From: Nemertoderma westbladi
Lineage: Eukaryota; Animalia; Xenacoelomorpha
Reading direction: 5' to 3'
Length of the DNA: 62,423 nt
Assembly: GCA_032718475.1 (NCBI GenBank)
Contig: JAUCBJ010000041.1
Span: 1 to 62,423, forward strand
Position numbers and translations under genes: made by a program. Below, piece after piece: positions 1-62,423 of this stretch. Positions within the stretch are counted from its first letter, which is position 1. Each line of letters opens with the position of its first letter. The notes beneath the pieces are model-generated. The model saw only the letters and a program-made list of their open reading frames with translations, was not told the origin of the DNA and searched no databases.

Positions 1-54
1 AGAAGACATCTTAATTTGGTGGGTTAAACTGCCAAAGGTCTGAAAGCGCGAACA
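1..54 (+). mobile_element. 3' tip of a BEL/Pao LTR (same subfamily as the LTRs of the 29166-53859 element)
   Basis: Identical to 30305-30358 and ends ...GCGCGAACA; joined directly to mid-gag sequence at 55. Confidence 0.9.
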
Positions 55-139
55 AGTATGTTATACCGACGACGGTGAAAGCCAAACTTCTCAAGGAAAG
101 GACAGCGGGAAAGACACTGACAGATCTTATGTCAATAAA

Positions 140-2047
140 ATGCCTAAAGATCAGGTAAGTAAATCCGAGTCTCGACCCAATGACAGAAGGGAACCGGTAC
201 AAAAAACCCCTCCTACGTCTCCTAAAAGAATTCAGGTGAGAAAGCCCGAGGAAAGAACAAGTGTGCACCACATAGCACATGTTAAAGTAAGTAACATCAA
301 GCCCAAATGTGTGCTGTGCGACGGGCCCCACCGTTTAAATGCGTGTGATAAATTCCTGAGGAAATCACTAAAGGATAGACGTGAAGTCATGTGGGATAAG
401 CGGTTGTGTTATAATTGCCTCAGACGAGGACACCAACGGCGAACCTGTAACTCCGACGCAAGGTGTGCAAAGTGCGGCGCAAAACATCATATCTTGTTGC
501 ACACGGAATTCGAACGAAACAGCCCGAGTCAGGTAAGTGAGTCCGAACTACATGTCCAATTCAGTGATGTGAACGACACTGATCAATCTGAGATGGAAGG
601 ATTCTATACGGACGAGTTCTCCGACCAAAACGAATCCTGTTACCTAATAAACACCACCGCAGTGTATCGAGCACTCGTGCATGAGAAAGACACAGACAGC
701 GACCTCACCCTAACTACTTCAGATCAACAACCATCTTGGAAAGCGCCAACTTCCAATATAGGAATCCGAGAATTTCCTGTAGTCCAGTTACGGGTCCACG
801 GACCTCAGAAGAGCTATATAGTGAACGCCCTCCTGGACTCCGGTAGCACAGGAACATTCATCGATAAAGAACTAGCCGAAGTCATCTTTGCTGGACAACC
901 CAAGTTCCGAACCAAGCTAAACATGTCAGGAATCATGCAAGTTTGGAAATCTACAGTAACAGCTGATTATTATGTAGGCGCGTTGTCCACCCCCCAGGAC
1001 GAACTAGGAGAACATAGCATAAGGTCAGTGAAAATGGTGGCTATAAAGAACTTCGCTACTACTCAAGCAGACCTTTATAATTGGGACGAGGATGAGAGCA
1101 TCCAACATCTTAACATACCTCGATTCCAGACTGATTATCCTGGAGTGCAAATACTCATCGGCCAAAACGCGCATGAGGCGCTGGAGACATTAGAGAAACG
1201 ACCTGCTCAACCGCAGCCACTACAGACCTATGCGGTAAGAACTAGAGTAGGTTGGTACCTTACTGGACCTTCCCGTAGAACGCTCAGGGAAAGACTGCTT
1301 CAAGATCGCGTCTGCCAGGTGAGTGAATGGGAAGATGATACTAGTGAGGGAGACGACCCAACTGAGGGAACACCACACTCCTCAGATAATGACAATCTTA
1401 GCTCCAATGTAGATCAATGGAGATATTGCCCCAAGAAGTTTAATCCAACGGACATCGCTTCCAGAGGAGCAACTCCTCAAGAACTGACAGATACTATAGA
1501 CCGGTTAGGTGAACCCGACTTCCTGAGTAAGGAGAATGAATGGCCTCCCCATCTTACTCCGACTGAGATTAGACCAGCCAAGGGAGCGGAGAAAGTCGAA
1601 CCTGAAACCCGGACGGGTGGATCGGAGTTATTTGAACCCGGGATAGATCTGTCGGTATTACATGTTGCCAGGGACCACGCCGTGGATCTGGGCCTCCCCA
1701 CCGCGAGTGGATCCTTCATGAAGATCAGAGAGAGCGATTGGAGCTCTGGAACATCAGACGTCTCGCAGGGACTCTCACCTCTCCTGCAGAGAGCGACGGA
1801 CCACTATAGCTCCTGGAATCGGCTTTGTGACGCCGTCATATACTTTGAGCGATGTTTCTATCGTCACTATTCCAGGACGAAGAGGAAACCTGGAATTGTA
1901 TTCAGGATGCAGCGACTCAATCACCCAGTCGGTCGTTTGTGTTTATCGGAAGGGAATGGAGGACTCTCCGGAAACTGTGGAAGGCAAGATTCTCTTCCCA
2001 CGACCACCTCCCTAATCCTTCAAACATCTAGGGACTCCATAACGTAA
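140..2047 (+). CDS. Truncated Gag (three Cys/His knuckles)-aspartic protease fused in frame to short pol remnants; frame is open from position 56
   Basis: CVLCDGPH, CYNCLRRGH, CAKCGAKHH knuckles; ALLDSGS protease motif; then QWRYCP..NPTDIASRG (post-RNase H) and the integrase C-terminal tail; no YMDD. Confidence 0.8.
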   Translation: MPKDQVSKSESRPNDRREPVQKTPPTSPKRIQVRKPEERTSVHHIAHVKVSNIKPKCVLCDGPHRLNACDKFLRKSLKDRREVMWDKRLCYNCLRRGHQRRTCNSDARCAKCGAKHHILLHTEFERNSPSQVSESELHVQFSDVNDTDQSEMEGFYTDEFSDQNESCYLINTTAVYRALVHEKDTDSDLTLTTSDQQPSWKAPTSNIGIREFPVVQLRVHGPQKSYIVNALLDSGSTGTFIDKELAEVIFAGQPKFRTKLNMSGIMQVWKSTVTADYYVGALSTPQDELGEHSIRSVKMVAIKNFATTQADLYNWDEDESIQHLNIPRFQTDYPGVQILIGQNAHEALETLEKRPAQPQPLQTYAVRTRVGWYLTGPSRRTLRERLLQDRVCQVSEWEDDTSEGDDPTEGTPHSSDNDNLSSNVDQWRYCPKKFNPTDIASRGATPQELTDTIDRLGEPDFLSKENEWPPHLTPTEIRPAKGAEKVEPETRTGGSELFEPGIDLSVLHVARDHAVDLGLPTASGSFMKIRESDWSSGTSDVSQGLSPLLQRATDHYSSWNRLCDAVIYFERCFYRHYSRTKRKPGIVFRMQRLNHPVGRLCLSEGNGGLSGNCGRQDSLPTTTSLILQTSRDSIT

Positions 2048-2572
2048 CAACATATGGAGTGGGTGTGTGACTCTATTATTTTATATTATTTTATTATTTT
2101 TATATTTATGTATGTATTACTATGTAATTCTATTATAATCGTTTTCTTTAATTTTATTCAGTAGAATGTTATTTTAGCGATTATTTTGTAGAATAGTGCA
2201 ATATATTCGTGTTTATTACGTACGTAATTACTTATATTATATTTAGTGAGACGGCGAAGAAATAATTATTTTTCTCTTTCCTTACTGTCCGTATTATATT
2301 ATAAATACGTAACTACAGTAAGATGAAATGTCCGTACTTATTAAAGTACAATAAAGCCACTACTATATTTAAGTATTATTGGTAGGCAGAGTATTAGGAA
2401 TGCAAAGTTCAGATCCTCGTGTCTCGGCTAAACCAAGCTCTGGGTAGACCTTGGAAACGACTTGCCTCTTCACACTGACATTGCTTCGTGCGATATTGCT
2501 CTCATACCGTATATTAAATAATACATATAGTAGCGTGATGTCCCTTTAACAGTAGCGTATAACGCAAAATAA

Positions 2573-3617
2573 ATCTGTTAAACCCTTTGACCATCTGTAA
2601 TTCTAGTCGATTAAGATATCGTGGCACCCACCGATATACTTGAAAGACAAATTATAGAATCAGTGGTTAACGTCCCCAGACAAGTTCTAGAATAAATCGG
2701 TGCCCATCTCAAATATTAATTAGTTAATATTTACAAATCAAATAAGTCAAAATCTGTAAAATTCAGATCCTTCAACAATTCTAGTCAATTAAGATATCGT
2801 AGCATGTACCGATATTCTTAAAGAGACAATTGTCATAGAATTAAGGATCTTGTGTCCCTAGACATGTTCTAGAATCAAAATATGCCCATTTAATTATCAA
2901 ATAATAAAATTTCAGGGAATAAATTTAAATTCATGTCTTTTAATGAATTTAATAAATTGCCATTTTACGCAATTTATAACATTCCCAAAATTCCATTAAT
3001 TAATAGATCAAGGGAGCGGAGATTTATATTATTATGCGTATGCGTGTACGAAAGTCTCCCAAACATAGTCAATAGCCGATAAAATTCATAAAGTCATGTA
3101 TAAAACAGAACATTGACTATTAAAGAATACTATTAAATAACATCCCAGATCTGTATGCATTGGAATTACTCTAATTCTACCGCTAGCTTTGCATAATGTC
3201 ACCATAGCAACAACCACGCTAGAATTAGAATTGAGTTAAAAGAACAATAGAAAGCTTGTCCCATTGAATAGCATAGGGAATAAATAGCGCACTACTAGTA
3301 TCCAAGGATACATAATAATACAGTGACATTCTGGAAGGCATTGACTAACGGACAAATGGCCCGAATGTGCGTAGTTGTGACCAGTTGTGTGGTATTTGTG
3401 AGTTTATAGGTGAATGTTACTGCTAAGGTGTGTTTACAGTAGCTAGTCGCAATCGTAAAAGTAACCTAACTCTCCAAGGAAAACCTGAAGTACATCTAAG
3501 CCTTTGGGACGGACAGTTGAGTGACTTGTGCCGGTTGTCGTTGTCGTTGTGCGGCTACGTCGTTGGCGAAAGTACAGCGGCGACGACACATCGGCGCTGA
3601 GGATCTCGTACTGTCCG
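2573..3617 (+). ncRNA. Candidate cis-acting structured RNA region in the retrotransposon 3' non-coding segment
   Basis: Three diverged hairpin/pseudoknot modules with compensatory changes, several further inverted repeats, and a long G-U-rich hairpin (3511-3616). Confidence 0.55.
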
Positions 3618-3699
3618 GGGGTTGATTGGGGTAGGCAGCGACGCCCGCTCGCCTAAATATAAACTCATTATAATATGGATAAACTCATATATAGCAGAT

Positions 3700-5031
3700 A
3701 TGACGGAGTTGATAGAAGATGGTCTTAGTATCGGGGAGCGATATACTCTACTTTTACAAGCGTTTGTTGATAGCTTAATACGCGGCGACGTTAGTCCAAC
3801 TGCTGCGGAGGACGATGGTCGTTATATCGAACCGCCAATGTCCCAAGAGCAGCTCGCGCGAGTTGGACTATAGAAAATTCGCTGCTCGATATACGCAGCG
3901 TAATGGTACGTATATGGTCTTCTTAACTACTGGTCATCCTATCGATTTACATAATACGGACTATGTCGACTATATATCCTGCCCAGCGGAGTCGGAACCA
4001 TAAACTGAAATTCGAATGCGAAAATTCTATTCGAAATCGACTCGAAAGAAAAGACACTAAAGAAACAAATAAACGCGGTAACTCCAACGTATATTTGGAA
4101 TTCTTGATAGAAGCATTGTAACAACAAATAAATATCACCCGCGTCTCCCCTACCAGACGTACGTCTTTGGTATTATTACGGTAAATGCCCTAGACCCAGA
4201 CAATAAACGGAAAGACATAAACATCCACGGAAACGTTGTGTTAAACACAGTTGTGTTCGTTATATTTACTGGAGTTTCGAGCGAAACTTGTTTGACGTAT
4301 CACCTATGCTCACTCGGCTCGAACGATCCTGGAGTAAACCTACGATCAGAGTCCCGGAATACTCGGTCAAACCTCCTCATTCCTTAGTTGGACCTCAGAC
4401 CTGCGATCCTGGTGGTGTCGCGGATCCTCGCGGACTGTATTCACTGTTCAAAGATCTAGTGCTACCCTAACAATTAATCGGTAACACTCCGATAGTGATT
4501 TCTAGCTAGCCGCCCATCTTACCTAGCCGGATTGTGACGCGGACACCTAATATCACTATCCAACCGTATGGTCGTCCACGTTTAACGCGATACAACACCT
4601 CATCAAGGTGAAGGAGAGCGTTGTACGAAACGAGTTAAACGCTATTCTATAAAGATCAAAAGGGAAACCTGCGTTTGTTCAGATAAACGTAAGTTATAAC
4701 AGTAAGTCCAATCGATAAACGAATTGGCCTTATCTCAATTCGATTGGGAAATCCAGAATCTCTAAGAAGTTATCGAACTTGGACGATCCTATTCTCTGCG
4801 AGAGTTTTTGGATGAACGTATCCAGCTACGAGCGGAGGAAAATCAGCTCGAGGAGAAGCATATCGAAACGGCAGATACCTCGACCACAATCCTACACCTT
4901 CTGATGCAATCATATTGCACCCTTCACCCAGGAGTTATGGCCCTCCTAGTAAAGTGGCTTCCCCCAAAGAGAAAAAGACTCTTGCTAGCCTCAAAAAACT
5001 GCGTAAACACCGTCTGCGTAAGAAAGACTAA
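3700..5031 (+). pseudogene. Decayed copy of the accessory (env-position) ORF region
   Basis: Aligns to 48351-49867 with a 2-bp deletion near 3860, two larger deletions and further indels. Confidence 0.7.
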
Positions 5032-5109
5032 CTGTTTAGAGTATCTTTATGTTTTAGAAACTGTGATTTTTATATTTTATAGACTGAAAATCCCATTTTC
5101 TGGGAGCGG

Positions 5110-6334
5110 TGCAAAAGCTTTTGCTGAATTGTCCGGTTATTTTTCCTTATTTTTCCCGTAAAATACTCTGTAGTTGGTTTACCAGGCATAAAAAGGCCGT
5201 GTCCTTGCTGTACTGGTGTTTTAGCGGACATAAAAGCTATTTCTTCTGTATTTGTACTTTAGAGGACATAATCCGTAATTCCGTGACGTAAAAGCTCGAT
5301 ACTCTTGAAAACAGTGTCGCTACCATGACGACGGCTAGCAGCTGATATTGCCATGTCGACGTTTCTTTGTTTCTTTGTTCTCTCGTTGTTCAGGTTGACC
5401 AATCAGAGCGTTTGTTGTCTCTGTGTTAGAGGTGTATACAGAAACTCAGTAGTTCAGTGTTATGTTTTGCCCAGAGCCTAAGAACCGGCTTTTGGCACCT
5501 CCGTGTTTTCAGTTTTTAGTCTTACACTAGTAGGCTTAATTATAAGGACATATATCCGTTATCTGCATATTACATACTGATGTCTGATGTCTGCATACTG
5601 CATACTGCATACTGCAGTACTGCATACACTGCATACTGTGTAACACTGTGCATACTTTTATATTGTTATACTGCTATTTACTGTCAGTTCTTCATAATAT
5701 GGTTGATGAATTATTATATTTGGAATAACGACAAATAACCCCGAAAACCCAATATTCTTGATATACCGAAGGTAAGAGAGAAAGGTTACAGATAAATGAT
5801 TGCGACCTATGTTGAGTGGTTTGAAGTGAATCTAATGTTATTTGATAGACCCTACATGATTCGGTCCGTGCTCCTTTTATATGTGACTAAAATCAGTGAA
5901 GATCGGCAGATCAGTGTGCAGTATTGTGCAGCATTGTGTATGAGTGAGACTGATAACGAAGCATTTCCTAAAGAATGCGCCATATATGTGAATTGTAACT
6001 AAGCCATATCGTTGTGAGTAGTTTAAGTCATAACTCTGTTTATATAGATAGAGCGCCACGTCCTAAAGGAACTGTTAATATTTCCCGAAGGTGAATAATA
6101 TTGTCAGAGATTATATAATACTGTCAGTCGAATAATACATTGGGCTTACATAGCAATAAAATTAAGCCGTCGAACCCAATCTCCCGGGTATATCCAACGG
6201 GTGAATGATCGCGCACAGATTGGTTTCGACTAGTGTAGTGAATTAAATACTTGTCATAGGCTAAAGGTGATTTATTATCTAGAAGACATCCTAATTTGGC
6301 GGGTTAAACTGCCAAAGGTCTGAAAGCGCGAACA
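5110..6334 (+). repeat. 3' LTR (diverged subfamily)
   Basis: TG...CA termini, follows the PPT, similar to 29166-30358 except a replaced block at about 5567-5665. Confidence 0.92.
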
Positions 6335-6732
6335 AATGTAACTCAATAACATGAACATAACACACACTTTACTGGTTTAACCTGCACCTTTCCGGAACAT
6401 TGTTACTACTAGTACTACTAGTATCGGCATGCTGCATTGCAGCTGCATTTTTAAGAATGCTGTGCCGGCTTGTCGACAAAATTGCACCGCCACAACTCCC
6501 TATCACCCATGACATTTGCTAGATCATCCGCATCTTCAAGGCCAGTGTCCTTTAAGATGCGTCTCAAGAAAGTCATGGGCTGTCCACCATGCTTATTCAC
6601 TCATCTTAACATGGAACAATGTTAATTCATCGCAAAGGAATTTGTGTCACCTTTACTACTAAAGACAGAAACCCTTTTAGAATATCCATTTGAGAATTTA
6701 TTGGATATAGATTATAAATAATAAGAATAAGA

Positions 6733-7460
6733 ACGTTCGTGAGGCCTTCGCGCAGCACGAGGCTCAGTTATCAGATACAGATTAAAATTGAGCAATTCTA
6801 TCCCAAAATAGGCATTTAAGAAATTTAATCAAACCGCCAATAAGAATAAATCAAAGAAGAGAGACTGCACGACTGCCGGACTGTACCACCCCAACCCAAA
6901 GGCGCACAGAGGATTAATGAAAGGCAAGGATTTAACAGGAAATTTGTTGTTTGAATTGTTTAAATTTTAGGCGTAGAGGCGACCCAATTTGAAAAAATAT
7001 TAAAACATACCTTATGCCGATAGTTTTGATACTGAAATATTAATTTATCATGTCAACACGTCAACGAAATAATTTAACTAATTAATCTAAAAAATCAGGA
7101 TGAAATACTCAGGCAATCATTTTACGAGATAAATAATAAGCAAGCTGGCTTATTAGTACGGCACAGTGCCTGCCTATGTCCTATAGACTCGCACCTATGG
7201 ACTGGTTCCAACTAATAGGCAATAGCAAGCATGCCAAGGAATGAGTGAAGTATAGATTGGTAATTGGTAACTTAATTACTTTTAGATAAATTAAAAACAC
7301 ATTTCTTAAAGCAAATCACTTGAACTAATTAAAAACTATAATGGAATGGGGTATGGGGATTACAGCTGTATTTTTAAGTATAATTATTTATATCTTGTAC
7401 TATAAAATAATTAATTTCCATTAAAAGTCATGTTCATTGTTCTTCAGAAGGCCTCCTTAT
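6733..7460 (-). mobile_element. Diverged copy of the non-autonomous element at 43865-46325, opposite orientation
   Basis: 6733-6850 matches the reverse complement of 46210-46325; 7270-7430 matches the reverse complement of 44145-44305. The right boundary is approximate. Confidence 0.65.
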
Positions 7461-7808
7461 CCTGGAATATAGCGACTTAATTGAGTGGCTTGGACCAAGC
7501 CCATCAAATTTTTCTACAAATCTTACATGAGATTGCATGAAATTCCTTCATACTTAGTGGGTGAGCCAGAATTTGTATTTTTGCCTTTATTCTTTAGCTA
7601 CTACTGTACAAGAAGACAAGCGTTTTACATCTGATGCCATTGATATTCTACAAGTTGAACTGCAGTTATTCCTCAACTTTACTGCAGTACATCAGTGCCG
7701 GTCCCGGTAGTACAGTACCTAACAGCTGAAAACCTGAACACAGCAGTATATGGTATAGTAGGCCTCTTCCTCTAGGCATAGTACAGTACCAGTAGTAGAT
7801 ATATTTGG

Positions 7809-8564
7809 ATGATGGCGTTCCGAAATAAATTAAAGGCTCTTAACTACCATGGGTGGAACGACTTTACGGTGCAAAACGATAAACATTACAGAGCGTTGTG
7901 CGTATGGTTGGAAGACCAAATGATCCGTCACTACCCCATAGAGAAACGGGGACCCATACGCGCGATAGAGTACCCTGGCTGGGATGCCGCGTTCCAAGCT
8001 TACCTCACCGATATTGGGTGCCCAACCCCTCACACAGACAAACTCGCCTGTCTAGACTGGCTGCTAAACCGCGCGGTTAAACTTTCTTTCGATGACGGCG
8101 TTGAGCAGTACCGCAGACTTACAGCGGAGAATGTGCAGCACGGCGACACTACCGGTACGCAAACAGGCCTACAGGCCCTGAGTAACATCGACGTCAACTC
8201 TCCGGACTTCCGCGCCGGATTAGCCCAGATCTGCGCAATACTAGGACTCCCGCGACACGACAATCACCTCGTGATGCTGTCCGCTTTGTCTCGTTTCTGC
8301 GAGGAACGAATACACCCAGAAGCGGTGGAACGTTTTGCTAAGAACAAACAGAGCGGCGTGCTTCTTAGGATTAAGGATATTGATTTGGGTTTGACAGGGG
8401 TAGATGATCAGCCAACCCTAGAGGCTGGTAAGATACTCCGTCTGCTACACATTAACGAACTTAGAGACCTTCAGGACAGAATAAACCACGCGATTGTAGC
8501 CTGTCAGGCCGTAACTGCCAACCCTAAAACAGACCAGCGGCTGGGACAGGTCGGCAGGTTCTAG
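7809..8564 (+). CDS. RTRAF: RNA transcription, translation and transport factor (C14orf166/CGI-99/hCLE; tRNA-splicing ligase complex subunit), intronless CDS
   Basis: FRNKLKALNY, WLEDQMIRHY, ILRLLHINELRDLQDRIN and the C-terminal NPKTDQRLGQVGR match the RTRAF family over full length; AATAAA at 8623. Confidence 0.95.
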   Translation: MMAFRNKLKALNYHGWNDFTVQNDKHYRALCVWLEDQMIRHYPIEKRGPIRAIEYPGWDAAFQAYLTDIGCPTPHTDKLACLDWLLNRAVKLSFDDGVEQYRRLTAENVQHGDTTGTQTGLQALSNIDVNSPDFRAGLAQICAILGLPRHDNHLVMLSALSRFCEERIHPEAVERFAKNKQSGVLLRIKDIDLGLTGVDDQPTLEAGKILRLLHINELRDLQDRINHAIVACQAVTANPKTDQRLGQVGRF

Positions 8565-9495
8565 TTTAGTTTTGTACGGGTGGTTAGCGGCCAAATTGTA
8601 ATACTTCGGGAATTGATTTAACAATAAATATTTACGTATTTGAGGCAAAAAAAGAGTTTAAGACCATAAACAATGAATACCGGTACTACAGTACTAGTGG
8701 TGTAGTTTGCCAACCCACCTCCTGAGGTCCCGTCTGCCTGGTCCATTCTTATGTGGTGCGTCTACCCAACAGCAATATGTTTCTGCTGGTGTGAAACTAA
8801 TAGGGTTAGTACCTGCCTACTACCTGCCTTAAAGGTAACAGCCAAGAGAGTGTGTTCCGACGGTGTTTGCAATCTGGGAGTATATGGTAAAAAATGTAGT
8901 AATTTTAAAATTTATTACTAATTACTTAAATTTATTTATGAAATTAATTGGAGTTGAAATGAATTTGGGTTTTTTATATTTTCTGAACAAAATCATATTA
9001 TAATTAATTATTATTTATTTATTTAAGCAGCAATTAAAGTACTAAGTAAGTGAGAATAAAAGTACTCATAGAAAAAACTCAGGAAAACGTATTTATATAA
9101 TGTATTTTATATTCAATACTTTATATTCCTTCCGAATATAAAGATAAATATTATATCCGGCAACTTATCCTATAAATTTATTTCGGTAATAAATTTTTTT
9201 GGACATTTTAGGAATAATAAACAATTTTAATTTATTTTTTCTGTGAATCATCTAATAATATATTATTTTGGGTGGGTGAATGAGTGGTTTCACATTTATT
9301 ACAATTTTCGTTGGACACAGCATTGCAAAGTCGGCAATGATGTAAGATTTAACTTGTGAAAGGAAGACGGAAAGGAAGTACAGTAGGGTGAGTACAGTAG
9401 TGGCAGCATATGGTATTGACAGATGGGAGGCCATGGCGACCTAAATTGCGAACATACAAGGTATCAGATAGTATTTCTAGGTCTATCTTTTACCT

Positions 9496-9568
9496 GAGCC
9501 GCTAGCTGAATGGTTAAAGAGTCAGACTTCCAACCCGGAGGTCACCAGTTCGATCCCACCTGGGTGTC
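9496..9568 (+). pseudogene. tRNA-derived sequence (tRNA pseudogene or SINE head)
   Basis: A-box TAGCTGAATGG and B-box-like AGTTCGATCCC at tRNA spacing, CTTCCAA loop, but the anticodon and acceptor stems pair poorly. Confidence 0.6.
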
Positions 9569-10689
9569 TTTGCCGAATTTGCGAAGATGCGCACAAAAAA
9601 ATTATAATCATCCATCCAACATTCTCGGAATTGTGACAAGTGAAACACTCCAGCAAACAAATTAACTTCTTATTGGAAACGTCCGGTTGGGTTGGATAGA
9701 TTTACTAAAATAATTTGGTTAAAAATTAAGTAACTATAGTTTATAGTTATAACGAGTCCTATCTTTAGTTCTTGTCAAGAGTTGAGCAGTTCAAAAACAC
9801 GATTTGGTTATGTATGTATGTATGTATATGTATAACCATCCAATATCTCAAAAACTCAAGCAGGTACGCAAAAATGTTTAACGCGACTATTTATCAATTA
9901 TTATCTAGTTGTTGAATAAAAAAGTTGGGAACTATTCGATATTCGAAATATTAGCATATTATCAACATTATAGAACGCGAAATTAAATACCCACAGCTAC
10001 ACTTTTACAGCTGAACAACATTTCACTACTTGTTGTCAAATGGAGTAACGTATATTAATTATATTATTAATTATAGTTCTATCTCTATTCAGTCAGTTAG
10101 TGTAATGTCAAGCAGTACATCATTTATATATCGTATATATTGTGGCCCTATTGTCATCGTTGTAATACTGTCATCAACTCAGGCTAAGCCCAATTATAAT
10201 GTAAAGGCTTAGTAGGTTTTGTATATCTGGGATGTTTACAACAGCTGTCGATTAAACAAACAAAACCAGAAAACTGAACCCAGGGTGCCAGCCGAGTACC
10301 AACGGCTGTTGGGTAGACTAATGGAAGATTTCACAAACTTTCATAGGAGGCTTGTACATGTACATTATATTGGTTGCTCCGGTGTTTGTATATTAGGCTA
10401 ACTGAGAATGTATTTGGTATAAATAATTAGTGTTCTTTATTTTATTTATCTAATACAGAAAGACCCCTCCGCAGAATAAACTGATCTTTGGGGCCGTTTC
10501 CCAGGTTGCGGATCGGGATAACATTTCACATATCGAACTAATTATGATTATTATTTGTTTATTACATTAGATGGGAGGCAGTTTTCTGATTGATGCAAGG
10601 CATTCTTGGTTTGCATCTTCCAATCCCATCTGTTTCTTGGAGTCTGTGTAAGACAGGTTCGTTCAAAGCCATCTTTATGGCGTTCTAGT

Positions 10690-10800
10690 TTGAGAAAATG
10701 AAAGTATCGGGAAATCTGTAAGAAACGCGTTCGCTTTGATAACTGTGCGCAGTAAAAGTAACTAAGGAAACAACGACGGCAATAATGGCGGCTTCATTTC
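10690..10800 (-). pseudogene. Possible small piggyBac transposase relic
   Basis: Minus frame reads RTRFLQISRYFHF, resembling the piggyBac MxRxRFxxIxRxLHF motif; nothing else recognisable. Confidence 0.3.
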
Positions 10801-10848
10801 TTTTAAAACACAACAATAGAACATAAAAAAACCTTTCTAAAATTAAAT

Positions 10849-13800
10849 TCGTTAGAATCTCTCAACTTTTCTATATCTCCCACCTACCCCATATCGTTAG
10901 AATCTCCCACCTACCCAATATCGTTAGAATCTCCCACCTACCCAATATCGCTAGAATCTCCCACCTACCCAATATCGTTAGAATCTCCCACCTACCCAAT
11001 ATCGTTAGAGAATCTCCCACCTACCCAATATCGTTAGAATCTCCCACCTACCCAATATCGTTAGAATCTCCCACCTACCCAATATCGTTAGAATCTCCCA
11101 CCTACCCAATATCGTTAGAATCTCCCACCTACCCAATATCGTTAGAATCTCCCACCTACCCAATATCGTTAGAATCTCCCACCTACCCAATATCGTTAGA
11201 ATCTCCCACCTTTTCTATATCTCCCACCTACCCAATATCGTTAGAATCTCACACCTACCCAATATCGTTAGAATCTCCCACCTACCCAATATCGCTAGAA
11301 TCTCCCACCAACCCAATATCGTTAGAATCTCCCACCTTTTCTATATCTCCCACCTACCCAATTTCGTTAGAATCTCCCACCTACCCAATATCGCTAGAAT
11401 CTCCCACCTACCCAATTTCGTTAAGAATCTCCCACCTACCCTATATCGTTAGAATCTCCCACCTACCCAATATCGTTAGAATCTCCAACCTTTTCTATAT
11501 CTCCCACCTACCCATTATCGTTTGAATCTCCCACCTACCCACTATCGTTAGAATCTCCCACCTACCCAATATCGTTAGAATCTCCCACCTACCCACTATC
11601 GTTAGAATCTCCCACCTACCCAATATCGCTAGAATCTCCTACCTACCCAATATCGCTAGAATCTCCAACCTTTTCTATATCTCCCACCTACCCAATATCG
11701 CTAGAATCTCCCACCTACTCAATATCGCTGGAATCTCCTACCTACCCAATATCGCTAGAATCTCCTACCTACCCAATATCGCTAGAATCTCCTACCTTCC
11801 CAATATCGTTTGAATCTCCCACCTACCCAATATCGTTAGAATCTCCCACCTACCCACTATCGTTAGAATCTCCCACCTACCCACTATCGCTAGAATCTCC
11901 CACCTACCCAATATCGTTAGAATCTCCAACCTTTTCTATATCTCCCACCTACCCAATATCGCTAGAATCTCCTACCTACCCAATATCGCTAGAATCTCCT
12001 ACCTACCCAATATCGCTAGAATCTCCTACCTACCCAATATCGTTTGAATCTCCCACCTACCCAATATCGCTAGAATCTCCTACCTTCCCAATATCGTTTG
12101 AATCTCCCACCTACCCAATATCGTTAGAATCTCCCACCTACCCACTATCGTTAGAATCTCCCACCTACCCACTATCGCTAGAATCTCCTACCTACCCAAT
12201 ATCGTTAGAATCTCCAACCTTTTCTATATCTCCCACCTACCCAATATCGTTAGAATCTCCCACCTACCCAATATCGTTAGAATCTCCCACCTACCCAATA
12301 TCGCTAGAATATCCCACCTACCCAATATCGTTAGAATCTCCCACCTACCCAATATCGTTAGAATCTCCCACCTACCCAATATCGTTAGAATCTCCCACCG
12401 ACCCAATATCGCTAGAATCTCCTACCTACCCAATATCGTTTGAATCTCCCACCTACCCAATATCGCTAGAATCTCCTACCTACCCAATATCGCTAGAATC
12501 TCCCACCTACCCAATATCGCTAGAATCTCCCACCTACCCAATATCGTTAGAATCTCCCACCTACCCAATATCGTTAGAATCTCCCACCTACCCAATATCG
12601 TTAGAATCTCCCACCTACCCAATATCGTTAGAATCTCCCACCAACCCAATATCGTTAGAATCTCCGACCTTTTATATATCTCCCACCTACCCAATATCGC
12701 TAGAATCTCCTACCTACCCAGTATCGTTAGAATCTCCCACCTACCCAATATCGTTAGAATCTCCCACCAACCCAATATCGTTAGAATCTCCGACCTTTTC
12801 TATATCTCCCACCTACCCAATATCGCTAGAATCTCCTACCTACCCAGTATCGTTAGAATCTCCCACCTACCCAATATCGTTAGAATCTCCCACCAACCCA
12901 ATATCGCTAGAATCTCCCACCTACCCAATATCGCTAGAATCTCCCACCAACCCAATATCGTTAGAATCTCCCACCTACCCACTATTGTTAGAATCTCCGA
13001 CCTTTTCTATATCTCCCACCTACCCAATATCGTTAGAATCTCCCACCTACCCAATATCGTTAGAATCTCCCACCTACCCAATATCGTTAGAATCTCCCAC
13101 CTACCCAATATCGTTAGAATCTCCCACCTACCCAATATCGTTAGAATCTCCCACCTACCCAATATCGTTAGAATCTCCCACCTACCCACTATCGCTAGAA
13201 TCTCCCACCTACCCAATATCGCTAGAATCTCCCACCTACCCAATATCGTTAGAATCTCCCACCAACCCAATATCGTTAGAATCTCCGACCTTTTCTATAT
13301 CTCCCACCTACCCAATATCGCTAGAATCTCCTACCTACCCAGTATCGTTAGAATCTCCCACCTACCCAATATCGTTAGAATCTCCCACCAACCCAATATC
13401 GTTAGAATCTCCCACCTACCCAATATCGCTAGAATCTCCTACCTACCCAATATCGGTAGAATCTCCCACCTACCCAATATCGTTAGAATCTCCCACCTAC
13501 CCAATATCGTTAGAATCTCCCACCTACCCAATATCGTTAGAATCTCCCACCTACCCAATATCGTTAGAATCTCCCACCTACCCACTATCGTTAGAATCTC
13601 CCACCTACCCAATATCGTTAGAATCTCCCACCTACCCTATATCGTTAGAATCTCCCACCTACCCAATATCGTTAGAATCTCCAACCTTTTCTATATCTCC
13701 CACCTACCCAATATCGCTAGAATCTCCCACCTACCCAATATCGTTAGAATCTCACACCTACCCAATATCGTTAGAATCTCCCACCTACCCAATATCGTTA

Positions 13801-16800
13801 GAATCTCCCACCTACCCACTATCGCTAGAATCTCCCACCTACCCAATATCGCTAGAATCTCCCACCTACCCAATATCGTTAGAATCTCCCACCAACCCAA
13901 TATCGTTAGAATCTCAGACCTTTTCTATATCTCCCACCTACCCAATATCGCTAGAATCTCCTACCTACCCAGTATCGTTAGAATCTCCCACCTACCCAAT
14001 ATCGTTAGAATCTCCCACCAACCCAATATCGTTAGAATCTCCCACCTACCCAATATCGCTAGAATCTCCCACCAACCCAATATCGTTAGAATCTCCCACC
14101 TACCCAATATCGCTAGAATCTCCCACCTACCCAATATCGTTAGAATCTCCCACCAACCCAATATCGTTAGAATCTCCCACCTACCCACTATCGCTAGAAT
14201 CTCCCACCTACCCAATATCGCTAGAATCTCCCACCTACCCAATATCGTTAGAATCTCCCACCAACCCAATATCGTTAGAATCTCCGACCTTTTCTATATC
14301 TCCCACCTACCCAATATCGCTAGAATCTCACACCTACCCAATATCGTTAGAATCTCCCACCTACCCAATATCGTTAGAATCTCCCACCTACCCACTATCG
14401 CTAGAATCTCCCACCTACCCAATATCGCTAGAATCTCCCACCCAATATCGTTAGAATCTCCCACCAACCCAATATCGTTAGAATCTCAGACCTTTTCTAT
14501 ATCTCCCACCTACCCAATATCGCTAGAATCTCCTACCTACCCAGTATCGTTAGAATCTCCCACCTACCCAATATCGTTAGAATCTCCCACCAACCCAATA
14601 TCGTTAGAATCTCCCACCTACCCAATATCGCTAGAATCTCCCACCAACCCAATATCGTTAGAATCTCCCACCTACCCAATATCGCTAGAATCTCCCACCT
14701 ACCCAATATCGTTAGAATCTCCCACCAACCCAATATCGTTAGAATCTCCCACCTACCCACTATCGCTAGAATCTCCCACCTACCCAATATCGCTAGAATC
14801 TCCCACCTACCCAATATCGTTAGAATCTCCCACCAACCCAATATCGTTAGAATCTCCGACCTTTTCTATATCTCCCACCTACCCAATATCGCTAGAATCT
14901 CCTACCTACCCAGTATCGTTAGAATCTCCCACCTACCCAATATCGTTAGAATCTCCCACCAACCCAATATCGTTAGAATCTCCCACCTACCCAATATCGT
15001 TAGAATCTCCCACCTACCCAATATCGTTAGAATCTCCCACCAACCCAATATCGTTAGAATCTCCCACCTACCCAATATCGCTAGAATCTCCCACCAACCC
15101 AATATCGTTAGAATCTCCCACCTACCCAATATCGTTAGAATCTCCCACCTACCCAATATCGCTAGAATCTCCCACCTACCCAATATCGTTAGAATCTCCC
15201 ACCAACCCAATATCGTTAGAATCTCCCACCTACCCAGTATCGTTAGAATCTCCCACCTAGCCAATATCATTAGAATCTCCCACCTACCCAATATCGTTAG
15301 AATCTCCCACCTACCCAGTATCGTTAGAATCTCCCACCTACCCAATATCGTTAGAATCTCCCACCAACCCAATATCGTTAGAATCTCCCACCTACCCAAT
15401 ATCGCTAGAATCTCCCACCAACCCAATATCGTTAGAATCTCCCACCTACCCAATATCGCTAGAATCTCCCACCTACCCAATATCGTTAGAATCTCCCACC
15501 AACCCAATATCGTTAGAATCTCCTACCTACCCAGTATCGTTAGAATCTCCCACCTACCCAATATCGTTAGAATCTCCCACCAACCCAATATCGTTAGAAT
15601 CTCCCACCTACCCAATATCGTTAGAATCTCCCACCTACCCACTATCGTTAGAATCTCCCACCTACCCAATATCGTTAGAATCTCCAACCTTTTCTATATC
15701 TCCCACCTACCCAATATCGCTAGAATCTCCCACCTACCCAATATCGTTAGAATCTCACACCTACCCAATATCGTTAGAATCTCCCACCTACCCAATATCG
15801 TTAGAATCTCCCACCTACCCACTATCGCTAGAATCTCCCACCTACCCAATATCGCTAGAATCTCCCACCTACCCAATATCGTTAGAATCTCCCACCAACC
15901 CAATATCGTTAGAATCTCAGACCTTTTCTATATCTCCCACCTACCCAATATCGCTAGAATCTCCTACCTACCCAGTATCGTTAGAATCTCCCACCTACCC
16001 AATATCGTTAGAATCTCCCACCAACCCAATATCGTTAGAATCTCCCACCTACCCAATATCGCTAGAATCTCCCACCAACCCAATATCGTTAGAATCTCCC
16101 ACCTACCCAATATCGCTAGAATCTCCCACCTACCCAATATCGTTAGAATCTCCCACCAACCCAATATCGTTAGAATCTCCCACCTACCCACTATCGCTAG
16201 AATCTCCCACCTACCCAATATCGCTAGAATCTCCCACCTACCCAATATCGTTAGAATCTCCCACCAACCCAATATCGTTAGAATCTCCGACCTTTTCTAT
16301 ATCTCCCACCTACCCAATATCGCTAGAATCTCCTACCTACCCAGTATCGTTAGAATCTCCTACCTACCCAATATCGCTAGAATCTCCAACCTTTTCTATA
16401 TCTCCCACCTACCCAATATCGCTAGAATCTCCCACCTACTCAATATCGCTGGAATCTCCTACCTACCCAATATCGCTAGAATCTCCTACCTACCCAATAT
16501 CGCTAGAATCTCCTACCTTCCCAATATCGTTTGAATCTCCCACCTACCCAATATCGTTAGAATCTCCCACCTACCCACTATCGTTAGAATCTCCCACCTA
16601 CCCACTATCGCTAGAATCTCCCACCTACCCAATATCGTTAGAATCTCCAACCTTTTCTATATCTCCCACCTACCCAATATCGCTAGAATCTCCTACCTAC
16701 CCAATATCGCTAGAATCTCCTACCTACCCAATATCGCTAGAATCTCCTACCTACCCAATATCGTTTGAATCTCCCACCTACCCAATATCGCTAGAATCTC

Positions 16801-19800
16801 CTACCTTCCCAATATCGTTTGAATCTCCCACCTACCCAATATCGTTAGAATCTCCCACCTACCCACTATCGTTAGAATCTCCCACCTACCCACTATCGCT
16901 AGAATCTCCTACCTACCCAATATCGTTAGAATCTCCAACCTTTTCTATATCTCCCACCTACCCAATATCGTTAGAATCTCCCACCTACCCAATATCGTTA
17001 GAATCTCCCACCTACCCAATATCGCTAGAATATCCCACCTACCCAATATCGTTAGAATCTCCCACCTACCCAATATCGTTAGAATCTCCCACCTACCCAA
17101 TATCGTTAGAATCTCCCACCGACCCAATATCGCTAGAATCTCCTACCTACCCAATATCGTTTGAATCTCCCACCTACCCAATATCGCTAGAATCTCCTAC
17201 CTACCCAATATCGCTAGAATCTCCCACCTACCCAATATCGCTAGAATCTCCCACCTACCCAATATCGTTAGAATCTCCCACCTACCCAATATCGTTAGAA
17301 TCTCCCACCTACCCAATATCGTTAGAATCTCCCACCTACCCAATATCGTTAGAATCTCCCACCAACCCAATATCGTTAGAATCTCCGACCTTTTATATAT
17401 CTCCCACCTACCCAATATCGCTAGAATCTCCTACCTACCCAGTATCGTTAGAATCTCCCACCTACCCAATATCGTTAGAATCTCCCACCAACCCAATATC
17501 GTTAGAATCTCCGACCTTTTCTATATCTCCCACCTACCCAATATCGCTAGAATCTCCTACCTACCCAGTATCGTTAGAATCTCCCACCTACCCAATATCG
17601 TTAGAATCTCCCACCAACCCAATATCGCTAGAATCTCCCACCTACCCAATATCGCTAGAATCTCCCACCAACCCAATATCGTTAGAATCTCCCACCTACC
17701 CACTATTGTTAGAATCTCCGACCTTTTCTATATCTCCCACCTACCCAATATCGTTAGAATCTCCCACCTACCCAATATCGTTAGAATCTCCCACCTACCC
17801 AATATCGTTAGAATCTCCCACCTACCCAATATCGTTAGAATCTCCCACCTACCCAATATCGTTAGAATCTCCCACCTACCCAATATCGTTAGAATCTCCC
17901 ACCTACCCACTATCGCTAGAATCTCCCACCTACCCAATATCGCTAGAATCTCCCACCTACCCAATATCGTTAGAATCTCCCACCAACCCAATATCGTTAG
18001 AATCTCCGACCTTTTCTATATCTCCCACCTACCCAATATCGCTAGAATCTCCTACCTACCCAGTATCGTTAGAATCTCCCACCTACCCAATATCGTTAGA
18101 ATCTCCCACCAACCCAATATCGTTAGAATCTCCCACCTACCCAATATCGCTAGAATCTCCTACCTACCCAATATCGGTAGAATCTCCCACCTACCCAATA
18201 TCGTTAGAATCTCCCACCTACCCAATATCGTTAGAATCTCCCACCTACCCAATATCGTTAGAATCTCCCACCTACCCAATATCGTTAGAATCTCCCACCT
18301 ACCCACTATCGTTAGAATCTCCCACCTACCCAATATCGTTAGAATCTCCCACCTACCCTATATCGTTAGAATCTCCCACCTACCCAATATCGTTAGAATC
18401 TCCAACCTTTTCTATATCTCCCACCTACCCAATATCGCTAGAATCTCCCACCTACCCAATATCGTTAGAATCTCACACCTACCCAATATCGTTAGAATCT
18501 CCCACCTACCCAATATCGTTAGAATCTCCCACCTACCCACTATCGCTAGAATCTCCCACCTACCCAATATCGCTAGAATCTCCCACCTACCCAATATCGT
18601 TAGAATCTCCCACCAACCCAATATCGTTAGAATCTCAGACCTTTTCTATATCTCCCACCTACCCAATATCGCTAGAATCTCCTACCTACCCAGTATCGTT
18701 AGAATCTCCCACCTACCCAATATCGTTAGAATCTCCCACCAACCCAATATCGTTAGAATCTCCCACCTACCCAATATCGCTAGAATCTCCCACCAACCCA
18801 ATATCGTTAGAATCTCCCACCTACCCAATATCGCTAGAATCTCCCACCTACCCAATATCGTTAGAATCTCCCACCAACCCAATATCGTTAGAATCTCCCA
18901 CCTACCCACTATCGCTAGAATCTCCCACCTACCCAATATCGCTAGAATCTCCCACCTACCCAATATCGTTAGAATCTCCCACCAACCCAATATCGTTAGA
19001 ATCTCCGACCTTTTCTATATCTCCCACCTACCCAATATCGCTAGAATCTCACACCTACCCAATATCGTTAGAATCTCCCACCTACCCAATATCGTTAGAA
19101 TCTCCCACCTACCCACTATCGCTAGAATCTCCCACCTACCCAATATCGCTAGAATCTCCCACCCAATATCGTTAGAATCTCCCACCAACCCAATATCGTT
19201 AGAATCTCAGACCTTTTCTATATCTCCCACCTACCCAATATCGCTAGAATCTCCTACCTACCCAGTATCGTTAGAATCTCCCACCTACCCAATATCGTTA
19301 GAATCTCCCACCAACCCAATATCGTTAGAATCTCCCACCTACCCAATATCGCTAGAATCTCCCACCAACCCAATATCGTTAGAATCTCCCACCTACCCAA
19401 TATCGCTAGAATCTCCCACCTACCCAATATCGTTAGAATCTCCCACCAACCCAATATCGTTAGAATCTCCCACCTACCCACTATCGCTAGAATCTCCCAC
19501 CTACCCAATATCGCTAGAATCTCCCACCTACCCAATATCGTTAGAATCTCCCACCAACCCAATATCGTTAGAATCTCCGACCTTTTCTATATCTCCCACC
19601 TACCCAATATCGCTAGAATCTCCTACCTACCCAGTATCGTTAGAATCTCCCACCTACCCAATATCGTTAGAATCTCCCACCAACCCAATATCGTTAGAAT
19701 CTCCCACCTACCCAATATCGTTAGAATCTCCCACCTACCCAATATCGTTAGAATCTCCCACCAACCCAATATCGTTAGAATCTCCCACCTACCCAATATC

Positions 19801-22800
19801 GCTAGAATCTCCCACCAACCCAATATCGTTAGAATCTCCCACCTACCCAATATCGTTAGAATCTCCCACCTACCCAATATCGCTAGAATCTCCCACCTAC
19901 CCAATATCGTTAGAATCTCCCACCAACCCAATATCGTTAGAATCTCCCACCTACCCAGTATCGTTAGAATCTCCCACCTAGCCAATATCATTAGAATCTC
20001 CCACCTACCCAATATCGTTAGAATCTCCCACCTACCCAGTATCGTTAGAATCTCCCACCTACCCAATATCGTTAGAATCTCCCACCAACCCAATATCGTT
20101 AGAATCTCCCACCTACCCAATATCGCTAGAATCTCCCACCAACCCAATATCGTTAGAATCTCCCACCTACCCAATATCGCTAGAATCTCCCACCTACCCA
20201 ATATCGTTAGAATCTCCCACCAACCCAATATCGTTAGAATCTCCTACCTACCCAGTATCGTTAGAATCTCCCACCTACCCAATATCGTTAGAATCTCCCA
20301 CCAACCCAATATCGTTAGAATCTCCCACCTACCCAATATCGTTAGAATCTCCCACCTACCCACTATCGTTAGAATCTCCCACCTACCCAATATCGTTAGA
20401 ATCTCCAACCTTTTCTATATCTCCCACCTACCCAATATCGCTAGAATCTCCCACCTACCCAATATCGTTAGAATCTCACACCTACCCAATATCGTTAGAA
20501 TCTCCCACCTACCCAATATCGTTAGAATCTCCCACCTACCCACTATCGCTAGAATCTCCCACCTACCCAATATCGCTAGAATCTCCCACCCAATATCGTT
20601 AGAATCTCCCACCAACCCAATATCGTTAGAATCTCAGACCTTTTCTATATCTCCCACCTACCCAATATCGCTAGAATCTCCTACCTACCCAGTATCGTTA
20701 GAATCTCCCACCTACCCAATATCGTTAGAATCTCCCACCAACCCAATATCGTTAGAATCTCCCACCTACCCAATATCGCTAGAATCTCCCACCAACCCAA
20801 TATCGTTAGAATCTCCCACCTACCCAATATCGCTAGAATCTCCCACCTACCCAATATCGTTAGAATCTCCCACCAACCCAATATCGTTAGAATCTCCCAC
20901 CTACCCACTATCGCTAGAATCTCCCACCTACCCAATATCGCTAGAATCTCCCACCTACCCAATATCGTTAGAATCTCCCACCAACCCAATATCGTTAGAA
21001 TCTCCGACCTTTTCTATATCTCCCACCTACCCAATATCGCTAGAATCTCCTACCTACCCAGTATCGTTAGAATCTCCCACCTACCCAATATCGTTAGAAT
21101 CTCCCACCAACCCAATATCGTTAGAATCTCCCACCTACCCAATATCGTTAGAATCTCCCACCTACCCAATATCGTTAGAATCTCCCACCAACCCAATATC
21201 GTTAGAATCTCCCACCTACCCAATATCGCTAGAATCTCCCACCAACCCAATATCGTTAGAATCTCCCACCTACCCAATATCGTTAGAATCTCCCACCTAC
21301 CCAATATCGCTAGAATCTCCCACCTACCCAATATCGTTAGAATCTCCCACCAACCCAATATCGTTAGAATCTCCCACCTACCCAGTATCGTTAGAATCTC
21401 CCACCTAGCCAATATCATTAGAATCTCCCACCTACCCAATATCGTTAGAATCTCCCACCTACCCAGTATCGTTAGAATCTCCCACCTACCCAATATCGTT
21501 AGAATCTCCCACCAACCCAATATCGTTAGAATCTCCCACCTACCCAATATCGCTAGAATCTCCCACCAACCCAATATCGTTAGAATCTCCCACCTACCCA
21601 ATATCGCTAGAATCTCCCACCTACCCAATATCGTTAGAATCTCCCACCAACCCAATATCGTTAGAATCTCCTACCTACCCAGTATCGTTAGAATCTCCCA
21701 CCTACCCAATATCGTTAGAATCTCCCACCAACCCAATATCGTTAGAATCTCCCACCTACCCAATATCGTTAGAATCTCCCACCTACCCACTATCGTTAGA
21801 ATCTCCCACCTACCCAATATCGTTAGAATCTCCAACCTTTTCTATATCTCCCACCTACCCAATATCGCTAGAATCTCCCACCTACCCAATATCGTTAGAA
21901 TCTCACACCTACCCAATATCGTTAGAATCTCCCACCTACCCAATATCGTTAGAATCTCCCACCTACCCACTATCGCTAGAATCTCCCACCTACCCAATAT
22001 CGCTAGAATCTCCCACCTACCCAATATCGTTAGAATCTCCCACCAACCCAATATCGTTAGAATCTCAGACCTTTTCTATATCTCCCACCTACCCAATATC
22101 GCTAGAATCTCCTACCTACCCAGTATCGTTAGAATCTCCCACCTACCCAATATCGTTAGAATCTCCCACCAACCCAATATCGTTAGAATCTCCCACCTAC
22201 CCAATATCGCTAGAATCTCCCACCAACCCAATATCGTTAGAATCTCCCACCTACCCAATATCGCTAGAATCTCCCACCTACCCAATATCGTTAGAATCTC
22301 CCACCAACCCAATATCGTTAGAATCTCCCACCTACCCACTATCGCTAGAATCTCCCACCTACCCAATATCGCTAGAATCTCCCACCTACCCAATATCGTT
22401 AGAATCTCCCACCAACCCAATATCGTTAGAATCTCCGACCTTTTCTATATCTCCCACCTACCCAATATCGCTAGAATCTCACACCTACCCAATATCGTTA
22501 GAATCTCCCACCTACCCAATATCGTTAGAATCTCCCACCTACCCACTATCGCTAGAATCTCCCACCTACCCAATATCGCTAGAATCTCCCACCCAATATC
22601 GTTAGAATCTCCCACCAACCCAATATCGTTAGAATCTCAGACCTTTTCTATATCTCCCACCTACCCAATATCGCTAGAATCTCCTACCTACCCAGTATCG
22701 TTAGAATCTCCCACCTACCCAATATCGTTAGAATCTCCCACCAACCCAATATCGTTAGAATCTCCCACCTACCCAATATCGCTAGAATCTCCCACCAACC

Positions 22801-24296
22801 CAATATCGTTAGAATCTCCCACCTACCCAATATCGCTAGAATCTCCCACCTACCCAATATCGTTAGAATCTCCCACCAACCCAATATCGTTAGAATCTCC
22901 CACCTACCCACTATCGCTAGAATCTCCCACCTACCCAATATCGCTAGAATCTCCCACCTACCCAATATCGTTAGAATCTCCCACCAACCCAATATCGTTA
23001 GAATCTCCGACCTTTTCTATATCTCCCACCTACCCAATATCGCTAGAATCTCCTACCTACCCAGTATCGTTAGAATCTCCCACCTACCCAATATCGTTAG
23101 AATCTCCCACCAACCCAATATCGTTAGAATCTCCCACCTACCCAATATCGTTAGAATCTCCCACCTACCCAATATCGTTAGAATCTCCCACCAACCCAAT
23201 ATCGTTAGAATCTCCCACCTACCCAATATCGCTAGAATCTCCCACCAACCCAATATCGTTAGAATCTCCCACCTACCCAATATCGTTAGAATCTCCCACC
23301 TACCCAATATCGCTAGAATCTCCCACCTACCCAATATCGTTAGAATCTCCCACCAACCCAATATCGTTAGAATCTCCCACCTACCCAGTATCGTTAGAAT
23401 CTCCCACCTAGCCAATATCATTAGAATCTCCCACCTACCCAATATCGTTAGAATCTCCCACCTACCCAGTATCGTTAGAATCTCCCACCTACCCAATATC
23501 GTTAGAATCTCCCACCAACCCAATATCGTTAGAATCTCCCACCTACCCAATATCGCTAGAATCTCCCACCAACCCAATATCGTTAGAATCTCCCACCTAC
23601 CCAATATCGCTAGAATCTCCCACCTACCCAATATCGTTAGAATCTCCCACCAACCCAATATCGTTAGAATCTCCTACCTACCCAGTATCGTTAGAATCTC
23701 CCACCTACCCAATATCGTTAGAATCTCCCACCAACCCAATATCGTTAGAATCTCCCACCTACCCAATATCGTTAGAATCTCCCACCTACCCACTATCGTT
23801 AGAATCTCCCACCTAGCCAATATCATTAGAATCTCCCACCTACCCAATATCGTTAGAATCTCCTACCTACCCACTATCGTTAGAATCTCCCACCTACCCA
23901 ATATCATTAGAATCTCCCACCTACCCAATATCGTTAGAATCTCCCACCTACCCACTATCGTTAGAATCTCCCACCTACCCAATATCGCTAGAATCTCCCA
24001 CCTACCCAATATCGTTAGAATCTCCCACCTACCCAATATCGTTAGAATCTCCCACCTACCCAATATCGCTAGAATCTCCCACCTACCCAATATCGTTAGA
24101 ATCTCCCACCTACCCAATATCGCTAGAATCTCCCACCTACCCACTATCGTTAGAATCTCCCACCTACCCAATATCGTTAGAATCTCCCACATTTTCTATA
24201 TTTATGGAATCTCCCACCTACCCAATATCGTTAGAATCTCCCACCTACCCAACATCGTTAGAATTTCCAACCTTTTCTATATTGATGGAATCTCCC
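10849..24296. repeat. 27-bp satellite (GAATCTCCCACCTACCCAATATCG[T/C]TA), roughly 500 units with interspersed 18-bp variants and higher-order repeats
   Basis: Direct reading; identical ORF-track blocks recur at offsets 572, 1427, 2003 and 4721 bp. Confidence 0.98.
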
Positions 24297-25398
24297 GTAC
24301 TTTCAATCCCTACCACGTCGTGAGATCGCTTCATTGCTCTGTATGTTCCTCTTTCTCCATATGTCCGCGCCAAAGTCACACAATCTCCCGGCGTTATTCT
24401 CATTTATAAATATCCGAAGGATCACTTTAATTAAGTTTATTAATTTAGCTATTTGATATTATATTTTTTTTATTAAATTGACAAGGTCGCTATGGTGACA
24501 TTTCTGTCACACATTTTTGTTATTACGAAGGTGATCGAGAAAAAAATGCATTAAACAAATTGGAAATACGAATTAATAATTATTTATTTGCATGGTAAAT
24601 AATGTAGAACCTTATTTTCAGTATACCTGAGATATTTTATTTACCGAGCATAGCGAGGTTAATAAAGCATTGAAAGCATAGTGAAACTAATGTTCTACCT
24701 ACACATTATTTTTTTCCCTCCGACATACATACTTATTTAGCCAGAGTTAGTAATATGTCCATCATATGCCGGTTAATAGTGTATTATGTTTGTTTACATG
24801 TACAATGTTAATTACCCCCCCCCCCCCCCCCCCCCCCCACGGGGCAAGTTGTTTCGGCAACAGTTGCTGGACACCTCACCCACGACACTTTTGCTGCGCA
24901 ATGTTTCAGAGTGTGTCCATTATGTTTCTGAATGTGTCTGAGTGTGTTATTAATGTACTGTTTCTTGCTGACCCCGCCCCTCAGACAGACAGGGCAACCT
25001 TCGCTTCAGAAGCTCAAATTATATACCATCACCTCCAGGTGATTCGTAGTTTCTCTGATGGATAATACGAAATTTGAAAATAAAGAAGATCAGCTGGTTA
25101 TGTAAGAATTTTGTACTGAATATACCAACATATCATTCGTTCAAATTTTACCAGAATAATATAAATGGCATATCTTTAGAATTCTTAGACCAAACCATGG
25201 ATAATGTTTGTCAACGTAAATAGTAACACCTGTATCGAACCAAATTAATCCATAATAAAGCAATATTATATACTTTTAATATAACGTTTTTCCTGTATAT
25301 TATTTATTAACTTCTCAGAAAATCATTGAAACTAATTTAAACCGCAGACTTACAACAAACCAGACAATCAACACTACCAACTCCTACATCCGAGTCTA

Positions 25399-25767
25399 TT
25401 AATCGTCAGCCTTATCCTTAGAGCCCTCGACTTTAGGGTTCCTCGTATAGATAATTTGCTGTCTGTGATGGACAATGAGTCTGATGAGTCCCCTCTCATG
25501 TAGTTCCCGTAGCCCGATACGCGCCAACGAGCCGTTTATCTTCAGACGTTCGCTGACAACCGAAGGCGTAATGAGTTTGTAGGTTGGGACCTCTTTAACC
25601 ATCTTATCGTAGGTGGCCGTGTCGAAGAGGATTAGGTTGTTGAGCTTCTCCCGAACTTTCCCTTTACTCCACTTCTTCTTCTTGGCCTTCCCTCCTGACT
25701 TTGACGCGGCTTGCGCTTTGGCGGCAGCTTGCGTTTGAGCTGTCTTCCCTTTACTTACAGGAGGCAT
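25399..25767 (-). CDS. RPS25: 40S ribosomal protein S25 (eS25), intronless CDS
   Basis: [40 protein letters not shown] and QIIYTR motifs; AATAAA on the minus strand near 25302-25307. Confidence 0.97.
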
Positions 25768-26500
25768 TCTCGGATACGATTGATTTAGATGTACTGGTAA
25801 TACCGTATATAATTACCGTATATATATAAGAAAATAAAACTTTCAAACTACCGGTACCGGTATCTGTCTATCGTGAACTAGCCTAGCTGCCTAGTCTAAT
25901 ACTAGTCTATAACTCGGTACCGGCTGACCGGTAGCTTTTTTTAAGCAAGTGCAATTCAATTAGTTAGGCCTAGTCCTTATATTCCAAGGGCGCTACGGAT
26001 ACGTTACCGCAATACAGATGCCTGGCAGCCTGGTGTGATGTTCAGGCATCAGACGTTGCTGAATTGTGTTAGATGATAAATGCAGAAATGTGAGATGACA
26101 TGTTTGCATGGTTGTTAGTCTCATAAGCCATCCGCCTGTGCCCGCTGCAGCTACATACCGGTACCTACCTGCCTACTGCTGTACTGGCTATGGCTATTGA
26201 CAAATCCTACACTCATATCAAGTATTGAAGTAGTGAAGTATCAACCAGTCGCGCAGTGGGCCTGGGCAGTCGTTCATCGAAGAACGAAATGCTGAAATGC
26301 ACTGCTGTAAGTCAGTAAGTGCAGAAGTGCAATACTGCAGTCGTCAGGCTGTCAGCGTCAGGGCTCCGGTTCCGCGACATGATTCTACTAAACTGCTAAA
26401 CCTGTAAACTGCCCTGGCTGCTGGGCTGCCTGGCAGTGGCAGGGGTAGGCCTAGCGATGTTCGGTCGCGGTCGGTCTGTCAGTCTGCAGGTCTGTCAGTG

Positions 26501-27531
26501 CCAGGGATGGCAAAAACCATGGTTTTTTTAAAAAAAATTTTTGGTTTTGGTTTTATTGTTTGGTTTTTTATGGTTTTTTTCGGTTTTTTATGGTTTTTTA
26601 TGGTTTTTCTGTGGTTTAATTAAATACAATACAGCAATAGGCCCTACATACAAATGTAGGACCTACCTACAATAGTCTGACAGTACAACCCTTGCGCTTG
26701 CCCAATAGAACAAAATACTGGCTGACTGGAATAACCAGATAACTGAATAAGGCCACATACAGTATGCTGGTGAGGCAGTAAGCGTTTCTTCTGCTGTTCT
26801 GTTCTGTCCTTACTCTCATCCAACCCATCCACCATCAGCCCTTGTCAGCATGTCTGCATGTGACAAAATACTAACAACATACAACGTAAAAATACATACC
26901 AACGTCCAGACTGCCAGACGTCTGCACTGCTCCACTCTGCACTCCCACTGCACGCCAGGCTGCAAACCACCACTGAACCGCGCACAACGCCTGCGCACAA
27001 TTTTTCAGCCGCGCAATATTGGACAATATACCGCGCATGCACCAAAAAAACGCGCACACCACATTTTAACAATGTAACGACAGAACGAGAAACATACGCC
27101 AGCGAAGCGAGCAAAACCTTTTCATTAACATTGCAAAATGAACAGATGAAAAAGAAACGCGAGCAAAACTCAAAGTGAGAGAAATTTGTTCATTCTAACA
27201 GATGAACAGTGCAAAATGTTAAGATAAAGAAACGCGAACAAAACTCAAAGTGAGCGAAATTTTTTCCTTCTAACAGTGCAAAATGTAAAAGAAACAAGAG
27301 CAAAACTCAAAGTGAGCGAAATTTTTTCATTCTAACAGTGCAAAATGAAAAAGAAACTGACTACCAGTCGGGCAGTCGGGTGCAGTCTGCTTTATATTAT
27401 TTACAGCGTTAATTGTAAAATTTTATGAAAAACCATAAAAAACCAATTTTTTCGCCTTTTTTTAAAAGTTGGTTAAACCAAAAAACCATAAAAAACCAAT
27501 GGTGAGAAAAACCATTGGTTGCCAACCCTGG
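26501..27531. mobile_element. Non-autonomous TIR DNA transposon (hAT-like termini)
   Basis: TIRs CCAGGGATGGCAA / TTGCCAACCCTGG, subterminal TGGTTTTT / AAAAACCA arrays, flanking direct repeat CAGTG. Confidence 0.75.
27110..27357. repeat. Short tandem repeat of ~60-70 bp units inside the TIR element
   Basis: CAAAACTCAAAGTGAG..AAATTT..TTCTAACAG..GCAAAATG recurs three to four times. Confidence 0.7.
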
Positions 27532-28042
27532 CAGTGCTGCAGTGCCGACTTCTCTGCTTCTTGCATCTTGTCCAGCTTGCCGCTATCTCCTGTCAGTCAG
27601 GGAAAACATCCCCGTCAGCCCGTGGGGATATGTCAAATTTAGGCTTAATTTCTCAACCTATAGGATAGATGACATATCCCCACCAGGATAGATGGCACAT
27701 TTTTCCGGTTTGCGCAAAAATTGGTTGGATGGCTATGTATTTCTTCGGTATTACAATGATCAATAGGCTACAAAAATTGTAAAATTTCACGCCCTTGTCA
27801 TTGGCAAGATTTATAAGAAGATTATAGGGGTTTTAAATTCACATTGATTTCTATCAATGTGAATCAAACTGTAAGTCAACAAGAACAGAAGATGGAAGAG
27901 TTACACCTGTCCGCTGTCCACCTCAGCACTGGTACCGGTACAAATACTGAAATAGGCTACCGGCAACCGGTACCGTCTGACCGTACTTCATGATTTAATG
28001 ATTTCAAATGATAGAACTGTAGTAGGCCTAGAGGGCTATTGA

Positions 28043-28668
28043 GGTACGTACTAAAAGGTAGAACGATCTATAACGGGCTATAGCGGGCTATAACTTCCTA
28101 TAACAAGCTATAACCACCTATAACGAGCTATAATCTGAAAATTTACAATAAAAAAACACATTTTAGAATGATTTATTTTATTAGTCAGTAATTTAATTAC
28201 GAGATTTGGTTTTTTAGTCCATAATGATTTTCATCTTTGTGGTATCACAAAATCAGTCATTACTGTATTAGTCAGCATGCCACATACTGCATTATCTGAC
28301 TATCAGACAGTGCAGCAGTGGAGAGGTCTCCCATCTCTCTGTCTATCCTCCATCCTGCTATCCGCTATCAGCTTCTGGTCGATATAAAATACAGGAATAG
28401 TGATGAGCAATGTAGGCCAATAAAAAAACTTACCAGTATCAATTAGGCATAGGCAGATAGGCCTACCCTAATTTTTAACATGCGGTATTTTTCAAACCAC
28501 CTGTGTTAATCCAAAAGTTAAACACACCCAAGGGGCGTTTTTTTAATGTACATTTTCATATTATAGCTCGTTCTAGGTGGCTTTTTTATAGGAAGTTATA
28601 GCCCGTTATAGATCATTATAGATCGTTATAGCACGTTATAGATAGTTCTGCCTTTTAGTACGCACCGC
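28043..28668. mobile_element. MITE with long imperfect TIRs, Mutator-like
   Basis: GGTACGTACTAAAAGGTAGAAC / GTTCTGCCTTTTAGTACGCACC, internal CTATAAC / GTTATAG subrepeats, 9-bp direct repeat GGCTATTGA at 28034-28042 and 28669-28677. Confidence 0.8.
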
Positions 28669-29165
28669 GGCTATTGAAGCTATTGCTTATTTATTTATTT
28701 ATTTAAGACACTCCGTTTAATTTTAAACAATAAAATATAAACAGGGGGAACACCACCTAGGTACAAATGCCTAATTAGAAGTTATAATTAGATATATAAA
28801 ATTACATTTACAGGTGGATAAAATACACATTTAAGTAGAAAGGCAAACAAAGGCAACAGATAGAGGGATAAACGCTAAAGTACAAACAACAACAATAAAA
28901 CTACAAAAATGACGAACGAAATAAAACCAAGTAAACAGAGGATTATACCATCAAGTAAAAAAAAAACATAATTTGCTTCGAAAGCCATTGATCCTTTTTA
29001 TAAAATGATAAAATACCAAATTAAGTATTAAAAACTATTTGTTAGATTAAATATAAATAAAAACAAATAAAAAATAAATGTGGTTAATTTAAAAATCTGT
29101 TAAAATGACAATAATGGCAATAATAGATCAACATCTCTCAGTACAAATATTTACATATCGACATT

Positions 29166-30358
29166 TGTAAAAGCTTTTGCTGAATTGTCCGGTTACTTTT
29201 CCTTATTTTTCCCGTAAAATACTCTGTAGTTGGTTTAACAGGCATAAAAAGGCCGTGTCCTTGCTGTACTGGTGTTTTAGCGGACATAAAAGCTATTTCT
29301 TCTGTATTTGTACTTTAGAGGACATAATCCGTAATTCCGTGACGTAAAAGCTCGATACTCTTGAAAACAGCGTCGCTACCATGACGACGGCTAGCAGCTG
29401 ATATTGCCACGTCGACGTTTCTTTGTTTCTTTGTTCTCTCGTTGTTCAGGTTGACCAATCAGAGCGTTTGTTGTCTCTGTGTTGGAGGTATATACAGAAA
29501 CTCAGTAGTTCAGTGTTATGTTTTTGCCCAGAGCCTAAGAACCGGCTTTTGGCACCTCCGTGTTTCAGTTTTTAGTCTTACACTAGTAGGTTTAATTATA
29601 AGGACATATATCCTTTAACTGCTAACTGATCATACATACTGACTGCTGAAACATTGCAAACTCATAACAATCAGTGTTTTCATTGTTGTTTTATACTGCT
29701 ATTTACTGTCAGTTCTTCATAATATGGTTGATGAATTATTATATTTGGAATAACGATAAATAACCCCGAAACCCAATATTCTTGATATACCGAAGGTAAG
29801 AGAGAAAGGTTACCAATAACGATTGTGACTTATGTTAAAGTGGTTTGAAGTGAATCTAATGTTATTTGATAGACCCTACATGAGTCAGTCTGTGTTCCTT
29901 TTATATGTGACTAAAATCAGTGAAGATTGGCAGATTAGTGTGCAGTATTGTGCAGCATTGTGTATGAGCGAGTCTGTTAAAGAAGCAATTCCTAAAGAAT
30001 GCGCCATATATGTGAATTATAATTGAGCCATATCGTTGTGAGTAGTTTAAGTCATAACTCTGTTTATATAGATAAAGCGCCACGTCCTAAAGGAACTGTT
30101 AATATTCCCGAAGGTGAATAATATTGTCAGAGATTATATAATACTGTCAGTCGAATAATACATTAGGCTTACATAGCAATAAAATTAAACCGTCGAACCC
30201 AATCTCCCGGGAATATCCAGCGGGTGAATGATCGCGCACAGATTGGTTTCGACTAGTGTAGTGAATCAAATACTTGTCATAGACTAAAAACCGATTTAAT
30301 ATCTAGAAGACATCTTAATTTGGTGGGTTAAACTGCCAAAGGTCTGAAAGCGCGAACA
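29166..30358 (+). repeat. 5' LTR (1193 bp)
   Basis: Begins TGTAAAAGC, ends GCGCGAACA; repeated at 49946-51120 and 52813-53859; AATAAA near 30178. Confidence 0.96.
29455..29515 (+). promoter_or_regulatory. Putative LTR promoter: CCAAT, TATA-like TATATA and TCAGT initiators
   Basis: CCAATC 29455, GTATATAC 29487, TCAGT at 29502 and 29510; conserved in the diverged LTR (about 5399-5459). Confidence 0.5.
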
Positions 30359-30370
30359 TTAAAGGATATA
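30359..30370 (+). promoter_or_regulatory. Non-tRNA primer-binding site candidate TTAAAGGATATA
   Basis: Abuts the 5' LTR, lacks TGG, and is the exact reverse complement of LTR positions 29607-29618. Confidence 0.6.
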
Positions 30371-30643
30371 GCTTCTGTATTGCAGTGGGCAGTAGAGCTG
30401 AAGTACCGGCAACCGGTGCCCGGTAGGCCTGACTACCTAACCACCCGGACCGGTACCTGCAGCAGTACAGGTACAGCAGTATTATTCGATTTTGATAATT
30501 ATATACCGGTAGGCCTTAATAATTAATCAGGGAGGGCCCGCCCTGGTTTTTTATTGAGATTTTTACTTATTTCTGTCAAGTTTTATTTGTTTGTAGGCCA
30601 GTATTGAACAGAAGGCGTGTAAGCCTGATCAGATTGTACAGAC

Positions 30644-31135
30644 AATTTGTAGGCTGAGCTGTTGTCTGATTGCTGTTAAGTCTGAACGGATTGCAGTGTG
30701 TGTAGATCATCTGTCCGATTAAGTACGGTTAGGAAGTAGGGGCAGCGAACGCTGTAAGGTAAACCCCCAACTAAAGAATAAGTCGCACTACTGGGTTAGA
30801 GCGCATACTCCCTAATCATTTCGGAGTCTGCATGTCCTGTAGTTTATTTAGGCTTGAGAGTAGTCTGCCATCGTTTAGTCTGTACTTGGTTTGTGTAAGT
30901 CTGTACGGGTAGCGTATAATTTTATTTAGATAATTTGTAGGCTGGATAGTTGTCTGGCTGTTATTAGGCCTGAGCGGATTGCAGCGTGTGTAGATCACTT
31001 GTCTGATTAAGTACGGTTAGGAAGTAGGGGCAGCGAACGCTGTAAGGTAAACCCCCAACTAAAGAATAAGTCGCACTACTGGGTTAGAGCGCATACTCCC
31101 TAATCATTTCGGAGTCTGCATATACCGTAGTTTGT
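30644..31135 (+). repeat. 288-bp tandem duplication in the 5' UTR; the second unit is split by the LINE and resumes at 34306-34390
   Basis: AAGTACGGTTAGGAAGTAGGGG at 30721 and 31009; TTTAGGCTTGA.AGTAGTCTG continues after the LINE tail. Confidence 0.85.
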
Positions 31136-34100
31136 ATTCTGTAAATTCTACAATTATCTAAGTTTAAACTCGCAACGATAACTCCATTAATTCTGTTTCT
31201 ATCATGGTAGTAATACGTCGTGACTTGGTTTTCTTCATACCAGTAGTCGCGGCGTTGCTCCTACTGGTCAATGCACTCGTATTTCCAGTGTCTGAAATAA
31301 TGGCGGAGAAACAAACTCAACGACGGCGAGGATGTGCTGATAAGGAATATTCCCTAAGATGCATGTATCAGAATGTGCGCTCGCTGAATGAGAATAAAGT
31401 GTATGCTGTCAAAGAGGACATAATAGCTAGAACGCTAGACTTAGTATTCATAGTCGAGCTATGGAACAACGTTGAGTTCTTGAATCTCGCCACTCCGGAG
31501 GATTACTATAATCGGCATTTGACGAGGAAAGATCGTACTGGAGGAGGGGTGGCCGTTATAGCGCACAACTCGGTGAAACTGCGAAAAATACCCATCCCGG
31601 CTAATGAACAGTTTGAATCCTTGCTTCTAGCAACCGACAAAGACTTGTTCATGGTCGTTCATCGCCTCCCAAATAGTAAAAGGTATCCAACTTCAATTGT
31701 CGAGTATAAGAAAATTATTGATAGTACATTGGAAGACATGTCGTTAAAGTTCGACACAATTACTATTTTTGGCGATGCGAATTTATGGTTAGAATCTGAC
31801 AAGTCGTTCCAATACCTATTGGAGACACACGGTTTCGATTTCAAGAAGACGGGTCCAACGCATAAGGACGGTCATACTCTAGATTTTGTAGCTAGCCTGG
31901 GCTATAAAATCGCTGATGTTGATCTGGATCCTATAGACGAAGTGTTTAGTGATCATGCCAGTATGCGATGGATATCGAATCTGTCCAGAAATGTCTCTAA
32001 ATCTTATGAGGAACGGAGAAGTTTTCGAGCCTGGAAAAACTTTGATAAGGATAAATTTATAACGGAGCTGAAAGTTAATGGATTGGATAAGAGTAGTGGA
32101 GATTTAACATGCAAAGGGTTTGAGGCGTGGGTAAAGAACCTGAGGAATTTGTTTGAACGACATGTTCCCATGAAAGAGAAGATTGTAAAGATCAACACTA
32201 AACACTCGAAAATCAGGGAGGAAGATAGGGAGGGGATCCAGACTAAACGGAAGGAGAAGAGACGGTGTGAACTTGCGTTTCACAAAGAACGGACTGAGCA
32301 GAACAAAGTTAATTTAAATATAGCAAAGTCGGACCTAGCGAAATTGCTTCGCGATTCTACAAGGGCGTTTTACTGCGATTATATTAATACCAATTCGACT
32401 AACTCAAAACTTCTGTGGAAACAGTTCAAAAGGTTATTGGGAAAGGGAGGAAACCTTGTTTTACCGACTAAGCATGGCAATAGTGCTGAGTTGGCAACAA
32501 AGTTCTCACATTTTTTCACTGAAAAAATTAACACTATTATGTTGACATTCAATACGAGCAGTCGATGTAATAATCTCCCAAAATTGTATAAAACAGACTT
32601 TTGTGAATTTCAGCCTTTTCAAGAGGAGGACTTAGCTCAACTCATAAGGAAGATGTCAAATGCAACTTGCGAGCTGGACTGTATGCCAACGCCTTTATTT
32701 AAATCTGTAATTCCCATTGTTATTCAGCCCTTAACGATGTATATAAACATGGTTTTAGCAGATGCGGAATTCCCAGCCTTTCTTAAACTGTCTATCGTAA
32801 GACCTCTCTTAAAGAAACCGGAGTTGGATGCTGAGATATTAAAAAATTATCGACCAGTGTCAAACCTTAGTTTCTTATCTAAGGTAGTTGAGAAAGTAAT
32901 ACTTTATAGAGCTACACCACAGCTAGCTTTTCACCAGACACAGTCTGGTTACAGACGGCACCATTCCACTGAAACTGCTAATCTATTTCTTCTAAATAAA
33001 TTTCTTAAGGGAATAGAAAATCAACAAGTTACTTTGTGCTCCTATATTGATTTGAGTGCGGCGTTCGACACTGTCCATCACAAAAACCTTATATTTAAGC
33101 TCAGTAAAGAATTTGGGTTCAATGGTGCTGCACTTAATCTCTTTGAGTCCTATTTAGCTGACAGACATCAATGCGTGAAAATTGATGAGAGTACATCTGA
33201 TAAAACATTGCTTCAAACCGGCGTGCCTCAGGGCAGTATCCTTGGGCCAGCACTTTATAATGCGTATATGACTGACCTGTTCTGGCGTGTGGATGCATTA
33301 GGAGTGAAAGGTGCTAACTATGCTGATGACACACAATTCTTTGTGACTGGATATGCTGATGATATAGAGACCCTGAAGACTCGTATCACTGCTGTGCTAC
33401 ATATTGTTGCTGATTGGATGGACGTTAATCACCTACAAATTAACCCAGATAAAACTGAACTGATTGTATATGGCACCAAACAACAAAGAATGAAGATACC
33501 TCTGAATGCTAGAACAATTGTATACAGAAACGTTAAGATAGATTTCTCTGATAAGGTTAAATCTCTCGGAGTTGTGTTTGATAGTGAATTGAAATTTAAA
33601 GATCAGATAGTAGCAACAGCAGCGAAATCGAAATATTATATCCGGTCTTTGTATAAAATTCGGCCTTACCTTACAACTTCAGCTCTAGAAACCCTAGTCC
33701 ACGCATTCATAACCAGCAGAATCGACTATTCAAACGCTGTCCTTAAAACATCCGCTAAATCAGTAGTTAAACATCTACAAATGATACAAAACAGTGCTGC
33801 AAGATTGGTTACTCATTCTCCGCGATATCGTGTTATCAATGGACAATACAAGTACACCTCGGCAACGGCAATGCTGAAATCCCTTCACTGGCTGCCCATT
33901 GAATCACGGATTAATTATAAGCTTGCTTGTATCACATTTAAATGTCTGTCTGGGACTGCCCCGACTTATTTGCGCAATGAAATATCTATCCTTGAGGATA
34001 CCCGTACGTTGCGATCCAGCAATCTCTCAAAGCTTTCTGTCCCACTTGTGAAAAACACCCTAGCATCGAAGAGCTTCTACTCGTTTGCCCCTCGTTTGTG

Positions 34101-34305
34101 GAATAAACTACCGCCATCGACCCGATCAACTGAATCCATGATGACCTATGACTCATTTAGGCGCGAACTGAAAACCCTTTTGTTTACCGGTAATTGTAAA
34201 TTAGATTAGTGCGGCAGCTGCAGGCGCCCTGATAAGAGTGTAAATACTCCCTAAGGGCGCCTGCAACACCAAATACAAATTTCATTTATTATTTATTATT
34301 TATTA
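31136..34305 (+). mobile_element. L2/CR1-group non-LTR retrotransposon inserted in the BEL 5' UTR
   Basis: APE-RT ORF, 3' stem-loop (TGCAGGCGCCCT 34219-34230 / AGGGCGCCTGCA 34254-34265), (ATTTATT)n tail, at most a 3-bp TGT duplication. Confidence 0.92.
31204..34209 (+). CDS. APE endonuclease-reverse transcriptase (LINE ORF2), intact, 1001 aa
   Basis: YQNVRSL, GGGVAV, GDAN, PTHKDGHTLD, SDH (APE); YRPVSNLSFLSK, DLSAAFDTV, GVPQGSILGP, YADD (RT); LHWLP C-terminal block typical of L2/Crack. Confidence 0.95.
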   Translation: MVVIRRDLVFFIPVVAALLLLVNALVFPVSEIMAEKQTQRRRGCADKEYSLRCMYQNVRSLNENKVYAVKEDIIARTLDLVFIVELWNNVEFLNLATPEDYYNRHLTRKDRTGGGVAVIAHNSVKLRKIPIPANEQFESLLLATDKDLFMVVHRLPNSKRYPTSIVEYKKIIDSTLEDMSLKFDTITIFGDANLWLESDKSFQYLLETHGFDFKKTGPTHKDGHTLDFVASLGYKIADVDLDPIDEVFSDHASMRWISNLSRNVSKSYEERRSFRAWKNFDKDKFITELKVNGLDKSSGDLTCKGFEAWVKNLRNLFERHVPMKEKIVKINTKHSKIREEDREGIQTKRKEKRRCELAFHKERTEQNKVNLNIAKSDLAKLLRDSTRAFYCDYINTNSTNSKLLWKQFKRLLGKGGNLVLPTKHGNSAELATKFSHFFTEKINTIMLTFNTSSRCNNLPKLYKTDFCEFQPFQEEDLAQLIRKMSNATCELDCMPTPLFKSVIPIVIQPLTMYINMVLADAEFPAFLKLSIVRPLLKKPELDAEILKNYRPVSNLSFLSKVVEKVILYRATPQLAFHQTQSGYRRHHSTETANLFLLNKFLKGIENQQVTLCSYIDLSAAFDTVHHKNLIFKLSKEFGFNGAALNLFESYLADRHQCVKIDESTSDKTLLQTGVPQGSILGPALYNAYMTDLFWRVDALGVKGANYADDTQFFVTGYADDIETLKTRITAVLHIVADWMDVNHLQINPDKTELIVYGTKQQRMKIPLNARTIVYRNVKIDFSDKVKSLGVVFDSELKFKDQIVATAAKSKYYIRSLYKIRPYLTTSALETLVHAFITSRIDYSNAVLKTSAKSVVKHLQMIQNSAARLVTHSPRYRVINGQYKYTSATAMLKSLHWLPIESRINYKLACITFKCLSGTAPTYLRNEISILEDTRTLRSSNLSKLSVPLVKNTLASKSFYSFAPRLWNKLPPSTRSTESMMTYDSFRRELKTLLFTGNCKLD

Positions 34306-35672
34306 TGTTTAGGCTTGATAGTAGTCTGTCAGTGTTTGGTCTGTATTTTGTTTGAGTAGTTTGTACGCGTAGCGTAATATTTATTATTCAGAGTTTATGC
34401 GATTATCCGCAACATTCATTCCCCAAGTTTGTTCCTACAGTAATTGTGTTTGTTATACATACCGCTATAGTTAAATTAACCCCGGTACTACACGGGCTGC
34501 TCGGCATAGGTAAAGACTGGTGATTTTGTGCATCGGTCACTCCAGCAGATGCCGTGGTTCTTTTAGCTGTTCAAGTATATTTAACTACTGATTATCTGTT
34601 GTACAAGTACTCGTACCTAATTTAGGGTTTAGTGTACAGTACTTTCCGAAGTAATTAGTGTAGGCATTATATTTGTGTTGTAAAGTGGTTGATAGGCACA
34701 TTCGATTAGCTCTATTAACTTCTAGGTAGGAACACTCCGTGATACATAACGTAGAACCTATAGCGATACGGCTATAGGTCGTCAGGCGGTGGTATTTTCC
34801 TATCTAGACAACGCAGTGTATTTACTACTACTTATTATTTCAAATACCGTAGTACCCTGTCCGTTGTAATAACCAGATTTCTAACCCTTTGTTAGGCTGG
34901 TTAGTAGACTTCTTGTAAAATTACCCTAAAAATTCGTATTTTGTGTTTTTTGTAAATTTTTGTGTTTATTTAGAGATTGTAATCTCACCCGAATTGTACG
35001 TAATTTGTAGTATTAAGTAACTTAGGTAAATTAGAATTATTTGTTTTAGTGTCCTATAGGTAACACTTCACTGAAAGCGCACCGCTTTGTGTAGTGATTA
35101 CTCCCCAGAAATAATAACATTTATTTCAAACATTGACAAAACCCATTAAAACGGGTATATATATATTATAAATCAACTCAAACGATTTATAAATAGTAGG
35201 CCTGCCATATAACAATTAGGTCTTAATATCAGTTGGACTACTGCTTAAATCACGGTAATACGGTAAGTTAAAGTAACCAAGTAACCCTTAAAATTCAGAA
35301 ATTCAATTATTTAAAATAATTGATATACCGGTACTTACGATAGGCCTATTATCTTTATTTCAATAAATTTAGGCTGAAATTATACCGGTACTTGTAATTA
35401 ATTCTAGTCCAGAATTATATATACTACAAACTGTAAGCTGTATACCGGTATTCCCGATAGGCCTATTATATATTTATATATATTTGTGCTAAAATTATAC
35501 CGGTATTCGGTTATATACTATAAGCATACCGGTATTCTAATATATTATATATATATCACGCTACACTGAGTAGCAGTACCGGTAATTAATTACTAGGCTA
35601 GCAGTCAATACTGAGTTACTAGACTTGCTCAGACTGTAATACAGCAGTAGACATTCAACGGTATACATAGTC

Positions 35673-38600
35673 ATGTCTGATACTAAGCAGAACCTGTCAG
35701 ACAGTATATTAGATGTAACTATCTGCGACTCAGATAGAGATGTACAACCGTCTGGTCGTAAATCCAGTTCACCTCCCACTGTGAGGAAGGTCATCCCTCC
35801 AGTAGTAATAACAGAACCTAGGCTAGTCCAACATCGTAGGTCTATCATAGGCACCCGAGCTCAGGTCAAGCGGGACCAAGAAGCAGCGGAACAGCAACAA
35901 CCCGCGAGTCAAGAGCTTGTTACTCAGCGGCCCAGCAGCTCCAGTAGTGAAGATACTGTAGAGCTGACACCCGAGCGCGGAGCAGAGATGACGGATGCTG
36001 TTTATACGGATCCCCTTCTCATCCTTCCTGCAGCCGTACTCGTTAGGTTATTGATCGCGGTGGAAGAACACCAGATCGATTGGGCGAGAAGTCAACGACC
36101 AACTAGAGATAGTTATGCGGGATACACGAGGGAAGAATTGAAGTCTATTGTCGAGTCGCAATGGAACTTCCCCGGACCCGGACTCCCGTTTGATTTATCA
36201 GAAGCTGCCTGGGAAGACATGCACCGGATGGGAGTAGCCAAGGAAACCATCGATCCAGCTGTATGGAAGAGGTCCGCAGCCGGATACGCACAGGGATTCT
36301 TCAGCTCTATGGAGCGAGTAGAAAGACAACTATTTAAACAACCTCAAGGACCTCAAGAGCAGGAACAGCTGCTTTATCAAGTTAGAGAAAGAGTGCTGCG
36401 AATTAGGCTAATCTTATCCGCCTTTGAGGAGGCTTCTAAAAGAAGACAAGACACGTCGTTGCAAGTTGCCGTAAAGACTTGGCTTCAAAAGGTGAGACGC
36501 CAGGTTCAAGGAGCAGCTCAGTGGAAAGCTCAGTTTGAGGAGCGCTCAACCCATGGAGAATCGACGGACGCTACTTTTTCCCAAGTGGAAAGTGAAGCGA
36601 CGGCAGAGAAACCGCATAAGAAGGATGCCATTGATATCTACCTGTCAGACTATCAGCGTTTTGTGGGAGATGAAGAGTTGAGGAGAAGGCTAGAGGGACT
36701 TAGCCCTAATAGCGAAGGAGCCAAACTTGTGTTAGATGCGATTGATGTGGATAGGTTAGCGGCGAACCAAGCTAAATTCGATGAACAACTCCGCATCGCT
36801 AGAGAAAAGGAAGAACAAGTAAGGAAAAAACGTATAGAAGATAGAAAGACAGCAGCAGCGGCAGTGGCAGCGGCAGAAGCGGAAAGAAAGGCGGCAGAGG
36901 CAGTGGCAGAGGCAAAAGCGGCAGCTGCAGCAATAAAAGCGGCAGCGGCAGAGGCAAAAGCGGCAGCAGCAGAAGCGGAAAGAAAGATAGCAGTGGCAGA
37001 AGCAGAACGGAGGGCATCTGAAGAGACAACCCAACTAGAGTTGGAAAATCTTCAAGACAGGCAAGATAACTTTAATAAACAGTTAACAGCTAGTAATATG
37101 CAGATGATGAATCGATCTACTCCCAAACGACAAGGTTATACATCATCTGAGGAAGGTAATACCACCGACACTGAAGGCGGAGGAAATCGATCCCGCCTAA
37201 GCAGACGTAAAAGAACATTCCACCGTCAGAAATTGCCTGATTTGCCTCCAGCTGTTAGAAGGCAACTAAATAACACCAACTTAGAGAGTACAGAACCCAC
37301 AGACCAAATAATTACAATAGAAAGACTCCCTACTATAGTAGATGAGCCTGAAATAAGTAGGCCTGTTCTTGAAATCACCCCTTCGGTAATAGATACACCT
37401 GTGCTCCCTGAAGCTACCTATAAATTCCCTCTGCATAGCACTAAGCTACCTGTGCCCCGTAGAACTGCCCAGGAGACAGTTCAGGTCCTGGACCCCGAGC
37501 GAAATATTCCAAATTTGTCGCCCGTTGTCCCTCGTCTGCCCGCTACGACGTTGGCGGATCCCGTTTCGGCGGTTGATTGGGTAGACGAGAGACGGCGGGG
37601 GATGGATATTCTCCTCGGAGAGATGGAGAATCGGATACGCTCCTCCCAATAGGTCCGAGAGTTGGAAGGGACTGTCCAACATTTAAAGGGAACAGTAAGG
37701 GAAAGTAAGTTAGAGTTGCAAGAAGTGCAGCAAAATATCGCGCTAGAGCGCGATAAATTAGTAAATTTACAAAAGGGTATACCACCACCCTCTGTAACAA
37801 TGTGTCAACCCGTTAGGTCTGAAGTATCTCATGCGCAAGGTGTGGAGCCTACACGCATTTATACTGCTAGCGAAGTAGAAACTCCTATAGTGAACCCTAT
37901 TAAGGGTAATTATAGACCTGTTGATAATGATATTCCCTATAGAACTGATCATAATCCGAGAAATTTATATACCGATAACTCGATATTAAATAGCACGATG
38001 GCCCAAGAAAGTTTTACGTGTCAAATGGCTAGAACCGAAGCCCGGCAAGCGGTAAAGGTTGGAGAGATCGTCAAGTTCAATGGAGATGAGATGAAATGGT
38101 TACCTTTTAATGAATATTACAAAGATAACATACAGAACTCTGTACTATCTAATGGAGAAAAACTTAGATACCTCATCGAGTGCTTGGAAGGATCTCCCAA
38201 GTTAATGGCGTTAAAGTTTATTGGACATCCAGACGGATTAAGACAAGTTTGGGATACACTAAACATCAGGTATGGTAATAGGAATAACATCGCTGGGTAC
38301 TTATATGCAAAGTTAGTAGCGCCCCGAAAGTTTATTAGTAGTGGAATTATCGAGTTTTCCGATGAGATCCAGGAGATCTGCAGACAATTAGATTGGCTAG
38401 GTAAGTCTCATGAGTATCAGAACACTATGGTTATTAGAGCAGTGGCTTCTACTTTACCGAAAGGTGGAGTAGGTACACGCTGGGATAAGAAAGTGTTATA
38501 TATGATGGAACAACAACGGCGAGACCCTACCATGGCTGATCTCATGTCATTCCTAGATGGAGAAGTGAAATTACAACTCCTCAAGCAGTCCAGAGAGAAA

Positions 38601-41600
38601 ACACTGGAAAACAAGGTATGTGAAAAACCCGTCTCTAGGAGAAAGGTAACACCAGTATGTTATACCGATGACGGCGAAAGCCAGACTTCTCAAGGAGAAG
38701 ATAGCGGGAAGGACACGGATAGATCTTATTACGTGAATAAAATGCCTAAAGATCAGGTAAGTAAATTTAAGTCTCGAACAAATGACAGGAGGGAACAGGT
38801 AAGAAAAACTCCTCCCACGTCTCCCAAGAGAATTCAGGTGAGAAAACCCGAAGAAAAGTCAAGTGTACACAATGTGACTCAAAACAAGGTAAGTAACATC
38901 AAACCAAAATGTGCGCTGTGCGACGGGACCCACCATTTGAATAGGTGTGATGAATTTCTAAAGAAATCATTAACAGAGAGACGCGAAGTCATGTGGGATA
39001 AGCGGTTATGTTATAATTGCCTCAGACAAGGACACCAACGACGAACCTGTTTCTCTGACATAAGGTGTGCAAAGTGTGGTGCGAAACATCATACCTTGTT
39101 GCACGCTGAATTCGATCGAAATAGTCCGAATCAGGTAAGTGATTCCGAGCTACATGTCCAATTCAGTGATGTGAACGACACTGATCAATCTGAGATGGAA
39201 GGATTCTATACAGACGAGTTCTCCGACGAAAACGAATCCTGTTACATGATAAATACCGCAGTGTATCGAGCACTCACATATGAAAAAGATACAGAGAACG
39301 ACTTTACTTTAACTACTTCTGAACGACAACCATCTTGGAAAGAGCCATCTTCCAATGTAGGGATCCGAGAGTTTCCTGTGGTGCAGGTAAGGGTGCACGG
39401 ACCTAAACGGAGTTATATAGTGAACGCCCTCCTGGACTCCGGCAGCACAGGAACATTCATCGATAAAGAGCTAGCCGAAAATATATTTGCTGGACAACCC
39501 AAGTTCCAAACTAAGCTCAACATGTCAGGCATTATGCAAGTTTGGAAATCTACAATAACAGCTGATTATTATGTAGGAGCGTTGTCCACCCCCCAGGACG
39601 AATTAGGAGAACACAGCATAAGGTCAGTGAAAATGGTGGCTATAAAGAACTTCGCTACTACTCAAGCAGACCTTTATGATTGGGACGAGGATGAGAGCAT
39701 CCAACATCTTAACATACCTCGATTCCAGACTGATTATCCTGGAGTGCAAATACTCATCGGCCAAAACGCGCATGAGGCGCTGGAGACGTTAGAGAAACGG
39801 CCTGCTCAACCGCAGCCCCTACAGACCTATGCGGTAAGAACTAGAGTAGGTTGGTACTTTACTGGCCCTTCCCGTAGAACACTCAGAGAAAGACTACCGC
39901 AAGAGAGAGTCTACCAGGTGAGTGAATGGGAAGATGATGCTAGTGAGGGAGACGATTCAACTGAGGGAATTCCATACTCCTCAGATAACGACGATGTTCA
40001 CCAGCTTTTTGATGAGGAGAATACCATCGATCTCCTTAAGGAAAACGAGGCTTGGCAAAACCAAGTGAACTTATGTCAACTTCTCTATCCATCTGAACGA
40101 GAAGCTTATAACGACGAGTTAAATGACGTCATTGAGCGTCATAATGCCAAGATTCGGGATGAACATGCTGTACGATTCTTTACGCAAGAGGCGGTAGAGC
40201 CCAATTCCTACGATAAAGCCTTGTCGGTGGAAGAGGAAAGGGCCAAGCAGATCCAAGAGACAACTACATGTTTCCTCAAAGATCAAGGTAGGTATGAAGT
40301 CGGTTTACCTTTCCGCAAGAAAGAACCGAAGTTCATCAATAACAGACCTTTGGCGGAAAAAAGAATCACGCAACTCCATCGACGCCTTACGGCTAATTCA
40401 TCAGCTAAAGCAATGTATCAAACACAGCTGGAAAAATTCATTAATAAGGGATACGCGGAGAGAGTACCGGAAGAAACACCTGTGACTGAAAGAACGTATT
40501 ATTTAACTCACCATTACGTTCCTAAACCCGGCAAACCAAATGAAGTAAGAGTAGTGTTTGATGGCTCCGCTCTTTACATGGGTCAATCCCTTAACTCTGA
40601 ATTGTTACCCGGACCCAACTTGCTTCAATCTTTGTTGGGAATTATTTTAAGATTGAGACAATATTCGATTGCTTTCGCCTCCGATATAGAAGGCATGTTC
40701 TTACAAGTCAAAGTGTTGGATAGGGATCGGGATAGCTTACGATTTCTATGGTGGCCCGAAGGAGACCTCAACCAGAAACCGGTGGAGTACTGGATGACCA
40801 TCCAGGCCTTTGGGATAATCTCAAGCCCTTCCAACGCCTGTTCGGTAGTGCGTACCACTGCAGAGGACAACAGAGAGGCCTTCTCTAAGGAAGTGATCGA
40901 CAACATCAAAAGAGACATATACATGGACGACAATCTGAAGTCCCTTCCATCAGTTGAGGAAGCCATTGAGGTCGCTAAGGGAACGGTAGAGTGCTTAAAA
41001 AGAGGTGGATTTCGATTAACCAAATTCACCAGCAACTCCCGTGAGTTTCTGGAGTTGATCCCTGCGGAAGATCGAGGAGCAAAAGATCTCGATTTGATCA
41101 AAGATGATCTGCCAGAAACCAAGACACTCGGCTTGAAATGGGACACAGAGCGAGATATCCTGTTTTTCCAACTAAAACAGCGAGATAATCCAGTTCGAAC
41201 CAAACGGATTTGCTTAAGTATACTGAGCACTTATTTCGATCCATTGGGATTTATTAGCCCAGTTATATTGATTGCTCGAAGTTTGGTACAACAAATGTGG
41301 CTTGAAAACCACTCATGGGACGATCCACTTAAGGGAGAATTATTGAAGAAGTGGATGAAATGGGAAGATTCTCTACCGGCTATCGAGGAGTTTATAATTT
41401 CCCGTTCATATTTTGGTCATGTTCTCCCTACGTATTCCTATCAACTCCATGTGTTTGGAGACGCCAGCGATATGGGAATCGGTATAGTAGCCTACCTAAG
41501 AGTGGAAACTCCGGATGGAATCAAAGTAGCCTTGGTTACTTCTAAGGCATTAATCAACAACAAGTTGAAAGTTCCTCGAGCGGAGTTAAAAGCGGCTCTA

Positions 41601-43806
41601 TACGCTACAGCCATCGGCCGGAATGTAACCGAACAGATTGACTATACATTAGAGAAAACTGTCTATTGGACCGACGCTTTACTCGTGTTAGAGTATATAA
41701 CCAATGAAGTCTGTCAGTTCAGCGTCTTCGTTACCAACAGGGTAGCCATCATACTTAGTCGCACGACGATGGACCAATGGAGACATTGCCCCGGAACGAT
41801 TAATCCAGCAGACATCGCGTCCCGAGGAGCGACTCCCAAGGAATTGGTAAATACTCCCGAATGGTTAGGAGGACCCGACTTTCTCTACAGAGAAGAAGAA
41901 GAATGGCCTCCCCATCTCACAACAGCAGAGATCAGACAGGCCAAGGGAGCGGAGAAAGTTAAACCCAAAACTCGAGCGAGTAAATCGAAGTTGTTTAAAC
42001 CTGCGGTTGATCTATCTGTCTTATTTACTTCCGGAGATGATGCTTTGGATCAGAAACCTACCGCCACGACGAAAGAAGTCTTGGAAATCCGTGACAAGGA
42101 TTGGAAATCTGGAATACCAGATATTTCGCAAGGACTCTCACCTCTCTTGCAGAGAGCGATACGTCACTACAGCTCCTGGAATCGGCTCTGTAAAGCCATC
42201 ACCTATTTAAAACGATGTTTTCATCATCGTTACTCCGGGACAAAGACTCATAGTGATGAGGCTCCATCAACATCTGCACGAGTCCATGTTGTTAAAGATC
42301 TTCCACAATACAAGATATCCGACAGGTTTCTAAAAGAGAAGATCAGTTACCAGGAGCATGATGAAACCAACAAACAGATGCTGAGACTCCTACAATGCTA
42401 TGAGGATTCCGATAAGTATTTCCTGTTATTAAGAAATCCACAGATGCGCTTAAGGGATCGCTTCTCTAGTACCATGATAGATGGGTTAATACGTGTTGGA
42501 GGTCGGCTTACCAACGCCCCGTTATCCTTTGACACTAAGTTTCCCATACTCATTAGGAATCTTGATATACAAATCAAGATGATTGTAGATGTTCATAGCA
42601 AACTGTATCATGCTGGTAGAGAACGAGTTCTGAGCGAAATTCGAACTCGCTACTATTTTTATAAACCCCGTAGGGCTCTGAACCAAGTTCTTAGGAACTG
42701 CATACCCTGTAGGAAAGCATTCAGTAGGCCTTTAACACAGCGAGAGGCAGAATTACCTAGGGAAAGAGTAAGCTTCTATGAACCCACCCTTTACTAATAC
42801 CGGTGTGGATTTATTTGGCCCTATTGAAGTATATCGTGCCCGGACTATAGTCAAGAGATGGTGTGTCATCTTCGTTTGTATGACTTGTAGAGCTATCCAT
42901 CTCGATATGGTAAACGATCTATCCACCAACAGCTTCGTGTTGAGTTTACGACGACAGATCGCTCGCTTCGGAACCAGTAACACGATGAGATCGGATAAGG
43001 GAACGAACTTCATTGGCGCCAACAACGAAATTCAAGCTTACGTAAAGGACTGGAACAAAAGACAGGTGGACGATCAGCTAAGGATAACAGCGTCTAGCTG
43101 GACCTTCAACGCCGCCGACGCCCCTTGGTGGGGAGGAAGTTGGGAGAGATTGATTAGGAGCGTGAAGACTGCGTTCCACTTTATTGTGCCTTGTCGCGCT
43201 TATCTCACCGACGAACTATTGCGGACGTTAATGGAGGAAATCGCCGCCTATCTCAACGAAAGACCGCTTATGCCAGTCTCTTCAAATCCTGATTCCCTGG
43301 AAGCGCTAACACCCGCGCACTTTCTACTGAAGAAACCCGTAGCCATGCTCCCACGATCGGAGATCACAGACGGAGACGAGTACTGCCGTCGAACCTGGCA
43401 ACTTATGCAGTTGCTATCCCGTCGTTTCGCTGACCATTTCGAGAAACATTACCTGCCCACTCTACAACTTCGAACTAAGTGGTTTGCGCAGCAAGAAAAC
43501 GTCAGCGCTGGAGACATGGTGCTTATTGTGGACCCCGATCTCCCACGTAAGCGATGGCAAACAGGACGTATCATCGAGACTTATATCTCGAGCGATGGTT
43601 TGGTGCGATCAGTAGAGCTCGTCGTCATGCGGCGGAACTTTAAGAAACCAGGGATAGTCTTTGAGACTCAACAGCTCAATCGCCCAGTGGGACGTTTATG
43701 TTTACTGGAAAGAGACAGAGAGCTCTCCGGAAACTATGGAAGGCAAGAAACTCTTCCCACGACCACTTCCCTAATCCAACCGACATCTAGGGACTCCCCA
43801 ACTTAA
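35673..43806 (+). pseudogene. gag-pol: BEL/Pao gag-pol polyprotein interrupted by an in-frame TAG (37650-37652) and a 1-nt frameshift near 42785
   Basis: 35673-37652 and 37662-42797 share a frame; KFNGD gag motif, three knuckles, LLDSGS, YMDD, LHVFGDAS, PRAEL, YWTD, HxxxxH..CxxC; TGVDLFGP, SDKGTNF and WERLI continue in 42778-43806. Confidence 0.93.
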
Positions 43807-43864
43807 TATCGTTCGGAGTGGGCGTGTGACTCTATTATTTTATATTATTTTATTATTTTTATAT

Positions 43865-46325
43865 GTGGGGCGAGCCACGAAGTGAGTGAGCCTTAGCGTA
43901 GTGGTACCATTAATCAACCTGTCGTTCTGTCGTTCTGTCGTTCTGTCGTTCTGTCGTGTTCAATTTTAAACGTTAATAACTCGGCCAATCTTTGATGAAA
44001 TCTATCCAAACTTGGTACACATGTTGTATGGCAAAAGTTTAGAAATTTTCCAAGTAGAATTTCCGTGTGGCCTTCGAGAAGCTAAGATAATAGCAGTTAA
44101 TTAGTTAATTAAGTTGATTACGGTAAAAACACCATTTTCAACCTGCCTTTTAAAGGAAATTAATTGTTTTACAGTATAAGACTTCAATAATTATACTTAA
44201 AAAATATACAGATGTAATCCGCATACTCCATTCTATTATAGTTTTTAATTAGTTCAAGTGATTTGCTTTAATAATCGTGTCTTTAATTGATCTAAAGTAA
44301 TTAAACCGGCATAAAAAATGTATTCTCATTAAATACTGCTCATTTATTGGTTAACATCCAAGTTGGCTTGATTCCCAGCAACACTTGAGGTATTCAGTCA
44401 GCCTTGCTTGTAAGAGGCAGACTGCTGCTGCTGCTAGTAGCCATCCATTCACTCACTCTCCATTGAACTGGCTGATTGGAGGTGTGTGTGTATCGGGTTC
44501 AATGACATTAATATTATTACTAAAGTAACGTCGGGATGTTAATATTCACTGGAGCTATGAGTCTCTCTGGTTAGTTGAATGAATGAAATAAATAATTGTT
44601 TTACTGTTCCGAATATCAATGTTTATTTCTGTAGGCCAACTTACTGTATTATTATTTAATCTAAATGTACATAATAGTTTAAATAAATTATTTCACAATT
44701 TCATTCCAATTCATACTGCTTACGCAACCATGCTAATTAGGTATATTAAATGGCAGGATTGTTTTTAATTAAAATTTTTACAGAGCAAACAAGTATATTG
44801 TATTTAACTGAAAGTTAATTTATTTCGGTAAGTAGGCCTTGCGGTTTGTTAGTTTAGTTAGTATAATAAGTATCAAATATATTACGTGCTGCTGTACAGT
44901 AAACGCGGCTTTGCGTTATTGAATTACAGAATTGGCGGTACAAAGTACATTAATAGGGATCAGGCATATTGCATTTATATAATTGTTGTTGTAAATGTAC
45001 AATAATATGCGCCACTTTTATTTTAGTAACTGCAATGTGTATTTCATTTGTACCTGCAACCCATTAAAAAGGGCAGCTGAACATATCGCGGACAGGCTGA
45101 CTATTCACCATAACAAAAAAACCCAAATCGCCGCAGTTCCACTTACAGTTCCATATTATTCTGTTTTGCAATTCAACCCAATTTATCTGCTCTCTGCTAC
45201 ACGCGGTTTTATCCACGAGTTTTGTAAAGTCCCGACTTATCGGGAATGACATGAACTTAGCGTCCGGAATATTCTGATCAGATTAAATCTACTTGGCGCT
45301 GTAATACTGCATCCCGTTGTACCAGAAGTTATTAAAACATACCGGCCCCTCAAATGCGCTCTGGTTAGAGAACAACATATACCGCCCCAGTACAACCGCT
45401 ATTTTGATAAGGTCCAATATATAATATATATATATGGTCTAACATATGATAGTTCACTAATCAGCTAATAGGCCTATTAATTCGTGAGATTTCAATTTAT
45501 AAATAAAACTAATATACGAGCTCATATGAGCTCAATTGATTGATTGATTGAAGGTATGACCGTTGTTGTGGGGGACTAGGTCTACCTGTCTAGCAGCTAA
45601 TAACTCGTCCGTGGAGAGAATAATATAAGTCGAGGAACATAACGAAACGCGTTTAATTTATTTATTTATTCCAATTGGGGATGCTTTCTAACGCGGGAAT
45701 GCGGTGCTATTAAACATCAACACATTCCTGCGCGTGCGTCGATATTGTGCACCCTAATACTAACAACCCACCCAGACACCCCCTACCCCTCACCCCCCCC
45801 CCCCCCCCCCCCCCATCACCCAACATTACTATGTATAGATCAATGCAGCTCAATATATTACTAAAGGTATCGTCTGATTAGCTTTCCTACACATGACCTC
45901 TTATCCTTGTAATTGTTTATTTATTTACACTATTTTTTGTTGAGTAAATCTTTCTGATAGGGGGGGGGGGGGGGGGGGGGGACTTACTCTGGACGAGCGC
46001 AACGATTGAACGACGCTTATAATAATTAAGACGAGTACGGCGTTGATTATATTCATATACACCACCTGGCTTTGCATATTTAACGTGCGATTGGAAATAA
46101 GTTCGTTCTACCCTTCCGTGGGTGGTAGATGTCACGGTTATGTATTGGTGGTTGAGAAGGGTGGGGGGGGGGGGATTAAAAGGGGTGAACACGTACTGTC
46201 CCCCTTTCTTTGATTGATTGGTGGTGTGGGTAAATTTCTCAAAACCTGATTTTGTGATACAGTCGCTTAATTTTAATTTGTATCTCATAACTGGACCTCG
46301 TGCTGCGCGAAGGCCCCACGAACGT
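43865..46325 (+). mobile_element. 2.46-kb non-autonomous insertion, Helitron/Helentron (HINE/DINE-1)-like
   Basis: Absent from the paralogous empty site at about 2105; short inverted ends GTGGGGC / GCCCCAC, terminal hairpins, (CTGTCGTT)n microsatellite, no clear TSD; related copy at 6733. Confidence 0.75.
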
Positions 46326-46532
46326 GTATGTATGTATTACTATGTCATTTTATTATAATCGTTTTATTTAATTTAGTAGAATATTATTTAGCGATTATTT
46401 TGTAGAATAGTGCAATATATTCGTGTTCATTACGTACGTAATTACTTATATTATATTTAGTGAGACGGCGAAGAAATAATTATTTTTCTCTTTCCTTACT
46501 GTCCGTATTATATTACAAATACGTAACTACAG

Positions 46533-47392
46533 TAAGATGAAATGTCCGTACTTATTAAAGTACAATAAAGCCACTACTATATTTAAGTATTATTGGTAGG
46601 CAGAGTATTAGGAATGCAAAGTTCAGATCCTCGTGTCTCGGCTAAACCAAGCTCTGGGTAGACCTTGGAAACGACTTGCCTCTTCACACTGACATTGCTT
46701 CGTGCGATATTGCTCTCATACCGTATATTAAATAATACATATAGTAGCGTGATGTCCCTTTAACAGTAGCGTATAACGCAAAATAAATCTGTTAAACCCT
46801 TTGACCATCTGTAATTCTAGTCGATTAAGATATCGCGGCACCCACCGATATACTTGAAAGACAAATTCTAGAATCAGTGGTTAACGTCCCCAGACAAGTT
46901 CTGGAATAAATCGGTGCCCATCTCAAATATTAATTAATTAATATTTGCAAAATCTAATAAATTAAGATGAAATGTCCGTACTTATTAAAGTACAATAAAG
47001 CCACTACTATATTTAAGTATTATTGGTAGGCAGAGTATTAGGAATGCAAAGTTCAGATCCTCGTGTCTCGGCTAAACCAAGCTCTGGGTAGACCTTGGAA
47101 ACGACTTGCCTCTTCACACTGACATTGCTTCGTGCGATATTGCTCTCATACCGTATATTAAATAATACATATAGTAGCGTGATGTCCCTTTAACAGTAGC
47201 GTATAACGCAAAATAAATCTGTTAAACCCTTTGACCATCTGTAATTCTAGTCGATTAAGATATCGCGGCACCCACCGATATACTTGAAAGACAAATTCTA
47301 GAATCAGTGGTTAACGTCCCCAGACAAGTTCTGGAATAAATCGGTGCCCATCTCAAATATTAATTAATTAATATTTGCAAAATCTAATAAAT
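46533..47392 (+). repeat. Exact 430-bp tandem duplication
   Basis: TAAGATGAAATGTCCG at 46533 and 46963; single copy in the paralog (about 2319-2745). Confidence 0.95.
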
Positions 47393-48268
47393 CAAAATCT
47401 GTAAAATTCAGATCCTGCAATAATTCTAGTCAATTAAGATATCGTAGCATTTACCGATATTCTTAAAAAGACAATTGTCATAGAATTAAGGATCTTGTGT
47501 CCCTAGACATGTTCTAGAATCAAAATATGTCCATTTAATTATCAAATAATAAAATTTCAGGGAATAAATTTAAATTCATGCCTTTTAATGAATTTAATAA
47601 ATTGCCATTTTTACGCAATTTATAAAGTTCCCAAAATTCCATTAATTAATAGATCAAGGGAGCGGAGATTTATCTTATCATGCGTATGAGAGTGTGAAAG
47701 TCTCCCAAACATAGTCAATAGCCGATAAAATTCATAAAGTCATGTATAAAACAGAACATTGACTATTAAAGAATACTATTAAATAACATCCCAGATCTGT
47801 ATGCATTGGAACTACCCTAATTCTACCGCTAGCTTTGCATAATGTCACCATAGCAACAACCACGCTAGAATTAGAATTGAGTTAAAAGAACAATAGAAAG
47901 CTTGTCCCATTGAATAGCATAGGGAATAAATAGCGCACTGCTAGTATCCAAGGATACATACTAATACAGTGACATTCTGGAAGGCATTGACTAACGGACA
48001 AATGGCCCGAATGTGTGTAATTTGTGACAAGTTGTGTGTGTGGTATTTGTGAGTTTATAGGTGAATGTTACTGCTAAGGTGTGTTTACAGTAGCCAGTCG
48101 CAATCGTAAAAGTAACCTAACTCTCCAAGGAAAACCTGAAGTACATCTAAGCCTTTGGGACGGACAGTCGAGTGACTTGTGCCGGTTGTCGTTGTCGTTG
48201 TGCGGCTACGTCGTTGGCGAAAGTACAGCGGCGACGACACATCGGCGCTGAGGATCTCGTACTGTCCG
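46787..48268 (+). ncRNA. Candidate structured RNA region (paralog of 2573-3617, with one extra module)
   Basis: Same modules at about 46801, 47231, 47410 and 47818, plus a long hairpin at 48161-48268. Confidence 0.55.
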
Positions 48269-48350
48269 GGGGTTAATTGGAGTAGGCAGCGACGCTCGCT
48301 AGCCTAAATATAAACTCCTTATAATATGGATAAACTCATATATAGCAGAT

Positions 48351-49046
48351 ATGACGGAGTTGATAGAAGATGGTCTTGGTATCGGGGAGCGATATACTCT
48401 ACTTTTACAAGCGTTTGTTGATAGCTTAATACGCGGCGACGTTGGTCCAACTGCTGCGGAGGACGATGGTCGTTATATCGAACCGACAATGTCCCAAGTG
48501 CAGCTCTCGCGAGAGTTGGACTATAGAAAATTCGCTGCTCGATATACGCAGCGTAATGGTACGTATATGGGCTTCTTAACTACTGGTCATCCTATCGATT
48601 TACACGATACGGACAATGTCGACACCAAAAGGGAAATGGTACGATTGAAATATCCTACCCAGCGGAGGCGGAACGATAAACCAAGAATGGAACACGAGAA
48701 TTCTATTCGAAACAGACTCGAAAGAGAAGACGTTGAGGAGCCGGATAAACGCAGCGACTTCAACGATTATCTGGAATTCCTGATAGAAACATATCTCAAT
48801 ATTGCCAGTCAACAAAATCTAGAAACTCGATATCCTCAAGGTATACATCATGACCGCATGGTAGAACTCAAACGGCTCGATTCCCCTATGATGTATCTTA
48901 CCGCCGATCGACCGCTACCTGTTGTACCGAATAGCTTCGAACGGATGGAGGAATATTGTAAGCTGGAGAAAGATCACTCGCGTTTCCCCTACAAGACGTA
49001 CGTTTTTGGGTATTATTACGGTAAATGCCCTAGACCCAGCCAATAA
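48351..49046 (+). CDS. Accessory ORF of unknown function in the env position, 231 aa
   Basis: ATG-initiated ORF between pol and PPT; several synonymous differences versus the paralog; no signal peptide or TM segment visible. Confidence 0.6.
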   Translation: MTELIEDGLGIGERYTLLLQAFVDSLIRGDVGPTAAEDDGRYIEPTMSQVQLSRELDYRKFAARYTQRNGTYMGFLTTGHPIDLHDTDNVDTKREMVRLKYPTQRRRNDKPRMEHENSIRNRLEREDVEEPDKRSDFNDYLEFLIETYLNIASQQNLETRYPQGIHHDRMVELKRLDSPMMYLTADRPLPVVPNSFERMEEYCKLEKDHSRFPYKTYVFGYYYGKCPRPSQ

Positions 49047-49555
49047 ACGGAAAGACATAAACATCCACGGAAACGTTGTGTTAAACACAGTTGTGTTCGT
49101 TATATTTACTGGAGTTTCGAGCGAAACTTGTTTGACGTATCACCTATGCTCACTCGGCTCTAACGATCCTAGAGTAAACCTACGATCAGAGTCCCGGAAT
49201 ACTCGGTCAAACCTCCTCATTCCTTAGTTGGACCTCAGACCTGCGATCCTGGTGGTGTCGCGGATCCTCGCGGACAGTATTCACTGTTCAAGATCTAGTG
49301 CTACCCTAACAATTAATCGGTAACACTCCGACAGTGATTTCTAGCTAGCCGCCCATCTTACCTAGCTGGATTATGACGCAGACACCTAATATCACTATCC
49401 AACCGTATGGTCGTCCCGTTTAACGCGATACAACCCTTCATCAAGGTGAAGGAGAGCGTTGTACGAAACGAGGTAAACGCTATTCTATAAAGATCAAAAA
49501 GAAACCTGCGTTTGTTCAGATAAACGTAAGTTACAACAGTAAGTCCAATCGATAA

Positions 49556-49867
49556 ACAAATTGGCCTTCTCTCAGTTCGATTGGGAAACCTCGAATCTCA
49601 AAGAAGATATCAAGCTTAGAAAACCCTATTCTCTGCGAGAGTTTTGGACGAACGTATTCCATGACAAGCGGAGGAAAATCAGCTCGAGGAGAAGCATATC
49701 GAAACGGCAGATACCTCGACCATAAACCTACACCTTCTGATGCAATCATATTGCACCCTTCACCCAGGAGTTATGGCCCTCCTAGTAAAGTGGCTCCCCC
49801 CAAAGAGAAAAAGACTCTTGCTAGCCTCAAAAAACTGCGTAAACGCCGTCTGCGTAAGAAAGACTAA
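49556..49867 (+). CDS. Second accessory coding segment with a basic NLS-like C-terminus (ATG at 49661; possibly the end of a decayed longer ORF)
   Basis: Differences from 4734-4890 are mostly synonymous or conservative in this frame; ends KKLRKRRLRKKD. Confidence 0.45.
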   Translation, partial: TNWPSLSSIGKPRISKKISSLENPILCESFGRTYSMTSGGKSARGEAYRNGRYLDHKPTPSDAIILHPSPRSYGPPSKVAPPKEKKTLASLKKLRKRRLRKKD

Positions 49868-49945
49868 CTGTTTAGAGTATCTTTATGTTTTAGAAACTGT
49901 GATTTTTATATTTTATAGACTGAAAATCCCATTTTCTGGGAGCGG

Positions 49946-51120
49946 TGTAAAAGCTTTTGCTGAATTGTCCGGTTACTTTTCCTTATTTTTCCCGTAAAAT
50001 ACTCTGTAGTTGGTTTAACAGGCATAAAAAGGCCGTGTCCTTGCTGTACTGGTGTTTTAGCGGACATAAAAGCTATTTCTTCTGTATTTGTACTTTAGAG
50101 GACATAATCCGTAATTCCGTGACGTAAAAGCTCGATACTCTTGAAAACAGCGTCGCTACCATGACGACGGCTAGCAGCTGATATTGCCACGTCGACGTTT
50201 CTTTGTTTCTTTGTTCTCTCGTTGTTCAGGTTGACCAATCAGAGCGTTTGTTGTCTCTGTGTTGGAGGTATATACAGAAACTCAGTAGTTCAGTGTTATG
50301 TTTTTGCCCAGAGCCTAAGAACCGGCTTTTGGCACCTCCGTGTTTCAGTTTTTAGTCTTACACTAGTAGGTTTAATTATAAGGACATATATCCTTTAACC
50401 TACGACACTGCTAACTGATCATACATACTGACTGCTGAAACATTGCAAACTCATAACAATCAGTGTTTTCATTGTTGTTTTATACTGCTATTTACTGTCA
50501 GTTCTTCATAATATGGTTGATGAATTATTATATTTGGAATAACGATAAATAACCCCGAAACCCAATATTCTTGATATACCGAAGGTAAGAGAGAAAGGTT
50601 ACCAATAACGATTGTGACTTATGTTAAAGTGGTTTGAAGTGAATCTAATGTTATTTGATAGACCCTACATGAGTCAGTCTGTGTTCCTTTTATATGTGAC
50701 TAAAATCAGTGAAGATTGGCAGATTAGTGTGCAGTATTGTGCAGCATTGTGTATGAGCGAGTCTGTTAAAGAAGCAATTCCTAAAGAATGCGCCATATAT
50801 GTGAATTATAATTGAGCCATATCGTTGTGAGTAGTTTAAGTCATAACTCTGTTTATATAGATAAAGCGCCACGTCCTAAAGGAACTGTTAATATTCCCGA
50901 AGGTGAATAATATTGTCAGAGATTATATAATACTGTCAGTCGAATAATACATTAGGCTTACATAGCAATAAAATTAAACCGTCGAACCCAATCTCCCGGG
51001 AATATCCAGCGGGTGAATGATCGCGCACAGATTGGTTTCGACTAGTGTAGTGAATCAAATACTTGTCATAGACTAAAAACCGATTTAATATCTAGAAGAC
51101 ATCTTAATTTGGTGGGTTAA
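49946..51120 (+). repeat. 3' LTR copy 1 (lacks its terminal ~27 bp, has a 9-bp insertion at 50399-50407)
   Basis: Follows PPT GGGAGCGG; matches the 5' LTR up to GGTGGGTTAA. Confidence 0.95.
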
Positions 51121-52814
51121 TCATCTTGCACACCGATGTGTGGATATACAAACACAGGAAGAGTGCATGGTGTTCGTTCATTTTGCACACCGATGTGGGG
51201 GTATACAAACACAGGAAGAGTGCATGGTGTTCATCTTGCACACCGATGTGTGGGTATACAAACACAGGAAGAGTGCGTGGTGTTCATCTTGCACACCGAT
51301 GTGTGGATATACAAACACAGGAAGAGTGCGTGGTGTTCATCTTGCACACCGATGTGGGTGTATACAAACACAGGAAGAGTGCGTGGTGTTCATTTTGCAC
51401 ACCGATGTGTGGGTATACAAACACAGGAAGAGTGCATGGTGTTCGTTCATCTTGCACACCGATGTGGGTGTATACAAACACAGGAAGAGTGCATGGTGTT
51501 CATCTTGCACACCGATGTGGGGGATATACAAACACAGGAAGAGTGCGTGGTGTTCATCTTGCACACCGATGTGGGTGTATACAAACACAGGAAGAGTGCA
51601 TGGTGTTCATCTTGCACACCGATGTGGGGGTATACAAACACAGGAAGAGTGCGTGGTGTTCATCTTGCACACCGATGTGTGGATATACAAACACAGGAAG
51701 AGTGCATGGTGTTCATCTTGCACACCGATGTGGGTGTATACAAACACAGGAAGAGTGCATGGTGTTCGTTCAATGCACACCGATGTGTGGGTGTATACAA
51801 ATACAGGAAGAGTGCATGGTGTTCATCTTGCACACCGATGTGGGGGTATACAAACACAGGAAGAGTGCATGGTGTTCGTTCATCTTGCACACCGATGTGG
51901 GGGTATACAAATACAGGAAGAGTGCATGGTGTTCATCTTGCACACCGATGTGGGGGTATACAAACACAGGAAGAGTGCATGGTGTTCATCTTGCACACCG
52001 ATGTGGGGGTATACAAACACAGGAAGAGTGCATGGTGTTCATCTTGCACACCGATGTGGGGGTATACAAACACAGGAAGAGTGCATGGTGTTCATCTTGC
52101 ACACCGATGTGTGGATATACAAACACAGGAAGAGTGCATGGTGTTCGTTCATCTTGCACACCGATGTGGGTGTATACAAACACAGGAAGAGTGCATGGTG
52201 TTCATCTTGCACACCGATGTGTGGATATACAAATACAGGAAGAGTGCATGGTGTTCGTTCAATGCACACCGATGTGTGGGTGTATACAAATACAGGAAGA
52301 GTGCATGGTGTTCATCTTGCACACCGATGTGGGGGTATACAAACACAGGAAGAGTGCATGGTGTTCGTTCATCTTGCACACCGATGTGGGGGTATACAAA
52401 TACAGGAAGAGTGCATGGTGTTCATCTTGCACACCGATGTGTGGGTATACAAACACAGGAAGAGTGCATGGTGTTCATCTTGCACACCGATGTGTGGGTA
52501 TACAAACACAGGAAGAGTGCATGGTGTTCATCTTGCACACCGATGTGGGGTGTATACAAACACAGGAAGAGTGCATGGTGTTCGTTCAATGCACACCGAT
52601 GTGTGGGTGTATACAAATACAGGAAGAGTGCATGGTGTTCATCTTGCACACCGATGTGGGGGTATACAAACACAGGAAGAGTGCATGGTGTTCGTTCAAT
52701 GCACACCGATGTGTGGGTGTATACAAATACAGGAAGAGTGCATGGTGTTCATCTTGCACACCGATGTGGGGGTATACAAACACAGGAAGAGTGCATGGTG
52801 TTCATCTTGCACAC
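51121..52814. repeat. 53-bp (with ~57-58-bp variants) minisatellite, about 31 units
   Basis: TCATCTTGCACACCGATGTG(T/G)G..TATACAAA(C/T)ACAGGAAGAGTGC(A/G)TGGTGT repeated. Confidence 0.97.
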
Positions 52815-53859
52815 TTTAGAGGACATAATCCGTAATTCCGTGACGTAAAAGCTCGATACTCTTGAAAACAGCGTCGCTACCATGACGACGGCTAGCAGCT
52901 GATATTGCCACGTCGACGTTTCTTTGTTTCTTTGTTCTCTCGTTGTTCAGGTTGACCAATCAGAGCGTTTGTTGTCTCTGTGTTGGAGGTATATACAGAA
53001 ACTCAGTAGTTCAGTGTTATGTTTTTGCCCAGAGCCTAAGAACCGGCTTTTGGCACCTCCGTGTTTCAGTTTTTAGTCTTACACTAGTAGGTTTAATTAT
53101 AAGGACATATATCCTTTAACTGCTAACTGATCATACATACTGACTGCTGAAACATTGCAAACTCATAACAATCAGTGTTTTCATTGTTGTTTTATACTGC
53201 TATTTACTGTCAGTTCTTCATAATATGGTTGATGAATTATTATATTTGGAATAACGATAAATAACCCCGAAACCCAATATTCTTGATATACCGAAGGTAA
53301 GAGAGAAAGGTTACCAATAACGATTGTGACTTATGTTAAAGTGGTTTGAAGTGAATCTAATGTTATTTGATAGACCCTACATGAGTCAGTCTGTGTTCCT
53401 TTTATATGTGACTAAAATCAGTGAAGATTGGCAGATTAGTGTGCAGTATTGTGCAGCATTGTGTATGAGCGAGTCTGTTAAAGAAGCAATTCCTAAAGAA
53501 TGCGCCATATATGTGAATTATAATTGAGCCATATCGTTGTGAGTAGTTTAAGTCATAACTCTGTTTATATAGATAAAGCGCCACGTCCTAAAGGAACTGT
53601 TAATATTCCCGAAGGTGAATAATATTGTCAGAGATTATATAATACTGTCAGTCGAATAATACATTAGGCTTACATAGCAATAAAATTAAACCGTCGAACC
53701 CAATCTCCCGGGAATATCCAGCGGGTGAATGATCGCGCACAGATTGGTTTCGACTAGTGTAGTGAATCAAATACTTGTCATAGACTAAAAACCGATTTAA
53801 TATCTAGAAGACATCTTAATTTGGTGGGTTAAACTGCCAAAGGTCTGAAAGCGCGAACA
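52813..53859 (+). repeat. 3' LTR copy 2 (lacks the first 146 bp, has the intact CA end and TSD)
   Basis: Matches 29312-30358; followed by ACATT. Confidence 0.95.
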
Positions 53860-54444
53860 ACATTTATAAAGCCCGTACACACTATAAATAAAATGAACAG
53901 TAACATTATTGGTAAATATTAAATAAATAACAGTAACACTTTACGTTATGCAAATCGAATGTATAAAATAATTGTACTGTACGTACTGTGTACGTTCATT
54001 ATAAATAAAATCAAGCACCATAGTGTTGTAATTAAAAGGTACGTAGCAGATAACGGACAAATAAAATACAATATAAATATAATAAAATAATAATAAATAA
54101 ATAATAAAATAAATAATAAAATTGGCTGGAATAGATTAAAAACGACCGTGATTACCGTACAGGTAATATATATTGCACGGGTTTGGCCGTTACAGTACTT
54201 AGTCGATGCTGTCCCCCCATTGGCTAATACCCCTGTTGGCACCCTTTGCCCCCCTCTGAAGTGCTTCCCTTCGCCCTTGCTGTTCTCTCTTGGTTAGGGG
54301 TTTGGCCCCTGACCCCTATTGTGTGCTTCCTTCCCACTCTTATTGGGATGGCACGAGTTGGTTAATTGCCCAATCTCGTGGCTCCCAATATTGCTTATCG
54401 GCTAATAACTTTATGGGGTGTTGGCGGGATTGAATAAGCTAACA
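53860..54444 (-). repeat. Putative 3' LTR of the minus-strand element, interrupted by the 24.7-kb insertion (remainder expected left of 29165)
   Basis: Minus strand reads PPT GGGGGGGAG (54453-54445) then TGTTAG; candidate other ends are TGTTAG at 29040 or TGTTAA at 29098. The partner LTR is not in the window. Confidence 0.5.
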
Positions 54445-54997
54445 CTCCCCCCCATGCTATCTTCCCGGTAAGAAGATAGCATCAACCAAAAAGTGCGTTA
54501 CAATCCCGCTGGATCCCGATCTAGCATCGGGTGTGGGGTGGGTCTATTTTTTCGGAGTCGGCTTTCCAGGCCGCTCCCTATGGGTATGATGTCACTACGC
54601 TCTGGCGTCTCGTGTCGGGCCGATCGTGCGCTTCCCTCACACAATTTTTGTTTCCCCAACACTCTCGCCACTCTAACTTCGCTCTCTAACTCAACTCGCT
54701 CTCTCCCCACTCTTACAACTCTCCCCACACCTGAATCGCACTCTAACTTCTCGCCAACAGCTCTTCTCACTATCTCCTCTCTACTCTCTGCCACTCTCTA
54801 AGGCCCTGACCTCTAATGCTACCCCTGTGCTATCATACTATCTACCTTATCTAACTTACTAACTCTAACTATCTAACTCTACTAACTACTAACTCTAACT
54901 AGAACTCTCTTTCTAACTAGAACTCTCTAACTTTCTGCTAAGTCTACTAACTCTTTCCTAACTCTGACTAAAATCCTCCAACTAACTCTATCTCCAT

Positions 54998-55592
54998 CTA
55001 CGTGGCGCTAACGGTGCCCACAACCACTCTACTACTACTTTAACTAAAAACCCTCTAACTACGTGGCGCTTGTGGTGCCCACAACCACTCTACTACTAAC
55101 TCTAACTAAAAACCCTCTAACTTTCTGCTAACTCTATCTACGTGGCGCTAACGGTGCCCACAACCACAACCGGTACTACGTACCCTCTTACTAACTCTTT
55201 TCTCCATCTACGTGGCGCTAACGGTGCCCACAACCACAACCGGTACTATGTACCCTCTTACTAACTCTACCTCCATCTACGTGGCGCTAACGGTGCCCAC
55301 AACCACAACCGGTACTATGTACCCTCTTACTAACTCTACCTCCATCTACGTGGCGCTAACGGTGCCCACAACCACTCTACTAATACTTTAACTAAAACCC
55401 TCTAACTCTAACTATACTTGGTCTACCCCTTTCTACTCTCTACGTGGCGCTTGCGGTGCCCACAACCACTCTCTGCTACTACTTTCTACGTGGCGCTTCC
55501 GGTGCCCACAACCCCTCTCTTACTACTTTCTACGTGGCGCTTACGGTGCCCACAACCCCCCTACTACTACTCGTGGCATGACAATATGCCAC
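54998..55592. repeat. Nine copies of a 28-bp hairpin motif with irregular low-complexity spacers, plus one degenerate copy
   Basis: CTACGTGGCGCTnnnGGTGCCCACAACC at about 54998, 55059, 55138, 55208, 55277, 55346, 55440, 55486 and 55530. Confidence 0.85.
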
Positions 55593-55779
55593 ACTCCCTT
55601 ACCCCGCCGCCTTCTAACTTCTCTACTTACTACCTAACTTCTAACTGCTACTTCTTACTATCCTCTACTAATTATTATTTAATTATTTTAATTATTTGTT
55701 TTTAATTAAATAATTATTTTCTTGTGGGAAGGGCGTCTCGCCCTCATTCCCACCCCCCTCAGTCCAAAATATTGGACGA

Positions 55780-58700
55780 CTAAACTCTAAGGTGCCCCTT
55801 CTTCCAGTTGGCACACTCCCACTGCCCTCCTATATGTCCTCTTACTCTTTGCCACACCCTCTTTGCCAATTCCACCTGACCAGGAATTGGTTCTCCCCCT
55901 TTCACCACCCTAAGGTTGGGTCTCTCCATCGTCTTCTTAACTAGCTCGTCTCCTGGCATCAAAATGCCACCTCCCTCCTTGTTGTCTCCCGCCGGCAGAA
56001 TGAATAGAAAGTGAAAGAACAGGCAGAACAGTAGGTACAATAGTAGTCCTATCCCTTTCCGTCCTGCCTTCCTTCTCGACTTCCCCCTTGTCGGTATGCC
56101 TCCAACCCGGACCTGCGTCTCTTCCGGAAACTCCTCCCGACACTCCTCCGGGCACTCCCCTGGAGTGTTGTCCTCCGGACACCTCGCTCCATCTCCATAC
56201 CGATGCTTGTTGGGAAACCTACTCTCCTCTGCCCACTTTCTTACTGTCACCTCCCTTTCTGGCTCTACTATCTCTCGTTTCTCCTCTACTTCCTCTGCGT
56301 CTTCGGTGCCTGGTATCATGCACCCAGATGTCTCTGTCACACTGCATGGGATGTTGATTTTAACTGGGCCGCTAAGCATCCACCCGAACGGCGTGAGGAT
56401 CGCCGTCGGATCCCGCTGCCTGTCTTCGCCGAAGACCGTCTTCGTTCTCTCGTGGGCCGTCGGGCAGTCCATCCCTACTATAATGGACACCTTCCTAACG
56501 TCCACCTTTGGTATTGAAAAATCGATACCGTCCAGGAATCTATATTGTTCGACCTCAATGTTGGTTGGTCGCCTGGCGTTGATGTTTATCGATTCTATGA
56601 CGTGGATGGGGTCGATCGTCGCCCCATAGTCGTATCCCGGTGCAATCGCTGCTATCCTGCACCGCCCCGCCCTCGTCTCCAGGACCTCATCTTTACTCGA
56701 GACGGTAGTCACCGCCATTCTATTCGGCCTTGTCTTTAGCCCTATCTCTTCGGCCACCCAGTTCTCCACCAGCGTGAAGGCTGCTCCGCTGTCGACCAGC
56801 ATTAATGTCGTTACTGATCGACCGCCCTCTCCTGATATCTTTACTGGTACTACCCCGAGTAGTACTTTTCTCTTCTTCTCCTCTTCTGTCGTGCTTCTAG
56901 CTGCTGTTTGGCCTCCAGTCTCCTCCTCTCTTGCTGCTGTTTCTCTACACTCTGCGGACCTGTGTCCTTCTACCACACATCGATGACATAGTCCGTTCGC
57001 GTCTGTGTAGGCTACACGATCTTGTTTGGGCAACGCTTGCCAGTGCTTACAACTCCTGGTCTTATGTGTTCCGTCCCGGTGTAATTGACATTCGAATCCT
57101 GGATTATAGCGTTCCCTGTATAGTCCTTCACGTATCGCGCATAGGTTTATATGTACCGATTTAGTGTTTTGGTTGTCTGTATTCGGCCTACTGGGTACAT
57201 TGGGATTATGTTTATTTATGGTGTTATTTTCTTTCTGTCCCCGCCACGGTGTGGCCCTGCTACCAGCTAACTGTGGACTAGCAGTCCCCTGTGTGGCCGC
57301 ATGTGGTAGTGATTGTCCTACTCTCGGGAGTGGATCTGCAGGATCGTGTTCGGGTTTATGGCTTGTCCCCAAACTATCCTCGCTATAGACTGGGTCTGTT
57401 ATTAATTCGGCTTCATAGTTGAGGAAGCTCGACATTTCTTCTAGGCCCGGTTCCGCACCTTTCTTCTCTCGAGTGGAGAAGGCGATCTTCCTCCACTTTC
57501 TCCGCAGCCAGATCGGCAGTGCCTGCGCTATCGTGGTGATGTTGTTAGACGCGTTGAGTTCGTATGGTGCGTCTAGCGTCTTTAACACGATTAACGCCTT
57601 CTCGACCTTGTTCGCAAAGGTCCTTATGCTAACGGGATTATCCTGTAGGCCACCCGATGTTATGCCTCTCAGGGTTTGCCGGATGATCTTGGCCGGGTGC
57701 CCGTATTCCCTATCTAATGCCCGCCATGCTGTCGTGAAGCCGCCCTCGATGCCCTGGTATTGCCTCACGATGTCGTATGCTGGGCCTCCTGTATATACTT
57801 GCAGATATTTTAGGCACTCCGCCTGCGTCAAGTTCTTACTTAATATTTCGTTACTATACATGCGCCGAAACTGTAGATATTCTTCCGGCCTACTCCCATC
57901 GAATTTAAATGGTTCCACAGGTGGTAACTCGATCCTAGTTTTTAACGCATCGATCAATGTGGCCATTCCCATCGCTTGCGCTTCTAATGGGTTCGATGGA
58001 TGTTGTATAGACTCCCCTATTGGGTGCGGTCCGTCCGTCCTATCTGTTGTTGATTTAATTTGTTGCGTCGGATATATCATTGGGGGTAACGGCCCCCTCC
58101 ATATTTCCGTGTCGCACGACCTATTCTCGTCCAAGGGGTTCGATGTTCTTGCTCCTATTGGGGTATATTGTTGATATTGTGATGGGGGAATGTCACCCTG
58201 TCCCCCCCCCACCGGTATGTTTGGTACTGGGGTTGATGTTAATATATTGGGGCCCATACATCTATCTGCAATAATTCCCCCCTCCCCTGGATATATGTTG
58301 TGTCCCTGGAAATTATAGTCATGCTGCTGTACCGGTACCGATATAGGCCTATTCACTTCTTGCCTACCTACCGGTATGTACTCCGCGACTTCTGGGTTTA
58401 ATCCCGTCGTCCGCGCTACCCTATCGCCTACTCTATCTCTCCCAGCATGGCCTATAATAGTATGTGCAGTAAGGCCTACAGTATGTCCTGCAGTCTGCAT
58501 GTGCCCTTCCGAATCGAAGTTTATTCTTCGCGAATCTCGAATCTCCCCGCGACTACCGTACTCTCGATCGGCAGCTACATCCCGTCGGGAAGCTTCTCTT
58601 CGATCCCCTATCCTGTTCTCGTCTTCGTATCGGTACGTCCTGTACCCCTCTCTTAGCGTGTGGTGCGTTTCTCCGGGGCGACGGCAATCTCCCGAAGTCC

Positions 58701-59100
58701 GACTCCACTGACTCCCTAATTCCCTCTCTACTATCGACGGCTCGCTATCCGTCCTCGCTCTCCGGTTGCTCCTAGCAACGACTCTTCTATTATCTTCACT
58801 CCTTCTTTCTTCGACCTCTCGGCTAAACTCTACTAATCTTCTCTCTTCTGACTGGGCTCGACGTTCCGTCGCCCGCCCTCTCGCGACGTCAACCTGTCTC
58901 TCTCTGCTCGATCGCACGCCGCTGGGGATACTCGCAATCCCCCTATTACTCTCCGTCGCCGGGTGTTGCGGTTTACCTAGCTCGGCCCGCGCATTATCCG
59001 CCGACGCCTGTGGGACACTCTCTGCCCCCCCTCTCTCGCTACTAATCTCTCGTGGTGGGGTGCCCGTAGCCCCCCCCCCACCCGCCACTTCTAACTTCAC
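55780..59100 (-). CDS. BEL/Pao Gag-protease without RT/RNase H/integrase core (C-terminal part of a frameshifted polyprotein)
   Basis: PFKFDGS, LKYLQVYTGG gag motifs; CQLHRDGTH, CHRCVVEGH knuckles; MLVDSGA, IIVGMD, TPFGWMLSGP protease region; no YxDD. Confidence 0.85.
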   Translation of the reverse strand: MKLEVAGGGGATGTPPREISSERGGAESVPQASADNARAELGKPQHPATESNRGIASIPSGVRSSRERQVDVARGRATERRAQSEERRLVEFSREVEERRSEDNRRVVARSNRRARTDSEPSIVERELGSQWSRTSGDCRRPGETHHTLREGYRTYRYEDENRIGDRREASRRDVAADREYGSRGEIRDSRRINFDSEGHMQTAGHTVGLTAHTIIGHAGRDRVGDRVARTTGLNPEVAEYIPVGRQEVNRPISVPVQQHDYNFQGHNIYPGEGGIIADRCMGPNILTSTPVPNIPVGGGQGDIPPSQYQQYTPIGARTSNPLDENRSCDTEIWRGPLPPMIYPTQQIKSTTDRTDGPHPIGESIQHPSNPLEAQAMGMATLIDALKTRIELPPVEPFKFDGSRPEEYLQFRRMYSNEILSKNLTQAECLKYLQVYTGGPAYDIVRQYQGIEGGFTTAWRALDREYGHPAKIIRQTLRGITSGGLQDNPVSIRTFANKVEKALIVLKTLDAPYELNASNNITTIAQALPIWLRRKWRKIAFSTREKKGAEPGLEEMSSFLNYEAELITDPVYSEDSLGTSHKPEHDPADPLPRVGQSLPHAATQGTASPQLAGSRATPWRGQKENNTINKHNPNVPSRPNTDNQNTKSVHINLCAIREGLYRERYNPGFECQLHRDGTHKTRSCKHWQALPKQDRVAYTDANGLCHRCVVEGHRSAECRETAAREEETGGQTAARSTTEEEKKRKVLLGVVPVKISGEGGRSVTTLMLVDSGAAFTLVENWVAEEIGLKTRPNRMAVTTVSSKDEVLETRAGRCRIAAIAPGYDYGATIDPIHVIESININARRPTNIEVEQYRFLDGIDFSIPKVDVRKVSIIVGMDCPTAHERTKTVFGEDRQRDPTAILTPFGWMLSGPVKINIPCSVTETSGCMIPGTEDAEEVEEKREIVEPEREVTVRKWAEESRFPNKHRYGDGARCPEDNTPGECPEECREEFPEETQVRVGGIPTRGKSRRKAGRKGIGLLLYLLFCLFFHFLFILPAGDNKEGGGILMPGDELVKKTMERPNLRVVKGGEPIPGQVELAKRVWQRVRGHIGGQWECANWKKGHLRV

Positions 59101-60772
59101 TACCTCTTACTACACTTCTACACCCCTCTTGTGGGGCATTCTCTGCCCCCCCTCTCTCGCCGCTAATCTCATGTGGTGGGGCGCCCGTAGCCCCCCCCCA
59201 CCCGCCACATCTAACTTCAATATCTCTTACTTCGTCTCTACACCCCTCTCTAGTCGACGCACTGTCTCTACTACGGCTGGGTCTATTCACCCCCGCCCCC
59301 CTCTCTACTACTGCGAGGCCTACCAGGCCCACCCCGGGTTGGCTCAACCCCGCTACCTCCTGCCTACCAACTACGTGGCCTACCAGGCCGCCGTCGGGTT
59401 GGCGCAACCCCGCCACTTCCTGTCTACTAACTACGTGGCCTACCAGGCCGCCGTCTGCCGGGCTATACACGTCTGGCACGTTCATATTAATAGCACCATT
59501 CCCAATATTATTTGTTAAATCAATTGAATTATTAGAATTTGAGACGGGATTATTATTTAAATTATTTAAATTAGAATTATTATTATTTTCAAAATTTAAA
59601 TTGCTATTCGAATTATTTGAATTATTTTGATTATTCTGAATATTTGAATTAATATTATTATTTGAATTTAAACTTAAATTACTACTACCGGGTAAAATAT
59701 TTCCTGTAATAAAGGGATTAGGGTTATTTACTACGGTACTATTAATACCAATATTTCCTAACGCACTACTACTACCCCCCTCGCCCGTACGGTTACTGTA
59801 TGTACTGTACGTGTACCGCACGCTCTGTTCTCTTGCCTCACGCTCTTCGCGTTCACTCTCTCGCTCCTTACTTCCCCTCAGTCGCCACTCTAATTCTTCA
59901 ATTTTTAATTTATATGCAGCCAGATTTATCTCCTGCACCCTTCTTTCTTTTGCGGAGGATGTAGCAGACTTATCGGTTGCGACGGACTTCCGCCGCCCCT
60001 CCGTCCTACTAACTTTCCCCCGCTTTCCGGGGTTCTCGCTGACCGACGAGACCGAATCCTCGGAGCTAACCTCGGATTCGCCCTCGTGCGGTCCCGCCCA
60101 ACCCACTAACTTAACTTCCCTGGCATCGACTAAGTATGGCCCTATGTACACTACACCAGGCCCCATACCCCTACGTTCCCATAGCCCAAACAGTTCGATG
60201 GCAACCCCTCTCGCTCTCTCGCTGGCTAGTTCTCTCTGCCCAGAACACACTAGGTGATCAAAGTATCTGTTCGACTCACCTAGTCGTCTCCTCAACTTCA
60301 CCTGGTCTATCTCAGCCCCTCCTCTAGCTTCCTTCAGTTGTTCCCGGGTCGCGGCGTAGGCTCGTCGAAGTCGATCAGAAACCCCGACATCCTCGTCGCC
60401 GACCTCTCCTCCATCTCTCCGGGTTCGGCGTCGTACCGGCGGCCCCACCGTCGCCGTTCCGGTGGGCCGTCCGTCGCCCTCGGTCTGTGGCTGACCGGCG
60501 ACATCGGTACGTCGACCCTCGCTCCGCGTCGACTCGTCTTTCTCCTCTCCCGTCTCACTCTCTCCTCTACTCGACTCGCTCTCTCCTCGTAGACGACCCC
60601 CCACATCTTGGTTCGCCGGGTTGCTCGTTATCGACGTAGCGTCAACCTGCGTCGACGTGGTCGGCGTAGCATCGACCGGCGTCGTGGGTTCGTATCGTCT
60701 CGCCGTGGCCTCGCGGATCGTTAGATCGTCGTCCGGGGTCCGCGGCGGTGTCGTTCCTCTCTCTCGGCTCAT
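59042..60772 (-). CDS. N-terminal Gag extension of the same polyprotein (charged, Asn-rich, internal repeats)
   Basis: 576-aa ATG ORF; removing one base from the C10 run at 59070-59079 fuses it to 55780-59100. Confidence 0.7.
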   Translation of the reverse strand: MSRERGTTPPRTPDDDLTIREATARRYEPTTPVDATPTTSTQVDATSITSNPANQDVGGRLRGESESSRGESETGEEKDESTRSEGRRTDVAGQPQTEGDGRPTGTATVGPPVRRRTRRDGGEVGDEDVGVSDRLRRAYAATREQLKEARGGAEIDQVKLRRRLGESNRYFDHLVCSGQRELASERARGVAIELFGLWERRGMGPGVVYIGPYLVDAREVKLVGWAGPHEGESEVSSEDSVSSVSENPGKRGKVSRTEGRRKSVATDKSATSSAKERRVQEINLAAYKLKIEELEWRLRGSKERESEREEREAREQSVRYTYSTYSNRTGEGGSSSALGNIGINSTVVNNPNPFITGNILPGSSNLSLNSNNNINSNIQNNQNNSNNSNSNLNFENNNNSNLNNLNNNPVSNSNNSIDLTNNIGNGAINMNVPDVYSPADGGLVGHVVSRQEVAGLRQPDGGLVGHVVGRQEVAGLSQPGVGLVGLAVVERGAGVNRPSRSRDSASTREGCRDEVRDIEVRCGGWGGATGAPPHEISGERGGAENAPQEGCRSVVRGSEVRSGGWGGGYGHPTTRD

Positions 60773-61425
60773 CTTCGTCTTTGGTAGCCGTCAGTCACAG
60801 CTCGGCAGGCCTAGTGTTAAGAAAAAATTAAGGTTAAAATTACCCGTAAATAGGAGTTGGTATTATTTATTAGGCTACCAATTAAAGTCATACCAAAATC
60901 GATGGAAATTTCACCAAAAAATTCATATTACACCAAATTAAATAATGTGACCCCAAGTAAAATTATTCAACACCAAATAAAATAAAGTCACCCCAAATAA
61001 AATTATTCAACACCAAAATAAATAAAGGAATTAGAGTCGAATTTATTATTGCGGGTATATCAAATTAATCAGGCAAAATATAAAATTAATTATACATGAA
61101 TAAAAGGTGAAGGACGACGAGTTGAAAAAAATAATTATTACAAAAAGTGAAAAAGAACAGGCCTACATTACCAACTACTTGGAATAGTTCAAAAATGAAG
61201 TTCTGGTCAAGTTCTGGTTTCTGGGATATATCTTTTCAATGTGTGCAGTATGTGATTATACATACGCGTACGGACGGGGTAGTACACGTACGTACGAAAA
61301 ATTCATTACCAATCCGCATACACATAAGTAATAAAACACCTAGACGCGTAGGTGAAATAGCACCTAGCTTAAACCTAGCTTAAAAACACATACACTGATA
61401 ATGGAGCACTACGGTACGCATATTA

Positions 61426-61675
61426 CCAATTGGGGTGTCGTTTCAGCCTATTTTAACATATTAACTTAATTTCGCGAATATTTAATTTCGATATTCACCA
61501 TTTAAGGTACCTTTTAAAGGAAAGTAGCAGGTTATAATGGCAGGCTTTTCTAACCAAAACAATAAACTAAATTTAGGAACACAGTTTACAGTAAAATTTG
61601 TACTTCTAGGCACTAATTTTTCAATATTAATTTAACATTAACCCTATGAGAAGGCTGAAACGACACCCCAATTGG
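61426..61675. repeat. Perfect 24-bp inverted repeat pair (small MITE or leader hairpin)
   Basis: CCAATTGGGGTGTCGTTTCAGCCT (61426-61449) and its reverse complement (61652-61675). Confidence 0.75.
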
Positions 61676-62423
61676 CAATTTGCCTACGAGGTACAGTAGG
61701 CCTACTGTATATTAATAGCATTGCAGTACAGTGTTTGCCAACACCTGGGCCTGGGGCCAGTGTTTGAGAATGACGTTGACGCTGACAATTACAAGATTGG
61801 AATCTATAGTGTGAAACCCGGATCAGGAAGAAGGCGACGTTGTCCATTAAACCTGGAACGATGTTGTCCTACAGTATTCGATTGAAACCAGCCGATCGTT
61901 ATATAGCTCGCTAAATAAATCATCCATTTTCAAAGTTAAGTACTATTATTTTAACCATTGATGTCAATAAGCAATACGCTAGGATTGTAAGATAATTAGT
62001 TGAGTGTCGCTATAACCTGTATCACCGGGCTTCACAAATGAGGAGCTGGACTATATTATATTAAAGTTTGTCTGTCTGTCTGTACGTCATAATTCCCTTA
62101 ACTTAAATTATTATATTTATTGTATTTATATTTATTATATTGTGCTAGATTTATATATATATTTTTTTTTTTTTGTTCTTCTTCCTTTGGTACATTATAT
62201 TATATTTACTACTACTGTATGTAAGACAATGTGTATTTTTCTTTTCTGTATACACGAATAATAATAATAATAATAACCATCACCAAATGTACAGATAGGG
62301 GGGGGGGGGGGGAAACTGGACGCAATAAAAAGTCATCCCTCTCCAGGGGAACATCGACGCAAATAACAGCTGATTATTCTCAAAAATAAAACTGTAACCT
62401 GTTCTATTGTGCTTAGTTTATTG

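What the first reader, a model, noticed from the sequence alone, without database searches (positions are those of the whole stretch)
29607..30370. BEL/Pao retrotransposon that may self-prime reverse transcription from its own LTR
Seen: the 5' LTR is followed with no gap by TTAAAGGATATA (30359-30370), not a TGG-starting tRNA PBS. This is the perfect reverse complement of TATATCCTTTAA inside the LTR (29607-29618). The polarity puts the primer 3' end against the U5 terminus, and a possible U5/leader stem flanks it (ACTGCC 30332 / GGCAGT 30388). Known: self-priming is described for Tf1/sushi-group Ty3/gypsy elements, whereas BEL/Pao elements are generally described as tRNA-primed; I know of no self-priming BEL. 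Inference: the transcript folds back and is cut after 29618 to give the primer. Unlike Tf1, the predicted start (about 29504-29512) lies ~100 nt upstream of the primer, so the mechanism would be a variant.
Basis: partly seen in the sequence, partly recalled or inferred. Interest (0 to 1): 0.85.

Follow-up and report, generated by a model that had tools for sequence, protein, structure and literature searches.

The report
Self-priming BEL/Pao retrotransposon, intron-free primer
This animal jumping gene of the BEL/Pao group has no tRNA landing site; the 12 letters there pair exactly with 12 letters in its own terminal repeat, and related copies carry matching changes on both sides, so it likely starts copying itself with its own RNA, as its marine relatives likely do with a primer that is predicted to be joined by splicing.

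Summary
Observation confirmed: 30359-30370 directly follows the 5' LTR and is the exact reverse complement of 29607-29618 (15 of 20,000 shuffles). The element is BEL/Pao. Among 36 relatives with an intact polyprotein frame, 18 have a PBS complementary (10-16 nt) to a sequence that exists only once a GT..AG intron in the LTR is removed (validation 12 of 29, 0.62 expected), each family with different letters. L014 holds the joined form. The window's family has a contiguous primer, probably through intron loss. Best reading: Tf1-like self-priming (0.8). Not supported: the GGCAGT stem arm, which looks private to this copy. Unsettled: the start at 29504-29512; folding weakly favours a start near 29600-29608. 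No RNA evidence. Nine literature searches found no self-priming BEL. The scan had noted splice-built BEL primers before, on other genomes.

The parts
29166..30358 (+). 5' LTR (1193 bp, TG...CA)
   Evidence: self-BLAST; ends and flanks
29161..29165 (+). left target-site duplication ACATT
29607..29618 (+). predicted self-primer, 12 nt, contiguous
   Evidence: exact complement of the PBS; shuffles 15 of 20,000
29619..29690 (+). hypervariable block starting at the primer's 3' end (predicted cut and strand-transfer point; also repeat-like in LTR-A)
   Evidence: alignment; joints starting at 29617-29621; 7-bp repeat in LTR-A
30178..30183 (+). only AATAAA of the LTR; likely poly(A) signal
30359..30370 (+). 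primer-binding site without TGG
   Evidence: variants 30359 T>A, 30363 A>C, 30364 G>A
31168..34209 (+). RT-bearing ORF of LINE type with an AT-rich tail, likely a nested insertion in the leader
   Evidence: RVT_1; sequence
35640..37652 (+). N-terminal gag region, ends at an in-frame TAG
37653..42797 (+). gag (DUF1759, three Cys-His knuckles), protease, RT (YMDD), RNase H, integrase zinc finger
   Evidence: PF03564, PF05380, PF17921; motifs read
42772..43806 (+). integrase core and DUF5641, in another frame
   Evidence: PF18701
48351..49046 (+). extra 231-aa ORF of unknown function
49938..49945 (+). polypurine tract
49946..51120 (+). 3' LTR copy C, cut at its 3' end; 12-mer at 50387; differs from the 5' LTR only by a 9-nt insertion right after the 12-mer
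51121..52814 (.). 53-bp tandem array inside the 3' LTR
52813..53859 (+). 3' LTR copy D, cut at its 5' end, identical to the 5' LTR over 1047 nt; 12-mer at 53108
53860..53864 (+). right target-site duplication ACATT
5110..6334 (+). 3' LTR of a sister element (about 92% identical); variant primer at 5551-5562; its PBS lies outside the window

Best explanation
The element is a BEL/Pao retrotransposon whose primer-binding site is complementary to its own LTR, and it likely primes reverse transcription with its own RNA instead of a tRNA. Shown: a 12-nt duplex ending flush with U5, matching variants on both sides, and the same arrangement with other letters in relatives. Inferred, by analogy with Tf1: (1) the RNA starts at or a few bases before 29607 (about 60%; a start near 29504-29520 with a longer leader about 25%); (2) 29607-29618 pairs with 30359-30370; (3) the element's RNase H cuts after 29618 and RT extends the 3' end into U5; (4) plus-strand synthesis copies the primer back into the PBS, which would explain why the PBS tracks the LTR. 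In most readable relatives the primer would first be joined by splicing of an LTR intron; this family likely lost that intron when a spliced RNA was copied.
For: Exact, flush 12-nt complement. PBS variants 30359 T>A and 30363 A>C are the two changes predicted from LTR-A: X1 29% and 27% of summed depth (45 and 39 contigs), X3 38% and 27% (21 and 19), X2 43% and 34% (55 and 48); chance that the top two of 36 possible substitutions are these is 1/630. No TGG at the PBS; no tRNA gene in the window; no Rfam match at gathering level in 29100-31200. Relatives with LTR ends fixed by two LTR copies: spliced-junction complements of 11, 12 and 10 nt in L040, L030, L042 (0, 0, 1 of 500 shuffles). A rule drawn from these, applied to 29 other intact-frame loci, gave 12 hits of 10 nt or more against 0.62 expected. 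Across 16 families own primer/PBS match averages 11.4 nt, cross matches 1.9 nt. L014 carries the joined form of the L016 junction twice and no donor form; L051 has a contiguous 12-nt complement. The duplex is in the lowest-energy fold (pair probability 0.7-0.85) when the RNA starts at 29603-29608.
Against: No RNA data: no start, cut or primer was seen. The two PBS variants are not phased to each other or to an LTR; X1 and X2 are one sample and may be the window's source; X5 had no PBS cover; 30359 A may be inflated by 3'-LTR flanks; the listing filter hides some variants. A third variant, 30364 G>A (4-7%), has no known LTR partner and would break a pair. No TATA box lies 30 nt before 29607; a CCAAT box (29455), a TATA-like site (29489) and TCAGT motifs (29502, 29510) suit an upstream start, a TATA-like TATAAG at about 29597 would put the start downstream of the primer, and a possible intron 29586-29712 would contain the 12-mer. 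A TATA at -31 was seen in only 1 of 16 relatives (L030). 18 of 36 intact-frame relatives gave no spliced hit; L059 fails the perfect-match test. The window's RT is a long branch in an unrooted quick tree, so common origin with the relatives is not shown.
Confidence: 0.8

Rival explanations
1. Priming in trans: a separate short or spliced LTR-derived RNA (for example from solo LTRs or from cleavage at the 5' poly(A) signal) supplies the primer to an unspliced genomic RNA. This would also explain how relatives keep their LTR intron.
For: Fits all sequence data equally well; many relatives keep the intron although only the joined form pairs; the family is highly repeated.
Against: Tight per-subfamily matching of primer and PBS is simpler in cis; the cis fold is favourable for a start near 29606; Tf1 works in cis (PMC7175516 passage).
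Confidence: 0.1
2. The pairing is a structural or regulatory helix (packaging, splicing or translation switch), and a host RNA, such as a tRNA half, primes.
For: Half-tRNA priming exists in copia lineages (PMC6317226); the host tRNA set could not be checked (no genome).
Against: The PBS differs between subfamilies and among 15 distinct family sequences, always following the LTR; a host primer would reset it each cycle; the helix ends at the U5 boundary within 0-5 nt.
Confidence: 0.07
3. Chance complementarity in an AT-rich LTR.
For: Other inverted repeats of 10-27 nt occur in the region; the best of those inside the LTR is no better than shuffles (56 of 300).
Against: Position-constrained chance 15 of 20,000; predicted variants found; recurrence in relatives.
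Confidence: 0.02

Closest known systems
Tf1/Tf2/Tj1 of fission yeasts and the Tf1/sushi and Tcn1 groups (Ty3/gypsy)
   Same: PBS complementary to 11-12 nt of the element's own LTR-derived RNA. In Tf1 the first 11 bases pair with the PBS and RNase H cuts between bases 11 and 12 (PMC7175516 passage; PMC4600332 passages).
   Different: Different superfamily; no start or cut shown here; in most relatives the primer spans a splice junction, which the passages read do not describe for Tf1.
TAR lineage, including Houba and Osr-1 (plant Ty1/copia)
   Same: Self-priming predicted from at least 10 nt of complementarity starting 0-5 nt after the LTR (PMC6317226 passages); the window's element meets that criterion.
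   Different: Copia, plants; contiguous primer only, as that screen used blastn against the LTR.
Belpaoviridae / BEL-Pao as described by ICTV
   Same: Domain order gag-PR-RT-RH-IN, LTR about 1.2 kb, PPT, animal host (PMC8742986 whole text).
   Different: ICTV describes an 18-nt PBS for host tRNA-Arg or tRNA-Gly; this element and the relatives with defined LTR ends have none.

Membership tests
BEL/Pao (Belpaoviridae) | Pao-type pol and gag domains in PR-RT-RH-IN order | tested here: met
   PF05380 E 3e-36, PF03564, PF17921, PF18701; 120 of 120 listed homologues carry PF05380
BEL/Pao (Belpaoviridae) | LTRs TG...CA, PPT, target duplication | tested here: met
BEL/Pao (Belpaoviridae) | 18-nt PBS for tRNA-Arg or tRNA-Gly (ICTV description) | tested here: not met
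   PBS starts TTAA or ATAA, no TGG; this departs from the description but not from the protein-based family placement
BEL/Pao (Belpaoviridae) | assignment to a named clade (Sinbad, Suzu, Dan, Flow and others) | not tested
   no reference elements in the tree
Tf1-type self-priming (mechanism) | PBS at the U5 boundary complementary to at least 10 nt of the own LTR | tested here: met
   12 nt, offset 0
Tf1-type self-priming (mechanism) | complementarity kept through changes on both sides | tested here: met
   LTR-A and PBS variants, unphased; across families
Tf1-type self-priming (mechanism) | primer is the first bases of the transcript | tested here: inconclusive
   folding favours it; promoter motifs do not; no RNA reads
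Tf1-type self-priming (mechanism) | RNase H cleavage releases the primer | not testable with these tools
   needs biochemistry
Tf1-type self-priming (mechanism) | U5/leader stem next to the PBS | tested here: inconclusive
Tf1/sushi group (lineage) | Ty3/gypsy chromovirus-type pol | tested here: not met
   Pao-type domains

The most novel reading that the evidence does not exclude
A large marine branch of BEL/Pao elements uses the host spliceosome to assemble its reverse-transcription primer from a few bases before and 4-7 bases after an LTR intron, which makes splicing a licence for replication; the window's family is a derived, intron-free form that carries the primer ready-made, and its primer and PBS are caught changing together.
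Probability: 0.6. Interest if true: 0.85.

Novelty: new variant of a known kind. Interest (0 to 1): 0.75.

Why it matters
It would make BEL/Pao the third LTR superfamily with tRNA-independent priming and contradict the ICTV description of the family. It would explain why many BEL elements have no assignable PBS: tRNA scans fail, and LTR self-complement scans fail because an intron splits the primer. A primer built by splicing would tie retroelement replication to host RNA processing and raises a testable puzzle: how the intron survives reverse transcription. The window's family is a simple, contiguous case with two natural primer/PBS pairs for swap tests on short RNAs.

Tried and rejected
No whole genome is held, so copies could not be collected and the host tRNA set was not compared. 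No RNA holder listed; X4 is only guessed to be RNA and contigs cannot show starts. The LTR-end pattern found nothing in metagenome contigs; the RT query found no relative in viral contigs. A spliced-junction complement in the window's own LTR was sought and is not better than the contiguous one (7-8 nt against 12). A loose scan of 300 nt before gag had little power (7 of 36 loci at p<=0.05, two of them palindromes). One search had a bug at source ends (false hit L046, inflated nulls); one search is the corrected count; the family matrix uses hits that reproduced, plus L034 and L042. The 24-nt inverted repeat 29565-29588/30271-30294 is not beyond chance. An 8-nt complement of 29492-29499 to 30373-30380 was noticed post hoc and has no matching splice signals; not used. 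The tree is the quick one, without outgroup, 68 rows (13 loci dropped for short matches). The four 12-mers were absent from the seven supplement files of PMC13524379, which list tRNA 3' ends; a weak test. The Atlas gave no usable hit for the extra ORF. Papers read for a BEL primer that said nothing on it: PMC3118150, PMC554778, PMC8220671, PMC5443660, PMC5445492, PMC3601003 (passages only).

Full report
Observation. The 12-mer at 29607-29618 and the 12 bases at 30359-30370 are exact reverse complements, with no 13th pair, and the 12-mer occurs only in LTR copies. The LTR runs 29166-30358. Its end is fixed by two other LTR copies and by the ACATT target duplication around 29166-53859. A 12-nt complement starting 0-5 nt after the LTR arose in 15 of 20,000 shuffles. 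There is no TGG at the site, no tRNA gene in the window and only one sub-threshold Rfam match in 29100-31200.

The element. Pfam gives DUF1759, Peptidase_A17, the integrase zinc domain and DUF5641, and the translation shows three Cys-His knuckles, protease, YMDD and RNase H motifs: BEL/Pao. This copy has an in-frame stop at 37650-37652, a frame change near 42770-42800, a LINE-type ORF in its leader and a tandem array in its 3' LTR. A sister element ends in the LTR at 5110-6334, whose 12-mer differs at two positions. The host is an animal without close relatives among listed proteins; no genome is held.

Covariation in the family. Contigs of four runs were laid on 30316-30412. Three variants were listed, all in the PBS: 30359 T>A (29%, 38%, 43% of summed depth in X1, X3, X2), 30363 A>C (27%, 27%, 34%) and 30364 G>A (7%, 4%, 6%). 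The top two are the predicted ones; 1 in 630 by chance among 36 possible substitutions. Limits: depth is not copy number; variants are unphased; X1 and X2 are one sample, possibly the source, X3 is a second; X5 did not cover the PBS; the filter hides variants near contig ends; the third variant has no known partner.

Relatives. A profile search of metagenome contigs returned the best 80 of 605 confirmed loci, at about 34-45% RT identity. Four families had LTR ends fixed by two LTR copies; none had TGG at the PBS and none had a contiguous complement above 9 nt. Joining the ends of a GT..AG intron inside the LTR gave 11, 12 and 10 perfect pairs in L040, L030 and L042 (0, 0 and 1 of 500 shuffles); L059 failed the perfect test but forms a -17.2 kcal/mol duplex with a wobble and an internal loop, against -4.4 unspliced. 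I fixed a rule from these (PBS starting GT or AT 0-5 nt after CA or TA; primer ending 3-8 nt into exon 2; intron 50-450 nt) and applied it to the 36 of 80 loci with an intact frame of 5.3 kb or more; the other 44 were left out. Validation loci: 12 of 29 reached 10 nt or more, 0.62 expected (ten families, since L021, L023, L024 are one). Discovery loci: 6 of 7, 0.17 expected. Most donors are GTAAGT. Of the 18 misses, ten had 14 or fewer candidate junctions, mostly because the contig lacks LTR sequence; L014 and L051 have contiguous complements of 11 and 12 nt; L070 pairs when its donor and acceptor are taken from the two LTR copies; L010, L050, L053, L057 and L069 are unexplained misses. Across 16 families each PBS matches its own junction (mean 11.4 nt) and not the others (mean 1.9; only L039 and L077 share); the diagonal is selected on match, so the shuffle counts are the real test. 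L014, 86% identical to L016 in the LTR, holds the joined junction in both copies and no donor form: either a spliced transcript or an intron-free element. The trait is spread across the quick tree; the window's RT is a long branch with uncertain place.

Mechanism. Tf1's first 11 bases pair with the PBS and RNase H cuts after base 11 (PMC7175516 passage). The same scheme fits here, with the cut after 29618. Copying the primer during plus-strand synthesis would carry any change into the PBS, which is what the variants look like (inference from the general LTR replication cycle). The window's LTR has no better spliced complement, so its primer is contiguous; loss of the intron by copying a spliced RNA is the simplest path, not shown. 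The start is open. Folds of the window's RNA give the duplex probability 0.7-0.85 for starts at 29603-29608, 0.47 at 29600, 0.23 at 29595 and 0 for 29492-29590, at a cost of 6-9 kcal/mol. This is weak: 800-nt folds, no pseudoknots, no splicing, no nucleocapsid. Promoter-like motifs point elsewhere (CCAAT 29455, TATA-like 29489, TCAGT 29502 and 29510). In 9 of 15 relative families the match begins at an A, six times after a pyrimidine; one has a TATA at -31.

What is known. ICTV describes an 18-nt tRNA-Arg or tRNA-Gly PBS for Belpaoviridae (PMC8742986, whole text). Self-priming is described or predicted for Tf1/sushi, Tcn1 and copia TAR/Houba/Osr-1 (PMC6317226 passages; PMC4600332 passages). 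Nine searches bearing on BEL primers (listings, with passages read for the papers named under Tried and rejected) found no self-priming BEL and no splice-built primer. The library lacks most subscription papers and Repbase notes, including the original Suzu and Tf1/sushi papers, so prior mention cannot be excluded. After my own analysis, the scan's notes showed six earlier reports of self-priming or splice-built primers in BEL/Pao on other genomes, none on this stretch or this family; they are unchecked and not counted as evidence. One (e1-7809694) mentions intron-less copies, which matches my reading.

Verdict. The feature is real and passed a prediction made in advance. Self-priming 0.8; new variant of a known kind; interest 0.75.

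Noticed in passing
window 30387-30459: This copy has G where laid contigs have A: near 100% of depth at 30395, 30418, 30422, 30459, and by loose ends at 30387, 30388, 30392, 30409. A cluster of sense-strand A-to-G changes would fit ADAR editing of a double-stranded leader in the RNA that made this copy (inference).
   Followed up: partly
window 49946-53859: The 3' LTR is present as two overlapping partial copies (about 1 kb duplicated) around a 1.7-kb array of a 53-bp unit; copy C has a 9-nt insertion just after the primer.
   Followed up: partly
window 31168-34330: LINE-type RT ORF of 1013 aa with a hydrophobic N-terminus, nested in the leader between about 85-bp imperfect repeats (30847-30930, 34308-34392).
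   Followed up: no
window 48351-49046: 231-aa ORF in the 6-kb 3' non-coding region; homologous but frameshifted in the sister element (3652-4203); no Pfam or Atlas hit.
   Followed up: partly
window 29796-30282: Repeated CCGAAG|GT donor-like units (29796, 30114, similar at 30224) suggest small introns in the R/U5 region that would shorten the loop between primer and PBS.
   Followed up: no
window 55780-60790 (-): A second, unrelated BEL-type element with gag and protease but apparently no RT.
   Followed up: no
window 10875-24273: 13.4-kb array of a 27-bp unit with long open frames on the + strand.
   Followed up: no
window 7782-8564: Intron-free RTRAF/C14orf166-like ORF; best relatives are animals at 47% identity or less, so the host has no close relative among the listed hits.
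   Followed up: partly
L001-L080: In 16 families the predicted primer ends in AC or AT and the PBS starts 0-5 nt after the LTR end (this start was part of the rule); L025, L035, L048 share a PBS start whose complement begins right at an acceptor in L025.
   Followed up: partly
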